Positions 1 to 64,000 of a stretch of DNA of 64,000 nucleotides are shown here, piece by piece. The notes beneath the pieces are model-generated. The model was not told the DNA's origin. It did not search any database and was given only the letters and a program-made list of their open reading frames with translations. Positions within the stretch are counted from its first letter, which is position 1; the number at the start of each line of letters is the position of its first letter. The stretch lies in NCBI RefSeq assembly GCF_009914755.1, contig NC_060935.1; one strand, given 5' to 3'. The position numbers were made by a program, and so were the translations under genes. This stretch comes from the human T2T-CHM13v2.0 reference genome, Homo sapiens.

Positions 1-1996
1 TACTGACTTCTGATTTTTCAACTTAGACATCACTGATCTCTTTCTTTTGACCACTCTAGATTGCGGCATGAAAAATACCTATAGTCAAGAAAGCCAAACA
101 ATCAGAGGGCTCATGTTTTTTTTCTTTCCCTCCTTTCAGAAATCAGTTTGATATTGTCTGTTGTCAAACATCAGAAAAGTTGTGTTTCATTTATTTTGCC
201 TGATTATCTAGTTGTTTATGGCCCAAAGACAATTTCAGTAGGAGTTTATCTTTCATGGATGGCAGTGAAAATTCACTCACTAAATTTTAACTATGCTGAA
301 TCACTATGTTGAAAAATTACTCAAATTCAAAAAATATTATTTTCACTGACATGGAATTTTTTTTTGCTTACCCATAAATCATAAAATCTAAGGAACAAAA
401 TAGCTTAATGTTATTTCATCTAATGACCCTTCTTGTTTAGAATGTAGGAATCTTTAGCCAATGTCAGGCAATTGACCTTCAAGGAACTTACATTCACCAC
501 TGTATAATTATTCAACACAATCTACCAAACTACCTCTAGCAAATAACTTACGAGAAAAAAATACCAGCTGCTTTTATAAATTATGTTTTCTTATGTTTTT
601 TTTCTCATTAGATAGACAGGAGAAATGAAAAAAAATTATCCTAAGAAGATGCTCCAGTGACAGCAGTTGTTTCTTGAGATCAACTGTGAACTGCCATTTT
701 TACTTAGATGTACCAACACCCCTTCTAAGGGCATCTACACATGATTACCATCAAGTGAATGTCTTCTCTGCATTGGTGATGTTTGCTCTAAAAATAGACA
801 AACTATAAATAGCATTTTGAAATCAATAGAGTAGAAACAGGGAAATGGTAAAGCATAAGAGATCTTGACATTATTCCATAGAACACATTTGCTGTGAGGA
901 GAGAAAGTGGCTAAGGATAGGCTGATCACTAAGAATCCCAGGATTTAAGAATATGCAGAGAGGGGCATCAGGGAAAATGCCCACTTTCCTCTCAAATCAT
1001 TTTGTTCTTGGTTAGTGAGCTGCATTATATGCTTTTTTCTAGTTCTACCTACTCCTAATCCTGATTCAATCTGAACTTTTTCTGAATCCTCCGAGCACAG
1101 TAGACAGCAAACAATCCCAGATCTTTCCTCAGTGCTTTATTTTACTCAAGAGAAACTGTATTCCGGGCCTAATTTACCCAATTCTTCAAGCTACAAAGTT
1201 ATTCGAGTTCAATATACACAAAACAGTCAAATAACAAAATCTTTACTTTCTTCTATGGCTGAACTTCTCTGCATACCCAGAGACACAGAGCTCAATGCCC
1301 AGAAAATGCCACAAATTAATTAAGACAGAATTCCTATAGGTTGAAACCTGATGTAATTATTTTTAAGGCTCCGTAGGTGATCATAACGTGTAGCAAAATT
1401 AAGGATAACTACCCTAGGACCTCAGGTTCAATAAAAAATTTGAACAAAGTCCAGATGGCTAATGAAAACTCATACTTGTACAGCAACTGAATTATCTGGA
1501 AAACATTTCCATGTATATTATTGATTTTTATTTTTAAAACAGTCTTGAAAATTGATATTATAACTCTATTTTTCAGAAATAGGAGTTAACTTGTGATTGT
1601 TGGCCCAGGCTACTAGGATTTGAGATGAGATGAGCTCATGTTTTCATTGTGGGTGTAATATTTTGGAACTGCATAGATGACAAGGGAGATACCATCTCCA
1701 GGATAAAATACATCTTTAATTCCAAGAAATAAGATATACTAGTAGTGGCCTCTAAGGTAATTAAGGAAGATACGGATAGTAAAACTCCAGGTGGAGCTTT
1801 TTCCCACCTTCATGATCTCCAAAACACTCCAAAGTTGCCTGAATCCTGGAAAACATTAGAAGGAGTGAGGAGATAAAATAAGGAAAAGTAAGGAAAGAAT
1901 TCAAGATAACAAACTCAGGGGCAGATGCTTATATCTAGCCTAACCAGAAAGCCTCATATATAGCCTTCCTTAGGCTCTTCTCTTTCATCCCTGCAG

Positions 1997-2572
<576 letters not shown>

Positions 2573-2664
2573 AGAGGGGCATCAGGGAAAATGCCCCTTT
2601 CCCTCTCAAATGATGTTGCTCTTGATGGATGAGCTGCATTATATGCTTTTTTCTAGTTCCAACC

Positions 2665-4060
<1,396 letters not shown>

Positions 4061-4259
4061 CTAATAAAGTATTAAATAAAATATGTTTCTACCTCTTGCT
4101 TTGACAAGCTACCTTTATAGCCCTACAAAGCCAGATTCAAATTAGAGTCCTAAGAATCTTCAAAGTTCCATGTCAGAAGGTGGCCAGGGAAAGCTGCCCT
4201 GGCTCCCAAGTGCCTGCCCATGGCCCAAAGCTTCCCTCCTCCACTTCCCACTGCCAGCT

Positions 4260-4297
4260 GGGTTAGGGTTAGCATTAGGGTTAGGGTTAGGGTTAGA
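4260..4297 (+). repeat. Short interstitial telomeric sequence, (TTAGGG)n, about 6 units with one degenerate
   Basis: gggttagggttagcattagggttagggttagggttaga. Confidence 0.85.
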
Positions 4298-5314
4298 GCC
4301 AGGAAAGAAGCTTACACAGACCCTGGAAGATTAGGAGTCTAGCCCCAAACTAGATCTATGTATGATCTTTCAGGCCTGACTGTAGGAATTACCAAGACAC
4401 ACAAGCAATTTCTTTGTGTGGCAGGCCTCGTGAGGAAAATCTGCCCTCCCCTCACCAGACTTGGTGCACAGCCAATGCATTGCAGTCTCCAAGAGATTTG
4501 CAGTCAAGGACTCACACCCTCTCCCAGCCCCTACCCCCCTGGCCCACAACCTTATGTATATCTGCATTCCTACCTTAGGTGCTTCCATTCAGAGACCTCC
4601 TCGATAGAGGGAGTGAGGGAAGGGGGACCTCTGCTGAGACACTGCTCAAGTGTGTCTGCCACAGGAGAGACTTGAAGACACTTTTCTTTAGTACTCAGAC
4701 TTTTCCACACAGAGAACTTCCCCCTCTCACTGACCCCGATCCTTTCCCCACTCCCACCCTGTCTGGGCTGATCCACCTGACCCTTCCCAGTGCTGTGCTG
4801 TTCTGCAGGGGGAGAGGGCACCTCCTTCTTTCTCTTTTTGCCTCTTGCTTACACAATAAGCAAACTGCAATAAGTGAATAAAGGCTTCCTTGTCACTTTC
4901 AGTTTGTCTCAATGTCTTAGAAATGGGAGCATAGGCTCCAGCTAGATGCTTTCCCTTTGGTTCTGCAGACTAATTTGGAAGATGTGGTCAGTGGATGGCC
5001 AGAGCAGAGTCCAGGAAAAGGAGCCCTCTCAGCAAGGCTAAGAAGGTCCACAGATGCACTCCCTTACCGCTATTATTTGACCTGTCACTGTTTCTCTACC
5101 TCTCCTCCTACCTCCAAACTAGCTAAGCCCACAACTGAAATAAAAAGTAACATTTGTCCTTCACACTACAATTTATAAAGCACATTAACACTCAATATCA
5201 ATTAATCTTACATCCTTATGACCTCATAACATTATTCCCATTTTATAGATAAGAACATTGGGGTTAAGACTTACCCAAAGGCACAAGTGAGAAATTGGCA
5301 CCCCGACCCCATAT

Positions 5315-5404
5315 CTTTTAACTATAGATTTCAAAATTCATGCTTTTTTAAACTATAGCTTTCAAAAATTCAGGCTTTTTAAACTATAAATTTCAAAATT
5401 CATG
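5315..5404. repeat. Tandem repeat, ~30 bp x3
   Basis: Unit approximately ctttttaaactatagatttcaaaattcatg, repeated three times with small variations. Confidence 0.85.
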
Positions 5405-5589
5405 CGAAATTCTACTACTCAGCCTTGCCATGCATCTCCCAGCTTTGCAGGAGGATCTAATCTGGTCTTTAAAAAGCTTCAAAAAGTTTGGGGCGGAGGA
5501 TTTTATCACTAAAAGCAGAGAGGGTATAAAAAAAACAGTCAGGGCTCAGATCTAAAACCATCATGGCAGGAAGAATAAAACACAAGGAC

Positions 5590-6059
5590 AGCAATCTCTG
5601 TCAGGGTCTTAATGCTCCATTCTCATCTCAAAACACAAAATGAGGGCCTTTAATGCACTTAAACAAATGCTAACCAAATTCCACACCAATTACTTGGAAT
5701 ATATGTTCTCAAGCCCTCAATCTTCATACCACCCCACTGAAAATACTTCATTAATGAAAGGACAATAGAAAGCCACTGGGCTTTATCTGTTCAGAGATGC
5801 AGCTTGCAGCAGCCCCGGATAAAGTCTGACCCTCCTCCAGAAAACATCCACTCAAGTTATGCCTCTCTCTAATTACCAGGATGCTTGGACAAGGGCCTAG
5901 CATTTTATTTAGAGAATCATCCCTGCTCCCAGCACAAATAAATACAAGACTGCAGCTGCAGATACTGTCTACTCAGAGCCGGCTTCCTGCAGTTACCATG
6001 TTGTCACCCTATCCTAGGATCTCATCTAGCCACCTCTGCACCCCAAGCTCAGCAGGACC
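5590..6059 (+). promoter_or_regulatory. Duplicated PANX3-like proximal promoter/5'UTR (copy A)
   Basis: Lies directly upstream of the PANX3-like ATG and aligns with 48320-48752 (cacaaaatgagggcctttaatgcacttaaacaaatgc vs cacaaaatgagagccttcaatacacttaagcaaatgc; taattaccagg; tatttagagaa). Confidence 0.6.
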
Positions 6060-6287
6060 ATGTCATTCACTCACACGGCTACAGAGAACATGCTGTCAGA
6101 TGCCCTGTTGCCTGACTAGTGACCCTGTCTCAAGGGGCTAGGCCTGGATCCACCTCCCCCAACCACCCAACCAAACCAAATGGTCAAGTTTATAGCTATA
6201 TCCCCCATCACCACCACTAAATGGCCATTTGCAGCTGCAACCTTCCCCTGCTGTTGAAGTCCCTGACATTTGGCCAGGAATTATCTG
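6060..6287 (+). pseudogene. Pannexin-3 (PANX3)-like exon 1 remnant, copy A
   Basis: From ATG 6060: MSFTHTATENMLSDALLPD**PCLKGLGLD...QMVKFIAI, then a frameshift and PLLLKSLTFGQELS-G followed by GT at 6288. Compare recalled PANX3 MSLAHTAAEYMLSDALLPDRRGPRLKGLRLELPLDRIVKFVAVGSPLLLMSLAFAQEFSSG. Confidence 0.9.
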
Positions 6288-7450
6288 GTGAATTGTCTCA
6301 GAGCAGGAAAGAATCTCACCACCTTCTACTACTCTTTCCGTAGGTTTTAGAGTAAGACAGCTCAAAGTATGAATCCCTCAGTGACTAGATTTCCTAACCC
6401 TGGGCTGGGTTGAGTTACCCAACAGGCAGATCAACTGTATGCTTAGGACACCAGCACAGTGAGTGTCTTTGAAAAGCGTTTCTAAAATTTTACAATGAAA
6501 ACAGCAACCACAACAGCAAAACTCTAAAGAGAAGCTACTTTAATTCCTGCAAATATGTAAGTTAAATAAAAACTTTTTTAGTTTGAATTTCCAGTGGGTG
6601 GCCTCTAAAGGTCTGAATCAGGCCATGCTTTGGCAAGTCACGTATCCAAGACCTCTGGACTCCCCTCCTCCCGGGAGACTGATTGCATCACCTAAGTGAC
6701 ATCATGCCTGCCACAGGATAGGTGGTGAATAATCGTCACTTCCTTTCCCTTCTTTCTCCACTTCCCTGTGTTTCTCTCTACAAACTCAAGACACGCAAAC
6801 ATAAGCAAACCCACATATCTGTCTTTTTAGGTTCCAACTCAGCAATTCCACAACCCCTATTAAAAAGAACGTGGGGCATGCGAGAATTAGGATTTCTGAT
6901 TCTCTCCCCTGCCTGTGCTGTAGACTGAAGGCACTTCCCAGGAGCATTTCCCCAGTCTCCCCACTGCCTCGTCCTTCAGCCATAAGATGGAGACAAGGGT
7001 TGCTCTCACTCAAGACTCCTTTCCTCTTTGTAGCGTCATGCCCCCACCCTCCTCTGTTTCAGAAATCTAGGCAGAAACTCTTCTACAAGTGACAGCTGTC
7101 CTAGGAAGGCACTCTGGTGCAACAAAAACAGCCCGTTGCTGACTTGCCTGGGAGTCAAGAGGAATCTTTGGGAGACAAGAGCTGTAAGACCAGAAGCCTG
7201 AGTCAGAACACTTGGCTGAACTGGGGCAAACAGCAGGTGCTGTCCCCTGCCACACTCTGCACTACTGTGGCCCAGCAGGTACCAACCCAGAAAACAGGAG
7301 CATGGCAGGAGGCAGGGAAAAAAACTGGAAGAGTAGATACACAGATAAAAAAGTGGCCTCTAGCGACTCCTAGGTGGTGGCTCTCCAAGCTCCTCCACTT
7401 CCTCCTCTGTGCTAGCTCGGGCCTGCGTCAAAGCCACATTCCTGTCCCAG

Positions 7451-7575
7451 CATCTACTCTTGCAACATCCGCTCCAAGCAGACTGCCTACACAGACAGCT
7501 CCTGTGGGTTCGCCTTGGCCACTGCAACCAGGATGAGCCAGGCTGATAAAACACGGCACCCTCTGGCTTCCCACA
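7451..7575 (+). pseudogene. PANX3-like exon 2 remnant, copy A
   Basis: After an AG at 7449-7450: IYSCNIRSKQTAYTDSSCGFAL, then shifted-frame HCNQDEPG...DK...LW. Compare recalled PANX3 SPSNFSIRQAAYVDSSCWDSLLHHKQDGPGQDKMKSLWPHK. Confidence 0.8.
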
Positions 7576-8699
7576 TTACAGCAAATAGAGGCTACCTCAC
7601 TAAGCAGAGTGAAAGAGCAACCACCACATAACATTCTTTAATCTGTAAAACTGATATTTCTCTAATCTGGGTAAAACTGTCATAGGAGAGATGATTGGGT
7701 CCAGTGACCCAAAAACTCTGTAGTCTGTAAGCCAACTTCCAGCTCTAAATTTTAATTGATTTCTGACTTTATTTTAGAAAATGTGACCTTTTTCCCCATT
7801 ATTTTTCTCCCATGAGTTTCACCCAATACCAAGAAATAGCCAAAGAAAGCATAAGAGAGAAGGAATTATTTTGTGCTTATTAAAACAAAAAACAAGTCTA
7901 TTTATTAATTTTATGAATTGTTATTTCTAACCACTTAGCAGTTTGAATGTTCAGGAAAAAAAAAAATGTCCTCCCTCTAAAACAGAGAAAAATGCTGAAT
8001 GAAAATGTTAATAACAAACATACTAACCCACCAATTGGCTTAGCTGGTCTAAAAATAAGAGATTTTAGAAGTAAAAAATAAAGACAGAAGCACAGCATCT
8101 AACAGTATAGATAAGGCTGGAGCCACTGTTTCCCTTGGAAGTGTCTGCCAGTCGTAGGAGGCCTGCAGCCTGGGTTTTGACACATGAGGGGCGAGAGATG
8201 AAGCCTGGAGCCCAGGCAGGATGGATGTAGAATTAGAGGCCACCTTACCTCCCCACAACCCTCATAAACCAACGCCAAAAGTATGTAAAGCCTGAGTGAA
8301 TGAGCCAGAAAAGAAGTGTCCCTTCAGGGAGATGGTGAGGATACAGGCTGGTCTCAACCTTGACTCTGGATGGAAAGGGAAAACAGAGAGAAAGGAAAAG
8401 CCTCTGCTTTAAGAATTCTTTACCACACCAGCATACACAGGTGCATAGACCTGGAATTTACATTACCTCTACATGACATGTAAAACCCCAAGCCAAACAT
8501 CTATTAGAAGGAAGTCCTAGATGTCATTATTTATAACTAATTAGAAGTGGGTTAAGTGCTCCAAAGGTAAGTTGAGGGTCTTACGGACTCATTAACTGGG
8601 GAAACTGAACTGACTTTCTAAGGTAAGGTACAGCCTCTCTGAAGAAGTGAAATTCAGATACCCGAAGGATAAGGAAGTGCAGTCACTATCTGGCTTCTC

Positions 8700-8730
8700 A
8701 TTGCTTCTCTGCCTTTTGGCTAAGATCAAG
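8700..8730 (+). pseudogene. 3'-truncated U2 snRNA retropseudogene (about nt 1-31)
   Basis: attgcttctctgccttttggctaagatcaag vs U2 ATCGCTTCTCGGCCTTTTGGCTAAGATCAAG (2 mismatches, both at CpGs). Flanked by at(c/t)tggcttctca direct repeats. Confidence 0.88.
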
Positions 8731-9179
8731 AGAGATTTGGCTTCTCAGTATCAGAACCCTGTTCTCACTGGGGAATCTGCCCTTGTGTGAATCTTAGTTG
8801 AAATCTTCCCACTAGTAAGACCAGACACTAGCTCTCAGACTCCTGGAATCCACAGCCCAACCACACCACCCCATCTCAGCCAATCAGATGCTCTGCATAG
8901 GTCTTGGCTTCCAAAACAAATATTATGAAGAAACCAGGGTCATAGAGAGTTCACAAAGCAAAGACAAAGACAGTGTCTTCCAGCAACCAGCTGTGGTGGT
9001 GTATGTGATATTCCGTTGCCAGTGTAACATAATTGGACTATCCCAAGACTGTGTATGATTCTAGCCATTGGTAGAAAGGTTAAATATGACCTACACTACA
9101 AGGAAAACATTAAGAGGACAAATACTCTTTGGAAAGCATTCAAAAAGAGTCCTAGTAACCATCACCACTCAAAGTCAAG

Positions 9180-9930
9180 AAGAAAATGACAAAGGTTTCA
9201 TTGCAGCAAGTTAGATAGTCTTGTTCCTCAAGGTGTTGAACAGACCGTTCATCACTGGCCCCATCTTGGTGAAGGACACTGTAATTTACACTAACCCATA
9301 GCTTCTGGAGATCTGAGGTACATGAATGTCCCTAATCCAAAAAAAGAAATAAACAGATTTATGGAATCTGGCTGAAGATTTGGACCACTGGGTTAATGAA
9401 AAATGTTGAAAAGAATGAAAACAAAATATGAAAATGATAACACAGCATGGTACACTGCTGGTTCTCATGAATACAAATCCACCTGCTTCTGACATAGGTA
9501 CTGATTCAGGCAGCCTGAAGCGGGCCTATGTTACACAAGTTAAGGCTCATGCAACTGTGATCACAAAACAGGAATTGGTCCATGTCCCTTGATGGACCAC
9601 AGCATCAGCAAATTCTATAACTTATGAACCATCTACAGAAATGAAACTTATGAAAGAGACCGGCAGGGTCATGGCCTCATAGTGATCCAAGGCCAGTGGG
9701 ATAAATATGGAGTAATCACTAATGACAAAGAAGCCAGAGGAAAAGGCTGAGTGTTTGATGTCACATAGGTGATGATGTTCTTTTCTGTCACAAAGCTTAT
9801 TGTCATTTGGGGAGAAATGACAGAGGAATAGAAGAAACCTATGAAGGAAAAGCTAAAGATATAAAGGTACATGGAGGTGTGGCAGTGGGTACATGGAGGT
9901 GTGGTGTGGTCATCCCAGTTAGGGTGACCA
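9180..9930 (-). pseudogene. Heavily decayed OR8-family olfactory receptor pseudogene lacking its N-terminus
   Basis: Minus-strand motifs HTSMYLYIFSFSFIGFFYSSVISPQM...EKNIITY; LDHYEA (MAYDRYVA equivalent); FFGLGTFMYLRSP; PVMNGLFNTLRNK. Multiple stops and frameshifts. Confidence 0.85.
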
Positions 9931-10477
9931 AAACACAGAGTAGAGAGAGGGTTGAAGCTCTGGCTCACCTGTCAACTTAGCGAAAATATATCTGAGAAAA
10001 GAATGACTAAACAACACATAGGTCAAGGAAGAAGAAATCACAGGGAAAATCGAAAAATATTTTGAATAGAAAAATAAGAAAGACACAACAGGAATCTCTC
10101 CTGAGAAAATAATCAGAAATCTAGATAAAAATTTTAACACATTCTTTCAGTAGGAGATTGCTTAATTTTTTAAAAAATTTTAACACAAAACTCATAGTTA
10201 TGGTATTATTTATATCAATTAAATGTTGGGGAGACTGACACAGTGTTAATGTTTAGCAACAGGAAAAAGCTGAAATAAAATATGACATAGCTACATGATT
10301 AATTAAGTCCATGGAAAATTACAATTCAAAAAAATATTGATAAGGAATAAAGATCACATTATAATGATAAGTTAAACAACATTTTGTAACACAGCACATA
10401 CAGGATGATCCCACTGGAAGAGACTTTCATATTCCAGACAATATTCTCCTTTCCTGTTCTCCGAATGGTGGAGTAGA

Positions 10478-10920
10478 CCAGTTAGCTATTATTATACAAC
10501 CAAACACAATCTCATTGGCATACAACAAGGAATATTTGTTTCTCATATGTCTACAAATTGATTGTGGTAGTTCGTCTTGTCTGGGCTCAGCTGGGCCGCA
10601 CTGCTTGCTCTGCACAGTGAACACTGCTCCTCGTGTGTTCATATTGAGAATTAGTTGGGAGCGGCAGCATTTACCCAGGAGGGACTCTTCTCAAGGCAAT
10701 GGCAGAAGCCGAAGAGGGCAAATACCATGCAAAGATATTCCAAGCTCCTGCTAACATCTCATCTACTAATATCCTATTAGCCAAAATAGTTCACCTGGCC
10801 AAGCCAACAGTCATAGGCAAGGAAAAATATACCCTACTTCTGTGAGACCATGGCAAGGGAATGGATATATAATACTACTAGATGAATGACGAATTTTGAC
10901 CAATAACTCAAACTACCACA
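10478..10920. mobile_element. Old MaLR LTR (MLT1-type)
   Basis: Resembles MLT1 consensus segments (gggctcagctgggc; ctaatatcctattagccaaaatagttcacctggccaagcc). Confidence 0.6.
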
Positions 10921-11401
10921 TTGAGATATAGGTAATCATTTTCTTCACACATATTTCACATTCCAAATTTTCAACAATAATATATGAGTTGCTCCAAGAA
11001 TCAGAAAAAGAAAAACCATGTGCCTCATTAGTTAAAATAGATAAGCACGTATAGAACTTTGTGACGGATTAAAAATACTTGCCATCCTGATATTCTTAAC
11101 TATCAGAGGCTCTGACCTCACCACAATATCAACCAAATAGTGATGGGAGTGGTGCAACCACGAGATGAGGACAGAAGATCAGGGAACCAAAATGTTACCC
11201 TGTGGCTCCAGGGCTGGGGTCCACAGTGATGCATCCAGGGCCAAGTGTGCCTCTGTTCTTTCTCTCCCTCCTCAGCTGCATCCCTTCCCAGACCTCTTCT
11301 GTGATTGGCTCCTCTTCTTTTTACCCCTGCATTGTTCTCTTATCCCATCCTCTTCTAGGCTGTTTCCTTTGGAAAATGCCTTTTTATACAACTTTAAAAC
11401 A

Positions 11402-11505
11402 AGATAGGTGGATGAATAGATAGGCAGATAGATTAGATAAATTAGATAGATATGTACATACATACACAGATACATGCATAGATAGAAAGATACATAGATA
11501 GATAT
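11402..11505. repeat. Degenerate (GATA)n microsatellite
   Basis: agataggtggatgaatagataggcagatagattagat... Confidence 0.8.
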
Positions 11506-12121
11506 GCTCGAATATGAGAAGATTCATAGGAAATCAGCAACAACTGTTGTTTTTAGGAAGGAGATTTTAGGAATGGAATGATAAGATAGGAGGAAGACAT
11601 ATTTTCACTGTATAACCCCCATTTATATTGTTTAGTGCTGTACCATACGCAAATATTACTTAGTCAAAATATATGACTTTTTAAATGATACTTAGAGTTC
11701 ATTTTTCTCATGACTAAGCAGAGTTCCAGGAAGATGAAGTGACTTGTCTCAGCTCATGGAAAAACTCAAGGAAGTGCTGATAATTACATAAAAGAATTAT
11801 TGCAGGGTGATAACTAAAATGTAGTAAGTGCCCTGCATTTAATTCTTCAAAGACCCCACGAAGTCAGAATCATTACATCACTTTCAAAAATAAAAAAATT
11901 AATATTTAGAGACATTAAGTAATTTGCCCAAAGTCACAAAATTACTAAGCAACTGAGCCAGGATACAAAACCAACTTCATCATGTGCCTCACGAATCGCT
12001 GTTTTCATCTGCTCTCTACCTCAAATAGCCTATTCACCTCACCCACCAGACGCCCACCCACAAGTCTCCTGAACTCACTTCTCTTTCCTATTCCACGCTG
12101 ACTAAAGAAAAATCTTTCCCA

Positions 12122-12155
12122 CCACACACACACACACACGTACACACACACACAC
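12122..12155. repeat. (CA)n microsatellite
   Basis: Direct reading of the sequence. Confidence 0.9.
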
Positions 12156-13393
12156 TCTCAGTCTTATGACTTCAAGCCCTTCGTGTCATACCAAAGAACA
12201 AAACTACACCCTCATCTAAACTTCCCTTTTTCCCAAAGAATATTCCCAAGGAAAAGCTCAGAAATCAAAGTGTCTCCCCAGCACTTAACATGGTTAATGC
12301 TAATCCAAAGAACCTTCCTTTGCTACTAATAAATTATTTAGATCAAAGTGTATTGATCTGGCGTGTTCTATAACTATCATTATATGTTGTGGGTTTACAA
12401 CCCAGTCTTGGATGAATTATCTTTTACCACATATGTTTATATGAGTGCAGTCTGCAGTACCTTAAAATTCAATGGAAATTGCCTCTTTTAATAATCAGCT
12501 GCTTAGTGCTGTTTTAATAACTAACTAGATTCTCAACATTATTTACTTCGCCTCGAAAACTTCCAGACCCTTAGTTGATTATCCTAAGCCACATATTTCT
12601 CCATCACAGCTCAAACACCCAAACTAACCCTTGAAAAAGCTCTACATTCTGATTCTTTAAGTTTTCAAATGAATGTATGATTTCTACTCAGCATCTTTAT
12701 AACCCTTAATCCTATGGAAGTCCTAATTCCCTAGACTGGGTTCCTAGGGTTCCACACAACCTCAATCTTAACTCAATGTCAGTCACATTCTACAAACTTG
12801 ACACAATTCTCTTCTCATTTGGTGAAGACCAACTTAAGAAAATGTTTCATCTTCTATCCTCTTGAAAAAAAATGAAATATTTAAAAATTATTTATTGAGA
12901 GGTCACATTAAATTACTATGAATAGAATTAGGTTTTAATGTGTTAAGTTTTCTTACTTTTAAAAGGATATCTGCAAGGGCAGCAATGAAGCATGAAAAAA
13001 TGACATAAAGAAAAAAAAAGCAGCCTGGAATTCAAGGACCTGGATTCCATTCCCAGTTGTGGCACCAAGTAGTTGTGTGTCCTTGAGCAACATATGTATT
13101 TCTGAGTCTCCAACACATGTTAATTGAAGAGACTAGATTAAATAATGTGTAAGGCCAATTCACGATTAAATGGTCTATGATTATAGAAAAATTTGCATAA
13201 AATGAAGAAATCCTGGAATAACTAGGTGAAGCAGAGACAGGGAGAATATGTCTGCACTTAACACTCATCCAAATGTAAAGATTTAAAATTCTTTTTCTGT
13301 ACAAGACAGGAAAAAAATGGAACTTGAATCTCACTGAAAACACACACTAATAAGCAAAGCATTGTATCTCCTTCCTCCAATACTAATCCTTTC

Positions 13394-14326
13394 TTAAGAA
13401 AAGATTTTTCTGCCCAAAGTTCTCCTCAGGGCAACTTTGACATCCTTGTTCCTCAAGCTATAGATTAATGGGTTTAACACGGGGACTATTATGGTATAGA
13501 ACAGGGAGGACACTTTCCCTTGCTCGAGGGGCAGGATGGAAAGGGGTTTGAGATACATGAAAGCACCAGAACCAAAGAAAAGAGAAACTACAATTATGTG
13601 GGAACTGCAAGTACTAAAGGCTTTGGACCTGCCTTCTGTAGAACTGTTGTGTAGAATGCTGGAGAGGATGAGGGCATAAGAAATAAAGACAGTGACAATG
13701 GGCATTCCAACGTCAACAGCCACCACAATAAAGACCACCAGCTCATTCATGTAAGAGCTGTTGCAGGAGAGCTCAAGGAGAGGAAGGATGTCACACATGA
13801 AATGATTGACAAGGTTGTCAGCACAGAAGGTCAGGTTCATTATGCTTCCTGTGTGGGCCATGGCCCCAGCAAACCCCATCCCATAGGCACCCAACAAAAG
13901 GAGCAAACACACCTGGCAAGACATGGTGACTGTGTACAACAGTGGGTTACAGATGGCCACGTAGCGGTCATACGCCATCGCTGACAGGATGAAGGACTCA
14001 GAGACGACAAAGAAGCAGAAGAAGAAGAGCTGAGTCATACACCCTGTGAAGGAAATGATGTTCTTCCTTGAGACAAAACTCATCAGCATTTTGGGAGTGA
14101 TGGTAGTGGAGAAACAGAAATCTATTAAAGAGAGGTTAAAAAGGAAGAAGTACATGGGAGTGTGCAGGTGAGAGTTCAGCCCAATCAGGGTTATCAAGCC
14201 CAGGTTCCCCACCACGGTGACCGTGTAGAAACCCAGAAACAGGAAGAAGAGGGGGATCCGCAGTCCCGGCTGGTGGGTTAAGCCTTCGAGGATAAACTCT
14301 GTCACAGAAGAGTTTTTGGCTGCCAT
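13394..14326 (-). CDS. OR8B12: Olfactory receptor family 8 subfamily B member 12, 310 aa, intact
   Basis: Single-exon ORF with N-glycosylation site [31 protein letters not shown] and [12 protein letters not shown]. Sequence recognised from memory as OR8B12. Confidence 0.93.
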   Translation of the reverse strand: MAAKNSSVTEFILEGLTHQPGLRIPLFFLFLGFYTVTVVGNLGLITLIGLNSHLHTPMYFFLFNLSLIDFCFSTTITPKMLMSFVSRKNIISFTGCMTQLFFFCFFVVSESFILSAMAYDRYVAICNPLLYTVTMSCQVCLLLLLGAYGMGFAGAMAHTGSIMNLTFCADNLVNHFMCDILPLLELSCNSSYMNELVVFIVVAVDVGMPIVTVFISYALILSSILHNSSTEGRSKAFSTCSSHIIVVSLFFGSGAFMYLKPLSILPLEQGKVSSLFYTIIVPVLNPLIYSLRNKDVKVALRRTLGRKIFS

Positions 14327-15349
14327 TCTTTTTGGTCAGGCAGGAGAGTCGGAGGGGACAAGAGAAGAGGACCACTTAGAAAGAAACATCACCACCACAT
14401 TCTTAGTCTCTATCTCCCATTCTTAGAAAAGGAATCCAAGGAGAGAGATTTGAACTTTGGTAGGAAGGTTTTTACCACTCACTGTGGGTCTATCTTCACA
14501 GTCCGAGTGATTATAACTCCCAAAGTGTAATATGAGACTCAACTGTAACTGCAGAATGAGAGCTGGATCTGCTGAAGAAAGGGGTACCAAAAATAATCCA
14601 AATGTCTTTTAGATCCTTAGGTCAGTCCCTTTTCTATATCTTTCCCTCTCCTGTCTCTGCTTCACTTGGTAAAACCTGGACCTCTTCCCTGAAGGGAATC
14701 CTGAGATGCAGAAGCCACAGTGGCTCTGCTCAGAGCTTCCACCTCTGGGTCCACACTGTCAGATTAAGTAGGTGAGCTCATGCTTTTCCAAGATCTCTTA
14801 GCTCAAGTGGCTGTACATTTAATAATTTTTTAAAGCTGACACTTATTGAGTGGTTACTATAAGAGGTTCTGTTTGAAGAGCCATGTAGCAATATTATTAT
14901 CTTCATTTTACAGATGAAACAAGTAAGATGACATAACTAGACAAAAGTCCCCAAACCACCTGCAGCCAGAAGGTGAATTTCGGCAGTATGGCTCAAATGG
15001 CTTGCACTTGAAATCACCATGTTACATAAGTGACCAGCATCGGGGCAGGCACTCACCTTCCTTCCCTTTAGAGCCATAAATGCTATACTCTACTGCCTCT
15101 TTTTCACATTCTGGGGAGGAAGATGACCCTAGTGAAGACAAGATGACAGATCTGAGCTCAAAGCCCTCTCTTCCCAGTACAGGTCAAAGGATCAGAACCT
15201 CTAATGTATCTCATAACACTTCCTGCACTGAAGGACATGACTTCCAATTGTTCATTTGCCCAAAGGCCTCTCCAGCTTCCAGGAAGGAGACAAAGCTTTT
15301 TCCTGACCAGTGAATAACAAAAGACTAAAGAGTTTTATTCTGGATTACA

Positions 15350-15425
15350 GACCTCAATGATCTGGCCATTAAGATAGAGACTCCCTCAAGACCACTTGCT
15401 TAGCAATTAGTTTCCCTAGAGAAGA
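15350..15425 (-). promoter_or_regulatory. Candidate OR8B12 promoter with adjacent homeodomain and O/E (EBF) sites
   Basis: caatta (15404-15409) lies 3 bp from tccctagaga (15413-15422). A strong minus-strand donor G|GTGAGT at 15057/15056 lies downstream. Confidence 0.45.
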
Positions 15426-16429
15426 AGAAATGTTTGTTTATCTCTTGGAATTGCTTGATTTGGCTTTCTACTAACATGTATCCTGTACTATTAAGAGAAA
15501 ATCATTGTGAAAAAAATGATTGTCATTACCATTTCTTGAATACCCAATAATTTAGTACCTGACATAGTACCCTTATTCCAGCTGCCAAGATCCAGAGTAC
15601 ACATATACAAACATATCTTTATTTATTTCTCACAATACCTATTTTACAGGTAAGTTGCTCACAGAGACAAGATGTTTCAGAGTCCACAGGTATGCTTAGG
15701 TCTGTCTGACTCCAAGCCCCTTATGTAGCTGCTAGACTAAACTACCTCCCAAGGACAGCTACTGAAATCCATAAAGCAGAGCCCTTGCCTTCTTGGATCT
15801 GACAGTCTCTTGGAAAATAACAAGTAAATATTCAATGAATTTAAGTTTTAAAAGGAAGCAATTAGAGCCTGGAAAGGTTAACACAAAGGGCTATTGTAAT
15901 TTAGAATAGGCTATTCAATAATTTATTCATATTCCACTCACCTCAGGAATTAATTGCACTACTCTAGTCCCAGCTCAGACAAGAACATACTTCTCTCGTT
16001 CCCCTCCCCTGTCCTCTCATGGAGTGTATGTTTAATGGTAACAAGAATCCCTATCAGGTAACTGCTCTCAATGTCTACCAAGACCAGCCTTTCTCTAAAT
16101 TAATAACTAGTCAAAATTCCCTCTGGCTGTCCCTGCCTTCCACCCACTTTTCTTTGAGCACTTCTCCCAACTGACTTTCCATCTGTTCAGTGCCCTCAAA
16201 CTGAGTCCTAGTAGACCAGACTCCCACTGCAGGAACACATCCACATTTGTTCTTCCTCTTTGGTTTGCATTTGTCTTTTTCTGTCTTTTACTCCATACCT
16301 CCAAGCTCTGCCTGGATTAAAATCGTCTATCCTATGTCTCTGTCTCTAAGATATTTACTTATTTTCTTTAACATCAAACCAACAAACTCATAAAATTTTA
16401 GACCCGAAAAGACTTGAGAGAGTATCTCA

Positions 16430-16600
16430 TCCAGTGTTTCCCAAACCTAGCTGGTTATCACAATTATCTAAAATATTCATTAAAAAGAAATGCTGGGCTC
16501 CAACCATACCTTTGGAATCAGAATCTCCATAGATATGGATATGGTGGCTGTGTTTTTTTAAAATCTTCCCAAGCATTTCCAATGCCAGGAACTGATAGAT
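16430..16600. mobile_element. MER5-type hAT-Charlie DNA transposon remnant
   Basis: ccagtgtttcccaaac...gaatcagaatctc... Confidence 0.6.
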
Positions 16601-19174
16601 TCACAGAACTATTATTTGCCCTCATCTTACAGGCAAAGACCTCTAAAAAGTTCAAAGAAGTAAAGCCATTCACCCAAGGTCACAGATCTCTTCTAAGTCT
16701 CCGCATTTCCAATCTCTCCTCATCCATTAACTCACCTGACCTTCATTTTGGCTGGAATGTAAAACACAAATAATGGAAACATAAGTTATGAGACTTTTTA
16801 TTTCAAGTGTGATGGTATAGCTATTATTGCACTTACCCCTCTGACCACAAAAAAAAAGAAAGAAAAAAAAAGGCTGGAAAAAGTGTATAAAGCAACTATT
16901 TGCAATACTTGGAAAGTAGACAACACAGGGATGAAATTCTTGAGAAAAGGCAAAAAAACAAGGTAACTAACACATTCACCCCAACTTTCTCTAAGGCCAG
17001 TTTCTAAACGATGCATAGTAAAGTGATGCCCCAACAAATGGCAGCAGCTTCTACTAGTGGAATGAAAAAGTGTAAGGAGGCTAAGACAGCTGGAATGTGT
17101 GGGGCAAGGAATGGAGAATAAAAAGCCAAAAAAAAAAAAAGGACCCTCAGGTACCTGCACAAAGGACTCCCTTAAGTTCTTGGCTGAATCCTAAATTTTA
17201 TATCTGGAGGGCAAGGTTCTACCGGCTTAGGAGACAACAGCTGCTGGGGGCTAAGAACTGAACAGAGATCACAGAGGATCCACAGTGCCTGATATAAATT
17301 AGAATTCTGACCTACTGAAAATGGAGAGGCCTTGGTCAGCAAACCAGGCTTTAAGTGAGACCCCTGAAAAGTCATACACTAAGAGTAAATACTATTCCTT
17401 TGTGCTAAGGGCAAAACTGAATCATAACAAAGGCTAAATCCAGGTCTTAACATGATCAGAGGGAACTACTAGTAAATTAACTACATCCCAGAACAAAATT
17501 TAACACTCTGTAACAAAGGCCAACATAATCCACTGTCTCTAAAACATATCCACAGTGTCCAATATCATAAAGTCAAAAATTACTGGAAACACAAAGAAGC
17601 AAGAAAATGTGACCCAAAGTCAAGATGGAAAAATATATTAGAAGCAGGTCCACATCTGAACTAGATGTTGAAATTAACAGACAAGGACTTTAAAATAACT
17701 TCTATAATTATTTTTAAAATATTAGATAAAAGGACAGAATTGGCTAATATGTGGTAAATTCCAACAAAGCAATAGAAACAATCAAGATAACCAAATGAAA
17801 ATTTCAAAACTAAAAAATATTGGAAATAAAAATTCACCAGATTAGCTTAATAGCAGATCAGGCACAGTCAAAGGAAAGATCAGTATAAGCAAAGACAAAT
17901 CGATAGAAATTATCTGTACTAAAATACGGACAGGCAAAAAGTAATATTAAAAAAGAACATGGTAACTAAAACATTTAGTGCAATGCTAAATAGTCCAACA
18001 TATGTATATTTAGAGTTCCAAAAGGTGAGTCAAGGGAGAATTGGGTAGAAATAATTTTTTAAGAGATAATAGCTGAAATTTTTCCAAGTTTAATAAAATT
18101 TATGAATCTATAGACCCAAAAAGTTCAGGAAACCACAAACAAGATGAATATAAAATATACCACACCTAGGCATATTATACATAGTCAAACTGTTGAAAAC
18201 CAATAACAAAAACAAAGCAGCTTAAAAGCAATCAGAGATAAAAGATGTATTGCATTCAAAGAAGCAAAAATAATAATAATTGACTTGTAATAAAAGAAAT
18301 AGAAGTCAGAAGACAATGACATGACCTTTAAAATACTGAAAGGAAAAAAATTGTCAACCTAGTATTGGCAAAAATATCCTGGCTAAAATATTCTTCAAAA
18401 AAATAAAGGAATTTTCAGACAAAAGGTGAAAGAATATGTCACCAATAAGCCTACACTGCAAAAAAGCTGAGAAAGAGAGAGAGGGAAATGGTCCCAGAGG
18501 AAGGCTTAGATCTGCAGGAAGAAATGTGAAACACTGAAAATAGGAAATATATGGGTAAATATAAAAGGCCATTTTAAAATTTTCCTTAAATTTAAATTAC
18601 TTTGACCATTTAAAGCAACAGAAAACAATTTATGGTAGATTTAAAATATGTGTAGAAGTAAAATATATAAAATGCCAATAACACAATAAAACATAATACG
18701 GTAATACAAATAATGCAATAAAAATAACAGAGAGAGATATAGTTAAAATTCCAACAAAAGACCTAAAATGAAATATTTTTAAAAATTTAAATGACCCAAG
18801 AGGAACAAACTTAAATTAATATTTTAAAAATCAATCATTATCCACCACATTAATAGAATAAAACAGTAAAATTATATAATCATCTCAATGCAGAAAGAGT
18901 ATTTGATAAAAGGCAACACTTATTCATGATAAGAATTCTCAGCAATGTAGGAATAGGAAGGAGTATCCTAAATCTGATAAAAGACATCCGTGAAAAACCT
19001 ACAGCTAAAAACCTACATCATATTCAGTCGTGAAATACTGATTGTTTTTATTGTGAGGTCAATAATAAGTCTAAAATGTCCGCTCTCATAAGTTTTATTC
19101 AACATTTTATCGGAAGTCCTAGCCCACTTAATAGGGGTAAACGTTGAGCTTCTCAACAGTCTCAAAAAGAACAA

Positions 19175-19431
19175 GTCGGGCACGGTGGCTCACACCTGTA
19201 ATCCTAGCACTTTCAGAGGCCGAAGTGGGCAGATCCCATGAACCCAGGAGTTTGAGACCAGCCTGGGCAACAGCTACACAGGAGGCTAAGGTGGGAGAAC
19301 CACCGGAGCCCAGGGAGGGTGAGGCTGCAGTAAGCCATGATCACGCCACTGCACTCCAGCCTGGGTGACAGAGTGAGACTCTGTCTCAAAAAAAAAAGGA
19401 AAACCAAAAAAAAAAAAAAAAAAAAAAAAAA
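19175..19431 (+). mobile_element. Alu (J-type) with internal deletion
   Basis: Left and right arms fused at gggcaacagctac; long A tail. Confidence 0.9.
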
Positions 19432-20696
19432 CAAGGACAACGTAATTTAGTCTCTACCATGTATCAGTCAGAATATCAAGCATATAATGAAAAATTATTC
19501 TTGACTGCCTCTCCCTCCACCACCTTGCTGAACACTGCACCTGACCTTCCAGCTGCTCAGTGTTCTCAAACTAAATCCTCCCCCATAAGATTGCCAGTGT
19601 CAGTTTGCTGTCTCTGATTTGTTTGCATAACAGGACTAAAATGGAAATGCAAGATATAAAATCATCTTAATTTACACATGACTTGAATATACCTAGTAAT
19701 CAAAGTAAGCCTATAAACAGGCTATTAGAACTTAAAAGTGAATTTAATAAAGTCATGGAATACAAGGTTAATGTATAAAAATTAACTGCATTTGTACAAA
19801 CTAGCAAAAAATTACAAAATGAAATTTTTCCAATAACATTGACACTAGCAACAAAAATTGATATACTTAGAAATTTATTTAACAAAATTTTTGTATACCT
19901 CTATATTGAAAACTCTAACATATAACTGAATAATATTTAGAAAATCTACATATATGAAAAAATATATCATATTCATGGATTGAAAAACTAAATATTGTTA
20001 AATTGTTACATCTACCTAAATTAATCAGCAGATTCAATTCAATACCAGTTAAAATGCCAGCAGACATGTTGACAGAAATTGACAAAATAATTCTAAAAAT
20101 TATATGAAAATGCAAAGGACCTAGAATAGCCAAAACAACTTTGAAAAAGAAGAAAGTTGGAGAACTTACACTATTTGACTCCAAGAATTATATAAGTTTC
20201 AGAAATTAAAACAGTTTAGTAGAGAAGTAAAGACAGGCAAATAGATTAATAGAGCAGAGCACAGCACCCACAAACAGACCCACTTATAGGGTCAATTGAT
20301 TTTTTTTTTTACAAAAGTGCTAAAGCAATTCAACAAGAGAAAAAAAATTTGATGAATGATTCTGGAACAACTAAATAGCAATATATAAACAAAAATGATC
20401 TTTTAACCCCTATCTTATTCTATACATATTTAATTCATGATGGATCAGAGACTTAAATATAAAATCTAAGCCTACGAACATCTAGAAGAAAATCAGACCT
20501 TAGAATAAGACCTGTTCTCAAGACCTTAGAATAGGATTTCTTGACCATAAAAGACAATAACCATAAAAGAAAAAAATAATAATCCAATGTGATTAAAATT
20601 CTAAACTTCTGCTTTTTAAAATACAACATTAAGAAAATGTAAAGGCAAACTACAGGGAGAAAATAGTCACAGTATATGTATCTGTCAAAAGACTCA

Positions 20697-21020
<324 letters not shown>

Positions 21021-21699
21021 TTATTGAAATACTAAAAACTTTTGATGGGACAAAGATTGAAACAGACATTTCAGAAGATACCTCAAATGGCCAATTAGCA
21101 TACGGGAAGTTGCTCCAAGCATTATTTATTAGAAAAATGCAAATTAAAATCACAATAAGCTGTCACCACATACCCATCACAGTAGCTAAAATTAAAAAGA
21201 CTGACAGGACCAAATGTTGGCAAGAATATGGGGCAAATAAAACACTCTTATATCACTAGTAGAAATGTAAAGTGGTACAACCATGTGTAAAAGTTGCACT
21301 ATCTAATAAAACGAAACAAATACCCTGGACCCAGCAATTTCACTTCTATGTATATACCCCAAAAGTCAATGCATATTTCCACAAAAAAAAAATCTCAAAC
21401 ACAAATATTTATGGCAGCTTTATTCCTAACAGCCAAAAAGTAGTCATGACCCAAATAAGCATCAACAGAAGAATACAGAAATAAGCCATGGTATAATCAC
21501 TAAATGGAATACAACTCAGCAATAAAAAAAAAAAAAGAGCAGACTATTGATATGTGCAGCAACCTGGGAGAAATCTTGAAAAGAAATAATGGATTTGTCT
21601 GGAAAAGTATGCTAGGAACACACTGAGGTTAACCTACAATGCTATAATTAACCACAATTTACTAGCCAGTAGGTAACCTCCAATAGTCATTGAGTAAGA

Positions 21700-21985
21700 G
21701 AATGACATTCATTAATTCATTCAACAAATATTGAGAAACTGTGTCAGACACTGTTCTAGGGGCTACAGATAAAGCCCTAACCAAAACAAGTCTCTGCCCT
21801 CACTGAGCTTGTATTCTAATAGGAGGAAGACAGACCATAAATAACTTATGTAATATATTAGATGATAATAAGAGCAATAAAAAAGCAAGGAAAGTGAATA
21901 CAAAGGGCGAGTTGTAAGTTATGCATTGAAATAGGATGGTAGGGTTAGGCGTCTTTGGAGAGTGACATTTAAGCAGTCTTGAAAG
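21700..21985 (-). mobile_element. L2 3' end
   Basis: cattcattaattcattcaacaaatattgag...gagagtgacatttaagcag is the typical L2 tail in reverse. Confidence 0.7.
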
Positions 21986-22549
21986 ACTGTGATCAGAGTT
22001 GTGCTGGTCAATAGCAGTTACTCTAGTGACCACCGGGTGAATGTTGCTTAGCGTATCGCAATGCATCATTGCTTCATGCTTCTGACAATAGCTCTACCTA
22101 TAGCACTGGCTTGAATGAATGAATATTGGACATTGTGACAAGTTAGAGAAGCAAAAGACCTTTCCGAGCTTTTTACAAAATCACAAGTTATGCAATGAAG
22201 TTCACTGCCTGCACACATTGTTGGTCTTTAAACAACCAGCACTAGCTGCTCTAAATTCCCTTAGTTTTCACATTCATTCTCAGGAAGGGATCTGATAAAG
22301 TCATTTCTATAGGGACAGAGTGAGCTGCTGAATAGCCACCTACACTCCAAATCCTTTCACAGGGCCATTTACAATGCTTTTAGCCAAAAAGGAAAGAAAC
22401 TTGTTTGGAGAAACTCAAACCTCATTGAGCAAGTAGGTAAGCTATGTTTTTGATCATGATTTCTCTTAAGAAGTTTATGAAATCATACCATAAAGGTATG
22501 ACTCCTTGTCAAGTCCATCTTCAATCATGGCACTAATCACTTCACATTT

Positions 22550-22930
22550 ATATGTGTGCACACATCAGCATCTGTTTGCTTATCAACCTCTGGGAGATTT
22601 TTTCAACCAGTATTCCACAGTAATGGTGCCTCATCTGTAGATTTACACTTACAATTTTGCTGTGTCCTACAGTGTCTCTAATGAGTCCCAATGCCTGATC
22701 TTTATGCCACTACACATAAGTTACAAATGGAGAAAAACAATTAACTATCATAAACTCTCTTGGGGACCCAAAGGCAGAGAAAACTTTAGGGGTTCATTAA
22801 AAGCTGGCTTTTCTCTAGGAGCCTTAGAAGTTTCTTGTCTGGATGATGCAACACTAGGGAATGTTTCTACGGGTTGATGTCATTTCAGAGACCATTGCCA
22901 TGAAAACTTTATTTCAAATGCATTTCAATC
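22550..22930. promoter_or_regulatory. Non-repeat element with a paralogue at ~61995-62400; O/E-like and homeodomain motifs; candidate OR regulatory element
   Basis: ttcttgtctggatgatgcaacactaggg...gttgatgtcatttcagagaccattgccatg...atttcaaatgcat matches 62304-62395. Confidence 0.5.
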
Positions 22931-23160
22931 ATGGCTTTTCCAAAGTCAGAGTTACTGACGACTTGCTTCAGCACAAGCAGAAAACAGCATAGAAAGAAAC
23001 ACTTTTGACTACGTTCATTTTGGTACTGTTGGTTCTTCCTCTATTCCTCTCCCCTCGCATTTCACCTTTTTCAGGGTCCCATGCACTTCCTTTTCTTCTT
23101 TAAGGTTTGGTGAGCTCATCTAATCAACCAGCTCCTCTATATGGAGGCTCCCAAATTTGT

Positions 23161-26327
<3,167 letters not shown>

Positions 26328-26349
26328 TAACTTTAGCTTTCATGTTTCT

Positions 26350-26858
26350 TTTTTATATATATACTTTAAGTTCTGGGATACATGTGCAGAACGTGCAGGT
26401 TTGTTACATAAGTAGACATGTGCCATGGCGGTTTGCTGCATTCATCAACCCGTCATCTAGGTTTTAAGTGCCGCATGCATTAGGTATTTGTCCTAATGCT
26501 CTCCCTCCCCTTGCCCCTCAACCCCCAACAGCCCCCAGTGTGTGATGTTCCCCTCCCTGTGCCCATGTGTTCTCATTGTTCAACTCTCACTTATGAGTGA
26601 GAATATGTGGTGTTTGGTTTTCTGTTCCTGTGTTAGTTTGCTGAGAATGATAGTTTCCATCTTCATCCATGTCCCTGCAAAGGACATGAACTCATTCTTT
26701 TTGATGGCTGCATAGTATTCCATGGTGTTTATGTGCCACAGATATATAGACCAATGGAACAGAACAGAGGCCTCAAAAATAACGCCACACATCTACAACC
26801 ATCTGATCTTCGACAAACCTGACAAAAACAAGCAATGGGGAAATGATTCCCTATTTAA
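26350..26858 (-). mobile_element. Older L1PA 3' end with an inverted internal fragment (inversion at ~26738)
   Basis: Minus-strand 3'UTR/ORF2 end, then plus-strand YIDQWNRTE...[10 protein letters not shown] segment. Degenerate 16-bp TSD tagctttc(atg/gta)tttct at 26334-26349 and 26859-26874. Confidence 0.85.
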
Positions 26859-27027
26859 TAGCTTTCGTATTTCTATTAAGCCCATAAACTGGTATCCAAT
26901 CACTTTACTATAGGCTGTCTAGTGCTCATTACAAATACTAACTTGAAAGCTGAGCTCATGTTCTCTTCTGCGAAAGCACTATTTAAGTGGGTATAACCAC
27001 TGGAAAGGAACTACAGTATAGTATCAA

Positions 27028-27155
27028 TAAGGTGACCAACTGTCAATTTGCCTGGAATACTCCCAGTTTTTGCCTGTTGTTTCAGCAAAACTATTAATAG
27101 CACCTTCTTTCTGTCTCAGATATATTCTAATGAATGATAAATTATGGTCTCCCTA
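27028..27155. mobile_element. hAT-Blackjack MITE (MER81/MER94-like)
   Basis: aaggtgaccaactgtc...ggtctcccta terminal inverted repeats. Confidence 0.55.
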
Positions 27156-28912
27156 AGTATTCAGAACTGAACTTTGGAATTAGATGAACCTCAGCACAAA
27201 TCCTGGCTCTACCTCTTATTAGATGTGTGACCTTAGGAAGTGTTTAACCTCTCTCTGAACTGCAAGTCCCTAATCTTAAAATGAATATAATAACCAACCT
27301 CAAATGATTATCGTAATGAATAAGTGGTGCTGATTACAGCACTTAGAAGACATAAAATGAAGTAGTTTAAATAATATTAGCATTCAAAATTATTTATTTT
27401 AATAACAGTGGTGTCTTATGTAGCTAGTGGTGTTTGAATAGGCTGAAACAGAGAGAACAGCAGGCAGGGAGATCAGCTAGAAGACTTTCCACAAGCAGTA
27501 AATCCAGAAAGAGATGAACAGTATAGGAGACGTGGTAATTGGATAATTAACATGATTTGATGTCTCAATTTTTACAGGAGAGAATGATGGAAAGAGGCAC
27601 AAATCAAATTTGACTAAGATTTTAAGCCCAGGGAGTCAGGAATAGGATGACATAAATGAAGGATCAAAGGGTGACGAGGGTAATGAACTCAATTTTAGAC
27701 AAGGCTACAGAATGCTGGCAGAACCTTTAAAAGGCAAAGATCAGAAAGAAGTCAGCAATAAAAGATCACAACTTGGGAGAAAAGAGGTAGAAATGAAAGC
27801 TGGAGAATTATAAAAACAGAGAGGATCACAAAAAGCAGAGGAATGGTGAATTCCTCCAAACAAGTGTTTAAAGAGAAAATAATTGCAATCTAAGGACTTA
27901 AAGTTTCCTCAAAAATGCCCACAAATGGGAAAAGGAAGTTGACCAACAGAAGTGTTTAAAAGGCATAGGTAGCATTCAAGAACAGGCTTTGGAGTCAAAC
28001 AGCCCTGGAATTAAATCCCTACTCTTTTACTCATTAATTGTGTGAACTTGCAAAAGTTGCTTAACACTCTCTAAACTCGATGTTGCCATCTGAAAAACAG
28101 GAAACACAATAAGAAACTTGAAGGTATTCGTGAAGATATATGTGGCATTAGTCAATATTCAACTTAGAAAATAATTGTGGAATAAATGAGAATTTCACTG
28201 ATGCCAAAAGAGAAGCATATTTCAAGGGTGAGGAATAGTTATATTCCTGAGCAGTCAAGAGGAAGAACTGAAAATAACTTTGAATTCGATCATTCTCTTG
28301 CCCTCCTGTTCACTCATTTTTACATTAATCTCCACATGTGCTTAGTCTAAAAGAGCCTTCTACTATTAATTGATTATTTCAAGACTCTATATTCTAGATA
28401 AAAATCTTCTTTCAGGAAAAATCGATATTCTATAACTTTTGTGTACACTAACACATTCAGTATCTGATACAGTAATGAACACATTATAGGTGCTCCTTTA
28501 AAATATTATTGAATATAACAGACTTTCATATGAATACACTTCAATAAAAATCCATATTGCAAACCCGTAAATTCAGGGATGGTCTATTATTTTCTGAAGT
28601 AATACATTAGCAGTTCCTGTAGTCATTTGGTGACCCTCCTTAGCTACCCTGCTCCATGCCAAAAAAAAAGAGAGACAGAAAGAACTAGTTTTAAAAAATT
28701 AATTTGTGGCCTTTAATATGCTAGTATTGGTGTTTTATTGACAATTATGCCAGAAAATGTATGCCTACTGAGTGAGACTTCCAAAGTCAAGGTATTTGTA
28801 GAAGAAACTACACAAAAACTTACCACAAAGGCAGTAGAAAGAATTTTATTTACAGAGCAGTCCCAAGTAGGCACCACAAACCTCTTCAAAATAAAATTCT
28901 TAAACATCACAT

Positions 28913-29203
28913 TGCCGGGCGCGGGGGCTCACGCCTGTGATCCCAGCACTTTGGGAGGCCAAGGCAGGCAGATCACCTGAAGTCAGGAGTTCGAGCCCAA
29001 CCTGGCCAATATGGTGAACCCCCATCTCTACTAAAAATATAAAAATTCGCCGGATGTGATGGCGTGTGCCTATAATCGCAGCTACTCAGGAAGCTGAGGC
29101 AGGAGAATCGCTTGAACCCAGGAGATGAAGACCACAGTAAACCGAGATTATGTCACTATACTCCAGCCTGGGCAACAGAGTGAGACTCTGCCTCAAAAAA
29201 AAA
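28913..29203 (+). mobile_element. Alu (S-type)
   Basis: Full dimer and A tail; imperfect TSD ending in acatt. Confidence 0.95.
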
Positions 29204-30186
29204 ATTACATTTCAGGAACACATGTATTATTTCATAAAGCAAAATCTGCCTGTACAATACTATAAAATCTAAAATTTCCCAAGGGTGAAAAACAAATCAA
29301 GATATGTGATGGATTAAAATAAAGAGCAGATTAAGCAGGGATGATCTACAAGTGCAAGGTATGTGGTTTAATAGGTAGAAGACGGGAGGTGATTCCAAGT
29401 TTAATGGAGAATCTCCATGGACAAGAAAATTAAAAGAAAAATGTCTTAGATAAGCAGAAAACAAGGATTGAAAGGACTTTCCCCAGTTTACAAAGACCTT
29501 TACTGAGAAAGAAAGCCACAGATTTTCTTGGTAAGGTGTTCCAGAATTTCACAAAACCTGCTCTCAGGAACTTTGATCGCTAGCTTAAATCAAGAAGAAA
29601 TATGTTATTGTGGAAGGAGCGGAGTCTAAAGATTTGGCCCTTATTGCATTGTCTTGAACAAGACATTAAGTTCTCTTTGCCTGGCATTTCTCCCTCTGTA
29701 GAACAGCAATAATTAAACCTGACTTATCTATTAACAATGTCATGATGTCATTGAATAAATCAAATAAGATGTCTTTAAACCCAGTGAAAACTTTTCAGTA
29801 CTGTTTTACTTGATGCTGTTGATAGCTAACTTCTTCATGAACTATTCATATCCCTTCACTTTCAAGGCCCATGAACTTTCTGATTTTGCTCCAATTTCTG
29901 GCTACTTCCTTTCACTCTCCTTCTCCTTCAAGTCTTCTTCTTCATCTGCCTATAAGTGCTGATGACCCACAGATCCTCAGCCTTCTTCCTCTCATCCTAA
30001 ATACTTTCTCTGAAAGATCTTATCTACACCCACACCTTGAATGCTTTGGTCTGTTGAAAATAATATCTGTATTTCTAGGCTAGAATTTTTTACCTGAAAT
30101 AGCAAAAACCTACTAGACATCTCCACCTGAATGTCCCGTGGACACTTAAAACTCAACACATTGAAAGCTTATTTTATTATCTTCCC

Positions 30187-30519
30187 TGTATTAATCAGTT
30201 CTCACGCTGCTATGAAGAAATACCTGAGATGTGGTAATTTATAAAGAAAAGAGGTTTAATTGTCTCACAGTTCTGCATGGCTGGGGAAGCCTCAGGAACC
30301 TTACAATCATGGCCGAAGGCACCTCTTCACAGGGCAGAAGGAGCGAGAATGAGTGCCAGCAGGGGAAATGCAACTCACTCACTATACGAGAACGGAATGG
30401 GGGAAAACTGCCCCCGGGGTTCAATTACCTCCCACCGGGTCCCTCCTACAACACGTGGGGATTATGGTATTACAATTCAAGATGAGATTTGGGAGGGGAC
30501 ACAAAGCCAAACCATATCA
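30187..30519 (-). mobile_element. THE1-type MaLR solo LTR (THE1C-like)
   Basis: tgtattaatcagttctcacgctgctatgaagaaatacc...gccaaaccatatca. Confidence 0.85.
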
Positions 30520-30696
30520 TTCTTTCTAAAATTTCTCTTTTTTTCCCCATGTTACCCTGTGTCAAAATATGGCACCATTTTCCTAGTTTGTCAATCCCCT
30601 TCATCAATATTTAAAATATGTTATTTTCATCTGTTTTAAATATTCTTTAAATTTATATATTTATGTATTTATTCTTAGAGAGAATAAATAAATAAG

Positions 30697-31100
<404 letters not shown>

Positions 31101-31746
31101 TAATGATACATACTGGTTGCCTAAAAATCAATTTGCTGAAAGATAACTAACCAAAAAGTCAATTTACTGAAAGCCAATTCACTGAACACTCAATTTGTAA
31201 AACGACCAGTTTGCTAAATTTAGTTTTACTTTCAAGTTTTTTTGTAAGAAGTATGTGCTTACTTCATAAAACTACAAAACATAAGTAAACATAAAGCAGA
31301 AAATTTAAATAACTCATATTTCCACAATGCATAATCAGCTAACATTTAAATGTATATTTCTCCATACATTTTCTGCATTCATTTAATTCACATAGTATTG
31401 TTTTTAAGAAAAGTAGATCATATTGTATATAATATTTTTAAGTTTTTTATTTAAAAAATATTATTAACATTTTCATATAAATAAATACAATTAAACATCA
31501 TTCTTAATGGGCGTATGGTATTCCTTTGACAGGAGACCCATAATTAAATCTGGCAATTCCTCTTTGACAATTTCTATGTCCAATTTTTCACTATGATAAA
31601 CAATGCTGAGAAGAATGTGCATTTTTTGCAAACATAACATTATTTTCTTAGGATAAACTCCTAAAGTGCAGTTGTTGTATCTACAGACTTGCTCTTTATT
31701 ACATTCTTTTATACATGCTGCTGAACTATACATACATAAGGGTTTG

Positions 31747-32980
31747 TGTAGTGTCCCCTAGTTCCCCCGACTTCCTTTCTGTGTCCTCACTGAAAATCAC
31801 AGAGTGCCCTGACCACTTTGTGACCCAGCCAGCTGCAGGTTTTACCCAGCAGGCTCAACCCCAAGCCCTTGAACATTCTCAGGCACTGATAAAGGTTATC
31901 TAGGTTGTTGCCCAAAACACTAAAAGAAACGAGCCCCAGCCCTGAGCCAAACTCCTTCAGCCCTCATAAAGGCTCCACACCTCGGCCCCCTCACTGTGGA
32001 CATACCCATGTAGTACACCCCCTTTCTCTTGCTGTCTCTGGTGAGGGTGGCCATAGCCCTCTGTAAGTTTTTCCTGATAAATGCTGATCACTCTAGCATT
32101 TACTATTTCTTTAGAATCTCAACCAGACCCATCTTGGGAAGGTTTGGGGAACATCCTTATGGAAACTCCCCTGCCACTGTTTTTGTTTTTATTATTATAC
32201 TTTAAGTTTTAGGGTACATGTGCACAATGTGCAGGCTAGTTACATATGTATACATGCGCCATGCTGGTGTGCTGCACCCACCAACTCGTCATTTAGCATT
32301 AGGTATATCTCCTAATGCTATCCCTCCCCCCTACCCCCACCCCACAACAGTCCCCAGAGTGTGATGTTCCCCTTCCTGTGTCCATGTGTTCTCATTGTTC
32401 AATTCCCACCTATGAGTGAGAATATGCAGTGTTTGGTTTTTTGTTCTTGTGATAGTTTACTGAGAATGATGATTTCCAATTTCATCCATGTCCCTACAAA
32501 GGACATGAACTCATCATTTTGTATGGCTGTATAGCATTCCATGGTGTATATGTGCCACATTTTCTTAATCCAGTCTATCATTGTTGGACATTTGGGTTGG
32601 TTGCAAGTCTTTGCTATTCTGAATAGTGCCGCAATAAACATACGTGTGCGTGTGTCTTTATAGCAGCATGATTTATAGTCCTTTGGGTATATACCCAGTA
32701 ATGGGATGGCTGGGTCAAATGGTATTTCTAGTTCTAGATCCCTGAGGAATGGCCACACTGACTTCCACAATGGTTGAACTAGTTTACAGTCCACCAACTG
32801 TGTAAAAGTGTTCCTATTTCTCCACGTCCTCTCCAGCACCTGTTGTTTCCTGACTTTTTAATGATTGCCATTCTAACTGGTGTGAGATGGTATCTCATTG
32901 TGCTTTTGATTTGCATTTCTTTGATGGCCAGTGATGGTGAGCATTGGTGACTCCAGCCATGGGTTCAGCTGGAGTAAACA
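31747..32980 (+). mobile_element. ERVL-type solo LTR (MER54/MER73/MER74 group) split by an L1
   Basis: tgtagtgtcccctag...gtgacccagccagctgcagg...aacattctcaggcactgataaagg, resuming as tggtgactccagccatgggttcagctgg...aca after the L1. Confidence 0.55.
32180..32944 (-). mobile_element. Young L1PA 3' fragment (~765 bp)
   Basis: ORF2 C-terminus ...SLIGGN and 3'UTR on the minus strand; closely similar to 23190-23955. Confidence 0.95.
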
Positions 32981-33129
32981 GTTTACCTATACACACCCCA
33001 TAGGTAATATATGAGAGTACCTTTTTCCCCACACCTTAACTTACAGTGGATATTATCATTCAAAAAACTTCTCAATCCAATTTGATTCTGAAAATGACAT
33101 ATTTTGATCATATTTCTTTGATTACTAGT

Positions 33130-34430
33130 GGTGCTGAATATTGGACATGTTTTGTTGACCATATCTATTTTTTTCATTTTAAATCTACTTTATAGATTTA
33201 AGTACAGTAAATTATTAAATACCATGCAAAATGCGCCTATTGTATGTGAACATGTCCATTACCACACAAAGCTCCCTAACGCACCTCTGCATTCAATCCC
33301 TCCACTGTCCCTGAGCCCCAGGCAACCACTGACTTGCTATTTATCATTATTGATTTATTTTGCCTGATGTAAAATTTTATACAGGTGAAATCCTACAGTA
33401 TGTACTCCTTTGTGTCTGGCATCTTTTGCCCAGTCTAATCGTTTTGAGATTCATCCATATTGTTGAGTATAGCAGTAGTACATTCCTTTGTATTGATGAG
33501 TAGTAATCTGATGTATGATTATTTTCACAAACTTGTTTATCCATTTACTTGTTCATAGACAGTTAAACTGTTTCCGGTTCAGGCTTTTATGAATAAAGCA
33601 TATATAAGCATTCATGTACAAAACATTTTGTAAGTGTGTATTTTCATTTCTCTTGGATAAATACCTAATGTTAGAATTGTTGGGTCATAGGCAAGTTTAA
33701 CTTTATAAAAACTGCCAAACCATTTGTTTCAGTCTGTTTTGTGTTGCTGTAACAGAATACCTGAAGCTGGGTAATTTATAGAGGAAAGAGGTTTATTTGG
33801 CTCATGATTCCAGAGTCTGAAAGTCCAAGAGCATGGTGCTGCAGTCTGCTTGGTTTCTGGTGAGGGCTCATTCTTGTGAGCAAGAACTCACTACCATAAG
33901 AACAGCACCAAGCTGCCCATAAAGGTGAGACCTCATGACCCAAATGCTTCCCAGCAAGCCCCACCTCTTAAGAGTTTCACTTCTCTACATTGGTGCACTG
34001 GGAATTAAGCTTCCATCATGAGTTTTGTCCGGGACACTCAAATCATAGCACCACTTTATAGAGAAGTTATTCAATTGTACATTCCCAACAGCAATGTAGG
34101 AAAGGTCCAGTTGCTCTACATCCTCAACAAAACTTGATATTGTCAGATTTTTAAATTTTTAACATTTCTAGTGGGTATATAGTGTTATGCCAGTGTGTTT
34201 TTAATTTGCATTTACCTGATGTTTAATGATACTGAGCATCTTTTCATGTATTTCTTGACCATTTGCGTATCTTCTTTTATGAGGTAACTATCTAAATTTT
34301 GGAGTCAATTTTAATTGGGTTGTTTGTCTTTAGATGATTTGTAAGAGACTTGTTTTATCTCCTAAAATAAATCTTTTGATATATGCATTGAATATTTTTT
34401 CCCAATCTGTGTCTCACCTTTTCATTTCCT
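33130..34430 (-). mobile_element. Old L1 (L1M) 3' region with nested LTR
   Basis: Reverse L1 3' sequence (gagattcatccatattgttg; catcctcaacaaaacttgatattgtc). Confidence 0.75.
33725..34050 (-). mobile_element. MST/MLT1A-type MaLR solo LTR
   Basis: tgtttcagtctgttttgtgttgctgtaacagaatacc...aaatcatagca; near-TSD ccatt/ccact. Confidence 0.8.
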
Positions 34431-35467
34431 TAATGGTGTATGATCTGAAGTGGTGCAGAAGTTTGGATACCATGAACTCTCAAAACGAACCAACCAAAAC
34501 TCCCTACAAGAATAAACTGGAAGGAATAAAACCCAAACTAAGCAGAATAGAAACATTAGAGACAAAAGAAAGAAACAATCCAGATAAAAGCAGAAAAGGG
34601 GCAGAACCAAGAGATCTCAGGTGGTAAGGCATCATATTTTCAGCACTTCACAGAAAAAACAAAGAAGAGGTTCCACATGTGTGAAATTAGGAAAAAACTA
34701 ATTTGATATTAAAATGAATAGAAAAGAATCAAGGTAAATCCCATATAAAGTTATTATTATTATTATTATAAGAAAGAAGAATGATTTTCTACAGAAAATA
34801 TAGAGCAAGCTACAAAGACATGCTGACAAACAAATAATAAAACTCAGCATTAGTAAAAAATTATAAATTAAGCAATAAGACTCAGGAAATTGTTAGAAAT
34901 AAAAAAGTTTCAGAAATTGAGACTGAACTAGGAGTAACCAAAATAAAATAAACACAACAGATAGTGCCTTAGGAGAAATCAAAGGTGAAAACAAGGGAGA
35001 AAAAATGAAATGAAGAGGATTTGGGGGAAAGTAACAAATGTAGACACTAGGTAAAGATCTAGCTGGCAACTGGCATAGAGTAGGAGCCTCAACAGAGAAA
35101 TCTAAACCAATAGAACAAGTAATAAAAACTGTAATTCAAGAAACTTTCTGGCATTAAAACAATAGATTTAAAGTAACATGTTAAAAGAAACATCACACCT
35201 AAGAAAATTGTCTCAGAATGAACATTAAAATATATCCTAGTAAGATTATTGGACTTCAAAAAAAAAAAAAACACACTTTGATAACTATGTAGTCCTACAG
35301 TTCCTAGTTCTGCTTGAAAAGACCTAAAAGCAATGGCTAAGCCAAGAGCAATGAGCCTCTCTAGCACCTAATTTGTGTTCTTGAAATATCATTTCCCTGC
35401 TAAAAGAAATCAAATTTCTAGGAGAAATGGTTGATTTCCAGGTCTGAGGAATTAAATGTATGAAATG

Positions 35468-35958
35468 TGCCGAGACCAGCTCGGTCCGAGAGACCCTAAC
35501 CCAGCAGCGCTACAGGAATTAAAGACATGCACACAGAAATATAGAGGTGTGAAGTGGGAAATCAGGGGTCTCACAGCCTTCAGAGCTGAGAGCCCCGAAC
35601 AGAGATTTACCCACGTATTTATTAACAACAAACCAGTCATTAGCATTGTTTCTATAGATATTAAATTAATTAAAAGTATCCCTTAAGGGAAACGAAGGGA
35701 TGGGCCGAATTAATTGCAGCAGGAACACGTCCTTAAGACACAGATCGCTCAGACTTTTGTTTGTGGCTTAAGAATGCCTTTAAGCGGTTTTCCGCCCCGG
35801 GCGGGCCAGGTGTTCCTTGCCCTCATTCCCGCAAACCCACAACCTTCCAGCTTGGGCGTTATGGCCATTGTGGACATGTTACATTGCTGCAGAGATTTTA
35901 TTCATGGCCAGTTTTGGGGGCAGTTTATGACCAGACTTTGAGGGACTTGCTCCCAGCA
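35468..35958 (-). mobile_element. MER9 (HERV-K HML-3) solo LTR
   Basis: tgccgagaccagctcggt...cttgctcccagca; TG...CA termini; exact 6-bp TSD gaaatg (35462-35467 and 35959-35964). Confidence 0.88.
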
Positions 35959-37593
35959 GAAATGAGTTCATAACATCTTGTCATATAAGATAGCAAGGAA
36001 GGCATAATACTAGAAACTACTAACACCATGTCAAAGACACCGGAGACAAACTGAAGAGAATTCTACAGGCCAAAGATAGAAAAATGTGATCAACAAAAAT
36101 AACTGCAATAAGTTAACTTCGTTATCCGTTACACTTATTTTACACATAAAATGTGTTTACAGTGGTGAGTTTATAATAAAGAAAAATAACTGGTCACCTT
36201 TGGAGTATAACAGGATATCAAGTTATTGTTTTGAAACTTAGAAAACGCAGGTGATGTGTTTTTACATTATCTGTGGTATCAGATACACAAGACTATGTGT
36301 TTGATAAAATTTCGTAGAACTAAATACATGCACAGATGAGTGTAAGTAAAACTGGGGAAGTCTGAATAAAATCCGTGAATTGTATCAATGTCAATAATCC
36401 TGGGTATGATATTGTACAATCATTTTGCAAGATGTTACCACTGAAGGAAAATGGCATAAAATAGACAGCAAAGAATCTTTCTTCATTATTTCCTGCAATA
36501 ACATATGAAACTACAATTATCTCAAAATAAAAAGTTTAATTTAAAAATCTTCATTGCAATATATTCATGGATAACAAAATACTGAATATGTTCTTGAATA
36601 GGAAATTTCCTTATGAACACACTTCTCTTATGAATGAGCCTGTATGAATGAAGAGTTCTTTTAGTCCACCTTCACATGCTCCTGAACCTCCTGTCATTCT
36701 ATACTGTCAGTTTACTTGGTGCAGCAGCAGGGTGCCAAATTCAGCATTCCCTTATAAATGTAAGGAACGTAACATTCCTTTACTAAAAGTATACAGCTTG
36801 TTTTTTAAAAAATTGAATTTGTTTTTAAAACACATTATAATAAACATTTTAAAGCTAGTCAATTGTGCATAATCATGAATAATAAGTAACAACCATAGTG
36901 GTAGTAACTGATGATGGTGTTGATGGCAATGAGTGAGGTGGTTGTGGTGATGATGGACATAATGATCATAATCATGACGATTGTGACAATAGTAATGGGA
37001 CTGTTGATAGTAAAATATTCCAAAGCTGGCATTAGACTGTAAGTTTCCCTAGCTGCAAGATCACTCTACCAATAACAGGAAAATTAACACACCTGGGAGA
37101 CAAAGCATGTTTCTCAGAGCCAGTGTAAAGCAAGGCTCTAATTGCTCTGTTAGTGAGAACCCCAGCCTCTCAAGTGATTATAGCCCAGGAAATATTGTGC
37201 CCACATATTCGTAAACACAATCCCAAGCCCCCAGTCTTAGTGATCCATTTTTTAATGAATTTGAGTAAATGTAGGACTCAGTATAAATCAGTATGGTTCC
37301 TGCATTTTCTGATTGTTGAAACCAAGGCAGCCCTTAAAGTTTCCAGCAGACTGTGCTTTATTTTTCCTCATCACAGGTATTTAATTACAAACTTAAAGCA
37401 ATTGCCTGAGAAAAATATTTCTTCCATGAACTCTTGTTTGTGATGCAGACTATTTACAACCATATATTTACTTTCACCACTATGTGCTTTTTTAATCTGT
37501 GTGCTGTGTTCTCATTGGCAGTTATCCTAAGGCTCTTATGGCTTAGTGAAACTAAAGGTAATAATTGTAGTAACTAATATAAAATATATGGTT

Positions 37594-37885
37594 TGGCCAG
37601 GCACAGTGGCTCACACCTGTAGTCTTAGAGCTTTAGAGGACCAAGAGAGGAGAATTGCTTGAGGCCAGGAGTTGGAGACCAGCCTGGGCAACACAGAGAG
37701 ATCCCATCTGTAGCCAAAATTTTAAAAAGTAGCCCAGCATGGTAGCATACACCTGTAGTCCCAGCTACTCATGAGGCTGAGGTGAGATGCTTGCTTGAGC
37801 TTGGGAGTTCAAGGTTACAGTGAGCCATGATCGTACCACTGCATTCAAACCTAAGCAACAGAATGAGACTCTGTCTTTAAAAAAG
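37594..37885 (+). mobile_element. AluJ
   Basis: Diverged full-length Alu dimer. Confidence 0.9.
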
Positions 37886-38239
37886 AGGAAAAACAGGAAA
37901 GTAAAAGAAATACGTGGTTTATATTTGCCTCTTTCATGTTATTAGAAGACTATGAGAGTGAAACGTTAAATCAGTGCTGTCTAGCGTTCTCCTACACAAT
38001 GGTGTTCCCACCTGCTGTGCACTCAGTGAACAGTGTTCATTCCACACTGCTTTGTAAAGCACACGATCTACAGTTATAGTTATTCAAGTTGGGTGTTTCC
38101 TTTCATTTTAAGAGGCAGACATTGGGTAAAAAAGGATATGTAAAACTTTTTAAATCTACTGTTGTTATTTAGAAAAAAATTCTTCTTTGTGATAAATGAA
38201 AATAATACATTTCTATTTCCATTGTAATAAATGGGAATA

Positions 38240-38578
38240 ACTCCTTATGCACAATGCTTGGGACTAGAAATGTCTTGAATTTCGAATTTTTTTCCGGTTT
38301 TAGAATGTTTGTATATACATAATGAGATATCTTGAGGATGAGATCCAAGTCTAAACATGAAATTTATATATGCTTCATATACATCTTATACACATAGGCT
38401 GAAGGTAATTTTATACCATATTTTTAATAATTTTGTGCATGAAACAGTTTTGACTGTATTTTCACTGAGACTAGTCACATGAGAGGAGGTGTGGAATTTT
38501 CCACTTGTGGTTCATGTTGGCCCTCAACAAGTTTCAGATTTTGGACTTTGAGTTTTCAGATTGGGAATGCTTAACGTG
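38240..38578. mobile_element. Tigger4 (TcMar) DNA transposon derivative
   Basis: ccttatgcacaatgcttgggactagaaatg...aatgagatatcttgaggatgagatccaagtctaaacatgaaattt. Confidence 0.7.
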
Positions 38579-40329
38579 AATTTTAAAAATCTTAGCTACC
38601 TCTCATACTAGTTATTGTAAAGTTAAATGCCTCATTACCAATAATTTGATATAAAAGCTTACAATGCAATTCAGACTTTGTCTTCACACCACGTCCTAAT
38701 GATTTTAAAGACTCTTACTTCTAAGAAAAAAGAATACAGTTAGTGCCAGTTATAGGAATCAAATGAGACAATACATTTGTGAATGCTATGTTTAAAAAGC
38801 AGATTACAAATGTTTTTGTAAAAATACATATATATTTATATACATGTAAATACATATATGCATAGGAAAAGTCTAGAAGGATATTCACTACCACCGTTTG
38901 GTTCCAAGTGGTGGAAAATGGTTGTTTTAAATTTTTGCTTATTTGCATTTCTAATTCACTACAATGCCTATATATTGCCTTTATAATTTTTTTAAATGCA
39001 TCCAAAATTAGCAATAGATCTTTCCTCTATCTTCAAAAATTATATAAATTAAATGTTATTAAATAATAATAAAGTGCTACACAAAGATACGCTAAAACAA
39101 AACAATTTAGTTTAGTGGAGACAAAACACACTGGTGGTCAGAAGTCCTGGGTTTTAGGCCCAGTTTTGCCTCTTACTAGCTGGGTTTCCTTGGGTGACTT
39201 ATTTAACTTTTAGAGCTTCAATTTCCTAGACAACGAAACAAAATACAGCATTTTTCCTATGCTATGCATATACTAAGATATCAAGCTTAAACCTATTTTA
39301 ATCATACATTGCTAAGAGCTGTGAGTGTGCAGATTTACAAGGCTGCACATGTGAGGCAAAAGAGGAAACTCATGATCAGGACAGAGCCGAGGTAAGTTTG
39401 AGTTCCAAGTCACCAATAATTAGTAAACCTTGGGCAAATCACTTAGTGTCTGGCACCTCAGTTTTCTCAATACAAACATGAAAATAAAAATCCTTCCCTA
39501 AACACATTTCTCCCCATTTCCGAAAACTTCAGAAGTTAATGAGATCGACCTTTGAAAGAAATGTGTAAGCTGTAAAGCATTATGCAAAAGTTAGTAATTA
39601 CATAAGGAAGCAATTAAAATAGGGGTAATATGTTTTATAGCTTAAGAAATACATCCCACAGATAAGACTGTCTATACATATTGTATCCAGCAATGATTAT
39701 TCATGCTTCCTGGAGATATGCCTGTAATTTGAATACTTTGTCATCAGGGATGTAATAGGACAAAGGTTTGATATTATGATCTGAAAATAATAATAATAAT
39801 AATTAGCTATTTAGCACTTAGTATGGAACATTCAATGGGCCAGTGCTCATGTTGCACCACAGATCAATTAAATCAGAACATCTACGGGTAGAACCCAGGT
39901 ATCAATCCTTTGTAAATGCCCCGTGTGATTATAATGTATAGCCAATGCTGAGAACCACTGCCTTAGGACCTCAGGTCAAGTAAGAAATTAAGAACAAATT
40001 CCAGACTCTTAATGACAATTCACATTTTTTATAGGCACTGAGTATTTGAAAAAAGATTTCTAAATATGCATTATCCTGTGTTATTTTTACAACCACCTTT
40101 GGAATCAATATTAATTTCTTCATCTTTCAGACATAGAAATTGATGTGTCAGCCAATGACACAGCTTGTAACTACCCTATCACCCTGACACTGCGTAAATT
40201 TCAGATAGGTATTTACATGTTCACATTCAGTGAATATTTAGGAATTATATACATGACAAAGGAAGTTTATTTCTAAAGCAAAATCCATCCCCAACTACAA
40301 AATATGAAATATACTACTTATCTACAATG

Positions 40330-40516
40330 TAGAGATTCTCAAACTTTACTATGCAACACCATCACCAGAAAGATTGTTAATACATAGATTGCTGGGCCCC
40401 ATATCCAGAGTTTCTGATTAATTAGGTGTGAGCTGAGGCCTGAGAATTTGCATCTCTAAAAAACTCCAGGTAATGTCAGTGCTGCTGGTCCAGGGACTAC
40501 CCTTTGAGAAACACTG
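40330..40516. mobile_element. MER5A
   Basis: gattgctgggcccc...agagtttctgatt...gagaatttgcatctcta...ctttgagaaacactg. Confidence 0.8.
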
Positions 40517-40740
40517 CCCCAGGATGCTTTAGAAAAATGTGCATGGTAAAAGATCCAGACCTTGGCCTGCTTTCCTCCCATCTTCATGATCCCTGAAACA
40601 CTCACGCTGGTCTTCCTGCAAAGAAGACCAGCAAATAGCAGGACGAGGGGAGGAGGGCGGGGAGGATGCATCAGCAGAGAGCCCAGGATGTTTCACTAGC
40701 ACCAAAGGCTCAAGACTAGCCGTCCAAGATTAGCCTTTTA

Positions 40741-41721
40741 ATGGGGTTCTTGTCTCCCATGCATCCCTGCAGGCCTCCCACCCAGAGGAGAATGGCTGCA
40801 GGAAATCACTCTACAGTGACAGAGTTCATTCTCAAGGGTTTAACGAAGAGAGCAGACCTCCAGCTCCCCCTCTTTCTCCTCTTCCTCGGGATCTACTTGG
40901 TCACCATCGTGGGGAACCTGGGCATGATCACTCTAATTTGTCTGAACTCTCAGCTGCACACCCCCATGTACTACTTTCTCAGCAATCTGTCACTCATGGA
41001 TCTCTGCTACTCCTCCGTCATTACCCCTAAGATGCTGGTGAACTTTGTGTCAGAGAAAAACATCATCTCCTACGCAGGGTGCATGTCACAGCTCTACTTC
41101 TTCCTTGTTTTTGTCATTGCTGAGTGTTACATGCTGACAGTGATGGCCTACGACCGCTATGTTGCCATCTGCCACCCTTTGCTTTACAACATCATTATGT
41201 CTCATCACACCTGCCTGCTGCTGGTGGCTGTGGTCTACGCCATCGGACTCATTGGCTCCACAATAGAAACTGGCCTCATGTTAAAACTGCCCTATTGTGA
41301 GCACCTCATCAGTCACTACTTCTGTGACATCCTCCCTCTCATGAAGCTGTCCTGCTCTAGCACCTATGATGTTGAGATGACAGTCTTCTTTTCGGCTGGA
41401 TTCAACATCATAGTCACGAGCTTAACAGTTCTTGTTTCTTACACCTTCATTCTCTCCAGCATCCTCGGCATCAGCACCACAGAGGGGAGATCCAAAGCCT
41501 TCAGCACCTGCAGCTCCCACCTTGCAGCCGTGGGAATGTTCTATGGATCAACTGCATTCATGTACTTAAAACCCTCCACAATCAGTTCCTTGACCCAGGA
41601 GAATGTGGCCTCTGTGTTCTACACCACGGTAATCCCCATGTTGAATCCCCTAATCTACAGCCTGAGGAACAAGGAAGTAAAGGCTGCCGTGCAGAAAACG
41701 CTGAGGGGTAAACTGTTTTGA
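40741..41721 (+). CDS. OR8A1: Olfactory receptor family 8 subfamily A member 1, intact; 326 aa from the first ATG, probably 309 aa from ATG 40792
   Basis: Full 7TM OR motifs ([40 protein letters not shown]); recognised from memory as OR8A1. Confidence 0.93.
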
Positions 41722-41847
41722 TGCAAATGTTATTGTTCCTTTTCAATTTAGTGGTAATTGTTATAAATACCAGAGTGACAGCTTCTGAATGCTGGCCAGC
41801 TGTGGATGGAAAATAATCACTTCTCCACATGGCTGGGTGAATGGGCA

Positions 41848-41940
41848 TTTTTCCTTCTTTCCTCTTCCTTCCCTCTTCCTTTCCTCTTCCTTCCTCTTCC
41901 TTCCTTCCTCTTCTTTCCTCTTCCTTCCCTCCCTCTTTTT
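41848..41940. repeat. CT-rich (CTTC/CTT) low-complexity tract
   Basis: Direct reading of the sequence. Confidence 0.85.
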
Positions 41941-42046
41941 TCACTTCTCTTTGAAGCCAGCCAACTTCAGGTTCAGGTTTTCTTTCACTTGAGATCCATC
42001 CCTCTACCCCAAGCCCTTTAATAAATGTTTCCTATCTTAATTGTAA

Positions 42047-42472
<426 letters not shown>

Positions 42473-43764
42473 TGAGGCAAAGAGAGGCAAAGTATCTCTA
42501 CTTACCCCTGCCCAAGAATTTCCTGATCTCTTTATGTAATTTTCTTAGTAACACTAATAATAATGATAACAGCAGCTAACATGTTTTTGGATGCTGACTC
42601 TGATCCATGCAATTCTTCTACGTGCTTTCTATTCTATTTCAATTATACTACACAACAAGTAGGTACTATTCTATTCTCATTTCACAGATATGGAACTTGG
42701 AGCAGGAGTAACAACACTGAGATTCAAACCCCAGTCCAAGTGGCTTCCAGAGCCCAGACTCTGGGCACTCACACATTACTTCCTTCACTTTAGTCTAGCC
42801 GTCCCTTTGAACAGCCTATTAAACCTCCCATAATTATGCTCATCCAATTTCAAATTGGATGAAAATAATTTCTTCTGAAAATAATTTCTCAAATCCCTTC
42901 CTTTTATCATCTGCCCAAACCTCTTTCTCTTTATGGGCAACAACTATAATAGGATGGGAAAAGATGCCTAACTAGCATATATAATAATAAACCCTAGCAA
43001 ACCAGCAAGAAAAAGACATCAACTTTAGCAAGAAAAAAAATGAGCAAGGTATATAGAACAATTTACAAAAGAGAAAACCTGAAGTACCACAGAGCATGTG
43101 AAGAGATGCTCAAACCGATTACTAAACATAGAAGCGCAAATTAAAACAGTGATATATCTTTTTACGTTTATAAGATTAGCACAAATTTTAAAAGCTGGAT
43201 GGTGCTAAGTGTTAGTAAGGAGGTAGGGATTTAGGAACCCCCATATACTACAGCTATTCTGGAAAACAGTAAGACATTACTTAGGAAAAATAAGTATAGG
43301 TATCCACAGGGCATAGCAAATCTGGTCCAAGGTATATATAGTCCCAAATCATTCTCTTTCAGGCCTATAAGATGGCATGTACAAAGGCATTCATTATACC
43401 ATTATTTTTGGCGATGGGAACTTAGAGATAAAATAAGTGTCCACCATTGGGAAAGTAAGTAGATAAATTGTATCTACTTACTTACAATTTATAGACTCTT
43501 CAACAGTTAGAAGCAAAGGATTAGCTATACACAATATAGTTTAGAGGTATAGTGCTGTGTGAGAAAAGTAAGAAAGATAATGAGATATAAAACATATTAT
43601 TTATGTATATTAAAATTGCATGTGCACACACCCCAAAAAAAGCACACTTAGAAAGAAAAAAGACCATAACGTAAAATACACATTAGGCAGGTCAGAATGG
43701 CTGCTGAGAGAGATAAGATGCACGAAAGAAGGGAGTAGAAAAAAGATGAAGCAGAAAACCAAGA

Positions 43765-46320
43765 AAGACCACATTCTGGACCATAAAACACACCTTAACT
43801 GATTTAAAGAAATAGAAATCATACAATGTCTGCTGTCTGCTCTCAGACCACAATGAAATTAAACGAGAAATCAATAACAGAAAGATAACTGAAAAATCAT
43901 TAAATATTTTGAAATTAAACAACACATTTCTAAATAGCACATGAGTCAAAGAAGAAAATCTCAAGAGAAATTTTAAAATATTTTGAATGAAACGAAAATG
44001 AAAATGCAACTAATCAAAACTTGTGGGATGCAGCAAAAGCAGAGTTTAGAGGGAAGTTTACAGCATTGAATGTTTACAGCACTGAATGTTTACAGCATTG
44101 AATGTTTACAGCATTGAATGCCTTCGCAAAGAAAACGATCTAAAATCAATCACCTAGACTTCCAACTTAAGAAACTAGGTTGGAGAATGGCAAATTAAAT
44201 CCAAAGTTAGCAGAAGAAAACAAAAAAAATTAGAGAAAAATCAATAATATTTAAAACAGAAAATCAACGGAGGAAAATCAATGAAACCAAAAGCTGATTC
44301 TTTGAAAAGATCAATAGAATTGATAAGCCTCTAGCCAGGATAACTGGTAAAAAAAAAAAAAAAAGGACACAAATTACTAGTGTCAGAAATGAAAGAAGGA
44401 CATCAGTATAGGTCCTATGAACATTTAAAAAAAGAAGAATTACTATGAACAACTCTATGCCTACAGACTTAATAACCTAGATGAAATGGACCAAATCCTG
44501 GAAAGATGTAATCTGTCAAAACTCACATAAGAAGAAATAGACAAGCTGAATAGGCCTATATCTATTAAAGAAACTGACTTAATAATTAGCAGCCTTTCAA
44601 AACAGAAAACACCAGGTTCAAATGGGTTCACTGGTGAATTCTACCAAACATTTTAAAGAAAGATATTATACCAATTCTCTACAATCTCTTCCAGAAGATT
44701 GAAGCAGAGGGAATACTTCCTAACTCATTCTTTGAGGCCAGCATCACCCTAATACCAAAATCTGACAAAAAATTTATAAGAAAGGGAAGCTACAGACCAG
44801 CATCTATCATGAACAGAGATAATAAATTCCTCAACAAAATATTAGCAAATTGAATGCAACAATGTATTCAACAACTATACACCATAACCAAGTGCAATTT
44901 ATCCCAAGTGTGTGAGGCTGGTTCAACATTTGAAAATCAATTAAGGTAATCCAAATCCACATCAACAGGCTAAAGAAGAAAAATCACATGTTGATATCAA
45001 TAGATATAGAAAAAAAATTTGACAAAATTCCTCACTCATTTATAATTTTTTAAAACTCTCAGTAAACTAGGAATACAGGGGAACTTCCTCAACTTGATAA
45101 AGAATTTTTTTAAACCTACAGCTAACATCATACTTGATAATGACAAAGTTGAAGCTTTCCCACTAAGATCAGGAGCAAAGCAAGGATGTCTCCTCTCACT
45201 GCTGTTTTCCAACATTGTACTGGACATCCTACCTAATGCAATAAGACAAGAAAAGGAAATAAAATATATACAGATTGGGAGAGAAGAAATAAAACTGTCT
45301 TTGTTCACAGACGACATGATTGTCCATTTAGAAAACTAGAAATAATTGACAAAAAAAAGAAAAACCTCCTGGAATCAATAGCATTTACAGCAAGGATGCA
45401 GCATACAAGATTAACATACAAAAGTCAATTGCTTTCTTATATGCCTGCAAATAACAATGGAATTTGAAATTTAAAACACCATGCCATTTATGTTAGAATT
45501 CCAAAAAATGAAATACATAAGTGTGAATTTAACAAAATATGTGCATGATCTAAACAAGGAAAACTACACAACTCAGATGAAAGAAATCAAATACTAAATA
45601 AATGGAGAGATATTCCATATTCATGGAAAGGAAGGCTCCATAATTCATAATTGCCAACACTTGGAAGCAACCAAGATGTCCTTCAGTAGGTGAATAATAA
45701 ATAAACTATGATATATTCAGACAATGAAATATTATTCAGTGCTAAAAAGAAATGAGCTATCAAGCCATGAAAAGACATGGAGAAATCTAAATGCATATTA
45801 CTAACCGAAAGACGTCAATCTGAAATGGCTATATACTGTATGATTCTAAGAATCTAACATTCTGGAAAGGGCAAAACTATGGAAACCATAAAAAGATCAG
45901 TGGTTGCCGAGGATTAGAGTGGGAGGGAGTGATGAATGGGTGGAGCACAGAGGATTTTTAGGGCAGTGAAAATACTCTGTATTGACTGGTATAATGTATA
46001 TATACCAGTATGTATAATGACATGGTGTATACATGTATAATGACATGGTGTATACATGTCATTATACATTGGTCTAAACCCAAAGAAGGTACAATATCAA
46101 GAGTGAACACTAATTTAAACTTTGGCCTTTGGGTGATAATAATGTGTCAACATAGGCTCATCAATTGTAGCAAATGTGCCACTCTGGTAAGGGGTGTTGA
46201 TACTGGGGAAGGTTATGTATGTGTGGAGGTAAGGGAAATATAGAAAATCTCTGTACCTTCTGCTCAATTTTTCTGTAAACCTAAAATTATCTTAAAAAGT
46301 AAATTCTATTTTTAAAAGAA
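43765..46320 (+). mobile_element. L1MB-type element: ORF2 EN/RT remnants joined by an internal deletion (~45640) to the 3' end
   Basis: ORF track peptides [28 protein letters not shown]...LFTDDMIV; L1M 3'UTR. Confidence 0.85.
44056..44119. repeat. 16-bp tandem repeat x4 within L1
   Basis: (gtttacagca[t/c]tgaat)4. Confidence 0.95.
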
Positions 46321-47050
46321 GAAGAAACAGAAATAAAAATTATTTTTCCTAGACCCACGACCCTCAGGTACATACCAGTGAACCCATCCAAGAAGCTCTG
46401 GATCAGACAGAGCTAGCCACTGAACCATTGAATAGAGAGACAGGCAAGTTCACCTTTAATAATTGTGAGGTCTTGGGAAAGACTATCTACATGTTTAAAA
46501 GTTGTAAATTAAGCTAGCAAAGTGTTAAATATTTTCCTTCCTCCTACCCTGATAGATATACCTTCATAACAAGCTAGATGTCCAGGTTCAAATTTAGAAA
46601 TCTCAGAATTCTAAGAGTTCCATGCCAGAAAGTGGTACTAGGAAAGGGCTCTTCCTGGCACCTGGCATTCTCCCCACAGACACAGCTTTCCACCTCTGCT
46701 TCCCACTCCCCATTGTGTCCCATTCCACAAGGGACCTCACATGTACACATGTATGGGCAACCTGGTATTCAAACTCTTGGTCCATACACCTGCACAAAGC
46801 AACCCCTGACTGTCCCTTTTATCTAGGGTTGAACAGCCAGTAGTGGTCTGCCTTCAGGACATTGTTCTGGGGAAGAGCCTTGTAAGCAGGTACAGGGTAT
46901 TTAGGGAGGGAATTCTGGTATCCCCAACACTACTAAGGGATGCATAGGCTCTAACTGGGCACATCCTCTTGGATCCATTCACCCCATAAGGAAGGTATAG
47001 CCAGGGGAGGGCTGAAAACAGAGACACCTTTCACAAAATCTAAGAGGAGT

Positions 47051-47351
47051 ATTATTATTATTATTATTATTATTGAGACAGAGTCTTGCCCTGTCACCCA
47101 GGCTAGAGTGCAGCAGTGCGATCTCGGCTCACTGCAACCTCTGCCCCTGGGTTCAAGTGACCCTCCTCCTCAGCCTCCAGAGTAGCTGAGATTACAGGCA
47201 CCCGCCACTGCGCCCAGCTAATTTTTGTATATTTAGTAGAGACAGGGTTTCACCATCTTGGCCAGGCTGTCTCGAACTCCTGACCTCGTGATCCTCCTGC
47301 CTTGGCTTCCCAAAGTGCTGGGATTATAGGCATGAGCCACCGCACCCAGCC
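47051..47351 (-). mobile_element. Alu (S-type) with (TAA)n tail
   Basis: Reverse Alu; flanking agtattatta repeats. Confidence 0.95.
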
Positions 47352-47577
47352 AGACAGTATTATTAAAGTGACCTTTGTCTATATGTTTGCCCATAGCTGC
47401 TTCTCTTCTCCCTAGACTGGAAAATCCACAGTTAAAATAAGATATATTTTTTGTTCCTCATATTATAGTTTATAAAGCATCTTAATACTCAGTACTAATC
47501 AATGTTCACAATCTGGTGAGATCATCAATCTACTGTTTTACAAATAAGAAAAATGGGGCTAAGTTATTTCTTCAAAT

Positions 47578-48150
47578 TGTGAACTAAACAAAGACCACCA
47601 AATAAGAATAAGTAAAGGCTATTGATTCATAACACGCAATAGCAAGGGAGTCTGCCATCATCACTTGGTAGAGACTCATAGGCAGGAAGGAAAGTTGTAA
47701 AGCTTTATAGTGAAAAAAGCAGGAGGCTTCAGGTATGCTCTAATTGGAGGTTGTTGGCACTGGGAAGCTGGAGAGAGGCTAGCTAGAAGTAGAGCACCTA
47801 TGTGATTGGTTTAAAAAGCATACTTGGCTTTCTCTGATTGCTCTCAAGGTGGAGGCAAGGGCAAAAATCAAAGAAGCTGCCAGTCATTGACCAAGTCCTG
47901 ACCATTCTGGGCCAATTGCTGCAGAGGTTGTAGTTTGGCTTCCCAGGCTGGTAGCTGCAGGGGCTGTGGGTAAGAGTTATATTTTTATATATGGTCTGGA
48001 CATTGTCTGGTTGTATATTCAGTCTCTCCAAAGTGACATAGTGAAAAACTGGTACTACTGGTACTACCATCTGTCCAGACTTTTGATCATAGCTTTGAAA
48101 GTTTTTCCACTTCTGTGCCCTGCCATGCATTCAGAGATTTTCAGAAGGAC
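47578..48150. mobile_element. Probable ERV LTR remnant, family not resolved
   Basis: TG start and LTR-like composition (ctgattg; cattgaccaagtcctgaccattc). Confidence 0.4.
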
Positions 48151-48319
48151 CCAATGTAATTGAAACAAATTACAAAAAGTCCACAGCAGGCACACAGAGA
48201 GAATGGGCTTTACCTTCAAATGCATAGCAGTTTGGGAATAGGAACCACAGTTCAGAACTAAAGCCTTCTCTGGGAAAAAGAACAAAATGCCGAAGAAGCA
48301 ATCCAAGGCAGAGTTATGG

Positions 48320-48752
48320 GGTCTCTGTTCTCATTCCCAAACCACAAAATGAGAGCCTTCAATACACTTAAGCAAATGCCATTCAAATTTCACACCAATT
48401 ACACAGGGTCCATGTAATTGGACCATATCCTTCCTTTCCCCATCACTGTGCTGGAAAGTTCTCATTTGCCACTGTTTAGAACAAAGTAAGGGAGCTCCGC
48501 TGACTTAAGGTCAGCTTAGGGTAAGTAGCCTGGCACCAGTCCCAACAGAAGTTAGACTATCCTCCAGCAAAGACCTGCTCAAGGCCAAGCCTCCGTTTAA
48601 TTACCAGGGGCCTGGCCAGTTATTTAGAGAACATCTCCTGTTCCTAGCATGGATAATTGCTCAAAGCCAGCTTCCTGAAGCTGTCGTGTCCTTTTTCTGT
48701 CTGTCCTGGCATCCCTTCAGGTTGTCTCTGCACTGCCATGCTCATCAGAATC
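48320..48752 (+). promoter_or_regulatory. Duplicated PANX3-like proximal promoter/5'UTR (copy B) with a RUNX motif
   Basis: Aligns to 5590-6059; AACCACA at 48340-48346; homeodomain-type ccaattac and ttaattacc. Confidence 0.6.
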
Positions 48753-48877
48753 TTGTTGCTTGTGCACATGGCTGCAGACCCTATGATCTCAGAAGCCCTG
48801 CTGCCAACAAAATGGGCAAGTTCATAGCTGTGGGCTTGCCGCTGCTGCTGATGTCCCTGGCCCAGGAGTTTTCCAGT
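48753..48877 (+). pseudogene. PANX3-like exon 1 remnant, copy B
   Basis: The ATG is replaced by TTG. LLLVHMAADPMISEALLP, then a deletion/frameshift, then NKMGKFIAVGLPLLLMSL--AQEFSS; compare PANX3 MSLAHTAAEYMLSDALLP...DRIVKFVAVGSPLLLMSLAFAQEFSS. Confidence 0.9.
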
Positions 48878-49280
48878 GTGTTGCTGCCACTACCCGGTGC
48901 AGCAGGGGTAGACTACACTACCTTATTCCTCTCATTGCATGGGATCTGGAGTAAGACAGCTGTGAGTATGATTCATACGCTAAGCAAGTTTCATTATTTT
49001 GGCTGGGTTGGATGTAATGAAATAAGCAGACAAACCATGCACTTAGGCACCAGAAAATCAGGGCAACAAGAAGGTTTTGGAAAACATTTTCACAATTTTC
49101 CAATTAAAGAAACTAAAAACAAACAACTTCAGTTTCAGAATATATGTACTTATTGTGTCATTTCAAATATTAATTTTTATTTTAAATTTTACATGGCTGA
49201 GGGAGATTGGGCACTGTAATGTTTTTTAAGGGCCTAGGACCCCAATGTAATCAAGACAGTTGGTCAACTAGTGAAGAGGT

Positions 49281-49468
49281 CGGTGGTTCTTAAACTTTAG
49301 CCTGTGTCAAAATGGCCTAGGAAACCTGTGAAGACAAAGGGCTGAGCTGCACCCCACAGCTTCTGATTTACTAGGTCTGAGGCAAGGATCGAGAACCTGC
49401 ATTTCTAATAAGTTTGCAGGTAACACTGACACTGCTAGGCTGGGGAGCATACTTTAAGAAGTACTGCT
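49281..49468. mobile_element. MER5A
   Basis: cggtggttcttaaacttt...ctgcatttctaataagttt...catactttaagaagtactg. Confidence 0.75.
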
Positions 49469-49723
49469 TTAGAGGAAGGATGTCTATGTGAGCCCCTTTA
49501 TCGGTAGCTGTAAGTAAGCTGTAAGTTTTTTAGTCTTGTCAGTTTCACCAGGAAACTCTCCAACCTCCTAATGAGACTGGCTGCCAACATTCTAAGAACC
49601 CAGCCATGGAAAGAACAACAGGGTGTCATGACTTAATGCACAGACTTGCACATAATCTCCATGTTTTTACGGAAAACTTTCCCAACTGTTCTTGGTATCT
49701 AAAGTACACAAGATGTAGATAGT

Positions 49724-50227
49724 GCAGTTGACGCTTGAACAACGCAGGAGGAGTTGAAATGCCAACCCCCTACCCAGCCAAAACTCTGCTTGTAGCTTTG
49801 ACTCCCCAAAAGCTTAACTAGTAATAGTCTCCTTTTGACCAGAAGCCTTACCAATAACATAAACAGTCAATTAACATATTTTGTATGTTATATGTATTAT
49901 GCACTGTATTCTTACAATAAAATAAGAGAAATGCAAATACCACTAAAAAAATCATAAAGAAGAGAAAATATATTTACTATCCACTAAGTGAAAGTAAATC
50001 ATCATATAGGTCTTCACCCTCATTGTCTTCACGTTGAGTAGCCTGAGGAGGAGGAAGAAGAGGGAGGGTTGGTCTTGTTGTCTCAGGGGTGTCAGAGAAG
50101 GAAGAGGTGGAGGAGGGGGAAGGGGAGGCAAGAGAGGCAGGCACACTCCATGTAACTTTTATTGAAATAAATACATATATAAATGGATCCATGCAGTTCA
50201 AGCCCATGTTGTTTAAGGAACAAGTGT
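49724..50227. mobile_element. Tigger2-family (Tigger2a/MER28) DNA transposon
   Basis: TIRs cagttgacgcttgaacaacgc...cccatgttgtttaaggaacaagtg. Confidence 0.8.
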
Positions 50228-51234
50228 ATTTCCATTTTGAAAATAAGTAAACTGAGGTTAACAAATGTGAAATAATTATACAGCCTCTGAGGTTAGTAAG
50301 AAGCAGAGGAGATATGCAAGCACACATCTAGTAGACCTCAAAAGAGCATGCTCTCTTTTTAAGGCACCAGGCTACAATATAAGGATGTCCTTATGTTATA
50401 CTTAAGATTGGAGTTCATGTACAAATCCACATAGGCTCCACGTGAGAGGCAAACCCAGCAGGAGCATCATTCTGTGCAAACCATATGGGCTTTGCAATCA
50501 GGATGACTTAAATCCAAACTCTGACACTCATCGACTGCAAAAACAAAGAGGAGCCCCACTGGGTACTTCTGCTGAATAAAGCATTGCCAGTGTCAATCTC
50601 AAAAAAAAAAAAAAAAAAATATTGGATCCTCGTACAGGAAACCAATCTGTAAGAAGAGATGCCTGGATGGAAAAAGGAGAGGAGCTGGTTTCCTTTCTCA
50701 GCATGGACTTTGAAAGGTAGACAGGTTCAAATGCGATCTCACACAGTGAGGCAGATTATAGCCTCTGCAGCAGCAGGAGCAGAGTACGGAAACCTCTGTG
50801 GGACCCTACAAGCTGACAATGATTAAACAGTATCTCATAAGACATATTCTCTAGACATGCTCCACCTTTATTTCCCTTTCACCATCAACTAGCCTTAGGA
50901 CAGTCATGCTGGACCCTCCTAATCTTGTCTCAAGATGCACCAGAGAACAGCAAGTTTATGGTCATTTGTCCACTGTTAAGGGGAAGCAGGAGTCCTCTGA
51001 GGCCTGCATACTTGGGGGCACACAACAGAGAGAAGACGCAGGAAAGGGCAGGGATATTCTCCAGAACAGAACCTAGGATGCTTGGTGCAATCATCCCTCC
51101 CCACCCAGAATCAGCTTCAGTTCCAAATTTGAATGTTTCCGGTTTATTTTAGAAAAAATGGCTTTTTCCCTTTTTGTCCCTCTCCTCCAGAAGATTCCCC
51201 AAGTACACAGCACTGAATAAGAATGAATGAATCT

Positions 51235-51512
51235 GGCCAGGTGCGGTGGCTCACTCCTGTAATCTCAGCATTTTGGGAGGCCAACGTGGGTGGATCATGA
51301 TGTCAGGAATTCAAGACCAGCCTGGCCAAGATGGTGAAGCCCTGTCTCTACTAAAAATACAAAAATTAGCCGGGCATGGTGGTGGGTGCCTGTAATCCCA
51401 GCTACTTAGGAGGCTGAGGCAGAGAATTGCTTGAACCTGGGAGGCGGAGGTTGCAGTGAGCCGAGATCGCACCACTGCACTCCAGCCTGGGCGACTGAGC
51501 AAGACTCTGTCT

Positions 51513-51563
<51 letters not shown>
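51235..51563 (+). mobile_element. Alu (S-type) with a 50-nt pure poly-A
   Basis: Full dimer; A-run at 51514-51563. Confidence 0.95.
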
Positions 51564-51565
<2 letters not shown>

Positions 51566-52633
51566 ATAGCATGAAATATCTGTTTATTAAGACAATTATT
51601 AAAACATTCATTCATTGATAAAATAGAAAAATATTCACATAAATAGCCCTTTCTGGCTATATGATCAAAGAAAAATACCTCTCTCACCGGAGCACATACA
51701 AAAGTAGTAGATAAGTAATATTAAAGCAACTTTTTATTGAATGGTATGGTTTGTGAGACGGTAAAGGAAGTTGCTATGAAGGCAAAAAAAAAAATGGTAA
51801 GAAAGCAGGCATCTGACTATGTAAATGAAGCCTGGACTCAGTGTTCACCTAGGTGTGTCTTCCAGTCGTTGGAGTCCTTGGAAAGTCCTGAGCTTTCACA
51901 CATGAAAAGCAAGAGATGAGGCCTGGAGCCCACGCAGGACAGAGGTGGTATTAGAGGCCATGTCACCTCCCCACCACCCTTGTAAACTCATGCTGAAAGA
52001 AGGTAAACCTGAGTGAATGAACTGGAAAAGAATTGCCCCCTCAGAGAGATGGTGAGGATACAGGCTGGTCTCAGCCTTGGCTCTGGATGGAGGAGGGGGT
52101 AGAAAATGGAAAACCCTCTCCCCTGAAAATCCCTCACCAGTCTGCACTCAAATGTGTATGAACTTGGAATGTGGATGGAACAATCTCTCTGTAACTCGTA
52201 GAGCCCCATACCAAAAATATACTATAAAGAGATCCTAGATGTTATCACTTACAATGGATTAGAAGTGTGGTAAGTGCTCCAAAGGGAAGCATAGGGTTGT
52301 ACAAAAGCATTTAACTGGGGGAAACTGAACTGAGTCTTCAGGGTCAGAAATAGGCTCTCTGAGGAAGTGAAATCCAGACACCTGAAGGATAAGGGAGTGC
52401 AGTCAATATTTGGCTTCTCAGCATCAGAACCCACCTTTCTGTTAGGAGAATCTGCCTTTGTTCAAGTCTTTATTGAAATCTTCTCACTTGGCAGCTATTA
52501 AGGCCAGAGCAAGTGTCTGAATATGCCCTCTGTTGAAGGTAAGAGGAACATTCGACCTCTGCCAACTAGATGCTCCCACTCAGGACTTTACTTCTGGAGC
52601 AAGCAGTGCAGAGAAACAAAGATAATTTCAGGT

Positions 52634-53092
52634 TGCTATGGTTTGTTTGTCCCCACCAACACTCATGTTGAAATTTGATACTCATTGTGGTGGGGTTGGG
52701 CTGTGGGGTGGGAGGTGTTTGGATCACAGGGGCGGATCCCTCATGAGTGGCTCGGTGTCCTTCTACAGCAGTGAGTGAGTTCTTACTCTGGTGAGACTGG
52801 ATTAGTTCTCAAAGGAATGAATTCGTTCCCTCCGAAGTGGGTTGTTATAAGCCAGGACGGCCCTTGGGGTTTGCCTCTTTGCCTTTGTCTGCTTCCCCTT
52901 TGACCTTCTCTGCCATGTTATGACCTAGCACAAAAAGCCCTCACCAGAATCTAAGCAGATGCCAGGGCCATGCATCCCATACTGCCTAGCCTGCAGAGCT
53001 GTGAGCTCAGTAAACCTCTTTTCTGTATAAGTGATCCAGTCTGAGGTATGATTATCCATTTGTGTTACAGCAACACAAAATGGACTAAGATA
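52634..53092 (+). mobile_element. MST-type MaLR solo LTR
   Basis: tgctatggtttg...caacacaaaatggactaagata; 5-bp TSD caggt (52629-52633 and 53093-53097). Confidence 0.85.
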
Positions 53093-54590
53093 CAGGTCCA
53101 TAACGGAAAACACAAAGATGGCAACCACTAGCAACCAGCCGTGTTGTGTGGTGCTATCAGGTGGCCAGAGGCCAGGGCTACTTAAACCAATGCAGGCCTC
53201 ACTTATGGCCTTAGCTGGGATTCTGGTCACCTGGCTCCCCTGGATCCTGATTATTCCCAGATCTGGTTTCCCAGACTTCTCTAATAGTCTAGTTGCCCTG
53301 TATCTTTTCAATGCATTCCTTTCCTGCTGGAGTTCACCAGAGTCAGATTCTATTTTTTCGCAGCTAAGAGCCATCGCTGGTTATAATAGAAGCTGGCCAG
53401 ATGGTGCATCTGAGGGAAATGATAGGGAGTGAGAAAAGTGCCCAGCAGCACAGCAGCCCTCTCAGATGCCTGTGACTGCTCATCAACCCCCACCCTCCTC
53501 CTGGTAAGGTGGAAACAGCTTTTCCCTTCCTCTTCCACATCATACTCTTGCTATGTTTATTCTTGTTTTTCTCTTCCAGACTCTTTCTGTTGGTACAGTA
53601 AGGCAAAAAAAAAAAAAAAAGAAAGAAAGAAAATGAAAAAAAGCAAGAAAGAAAAAGAAAATGTACGAACAGACCAGATTCCAGAGACCAACATCCTTGG
53701 TAAAGAGTGTGGGGAAGTCTGTAGTCAATTTGCCTTACGAGAACTACATTTTAAGTGACTAACCTAAATATTAATGCCCTAATGTCAGCAAAACAACTAT
53801 AAACACACATGCTTCCAATATAGATATCTATATTTGTATCAGCTCAAATTTTACTAAGATTCTTAAAATAATTTAGTGTATTCCCAAAATTATTACTGAA
53901 ATCTAACAAAGTGAATGACATGATTACTATTTAAATGTTACACATGTGGTATAGGTAGCATTTGTATTTTAAACATTCACTGTGATAGCAGAGGACTATC
54001 TCTATGTGACACACAGGCACACACATAGATACCACACACCCTGTCTGTTAAAGTTCCTTAGGTAACCAATACGAGAGTAGCTCATTGCTCATTTGACAAG
54101 ATTTATTTTATGGTACTTTGTTTTTAAATAATTATAGCTTTGCTTTTATGACAGGTAACTGGCCATATCTTTATTTATTTTATATTCAATCTTTATTCAG
54201 AAACCATGTCCTATTTTTTGACACTGTAACTATAGAAATTCGTGGTCAGATTTATGATACAAGAAAAACTCATTGCTATGAATCCTGAATGATGAATAGA
54301 AGATGACCAGAAAAGAATGGGCGAGGGTTTTGTAGGCAGAGAAGACAACATGAAAAAAAAGATACGGAGGCACAAAAAAACCCACGTATATTTAGGGAAG
54401 GGTAGATGATATTATGGTGAAATCACTGCATGTGTGGAAGCGTGAAATAGGGGAGCTTTGGCGCAACTGTTAATTTTATGCGTCGCTTTGACTGTATCAT
54501 GTTAGATGGAAGAACGGCTTTGTTATTTCCTTTATCTGGACATTAAGTGCAAGAAAATGTGTACGGATGCTGAGTAAACAAGCGCTAAAC

Positions 54591-55104
54591 TGTGATAGCT
54601 AATTTTATGTAACAGCTTGGCTGGGCTATGAAATCCAGCTGTTTGAGCAAACATTAGTCTAGCTGTTGCTGTGGGTGTGAATTTTATCTGTGATTAACTT
54701 TTATGGTCAGTTGACTTTAAGTAAAGCAGATTATAGCAGACTATCATGTAGCAGGCTTCGTCCAATCCATTGAAGAACAAAGGGCAAAGGAGTTTCCAGA
54801 GAAGAAGGAGTTCTGCCTCGAGACTGTGACATAGAAACCCACCTGAGTTTCCAGCCTTCTGGCCTGCCCTGTGAATTTGAGATTCCAAACTACAACATCA
54901 ATTCTTACCTGAACTTCCAGGCTGTGCCTGCCCCACAAATTTCATATTTTCCAGTCCCCACAATCATGTGAGCCAATTCCATAAAACACAGGTCCCTGCA
55001 GACATACCATCCATCTATACAGTATATCTGTATAGATATATAGATAGATAGAGATACACAGATATAGGTAGGGTTCTGTTTCTCCGGAGAACCCGGACTG
55101 ATAC
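54591..55104 (+). mobile_element. MLT2-type (ERVL) solo LTR
   Basis: tgtgatagctaattttatgtaacagcttggctgggct...ttctgtttctccggagaacccggactgataca. Confidence 0.8.
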
Positions 55105-56846
55105 AAGAGGTTACAGGTGATAATTAATCATCCTCCCCTCCACACTCTGAGAATTGAGAAAGAAGAAGCCAGATAGAAAGAGATGAAGATTAGCCTAAAC
55201 ACTGATGAAGTTCATAGAAGGGCATAGCTTAGAGCTGCAGCCACAACAGGACTCCCTAATTCCGTCTGTGCTTCCCCAGATTAATTTTACAAACCTAGAC
55301 ACGAGCTGAGATGGCAACTGCAGCTCTTGTCTACGAAAGGAGAGCACTTAGAAGAGGAAGAAAGAGACTCCTGAGGACAGGGCTGTCCTAAAAAGAGAAT
55401 GCTCAGGGGGCTCAGCCATCCTTAACCCATGCTGTTTCCCAGCCTCAAGAGGCAGGAGTCACTATTCTTTCTGGGGGTTGAGTCTAGTGGGGAGAAGGAA
55501 AAGAGAAGGGGCTCCTCCCACTCTTTACCTTCCTGAGGCACAGAAGGAGTAGGTATCCCATTAAACAGGCTGGTCTGCTTTGGGTTCAGTCACAGACGGG
55601 GCAATCATTTCCCCACAGCAAGTTTCCTTCTTGTGACATGTAAAATACTTGCTTGTAAAGTTCTGCTGTAGTTCAGTACTGTGCTATCTTACTTTTGAGA
55701 TGAATTAATTTTTTTTAATGTTCTCAAAAGTAATTAAGAAACTTTAAGACACAGCTTCTACTTTTTCCCCGTTTAGCGTAGCTGTTTCTCTCTGCTAGTC
55801 AGAGTTTGGATCTGCCTCTGGGAGCCCAAGTGCAATTGGAGGGTAAATACACAAAGTGTGTCTCTCAAGTCAAGAGCAGCCAGAGACCTCTCAACCTAAC
55901 AGCCTGAGTTTTCTTTTACATATTTCAGAGTCCTCAGTAAAAATCCAGAGAAGGCTCCCTCAGTTACTTCCTAGAGTTACTATAGAAAACAAGAAATTAT
56001 GTCCTTTGAGTTTACACATGTAGCAACTTTAACAACCTCCATGTTCGATTTTGCTTCAACACTGAAAGCAATGAAAGGAGGTGCCTACCCTGTCTCCCTC
56101 CCCCATTTGGTTGATGCTAAGTGGGAATTCCTAGGCTAGATCTCTATAAAAATGGCCGAAATTCAGTAACACAATTTGTGGAGCTGGCAATTAGGCAGGG
56201 TCTTTACATTGTGCACATGACAAAGCCCTTTTCATATCGCCATCTTCAATTAAATTATATAAAATTATTCAAAGCTACTAAGATCTCTGTTTTCCTGAGT
56301 AATGGCAGGTAATGCCTTGAGAGAGCTTAAAATCAGTTGATATGGAGTAGAGAGGAAAAACTGTTCATTTGCTATTGGTTCCGGGGAGCAGTATTGTGCC
56401 CTTGAAGAACAGCAGGGAAGAGTCACACCATAAGCATGTGACGTTTTTCTTCTTTTCAGAGGTTCAAATTGGGGCATACACTCGCTGTTATTTTCAGAAA
56501 GGCAGAAGCTCTCTACACAAATGCATCATCCTTTTAGTCAGAAAACATTTAATGCCCTCATACTCTCAGCAATTCTAAGTAAAATAGGAAATAAAGAATA
56601 AATAATAGCCAGTCATTTTTTAGGTTTTCTTTAGAATATAAATTTATTGAATAATGCCTTAGTGCTTGCTAGAATTTACTTCTTAAAATAAGTATATACA
56701 TGATATATAAATATATTTGTATACTATGTATATGTGTGTAAATATATTCCCCTTATTAAGTAAAAAAGTCTTTGTAAGAAGCTGTGTCTTAAGGTTTCTT
56801 AATTACTTTGGGGAATATTTAAAAATATGTATCTCAAAAGTAACAA

Positions 56847-56987
56847 ATATATATATATGTGTATATATATATATATGTATATATATATATGTATATATAT
56901 ATATATGTGTGTATATATATATATATGTGTATATATATATATACATATATATATATATGTGTATATATATATATACACATATATATA
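56847..56987. repeat. (TA)n/(TG) compound microsatellite
   Basis: About 140 bp of alternating purine-pyrimidine sequence. Confidence 0.95.
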
Positions 56988-57354
56988 TTTTCTTCCCATA
57001 AAAAGAGAAGATGCTATTTAAAAATCAGCATAGGCCTAAACATTTTTAATGTCAGTTCAGACAGGATGACTTTTTCTGCTGCTGCCACCTGGTGGCAGCT
57101 TGCCTAAAACTCAAGGAGCGTAACAAACATTCTCAGTAACTCCCTCTGGCCCAGGGAAAACCTGACAATTATACAGCAAGTTCTAAACCACAGAAAACCT
57201 AGATTTGAGATCCAAGTACATCTGTACAGGGAAGTTGCACTGCATATGAAGAGAGAGAAAAAATGATATAACAGTGAAAAGTTAGCACCAGCACTTGAAT
57301 GTTGACAGGAAGAGAAATACACAAAACATTTTAAAAGTTTTTACAATAGAAAGA

Positions 57355-57508
57355 GGCCAGGCATGGTGGCTCACACCTGGAATTCCAATACTTTGGGAGG
57401 CCGAGGCAGGAAGATTGCTTGAGCCGGGAGTTCAAGACCAGGATGGACAACATAGCAAGACAGACCCCATCTCTACAAAATATAAAAATAAAATTAAAAA
57501 AGAAAAAG
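57355..57508 (+). mobile_element. Alu monomer (FLAM-like)
   Basis: Left-arm Alu sequence followed by an A-rich tail. Confidence 0.8.
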
Positions 57509-57625
57509 AATTGGGGGAAAATGTTTTAAGTTAATAAAGGCATACTCATGGTTTTGTTCAAGAAAGGAATTAGTAAAAAAAGAACATTCAAGGTACAAGA
57601 AAGAAATGAAAATCTGAGGATTTGA

Positions 57626-58766
57626 CCTAAAATTCATATGGAACCAAAAAAGAGCCTGCATAGCCAAAGCAAGACAGCAAAGAGAACAAATCTGAGCATC
57701 ACATTACCTGACTTCAAACTATACTATAAGGCCATAGTCACCAAAACAGCATGATACTGGTATTAAAAATAGGCACATAGACCAATGGAACAGAATAGAG
57801 AACCCAGAACCCAACACTTAGAGCCAGCTGATCTTCAACAAAGCAAACGGAAACATAAAGTGGGGAAAGGATGCCCTATTGAACAAATGGTGCTGGGATA
57901 ATTGGCAAGCCACATGTAGAAGAATGAAACTGGATCCTCATCTCTCACCTTATACAAAAATCAACTCAAGATGGATCAAGGACTTAAATCTAAGACCTGA
58001 AACTATGAAAATTCTAGAAGATAACATTGGAAAACCCCTCCTAGACATTGACTTAAGCGAAGACTTCATGACCAAGAACCCAAAAGCAAATGCAACAAAA
58101 ACAAAGATAAATAAATGGGACTTAATTAAACTAAAGAGCTTCTGCACAGCAAAAGGAACAGTCAGCAAGGTAAACAGACAACTCAGAGTGGGAGAAAATC
58201 TTCAAAATCTATACATTCAACAAAGACTAATATCCAGAATCTACAAGGAACTCAAATTAGCGACAAAAAAAACAAACAATCCCATCAAAAAGTGGGCTAA
58301 GGACATGAATAGACAATTCTCAAAAGAAAATACACAAATGGCTCACAAACATACGAAAAAAATGCTCAACATCACTAATGATCGGGGAAATGCAAATCAA
58401 AACCACAATGTGATACCAACTTACTCCTGCAAGAATGGTCATAATCAATAAATCAAAAAAAAAGATGTTGGTATGGATGCAGTGAAAAGGGAACACTTCT
58501 GTACTGCTGGTGGGAATGTAAACTAGTAAACCATTATGGAAAACAATGCAGAGAATCCTTAAATAACTAAAAGTAGAACTACCATCCGATCCAGCAATCC
58601 CACTACTGGGTATCTACAGAGGAAAATAAGTCATTATATGAAAAAGATACTTGCACGCACATGGTTATAGCAGCACAATTTGCAATTGCAAAAGTATGGA
58701 ACCATCCCAAATGCCCATCAATCAACGAGTAGATAAAGAAATTGTGAGATATATATATAATCTCAC

Positions 58767-58807
<41 letters not shown>

Positions 58808-59192
58808 CACACACACACCATAGAATATGACTCAGCCATAAAACAGAATGGAATAATAACATTTGCAACAGCCTGGATGCAATTGGAGACCATTATTCTA
58901 AGTGAAATAACTCAGAAATGGAAAACCAAACATTGTATGTTCTCACTAATAAGTGGGAGCTAAGCCATGAGGATGCAAAGACATAAGAGTGATACAATGG
59001 ACCTTGGGGACTCGAGGGAAGGGGTGGGAGGGGGCGAGGGATAAGAGACTACAAATTGGGTTCAGTGTACACTGCCTGGGTGATGAGTGCACCAAAATCT
59101 CACCAATCACCACTAAAGAACTTACTCATGTAACCAAATACCACCTGTTCCCAAAAAAACTATGGAAATAAAAAAATTTTTAAAAAAAGAAA
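57626..59192 (+). mobile_element. 5'-truncated L1PB (L1PB1-like)
   Basis: ORF2 C-terminal peptides and L1PB 3'UTR; 18-bp TSD gaaaa(tc/ct)tgaggatttga at 57608-57625 and 59193-59210. Confidence 0.88.
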
Positions 59193-59249
59193 GAAAACTT
59201 GAGGATTTGAAATACTTAGGATGGGAGGGGGCGGCACTAAGAGCACATG

Positions 59250-61642
59250 AAAGAGCGTTTGATCAAATTCAATACCTTCAATAGTTCAATCATTATTTTT
59301 AAATATTCAGTGAAATAGGAATCAATGACATATTCTAAAGGTAAATGTGAAAACATCCTTATAGTAAAAATATTAGATACATTCCCATTAAAGCCTGAAC
59401 TAGACCAATATGTCTACTATCTCTTCTATTAATTAATATTGTAAAGTAGGGAACCAATGCAATTAGACAAGAGAAAGAAATTAAAGGCAAAAGAATCATA
59501 AAGGAAGAGGTACAACTATCTGTATAGGCAGATACTATTATTAATTTTTTGGAAATTCCAAAATAATCCATGAAACATACTAAAAACAATACCAGTTACG
59601 TTGCAGGAGTAAAATTAGAAATCAATATACTTCGTATACAAACAATAACCTGGTAGAACATGTCACAATAGATCTCATTACAATAGAAAATAAAATTTCT
59701 AATCAAAAATCTAGTTTAAAAATGTACAAAACCTACATGACTAAAAGTACGCACATACCTAAAGGACACAAAAGCATATCTAACAAACAGAAAGGCATAC
59801 GGTGGTCTCCCATTGTCAGACTCAACACCAGAATGTATCAGTTAGTTCTAAGATTGTAAATGTAACATGATCTTGATAAATATAGTAGGAGGGTTTTTTT
59901 TGTTTTTTTTTTTTTTTTTTTTTGTCTGGAGGAAGACAAACTGATAATGAAGTTCGTCTGAAAGAATAAATAGGCAAGAATACCATGGAAAATCCTGGGG
60001 GCATGAGGGATCACAACTTGTAGAAGCTAACCCTAACATACGTGAAAACAACATAATTAAAGCTTCTGTAATTAAAGCAAAATATTAGCACGTGAATGGG
60101 GTGGTAGTCCACTGGAACAGAATATAAAACAAATCAAAATGTAGTTTAATATTTGATGAAGGTAGCAACTAGAATCAACAGGGGAAAGGATAGGTTATCG
60201 TTTTTTAACGGTGAGGGTATAACTGGATAGCCTTATGAAAAATAATAAAATTAGATCTATTTCTCACACCACAAACAGTATAAATTTCAAATACATCCAA
60301 ATGTAAAAATTAAATTCATACAAGTTCTGGAAAGGAAAATGAAACATAGACGAAGTTATTTATAACCTGAAAGTAGATTATACTTGGCAGACAATTATTC
60401 AAAACCCAGAGCCTATAAATAAAATTTTAATAAATGTGACTATATTCTAGAAAGCGCTTTTTGCCTGGAAAAAAATTGTAAGAAAAGTCAGAAGATAAAA
60501 AATGAGAAAAATCTATATGGAATTTATATCTCAGACAAAAAGCTAATATATTTAATAATGACCTTCTAGTATTTGAAAATAAAAAGACCTACAACCCAAG
60601 ACAAAAATGAGCAAAAGACATAAATAGAGACTTCAGAGAAAATAGATATATTAATGGCTCTTGAACATATAAAAAGATATTCAACTTTTCTCATACAAGA
60701 AATGCACATTAAAACTATAGGAAAGATGCTTCAAGAAAAAGGAGGGTTGAGACTTTCTCTTCTAATCATGATGGAGTAACAGGGTCCTGACTTGCCCCCT
60801 ACCCTAAATCATTAGAAAACCAGAAAAAAATGTGCAAAACAACTGTCTTCAGACATTGACAAAAGGTAGCAGAAGATTGTTATTCCAGAGGGAGAAAAGG
60901 GAAAACGAATGAGAATTTCCTGCTTAGAGGCAATTTCAGGAAGGCAGGGATCAGGAAGAAAAAGGGCTTGGTAGTCTCACTGAAGTGAAGAGACAGACGT
61001 GTTCAGGAAGGTCAGAGCAGCAGGAAGCTGTGGAGCAGAAAGTGAGAAGAGGGAGCTCTGCAAAAAAGAACCCCACAAATCTGCACAGAGGTCTACCGGA
61101 GACTTTGGCTTGATACCTAAGTTAAGCTTAAAAATGAACTTCAAAAAGATCAAATTGACCCTCAAGATGCTTAAAAGCCTTCCAAAAGAATTCCCAACAC
61201 ACCTTAAAGGAATATAACAAAATTTAGCACTCAACAACATAAAATCTATTATGTCCGTGCCTGATTGAAAATTACTAGATGTGGAAGAAACATAAAAATG
61301 TGACCTGTAGCCAGAAGAAATTTCTTAGCAGAAACATCCCAGAAATGACAGAGATGATGGAACTGGCAAATTGAGCTTTAAAATTAGCTATTATACGTTC
61401 AATATAGTCAATATTTTTTTTAAAGTAAACATGATGCTGAGAGAAATGGAAGATACCAAAAATAACCAAATGGAACATCTAGAGATTAAAACATATATAA
61501 TATCTGTAAAGAAAAATAATGACTTGATTGTATTAACATCAGATGCTGCAGAAGAAAATATCAATGCACTTGAATACACAGTGATAGAAATTATCCAAAT
61601 TGAAACGCAGAGAGAAAAAAGACTGACATAAAAATTGAATAG
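59250..61642 (+). mobile_element. Ancient L1 fragments (ORF2 part, then a 5'UTR/ORF1 part from ~60730)
   Basis: Degenerate L1M/L1ME sequence. Confidence 0.7.
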
Positions 61643-61986
<344 letters not shown>

Positions 61987-61994
61987 TTATGGTT

Positions 61995-62400
61995 ATGAGT
62001 ATGTGCACAAACTTATCAATAATTGCTTATCTTCCTCCATGGGCCGTATTCAACCAAGGCTCAGCAGTAATAGTGCCTCATGTGTAGATTTTCAATGAGA
62101 ATGTTGCCACATCCTTCAGTGTTATTAATAAATCCCATTCCTTGTTCTCAATCCCACTGCACAAAATTTACAACTAGAGAAAAACAGTTCATTAGGATGA
62201 ACTTCAAATAAGCCCCATAAGGCAGAACCGCCTTGAGACTCAAGAGCAAATAAGACCTCAGGGATTCGTTAAAAGTTGACTTTTCTCTAAGAACCTTTGA
62301 GGGTTCTTGTCTGGATGAGGCAACTCTAGGGCAAGTCCCTCTGAGTTGATGTCACTTCAGAGACTGTTGCCATGGAGGCTTCATTTCAAATGCATCTCAA
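61995..62400. promoter_or_regulatory. Paralogue of the 22550-22930 element
   Basis: Collinear similarity over ~400 bp. Confidence 0.5.
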
Positions 62401-62419
62401 AATTAGAGTGTTGCCTTTT

Positions 62420-63200
<781 letters not shown>

Positions 63201-63609
63201 TACCTGAAGGTCAGCCGAAGGTGAGATCTTAGAGCTAGAGCCTTCTCAGGTCTTTTCTGAGTAGCGTTCAGCCCTAAGCATGCATCTGACCTTCTAGGTT
63301 CCCAGGAATACGTGGGGGCTTTTCAGAGTTCCTATTTCTCAAAGCATCTCATTCTCAGTCTACCATGCCAGGCTTTTGGTTAACCTATTTTTTGCCCCAA
63401 TTGTGATCTCTTGCTTCTGACTGTGTCTATTACATTTGCCTTTGCATACTTATAACAAGCCCCACCTCCGTACTCCCATCCGGCACCTACAAAGCCACCT
63501 TAGCCGTGGGAGAGTCCCAGGTTAGGCAAGATACAGGCAAATCCTTTGAGCTGATCTTTCAGAGAGCCACCAGGGAAGCCAAAACAAACATCAATTTTTT
63601 TTTAATCAT

Positions 63610-64000
63610 CCATGGATGGATGAGTGGATAAAGAAACTGCAATACGCACGCACACACAATACATACACACACACACACACACAATACACACACACACACA
63701 CACACAAGTATTATTTAGCTTTAAAAAAGGAGATTCTGCCCTTTGAGGAAACATGGATGAACACGAATCTGAGGGCGTTATGCTAAGTGAAATAAGCTAG
63801 ATGCAGAAGGAAAAATATTGCACAAAATCTCTCTTATATGTAGAATCTAAAAAATGTCAAACATATAGGAGCAAAAAAGAACAATGGTTACCAGCGGCAG
63901 GTGGGGTGCCGTGGAAAAATGTGTGTCAAAAGGTAAAAAGTTGCAGTTATGTACCATGAATAATCTAGAGATCTAATAAATCTAGTTCTCTATAGCAGGA
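63610..64000 (+). mobile_element. L1M 3' region with internal (CA)n
   Basis: gatgagtggataaagaaactg...tatgctaagtgaaataagc; (CA)n at ~63645-63706. Confidence 0.75.

What the first reader, a model, noticed from the sequence alone, without database searches (positions are those of the whole stretch)
5590..7575. Unprocessed PANX3 pseudogene (promoter, exon 1, intron, exon 2) hidden in the OR8 cluster
The ORF track misses this because of stops and frameshifts. ATG 6060 reads MSFTHTATENMLSDALLPD**PCLKGLGLD..MVKFIAI..PLLLKSLTFGQELSG|gt. About 1.16 kb later, after an AG, comes ..NIRSKQTAYTDSSC..QDEPG..DK..LW. These match the recalled PANX3 N-terminus/TM1 and first extracellular loop, including one conserved Cys. 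The retained intron and upstream region indicate a DNA-level duplication, not a retrocopy. I know of only three human pannexin genes and no annotated PANX3 pseudogene, though I cannot verify annotation here. This may record lost extra pannexin paralogues.
Basis: partly seen in the sequence, partly recalled or inferred. Interest (0 to 1): 0.88.

Follow-up and report, generated by a model that had tools for sequence, protein, structure and literature searches.

The report
Truncated PANX3 pseudogene in OR8 cluster
This stretch is a dead, broken copy of the first two exons of the pannexin-3 gene, one of four such leftovers that were dragged along when a block of smell-receptor genes next to pannexin-3 was copied several times long ago.

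Summary
Window 5485-7585 (+) aligns base by base with the real PANX3 gene 76 kb downstream: promoter and 5'UTR, exon 1 (6060-6287), intron 1 (6288-7450; 1163 bp against 1242 bp in PANX3) and exon 2 (7451-7575). Both splice junctions of intron 1 lie at the homologous positions. It is a DNA-level (unprocessed) copy, not a retrocopy. It is dead: two in-frame stops, a +38-nt and a -16-nt frameshift, further 1-nt deletions and a destroyed exon-2 donor.

It is not a relic of a lost full-length pannexin. No counterpart of the non-Alu parts of PANX3 intron 2, or of exon 3, intron 3 or exon 4, exists anywhere in the 204 kb examined. It is also not alone. Three more PANX3 5' fragments lie on the same strand at about -66 kb, -37 kb and +48 kb (the last inside this window). 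Each sits at the same place in a repeated unit: OR8B (-), OR8A (+), PANX3 fragment (+). The copies share lesions and share non-PANX3 DNA beyond the break, so one truncated copy was probably made first and then re-copied with the olfactory-receptor unit.

RefSeq lists nothing here, and four literature searches found no mention. This is a new member of a known kind, of modest interest.

The parts
4026..5447 (+). Scattered upstream patches of psi3 (4026-4165, 5128-5293, 5389-5447), homologous to DNA 0.5 to 1.4 kb upstream of the PANX3 start site
   Evidence: matches to PANX3-locus 80724-80884 (66%), 81292-81466 (66%) and 81509-81566 (73%). They are collinear with the main block.
5485..6059 (+). 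psi3 promoter and 5'UTR homologue. It includes the TATA-like TTATTTAGAGAA at 5905-5916, which aligns to the same 12-mer about 30 bp before the RefSeq PANX3 start (82092).
   Evidence: Identity to PANX3 81684-82220 is 352 of 522 aligned bases.
6060..6287 (+). psi3 exon 1. The ATG at 6060-6062 is kept. Lesions: TAG 6117-6119 and TGA 6120-6122 beside a 3-nt deletion; +15 nt from 6156; +38 nt from 6201 (frameshift, frame 1 to frame 3); 3-nt deletion after 6282.
   Evidence: Identity to PANX3 exon 1 is 128 of 175 aligned bases. PDB phmmer against Pannexin-3 gave E 3.1e-6.
6288..7450 (+). psi3 intron 1 (1163 bp; PANX3 intron 1 is 1242 bp). The donor G|GTGAAT is in the same phase-1 position as PANX3 G|GTAAGT. 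The acceptor ag is at 7449-7450.
   Evidence: Identity is 607 of 1102 aligned bases. Shuffle z scores are 16.1, 24.2 and 10.5 for three parts.
7451..7575 (+). psi3 exon 2. Lesions: 16-nt deletion at its start; 1-nt deletions after about 7504 and 7558; TGA TAA in the pannexin-like frame. The exon-2 donor GT is changed (TT at 7576-7577). The second Cys codon of the loop is kept (TGT 7503-7505).
   Evidence: (z=11.1). Identity is 77 of 126 aligned bases.
7586..7732 (+). Interval that holds the old duplication junction. PANX3 homology has stopped, and homology to the DNA that follows psi4 has not yet begun.
   Evidence: last PANX3 match ends at 7585; downstream control z=0.6; 7733-7852 matches 51112-51228.
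7733..8813 (+). Post-junction DNA, the start of the next repeat unit. It is shared with the DNA after psi4 and not with PANX3 intron 2.
   Evidence: 7733-7852 matches 51112-51228 (66%); 8073-8700 matches 51787-52420 (74%, E 4e-116); 8735-8813 matches 52408-52488 (78%).
2279..2657 (+). OR8A3P, the OR8A-type member of the same repeat unit as psi3. It is the counterpart of OR8Q1P upstream of PANX3.
   Evidence: Hub table; 2297-2567 matches 72280-72535 (73%); 81% to OR8A1 over 94 aa.
46484..49241 (+). psi4, a second PANX3 5' fragment in this window. It has upstream patches at 46484-46607 and 47432-47562, then promoter, exon 1 (about 48753-48880, with ATG changed to TTG) and about 360 bp of intron 1 (48154-49241). 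No exon 2 is detectable.
   Evidence: tblastn 48759-48877, E 4.6e-6; 62% over 1204, E 7.5e-82; exon 2 is not supported, since 8 of 200 shuffles reach the score.
50227..55452 (+). Post-junction DNA after psi4, the start of the last unit. It is shared piecewise with the DNA after psi1, psi2 and psi3.
   Evidence: 50227-50600 matches -62488..-62079; 53210-55298 matches -61695..-59738 (psi1 side); 53807-55452 matches -33064..-31388 (psi2 side); 51112-52488 matches 7733-8813 (psi3 side).
13394..14326 (-). OR8B12, the OR8B-type member of the repeat unit that ends in psi4
   Evidence: Hub table; paralogous to OR8B10P, OR8B9P and OR8B8 at the same relative position in the other units.
40792..41721 (+). 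OR8A1 coding region, the OR8A-type member of the unit that ends in psi4
   Evidence: Hub table; window 1309-2049 matches 39857-40815.

Best explanation
Window 5485-7585 (with patches back to 4026) is a non-functional, truncated DNA-level duplicate of the 5' part of PANX3: promoter, exon 1, intron 1 and exon 2.

Inferred history. A tandem segmental duplication of the olfactory-receptor block just upstream of PANX3 had its distal breakpoint in PANX3 intron 2, within about 150 bp of exon 2. That produced a headless-body copy, with promoter and two exons but no exons 3-4, which could never encode a four-helix pannexin. The copy was already disabled when the whole unit was duplicated again. The unit runs OR8B (-), then OR8A (+), then the PANX3 fragment (+). 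Repeated duplication gave four fragments in a row upstream of the intact gene: psi1 near -66 kb, psi2 near -37 kb, psi3 (this finding) and psi4 near +48 kb. Since then each fragment has decayed on its own.

Shown here: homology and its limits, lesions, copy number, unit structure, tree. Inferred: order of events, single origin, age, lack of function.
For: 1. Homology to PANX3 at the DNA level, collinear from upstream to the exon 2 end, with splice sites in homologous positions.

2. Flanking collinearity beyond the gene. Window 992-1181, 2297-2567 (OR8A3P) and 2753-2903 match 70930-71119, 72280-72535 (OR8Q1P) and 77530-77682 upstream of PANX3.

3. Nothing 3' of exon 2. A sensitive blastn of PANX3 83700-93000 against 204 kb gave only one non-self, non-Alu match, an 85-bp hit that lies beyond the gene's end. 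The best non-self tblastn hit for exon 4 was E 0.075, and no convincing exon 3 hit appeared among those shown; that output was cut.

4. Four copies and no more. The genome-wide DNA search with the PANX3 5' 932 bp found itself plus four places, all on chr11 within 150 kb and all on the + strand. The protein search found 6 places: PANX3, PANX1, PANX2, psi2, psi3 and psi4.

5. Same position in a repeated unit. The OR map reads B(-) A(+) psi1 | B(-) psi2 | B(-) A(+) psi3 | B(-) A(+) psi4 | Q(+) PANX3.

6. Post-junction DNA is shared among the units and is absent from PANX3 intron 2.

7. psi1 and psi3 fall in different clades of the tree, yet they share a 1-nt gap in the same exon-2 column and the same altered donor: CCACATTA, where PANX3 has CCACAAG|GTA.

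8. Tree on 719 columns: (PANX3:0.157,(psi1:0.183,psi2:0.188)100:0.085,(psi3:0.295,psi4:0.305)76:0.041). The terminal branches are long and the PANX3 branch is shorter, as expected for neutral copies beside a constrained gene.

9. No sign of constraint in the copies. Columns invariant among the four copies are not clustered: 415 of 2000 column shuffles reach the best observed window. No ORF of 50 aa or more lies in a pannexin frame.
Against: - psi2 and psi4 show no detectable 3' intron 1 or exon 2. The common end point is therefore seen in only 2 of 4 copies, and the other two need later deletion or heavier decay.
- The psi3+psi4 clade has only 76% support.
- The position of the shared 1-nt gap differs between the two alignments, so that character is soft.
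- The differences between PANX3 and psi3 in exon 1 are skewed by codon position (16, 8 and 23 of 58 each). This could hint at a period of coding constraint. It is also what synonymous change on the PANX3 side would give, and psi1 shows no skew (17, 20, 15).
- Function as a regulatory element or a transcript could not be tested. No expression or chromatin data are on hand.
- The age is not measured against other species.
Confidence: 0.85

Rival explanations
1. The fragment is what remains of a once complete, functional extra pannexin (a PANX3 tandem paralogue) whose 3' exons were deleted later.
For: The ATG, the intron-1 donor GT and the acceptor AG are still present in psi3. PANX3-psi3 exon-1 differences are fewest at second codon positions (8 of 58, against 16 and 23).
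Against: No exon 3, exon 4 or unique intron 2 sequence lies beside any of the 4 copies. psi1 and psi3 stop at the same point and share lesions. Non-PANX3 DNA beyond the break is shared among the units. A single breakpoint in intron 2 explains this more simply than four parallel deletions. The codon-position skew is absent in psi1 and is expected from synonymous change in PANX3 itself.
Confidence: 0.06
2. The four fragments arose by two or more independent partial duplications from PANX3, with recurrent breakpoints near exon 2. They would then not descend from one truncated ancestor.
For: The unrooted tree joins PANX3 at the node between the two psi clades, with no resolvable psi stem. Only 2 of 4 copies show the exon-2 end.
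Against: psi1 and psi3 belong to different clades, yet they share the altered donor and a 1-nt gap. The post-junction blocks are homologous among the units. All copies hold the same place and orientation in the OR8B/OR8A unit.
Confidence: 0.07
3. The copy has been co-opted. Its retained PANX3 core promoter would act as a promoter of a non-coding transcript or as a regulatory element in the olfactory-receptor cluster.
For: The TATA-like 12-mer is identical in PANX3, psi2, psi3 and psi4, and differs at 2 bases in psi1. The splice donor and acceptor of intron 1 are kept in psi3.
Against: Invariant columns among the four copies are not clustered more than chance (415 of 2000 shuffles). The Runx-like AACCACA upstream of PANX3 is kept only in psi4, not in psi3 (the naming of the motif is recalled, not tested). 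RefSeq lists no functional element in the window (hub table).
Confidence: 0.07
4. The similarity is due to chance, or the fragment is a processed retrocopy.
For: The short frame pieces of exon 2 and of the exon-1 tail are not significant as proteins.
Against: DNA E-values range from 1e-65 to 1e-97 and include the promoter and the intron. The shuffle z scores are 10.5 to 24.2. The intron is present at the homologous position.
Confidence: 0.005

Closest known systems
Human PANX3 (pannexin 3), the parent gene 76 kb downstream on the same strand
   Same: The upstream region, 5'UTR, exon 1, intron 1 and exon 2 are homologous and collinear. The intron-1 boundaries are the same. The TATA-like box is kept. 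The N-terminal peptide aligns to residues 1-56 of solved Pannexin-3 chains.
   Different: It lacks exons 3 and 4, about 70% of the protein, including the later membrane helices. It has stops, frameshifts and a ruined exon-2 donor. It is about 30 to 40% diverged in DNA.
Unprocessed (duplicated) pseudogenes and partial gene copies at the edges of tandem segmental duplications
   Same: It is a DNA-level copy near the parent, in the same orientation. It keeps the promoter and intron, is truncated at the duplication boundary, and is then re-copied with the unit.
   Different: Nothing in kind. The particular point is that the passenger marks every unit of the OR8A/OR8B array (4 of 4 units upstream of the intact gene).
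Processed pseudogenes (retrocopies)
   Same: It is a disabled copy of a protein-coding gene.
   Different: Here the intron and the promoter are retained, and the copy lies in tandem with its parent. It is not a retrocopy.
PANX1 and PANX2, the other human pannexins
   Same: The exon-1 peptide of PANX3 also finds PANX1 (59% identity, E 7.7e-14) and weakly PANX2 (E 0.58) in the genome.
   Different: The fragment's DNA matches only the PANX3 locus, non-coding parts included. It derives from PANX3, not from PANX1 or PANX2.

Membership tests
Derived from PANX3 (pannexin family, sequence homology) | Significant similarity to the PANX3 protein or DNA | tested here: met
   Pannexin-3, E 3.1e-6; 4 of 4 hits; E 5.8e-73; E 2.5e-97; E 4.7e-4 genome-wide.
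Functional pannexin / innexin-fold channel subunit | A complete coding region with all four membrane helices (PANX3 exons 1-4) and an open frame | tested here: not met
   There is no exon 3 or 4 homologue in 204 kb. Stops lie at 6117-6122 and frameshifts are present.
Functional pannexin / innexin-fold channel subunit | A match to Pfam Innexin (PF00876) | tested here: inconclusive
   0 families for both psi3 pieces. The true PANX3 exon 1 also gave 0, and the true exon 2 gave only E 0.013, below the cut-off. The test has no power on such short pieces.
Unprocessed (duplicated) pseudogene | An intron retained at the homologous position | tested here: met
   the donor is in the same phase, the acceptor ag is at 7449-7450, and intron homology has z from 10.5 to 24.2.
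Unprocessed (duplicated) pseudogene | Homology extends into non-transcribed upstream DNA and flanking genes | tested here: met
   homology runs back to 4026, and farther, collinearly, to 992, through OR8A3P/OR8Q1P.
Unprocessed (duplicated) pseudogene | Disabling lesions relative to the parent | tested here: met
   indels of -3, +15, +38 and -3 nt in exon 1, and -16, -1 and -1 nt in exon 2. TAG and TGA; donor GT lost.
Unprocessed (duplicated) pseudogene | Not expressed as a functional product | not testable with these tools
   No expression data are on hand. Only the lack of an ORF and the lack of clustered conservation bear on this.
Passenger of a tandem repeat unit (OR8B-OR8A-psiPANX3) | The same relative position and strand in each unit, and shared DNA beyond the truncation point | tested here: met
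   4 of 4 fragments are on the + strand and downstream of the unit's OR genes. The OR8A-type member is missing in 1 of 4 units. Post-junction blocks are shared pairwise.

The most novel reading that the evidence does not exclude
The four PANX3 promoter and exon-1 relics would not all be inert. At least one would keep promoter or enhancer activity and give a spliced non-coding transcript or a regulatory input to neighbouring OR8 genes. psi3 is the likeliest candidate, because it still has the TATA-like box, the ATG and both intron-1 splice sites. A bone/skin-type promoter would then have been seeded repeatedly into an olfactory-receptor cluster. Separately, the fragments give a built-in, non-OR marker for reconstructing and dating each step of the OR8A/OR8B expansion across mammals.
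Probability: 0.08. Interest if true: 0.5.

Novelty: new member of a known kind. Interest (0 to 1): 0.3.

Why it matters
On its own this is an ordinary decayed gene fragment. It does not add a fourth pannexin, past or present, to the human set.

Its use is as a marker. The break in PANX3 intron 2 fixes one edge of the duplication unit of the OR8A/OR8B array. The four copies, with their shared and private lesions, give an independent way to order and date the expansions of this olfactory-receptor cluster, free of the gene conversion and selection that blur OR trees.

It also matters for annotation. RefSeq has no feature here. PANX3-directed probes, guides or promoter analyses should take account of four 60-70% identical promoter and exon-1 copies within 150 kb.

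Tried and rejected
- Later exons on the + strand. Three-frame PDB searches of 6060-15061 found only the exon-1 match in frame 1 (E 8e-4), 0 hits in frame 2, and one low-complexity hit in frame 3.
- Pfam Innexin scan of the pieces. It has no power, since even the true PANX3 exon 1 scores nothing.
- PDB phmmer with the exon-2 frame piece (0 hits) and with the exon-1 tail (5 weak non-pannexin hits).
- A possible exon-2 remnant of psi4 at 50859-50972 (tblastn E 0.14). It was rejected: the local DNA score is reached by 8 of 200 shuffles against PANX3, by 151 of 200 against psi3 and by 90 of 200 against psi1.
- Constraint on the promoter in the copies. It was rejected: 415 of 2000 column shuffles reach the best observed window.
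- One search aligned the wrong stretch of L015 through my own coordinate slip. It is disregarded, and repeats it correctly.
- Literature. 'PANX3' + 'pseudogene' gave 10 papers, none about such a pseudogene by title or abstract start. 'pannexin' + 'unprocessed pseudogene' gave 0. 'PANX3' + 'olfactory receptor' + 'duplication' gave 1, a goat GWAS. Six phrase variants including PANX3P gave 1 paper, on amphioxus. Only the listings were seen; no paper was opened.
- GENCODE, Ensembl, HGNC and pseudogene catalogues could not be consulted.
Full report
**Observation.** The window is human T2T chr11:124558001-124622000 (hub table; confirmed).
- From ATG 6060, frame 1 reads MSFTHTATENMLSDALLPD, then TAG TGA (6117-6122), then PCLKGLGLD...MVKFIAI.
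- Frame 3 reads PLLLKSLTFGQELSG up to a G|GT at 6287|6288.
- After ag at 7449-7450 come NIRSKQTAYTDSSC, QDEPG** and LW, in three different frames.

**Protein-level identity.** A search of all solved-structure sequences with the 77-residue read-through (X at stops) returned four distinct sequences. All four are Pannexin-3, with best E 3.1e-6, and query residues 1-59 align to chain residues 1-56. The shorter frame pieces are not significant as proteins. The exon-2 piece gave 0 hits. The exon-1 tail gave 5 weak hits, none a pannexin. Pfam's Innexin model has no power on such pieces, because it also misses the true PANX3 exon 1.

**DNA-level identity.** The genome that holds the window could be searched. 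Window 5590-7600 found the PANX3 5' end at chr11:124639766-124640312 (71% identity, E 1.4e-65), plus two weaker places upstream.

I fetched 100 kb to the left and 40 kb to the right of the window and worked in window coordinates. From the locus itself I derived the coding exons of PANX3:
- Exon 1 runs from ATG 82221 to 82401, with a phase-1 donor G|GTAAGT.
- Intron 1 is 1242 bp.
- Exon 2 is 83644-83786.
- Exon 3 ends at 88153.
- Exon 4 ends at 90596.

Blastn gave window 5533-6148 against 81684-82312 at 70.8% over 643 columns, E 5.8e-73. With sensitive settings, 5485-7010 matched 81640-83155 (61.3% over 1616, E 2.5e-97) and 7153-7585 matched 83381-83796 (58% over 454, E 2.6e-5). Patches reach back to 4026.

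A global alignment puts the pseudogene's donor (G|GTGAAT, 6287|6288) and acceptor (ag 7449-7450) exactly opposite those of PANX3. The copy's intron 1 is 1163 bp. Identities over aligned bases are:

| Part | Identity |
|---|---|
| Promoter and 5'UTR | 352 of 522 |
| Exon 1 | 128 of 175 |
| Intron 1 | 607 of 1102 |
| Exon 2 | 77 of 126 |

Dinucleotide-shuffle controls gave z=11.1 for exon 2 and z=16.1, 24.2 and 10.5 for three parts of intron 1. In each, 0 of 300 shuffles reached the observed score. The stretch just past exon 2 (7586-8000 against PANX3 intron 2) is at chance, with z=0.6 and 90 of 300 shuffles reaching it. The fragment is therefore a DNA-level copy with promoter and intron, not a retrocopy.

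**Lesions**.
- Exon 1: a 3-nt deletion beside the TAG TGA pair; a +15-nt insertion from 6156; a +38-nt insertion from 6201, which shifts the frame; and a 3-nt deletion after 6282.
- Exon 2: a 16-nt deletion at its very start; 1-nt deletions near 7504 and 7558; TGA TAA in the pannexin-like frame; and loss of the exon-2 donor (TT at 7576-7577).
- No ORF of 50 aa or more in the region lies in a pannexin frame.

**Where it stops.** PANX3 83700-93000 was searched against the whole 204 kb with sensitive settings. The Alu-free parts of intron 2 (83800-84931 and 86738-87937), exon 3, intron 3 and exon 4 matched nothing but themselves. The single other low-copy hit is an 85-bp match that lies beyond the gene's 3' end. 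In tblastn with the exon peptides, the best non-self hit for exon 4 had E 0.075, and no convincing exon 3 hit appeared among those shown; that output was cut. Three-frame PDB searches of 6060-15061 found nothing further.

**It is one of four.**
- tblastn with the PANX3 exon-1 peptide found further + strand matches at -65219..-65074 (with exon-2-like pieces at -63539..-63418), at -36302..-36136, and at 48759-48877.
- Sensitive blastn defined the copies. psi1 spans -66422..-63437 and has promoter, exon 1, intron 1 and exon 2. psi2 spans -37087..-36111 and has promoter and exon 1 (66% over 1039, E 4.5e-108). psi3 is this finding. psi4 spans 46484-49241 and has promoter, exon 1 and about 360 bp of intron 1 (62% over 1204, E 7.5e-82).
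- A genome-wide DNA search with 932 bp of the PANX3 5' end returned the gene itself and exactly these four places.
- The exon-1 protein search returned 6 places: PANX3, PANX1, PANX2, psi2, psi3 and psi4.
- The ATG is kept in psi1 and psi3, is ATA in psi2 and is TTG in psi4. The intron-1 donor GT is kept in psi3 and psi4 and is lost in the same way in psi1 and psi2.
- A suggested exon-2 remnant of psi4 did not survive a shuffle test.

**The repeat unit.** A map of OR8A-like and OR8B-like coding sequence, combined with the fragment positions, reads:
- OR8B8 (-), OR8A2P (+), psi1
- OR8B9P (-), psi2
- OR8B10P (-), OR8A3P (+), psi3
- OR8B12 (-), OR8A1 (+), psi4
- OR8Q1P (+), PANX3

Several results tie the units together.
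- The flanks of psi3 are collinear with the flanks of PANX3: 992-1181, OR8A3P and 2753-2903 match 70930-71119, OR8Q1P and 77530-77682.
- The flanks of psi3 are also collinear with those of psi4.
- Beyond the point where PANX3 homology ends, the units resemble each other and not PANX3. Window 7733-7852 and 8073-8813 match 51112-51228 and 51787-52488, at up to 74% identity and E 4e-116. The DNA after psi1 and after psi2 matches 53.2-55.5 kb after psi4.

This pattern is what a tandem duplication leaves when its right edge lies in PANX3 intron 2. Each truncated copy is followed by the start of the next unit.

**Single origin and order.**
- On 719 columns present in all five sequences, the maximum-likelihood tree is (PANX3:0.157,(psi1:0.183,psi2:0.188)100:0.085,(psi3:0.295,psi4:0.305)76:0.041).
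- psi1 and psi3 lie in different clades. Yet both are one base short in the same column of exon 2, and both have CCACATTA where PANX3 has CCACAAG|GTA.
- The simplest reading is that the ancestor of all four fragments was already truncated and disabled.
- The exact column of the 1-nt gap differs between the two alignments, and the psi3+psi4 clade has moderate support, so this step is inferred, not shown.

**Age (inference).** The terminal branches of 0.18 to 0.30 substitutions per site are several times the divergence among the Alu elements in the region (about 15 to 23% pairwise). An Alu lies in the post-junction DNA of psi4 (51235-51541) and is absent from the matching gap after psi3. With a recalled mammalian neutral rate of about 2e-9 per site per year, the splits would be roughly 80-150 million years old. 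This needs other mammals to test.

**Function.** Nothing suggests any.
- Columns invariant among the four copies are not clustered: 415 of 2000 shuffles reach the best observed window.
- The TATA-like 12-mer is identical in PANX3, psi2, psi3 and psi4 and differs at two bases in psi1, but that is within what the shuffle test allows.
- Differences between PANX3 and psi3 in exon 1 are fewest at second codon positions (16, 8 and 23 of 58 each). psi1 shows no such skew (17, 20, 15), and synonymous change on the PANX3 side would give the same pattern.
- Expression and chromatin state could not be examined.

**Known or new.** RefSeq's table for the window has no feature at 5485-7585 or at 46484-49241 (hub table). 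Four full-text searches found nothing on a PANX3 pseudogene or on PANX3 fragments in the OR8 cluster (listings only, no paper opened). GENCODE, HGNC and the pseudogene catalogues could not be checked.

In kind, this is a familiar object: a partial, unprocessed pseudogene at the edge of a tandem duplication. What is new is the instance, and the observation that it marks all four units of the OR8A/OR8B array upstream of the intact gene. It does not point to a lost fourth pannexin.

**Verdict.** The 'lost paralogue' idea is not supported. Interest is modest at 0.3.

Noticed in passing
window 46484-49241 (+): A second PANX3 promoter and exon-1 fragment (psi4) lies 5 to 7 kb downstream of OR8A1. 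Its start codon is changed to TTG, and it has a private insertion of about 500 bp in its upstream part (47.6-48.0 kb in the five-way alignment). RefSeq does not annotate it.
   Followed up: yes
outside the window: chr11 about 124491570-124494563 (window -66430..-63437) and about 124520913-124521889 (window -37087..-36111): Two further PANX3 5' fragments (psi1 and psi2) lie here. psi1 keeps exon 2 and has a private insertion of several hundred bp between its promoter and exon 1. psi2 has no detectable OR8A-type gene in its unit.
   Followed up: partly
window 952-1045 and 2566-2659 (+): A 94-bp direct repeat at 88% identity has its second copy overlapping the 3' end of OR8A3P (2279-2657) and its first copy about 1.2 kb upstream of the gene. 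It is much younger than the unit duplications. Its origin was not examined.
   Followed up: no
window 9196-9887 (-): LOC100421985 (OR8B3-like pseudogene) was not picked up by tblastn at E 1e-6 with OR8A1 or OR8B12. It does match the OR8B8 and OR8B9P DNA at about 59-60%. The unit that ends in psi4 therefore carries two OR8B-type sequences, one of them very decayed.
   Followed up: no
window 50227-50600 (+): This block matches only -62488..-62079, the DNA after psi1, at 60%. It fits as the start of the repeat unit and is missing after psi3.
   Followed up: partly
window about 12100-12160 (+): A CA/TG-type simple repeat reads as HTHTHT in translation and gave the only, spurious, frame-3 PDB hit.
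   Followed up: no

What the first reader, a model, noticed from the sequence alone, without database searches (positions are those of the whole stretch)
48753..48877. Second PANX3 exon-1 copy with different inactivating lesions
Copy B lost its ATG (TTG), carries a frameshifting deletion of roughly 15 codons between ALLP and the D/N-K-M-x-K-F segment, and lacks the 'AF' codons. Copy A kept its ATG but has tandem stops and an insertion. Non-shared lesions imply both copies decayed independently from an intact ancestor, i.e. at least three PANX3 5' ends once stood in tandem. I could not find exon 2 for copy B.
Basis: partly seen in the sequence, partly recalled or inferred. Interest (0 to 1): 0.75.

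Follow-up and report, generated by a model that had tools for sequence, protein, structure and literature searches.

The report
Decayed PANX3 5' fragments in OR8 cluster
The flagged stretch is a real but long-dead copy of the start of the pannexin-3 gene, one of four such relics carried along when a block of olfactory receptor genes was repeatedly duplicated next to the true gene.

Summary
Window 48753-48875 is a decayed PANX3 exon 1: ATG>TTG, a net 49-bp frameshifting deletion, a 6-bp loss of the 'AF' codons, and a further 3-bp deletion. It is not a retrocopy, because homology also covers the PANX3 promoter, 5'UTR and about 350 bp of intron 1 (about 48154-49241; patchy from 46484).

There are four relics plus the true gene, all on the + strand and 29-43 kb apart: D (-66.4 kb), C (-37.1 kb), A (4026-7585), B, and PANX3 (82.1 kb). 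Each sits in a repeated OR8B(-)/OR8A(+) unit.

Copies A and D also keep a decayed exon 2. Exons 3-4 were not found anywhere in the 194 kb searched.

Downstream of the relics the units are collinear with each other. They also match a relic-free block left of OR8B8, but not PANX3 intron 2 beyond weak traces. The best reading is therefore one truncated duplication (promoter plus exons 1-2) that was amplified together with the OR unit and then decayed, mostly independently in each copy.

So the lesions are independent, but the ancestor was not an intact gene. This is an ordinary, very old, unprocessed pseudogene fragment that the supplied annotation does not list. No papers were found describing it.

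The parts
48753..48875 (+). Copy B, relic of PANX3 exon 1 coding part (123 nt against 181 nt in PANX3): ATG>TTG, net 49-bp deletion, 6-bp and 3-bp deletions. GT kept at 48876-48877.
   Evidence: alignments; PDB: Pannexin-3 only; genome searches.
46484..49241 (+). Full extent of copy B homology to the PANX3 5' region. Patchy upstream blocks at 46484-47562, then a continuous promoter/5'UTR/exon 1/first ~350 bp of intron 1 block at 48154-49241.
   Evidence: P3 81608-82756 vs 48154-49241, 62% over 1204 nt, E 3e-83; upstream blocks E 2.7e-9 to 0.003..
4026..7585 (+). Copy A: PANX3 upstream region, exon 1 relic (6060-6287; ATG kept, in-frame TAG TGA, 15-bp and 38-bp insertions, 3-bp deletions), intron 1, and exon 2 relic (about 7450-7575).
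   Evidence: 70.8% over 643 nt, E 3.6e-72; 81640-83155 vs 5485-7010, E 1e-98; 83381-83796 vs 7153-7585, E 1e-6.
50227..56667 (+). Flank downstream of copy B. It is collinear with the flanks downstream of copies A, C and D and with a relic-free block left of OR8B8 (-101320..-93540), but not with PANX3 intron 2. This is the shared right side of the repeated unit.
   Evidence: B-D 50227-50600, 53210-53610, 53818-54341, 55126-55298; B-C 53807-55452; A-B 8073-8813 vs 51787-52488, 74%; left-region matches.
40792..41721 (+). OR8A1, the OR8A-type gene of the unit that carries copy B. Counterparts are OR8A3P (2290-2571) before copy A, OR8A2P before copy D, and OR8Q1P before true PANX3.
   Evidence: tblastn map; hub annotation; (OR tree).
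48509..49216 (+). 236-codon stop-free frame running through copy B (ATG at 48812 gives 135 codons). Unexplained, possibly chance.
   Evidence: 0 of 1000 local dinucleotide shuffles reach 236.

Best explanation
Copy B is a non-functional, unprocessed pseudogene fragment of PANX3. An ancient tandem segmental duplication had its right breakpoint inside PANX3 intron 2. It copied an OR8B(-)/OR8A(+) block together with the PANX3 promoter, exon 1, intron 1 and exon 2. That truncated copy could never make a pannexin.

Later unequal crossing-over between the roughly 30-43-kb units multiplied the block, and the relic with it. This gave four relics (D, C, A, B) upstream of the one complete gene. Each relic then decayed neutrally, mostly on its own.

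Shown here: the homology, the truncation, the periodic arrangement, the collinear flanks and the lesions. Inferred: the single origin, the unequal crossing-over mechanism, the age (order of 100 million years or more) and the lack of function.
For: 1. The duplication is genomic, not a retrocopy: homology covers promoter, 5'UTR, exon 1 and intron 1 in all copies.

2. In the 224 kb examined there are exactly four extra places with PANX3 5' homology. All are on the + strand, at -66.4, -37.1, 4.0-7.6 and 46.5-49.2 kb, with PANX3 at 82.1 kb.

3. The OR arrangement repeats: B8(-) | A2P(+) D | B9P(-) | C | B10P(-) | A3P(+) A | B12(-) | A1(+) B | Q1P(+) PANX3.

4. Exon 2 relics are present in A and D:
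- blastn E 1e-6 (A) and 3.3e-25 (D)
- tblastn E 0.011 and 3.4e-5 for D, 0.82 for A
- alignment
The 123-aa ORF holding exon 3 has no hit other than itself. The 226-aa ORF holding exon 4 has only one, at E 0.47.

5. The flanks after the relics are collinear among B, C and D, and between A and B. They also match a block at -101320..-93540 that has no relic in front of it, which is the expected left end of a tandem array. They do not match PANX3 intron 2 at E<1e-4.

6. The ML tree is (PANX3,(A,B)82,(C,D)100). The neighbouring OR8B9P and OR8B10P are sisters at 100%, matching C-D.

7. Shared derived characters:
- A and B share a 3-bp deletion at the exon-1 end; PANX1 has the PANX3 length there.
- C and D share a 1-bp deletion in exon 1.
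- A and D both read CACATTA where PANX3 has CACAAG|GTAA at the exon-2 donor.

8. Divergence is deep: K2P 0.33-0.56 upstream and ML tip lengths 0.17-0.30.
Against: - The common stem of the four relics is very short. Among exon-1 sites where PANX1 = PANX3, only 2 carry the same derived base in A, C and D, and 1 differs in all four. The tree is close to a trifurcation. With only PANX3 as reference, the tree cannot show that the relics form one clade.
- The apparent shared 1-bp deletion in exon 2 of A and D moves with alignment parameters: in D it is placed elsewhere in 3 of 3 pairwise settings.
- The OR tree pairs OR8A1 with OR8A2P (87%) rather than with OR8A3P. It places OR8Q1P outside the OR8A genes with only 52% support.
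- Weak collinear hits reach PANX3 84328 (D, E 5e-4) and 84191 (B, E 0.004). The breakpoint is therefore not pinned down, and part of the 'flank' could be old intron 2.
- Crossing-over between a relic and the true gene could have made chimeric copies.
Confidence: 0.7

Rival explanations
1. One reading: each relic was copied separately from an intact PANX3 5' end. This would happen through serial duplications at the PANX3-proximal end of the array, or through crossing-over between a relic and the true gene. Each copy then decayed independently.
For: - Disabling lesions in exon 1 differ among A, B, C and D.
- Few substitutions are shared by all relics.
- The tree is a near-trifurcation.
- B's exon part is the closest to PANX3, at 77%.
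Against: - All copies show the same truncation pattern and collinear downstream flanks.
- The (A,B) and (C,D) pairs are not a ladder ordered by distance from PANX3.
- A and B share a 3-bp deletion and flank indels.
Confidence: 0.18
2. The copies were once complete, possibly functional PANX3 paralogues. Each later lost exons 3-4 (and exon 2 in B and C) by deletion.
For: - Exon parts are somewhat better kept than flanks even between relics: A-B 71.5% in the exon against 62.7% upstream, and C-D 76.3% against 73.5%.
- B and C have clearly lost exon 2 by deletion.
Against: - The ORFs holding exons 3 and 4 have no significant match elsewhere in the 194 kb: none for exon 3, best E 0.47 for exon 4.
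- No PANX3 intron-2 distal sequence was found either.
- Four parallel losses of the same part would be needed.
- The exon-versus-flank difference rests on 123-175 sites.
Confidence: 0.07
3. The relic has been put to a new use, as a promoter, a non-coding transcript or a small protein. This does not exclude the origin given above.
For: - A 236-codon open frame crosses copy B: 0 of 1000 local shuffles and 0 of 40 whole-window shuffles reach it.
- The TATA-like TTATTTAGAGAA is identical in 4 of 5 copies.
Against: - Five-way conservation peaks only reach the 95th percentile of column shuffles.
- No gene is annotated there in the hub table.
- The open frame was found post hoc, and for most of its length it is not the PANX3 frame.
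- No expression or cross-species data are available here.
Confidence: 0.04
4. Chance similarity or a processed retrocopy.
For: None.
Against: - E-values down to 1e-83 locally and 2.5e-24 genome-wide.
- Promoter and intron are included, and the relic has the same orientation and neighbourhood as the parent gene.
Confidence: 0.01

Closest known systems
Unprocessed (duplicated) pseudogene fragments made by partial tandem gene duplication
   Same: A genomic copy that includes promoter and intron, is truncated at a duplication breakpoint, carries frameshifts, stops and start-codon loss, and lies beside the parent gene in the same orientation.
   Different: It is very old (about 35% raw divergence). 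It is present as four serial copies because it was a passenger in an amplifying OR unit. It is not listed in the RefSeq table supplied for the window.
Tandem expansion of mammalian olfactory receptor clusters by unequal crossing-over. General knowledge; compare PMC1794568, of which only the search listing and the start of the abstract were seen.
   Same: Repeated units of tens of kb holding OR8A- and OR8B-type genes in fixed order and orientation.
   Different: Here a fragment of a non-OR neighbour marks each unit. It gives a fixed landmark for the unit boundary and a neutral clock for the order of duplications.
PANX3 (pannexin-3), the parent gene, and its paralogues PANX1 and PANX2
   Same: The exon 1 relic still encodes a recognisable TM1 segment (KFIAVGLPLLLMSLAQEFSS), which matches PANX3 residues 37-60.
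   Different: It has no start codon, is frameshifted, and has no exons 2-4. It cannot encode a channel subunit.

Membership tests
Unprocessed pseudogene fragment of PANX3 | Significant homology to parent coding exon(s) | tested here: met
   The PDB search hits Pannexin-3 only.
Unprocessed pseudogene fragment of PANX3 | Homology continues into promoter and intron (not a retrocopy) | tested here: met
   48154-49241 aligns to PANX3 81608-82756, across the TSS and 355 bp of intron 1.
Unprocessed pseudogene fragment of PANX3 | Disabling lesions; no complete reading frame | tested here: met
   ATG>TTG, a 49-bp frameshifting deletion, and 6-bp and 3-bp deletions.
Unprocessed pseudogene fragment of PANX3 | Rest of the gene absent (fragment) | tested here: met
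   No exon 2 near B. The ORFs holding exons 3 and 4 have no match below E 0.47 elsewhere in the 194 kb.
Unprocessed pseudogene fragment of PANX3 | No expression or function | not testable with these tools
   No transcript or cross-species data. No gene in the hub annotation at this place.
Pannexin/innexin protein family (Pfam PF00876) | Match to the family profile | tested here: inconclusive
   No Pfam hit for the B frame, but the true PANX3 exon 1 gives none either. The genome-wide PF00876 search found only a PANX2 exon.
Unit of a tandem segmental duplication array | Same orientation, regular spacing, and collinear order of landmarks in each unit | tested here: met
   Spacings of about 29, 42, 43 and 33 kb between successive copies. 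OR order. Collinear flanks.
Unit of a tandem segmental duplication array | Left end of array holds the post-junction sequence without the passenger fragment | tested here: met
   -101320..-93540 matches the flanks of A, B, C and D. No PANX3 homology there.

The most novel reading that the evidence does not exclude
The relic is not inert. Copy B keeps a TATA-like box, a Runx-like AACCACA site and a statistically unusual 236-codon open frame. Within that frame, a 135-codon ATG ORF starts with the pannexin TM1 helix. It could be transcribed inside the OR8 cluster and give a small membrane peptide or a regulatory RNA.
Probability: 0.03. Interest if true: 0.5.

Novelty: new member of a known kind. 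Interest (0 to 1): 0.25.

Why it matters
The biological weight is modest. The four relics are neutral, single-origin landmarks that mark the unit and the order of duplications by which the OR8A/OR8B part of the 11q24 olfactory cluster grew against PANX3. They also place the right breakpoint of the founding duplication in PANX3 intron 2.

They are absent from the supplied annotation. They could mislead exon-level homology searches or variant mapping for PANX3 exon 1.

They preserve some ancestral states. For example, ATG (Met) appears where human PANX3 now has ATA (Ile-37); all relics except D share this with PANX1.

Nothing suggests a new kind of element.

Tried and rejected
- The Pfam Innexin profile is too insensitive for single exons. 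It missed true PANX3 exon 1, and genome-wide it found only a PANX2 exon. Its silence on B therefore says nothing.
- The genome-wide protein search with exon 2 found PANX3, PANX1 and PANX2 but not the A and D relics. Those needed local DNA searches.
- A shared 1-bp deletion in exon 2 of A and D, seen in the MAFFT alignment, did not hold for D under three pairwise settings. I dropped it as evidence.
- Rooting with PANX1 on exon 1 had little power.
- Promoter 'footprints' shared by all five copies were not beyond shuffles.
- A first run of the left-region comparison returned nothing because of my own indexing slip. It was corrected.
- The collinear match 44532-45293 vs 77262-78021 also hits repeat-masked places in the window, so I do not count it as unit homology.
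- Literature: 0 papers hold PANX3 + pseudogene + olfactory receptor. The 1 paper holding PANX3 + OR8A1 is a breast-cancer homozygosity study. Nothing relevant appeared among the listed papers.

Full report
**What is at the coordinates.**
Window 48753-48877 reads TTGTTGCTTGTGCACATGGCTGCAGAC...CCCAGGAGTTTTCCAGT. Two frames together spell a broken PANX3 N-terminus. They are LLVHMAADPMISEALLP in one frame and NKMGKFIAVGLPLLLMSLAQEFSS in another. The second peptide hits only Pannexin-3 chains in the PDB: 4 of 4 distinct sequences at E<=10, best E 0.026, residues 37-60.

I read the true gene from the same assembly. The ATG is at extended-window 82221 and exon 1 ends at 82401, followed by GTAAGT.

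A genome-wide search with 261 nt of copy B returned three matches: itself and two pieces of PANX3 exon 1 (72% and 78% identity, E 1.9e-11 and 3.3e-8).

**The lesions in copy B.**
Alignments show five things relative to PANX3:
- ATG>TTG at 48753-48755.
- A net 49-bp deletion between CTGCTGCC and AAAATGG. This is frameshifting.
- A 6-bp deletion of the Ala-Phe codons.
- A further 3-bp deletion in the Phe-Ser-Ser codons.
- A retained GT at the donor position.

**It is a genomic copy, not a retrocopy.**
Homology runs from about 600 bp upstream of the ATG to about 355 bp into intron 1. It passes through a TATA-like TTATTTAGAGAA that lies 20-30 bp before the annotated PANX3 start. In detail, 48154-49241 matches PANX3 81608-82756 at 62% over 1204 nt, E 3e-83. 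Patchy collinear blocks reach back to 46484.

A genome search with 1077 nt of the PANX3 5' region gave 18 matches. Seven lie in this cluster: PANX3 itself, copy A, copy B in two pieces, a copy C at window -36768..-36138, and a copy D at -66069..-65074 in two pieces. The other 11 are 30-50-nt matches to the intron's poly-A run.

The 60-residue exon-1 peptide found PANX3, PANX1, C, A (with 1 TGA and 1 TAG inside), PANX2 and B.

A sensitive local search of 224 kb (-130 kb to +94 kb) found PANX3 5' homology at exactly these four extra places and nowhere else. All are on the + strand. Successive copies are about 29, 42, 43 and 33 kb apart.

**The repeated unit.**
tblastn with OR8A1 gives this order:

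OR8B8(-) | OR8A2P(+) D | OR8B9P(-) | C | OR8B10P(-) | OR8A3P(+) A | OR8B3-like(-), OR8B12(-) | OR8A1(+) B | OR8Q1P(+) PANX3

So each relic sits at the same place in an OR8B(-)/OR8A(+) unit.

**How much of PANX3 was copied.**
Exon 2 lies at 83644-83786. I found it by motif and confirmed it by the open exon 1+2 translation.

Copies A and D keep a decayed exon 2:
- Copy A, about 7450-7575: blastn 83381-83796 vs 7153-7585, E 1e-6; tblastn E 0.82.
- Copy D, -63552..-63418: blastn 83010-83764 vs -64212..-63437, E 3.3e-25; tblastn E 0.011 and 3.4e-5.

A profile built from these sequences finds nothing credible near B or C. The single hit, E 0.12, lies in an Alu.

I searched 119 ORF peptides of the PANX3 gene against 194 kb. 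The 123-aa ORF holding exon 3 had no hit other than itself, and the 226-aa ORF holding exon 4 had only one, at E 0.47.

Weak collinear hits suggest that intron-2 homology reaches 84328 in D (E 5e-4) and perhaps 84191 in B (E 0.004). The founding right breakpoint therefore lies in intron 2, between about 84.3 kb and exon 3. I cannot place it more exactly.

**Shared flanks.**
Downstream of the relics the units are collinear with one another:
- B-D: four blocks, E 6e-14 to 1.4e-34.
- B-C: three non-Alu blocks (53807-55452), E 7e-15 to 1e-21.
- C-D: many blocks.
- A-B: 8073-8700 vs 51787-52420, 74%, E 2e-116.

PANX3 82400-88000 matches them only through Alus.

The same flank blocks recur in order at -101320..-93540, left of OR8B8. 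No PANX3 relic precedes them there. This is the pattern expected of a tandem array [x-OR8B-OR8A-P'] repeated and ending in the complete gene, where x at the far left is the original left boundary.

**Relationships and age.**
The ML tree on 985 columns is (PANX3:0.17,(A:0.30,B:0.25)82:0.04,(C:0.20,D:0.17)100:0.13). OR8B9P and OR8B10P, which follow D and C, are sisters at 100%. The last duplication therefore copied relic plus flank plus OR8B together.

Upstream K2P distances are 0.33 (C-D) to 0.56 (A-C). The usual estimate for the human branch since the human-mouse ancestor is about 0.15 substitutions per neutral site (recalled, not from a call). On that basis the relics predate that split, by inference by a wide margin. 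The short PANX3 branch fits constraint on the live promoter and exon.

**One dead ancestor or several?**
Evidence for a single truncated founder:
- The same truncation in every copy, the same position in the unit, and the collinear flanks.
- A and B share a 3-bp deletion at the exon-1 end. PANX1 (LAFAQEISIG) shows that the PANX3 length is ancestral. A and B also share 8-bp and 12-bp flank indels.
- C and D share a 1-bp deletion in exon 1.
- A and D both have CACATTA in place of CACAAG|GTAA at the exon-2 donor.

Evidence against a long shared history:
- Among exon-1 sites where PANX1 = PANX3, the shared-derived counts are CD 7, AC 4, ACD 2, AB 2, AD 1 and BD 1 with the same derived base. One site differs in all four.
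- The tree is nearly a trifurcation.
- The MAFFT-suggested shared 1-bp deletion in exon 2 did not survive pairwise re-alignment for D.
- The OR tree pairs OR8A1 with OR8A2P (87%) and puts OR8Q1P outside the OR8A genes at only 52%.

My reading is that the founding copy was truncated and hence dead as a gene.

**Function.**
Nothing indicates any.
- Five-way conservation peaks (20 of 30 identical at PANX3 81775-81804 and 82061-82092) only equal the 95th percentile of column shuffles.
- One oddity remains. A 236-codon stop-free frame (48509-49216) crosses copy B, and no dinucleotide shuffle of the local 2 kb reaches that length (0 of 1000, maximum 220). No whole-window shuffle reaches it either (0 of 40).
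- That frame was found post hoc, and for most of its length it is not the PANX3 frame.

**Literature.**
- No paper in the held library combines PANX3, pseudogene and olfactory receptor.
- PANX3 + OR8A1 gives one unrelated paper.
- The listed papers show nothing on this.
- I saw search listings and abstract starts only, and no paper was read. Annotation tracks outside the supplied RefSeq table could not be checked.

**Verdict.**
The object is an ordinary, very old, unannotated unprocessed pseudogene fragment. It is useful mainly as a marker of how this OR cluster expanded.

Noticed in passing
window 48509-49216 (+): A 236-codon stop-free frame runs through copy B, with a 135-codon ATG ORF from 48812 that begins with the pannexin TM1 relic. 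No local dinucleotide shuffle (0 of 1000) and no whole-window shuffle (0 of 40) reaches this length.
   Followed up: partly
outside the window: -66422..-63403 (copy D) and -37087..-36111 (copy C); loci L009-L011: Two further PANX3 5' relics. D has ATG kept, an exon 2 relic, and a ~300-bp insertion in the promoter relic (-65684..-65381) that looks like a DNA-transposon end (recalled, not tested). C has ATG>ATA, no exon 2, and no OR8A gene detected upstream of it.
   Followed up: partly
PANX3 exon 1, ext-window 82328-82330 (L005 8328-8330): Human PANX3 has ATA (Ile-37) where PANX1 and relics A, B and C have ATG (D has ACG). The relics preserve the ancestral Met codon, so the change happened in the live gene after the duplications.
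   Followed up: partly
window 8073-8813 and 51787-52488: This is the best-kept block between units A and B, at 74% over 641 nt, clearly better than the relics themselves (about 60-63%). A weak counterpart lies at -99327..-99159. Whether it is constrained or a later conversion was not examined.
   Followed up: no
window 9214-9990 (-) LOC100421985: In unit A the OR8B-type pseudogene lies only about 1.6 kb after the exon-2 relic, against 15-23 kb in units D and C. Unit A has therefore lost most of its post-relic flank.
   Followed up: no
window 23411-25544, both strands: Long open frames of 460 and 314 codons lie inside the stretch masked as repeats (23149-26316). This is presumably a retroelement with near-intact ORFs. 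Copies at -41.4 kb and -23.7 kb are 97% identical to parts of it.
   Followed up: no
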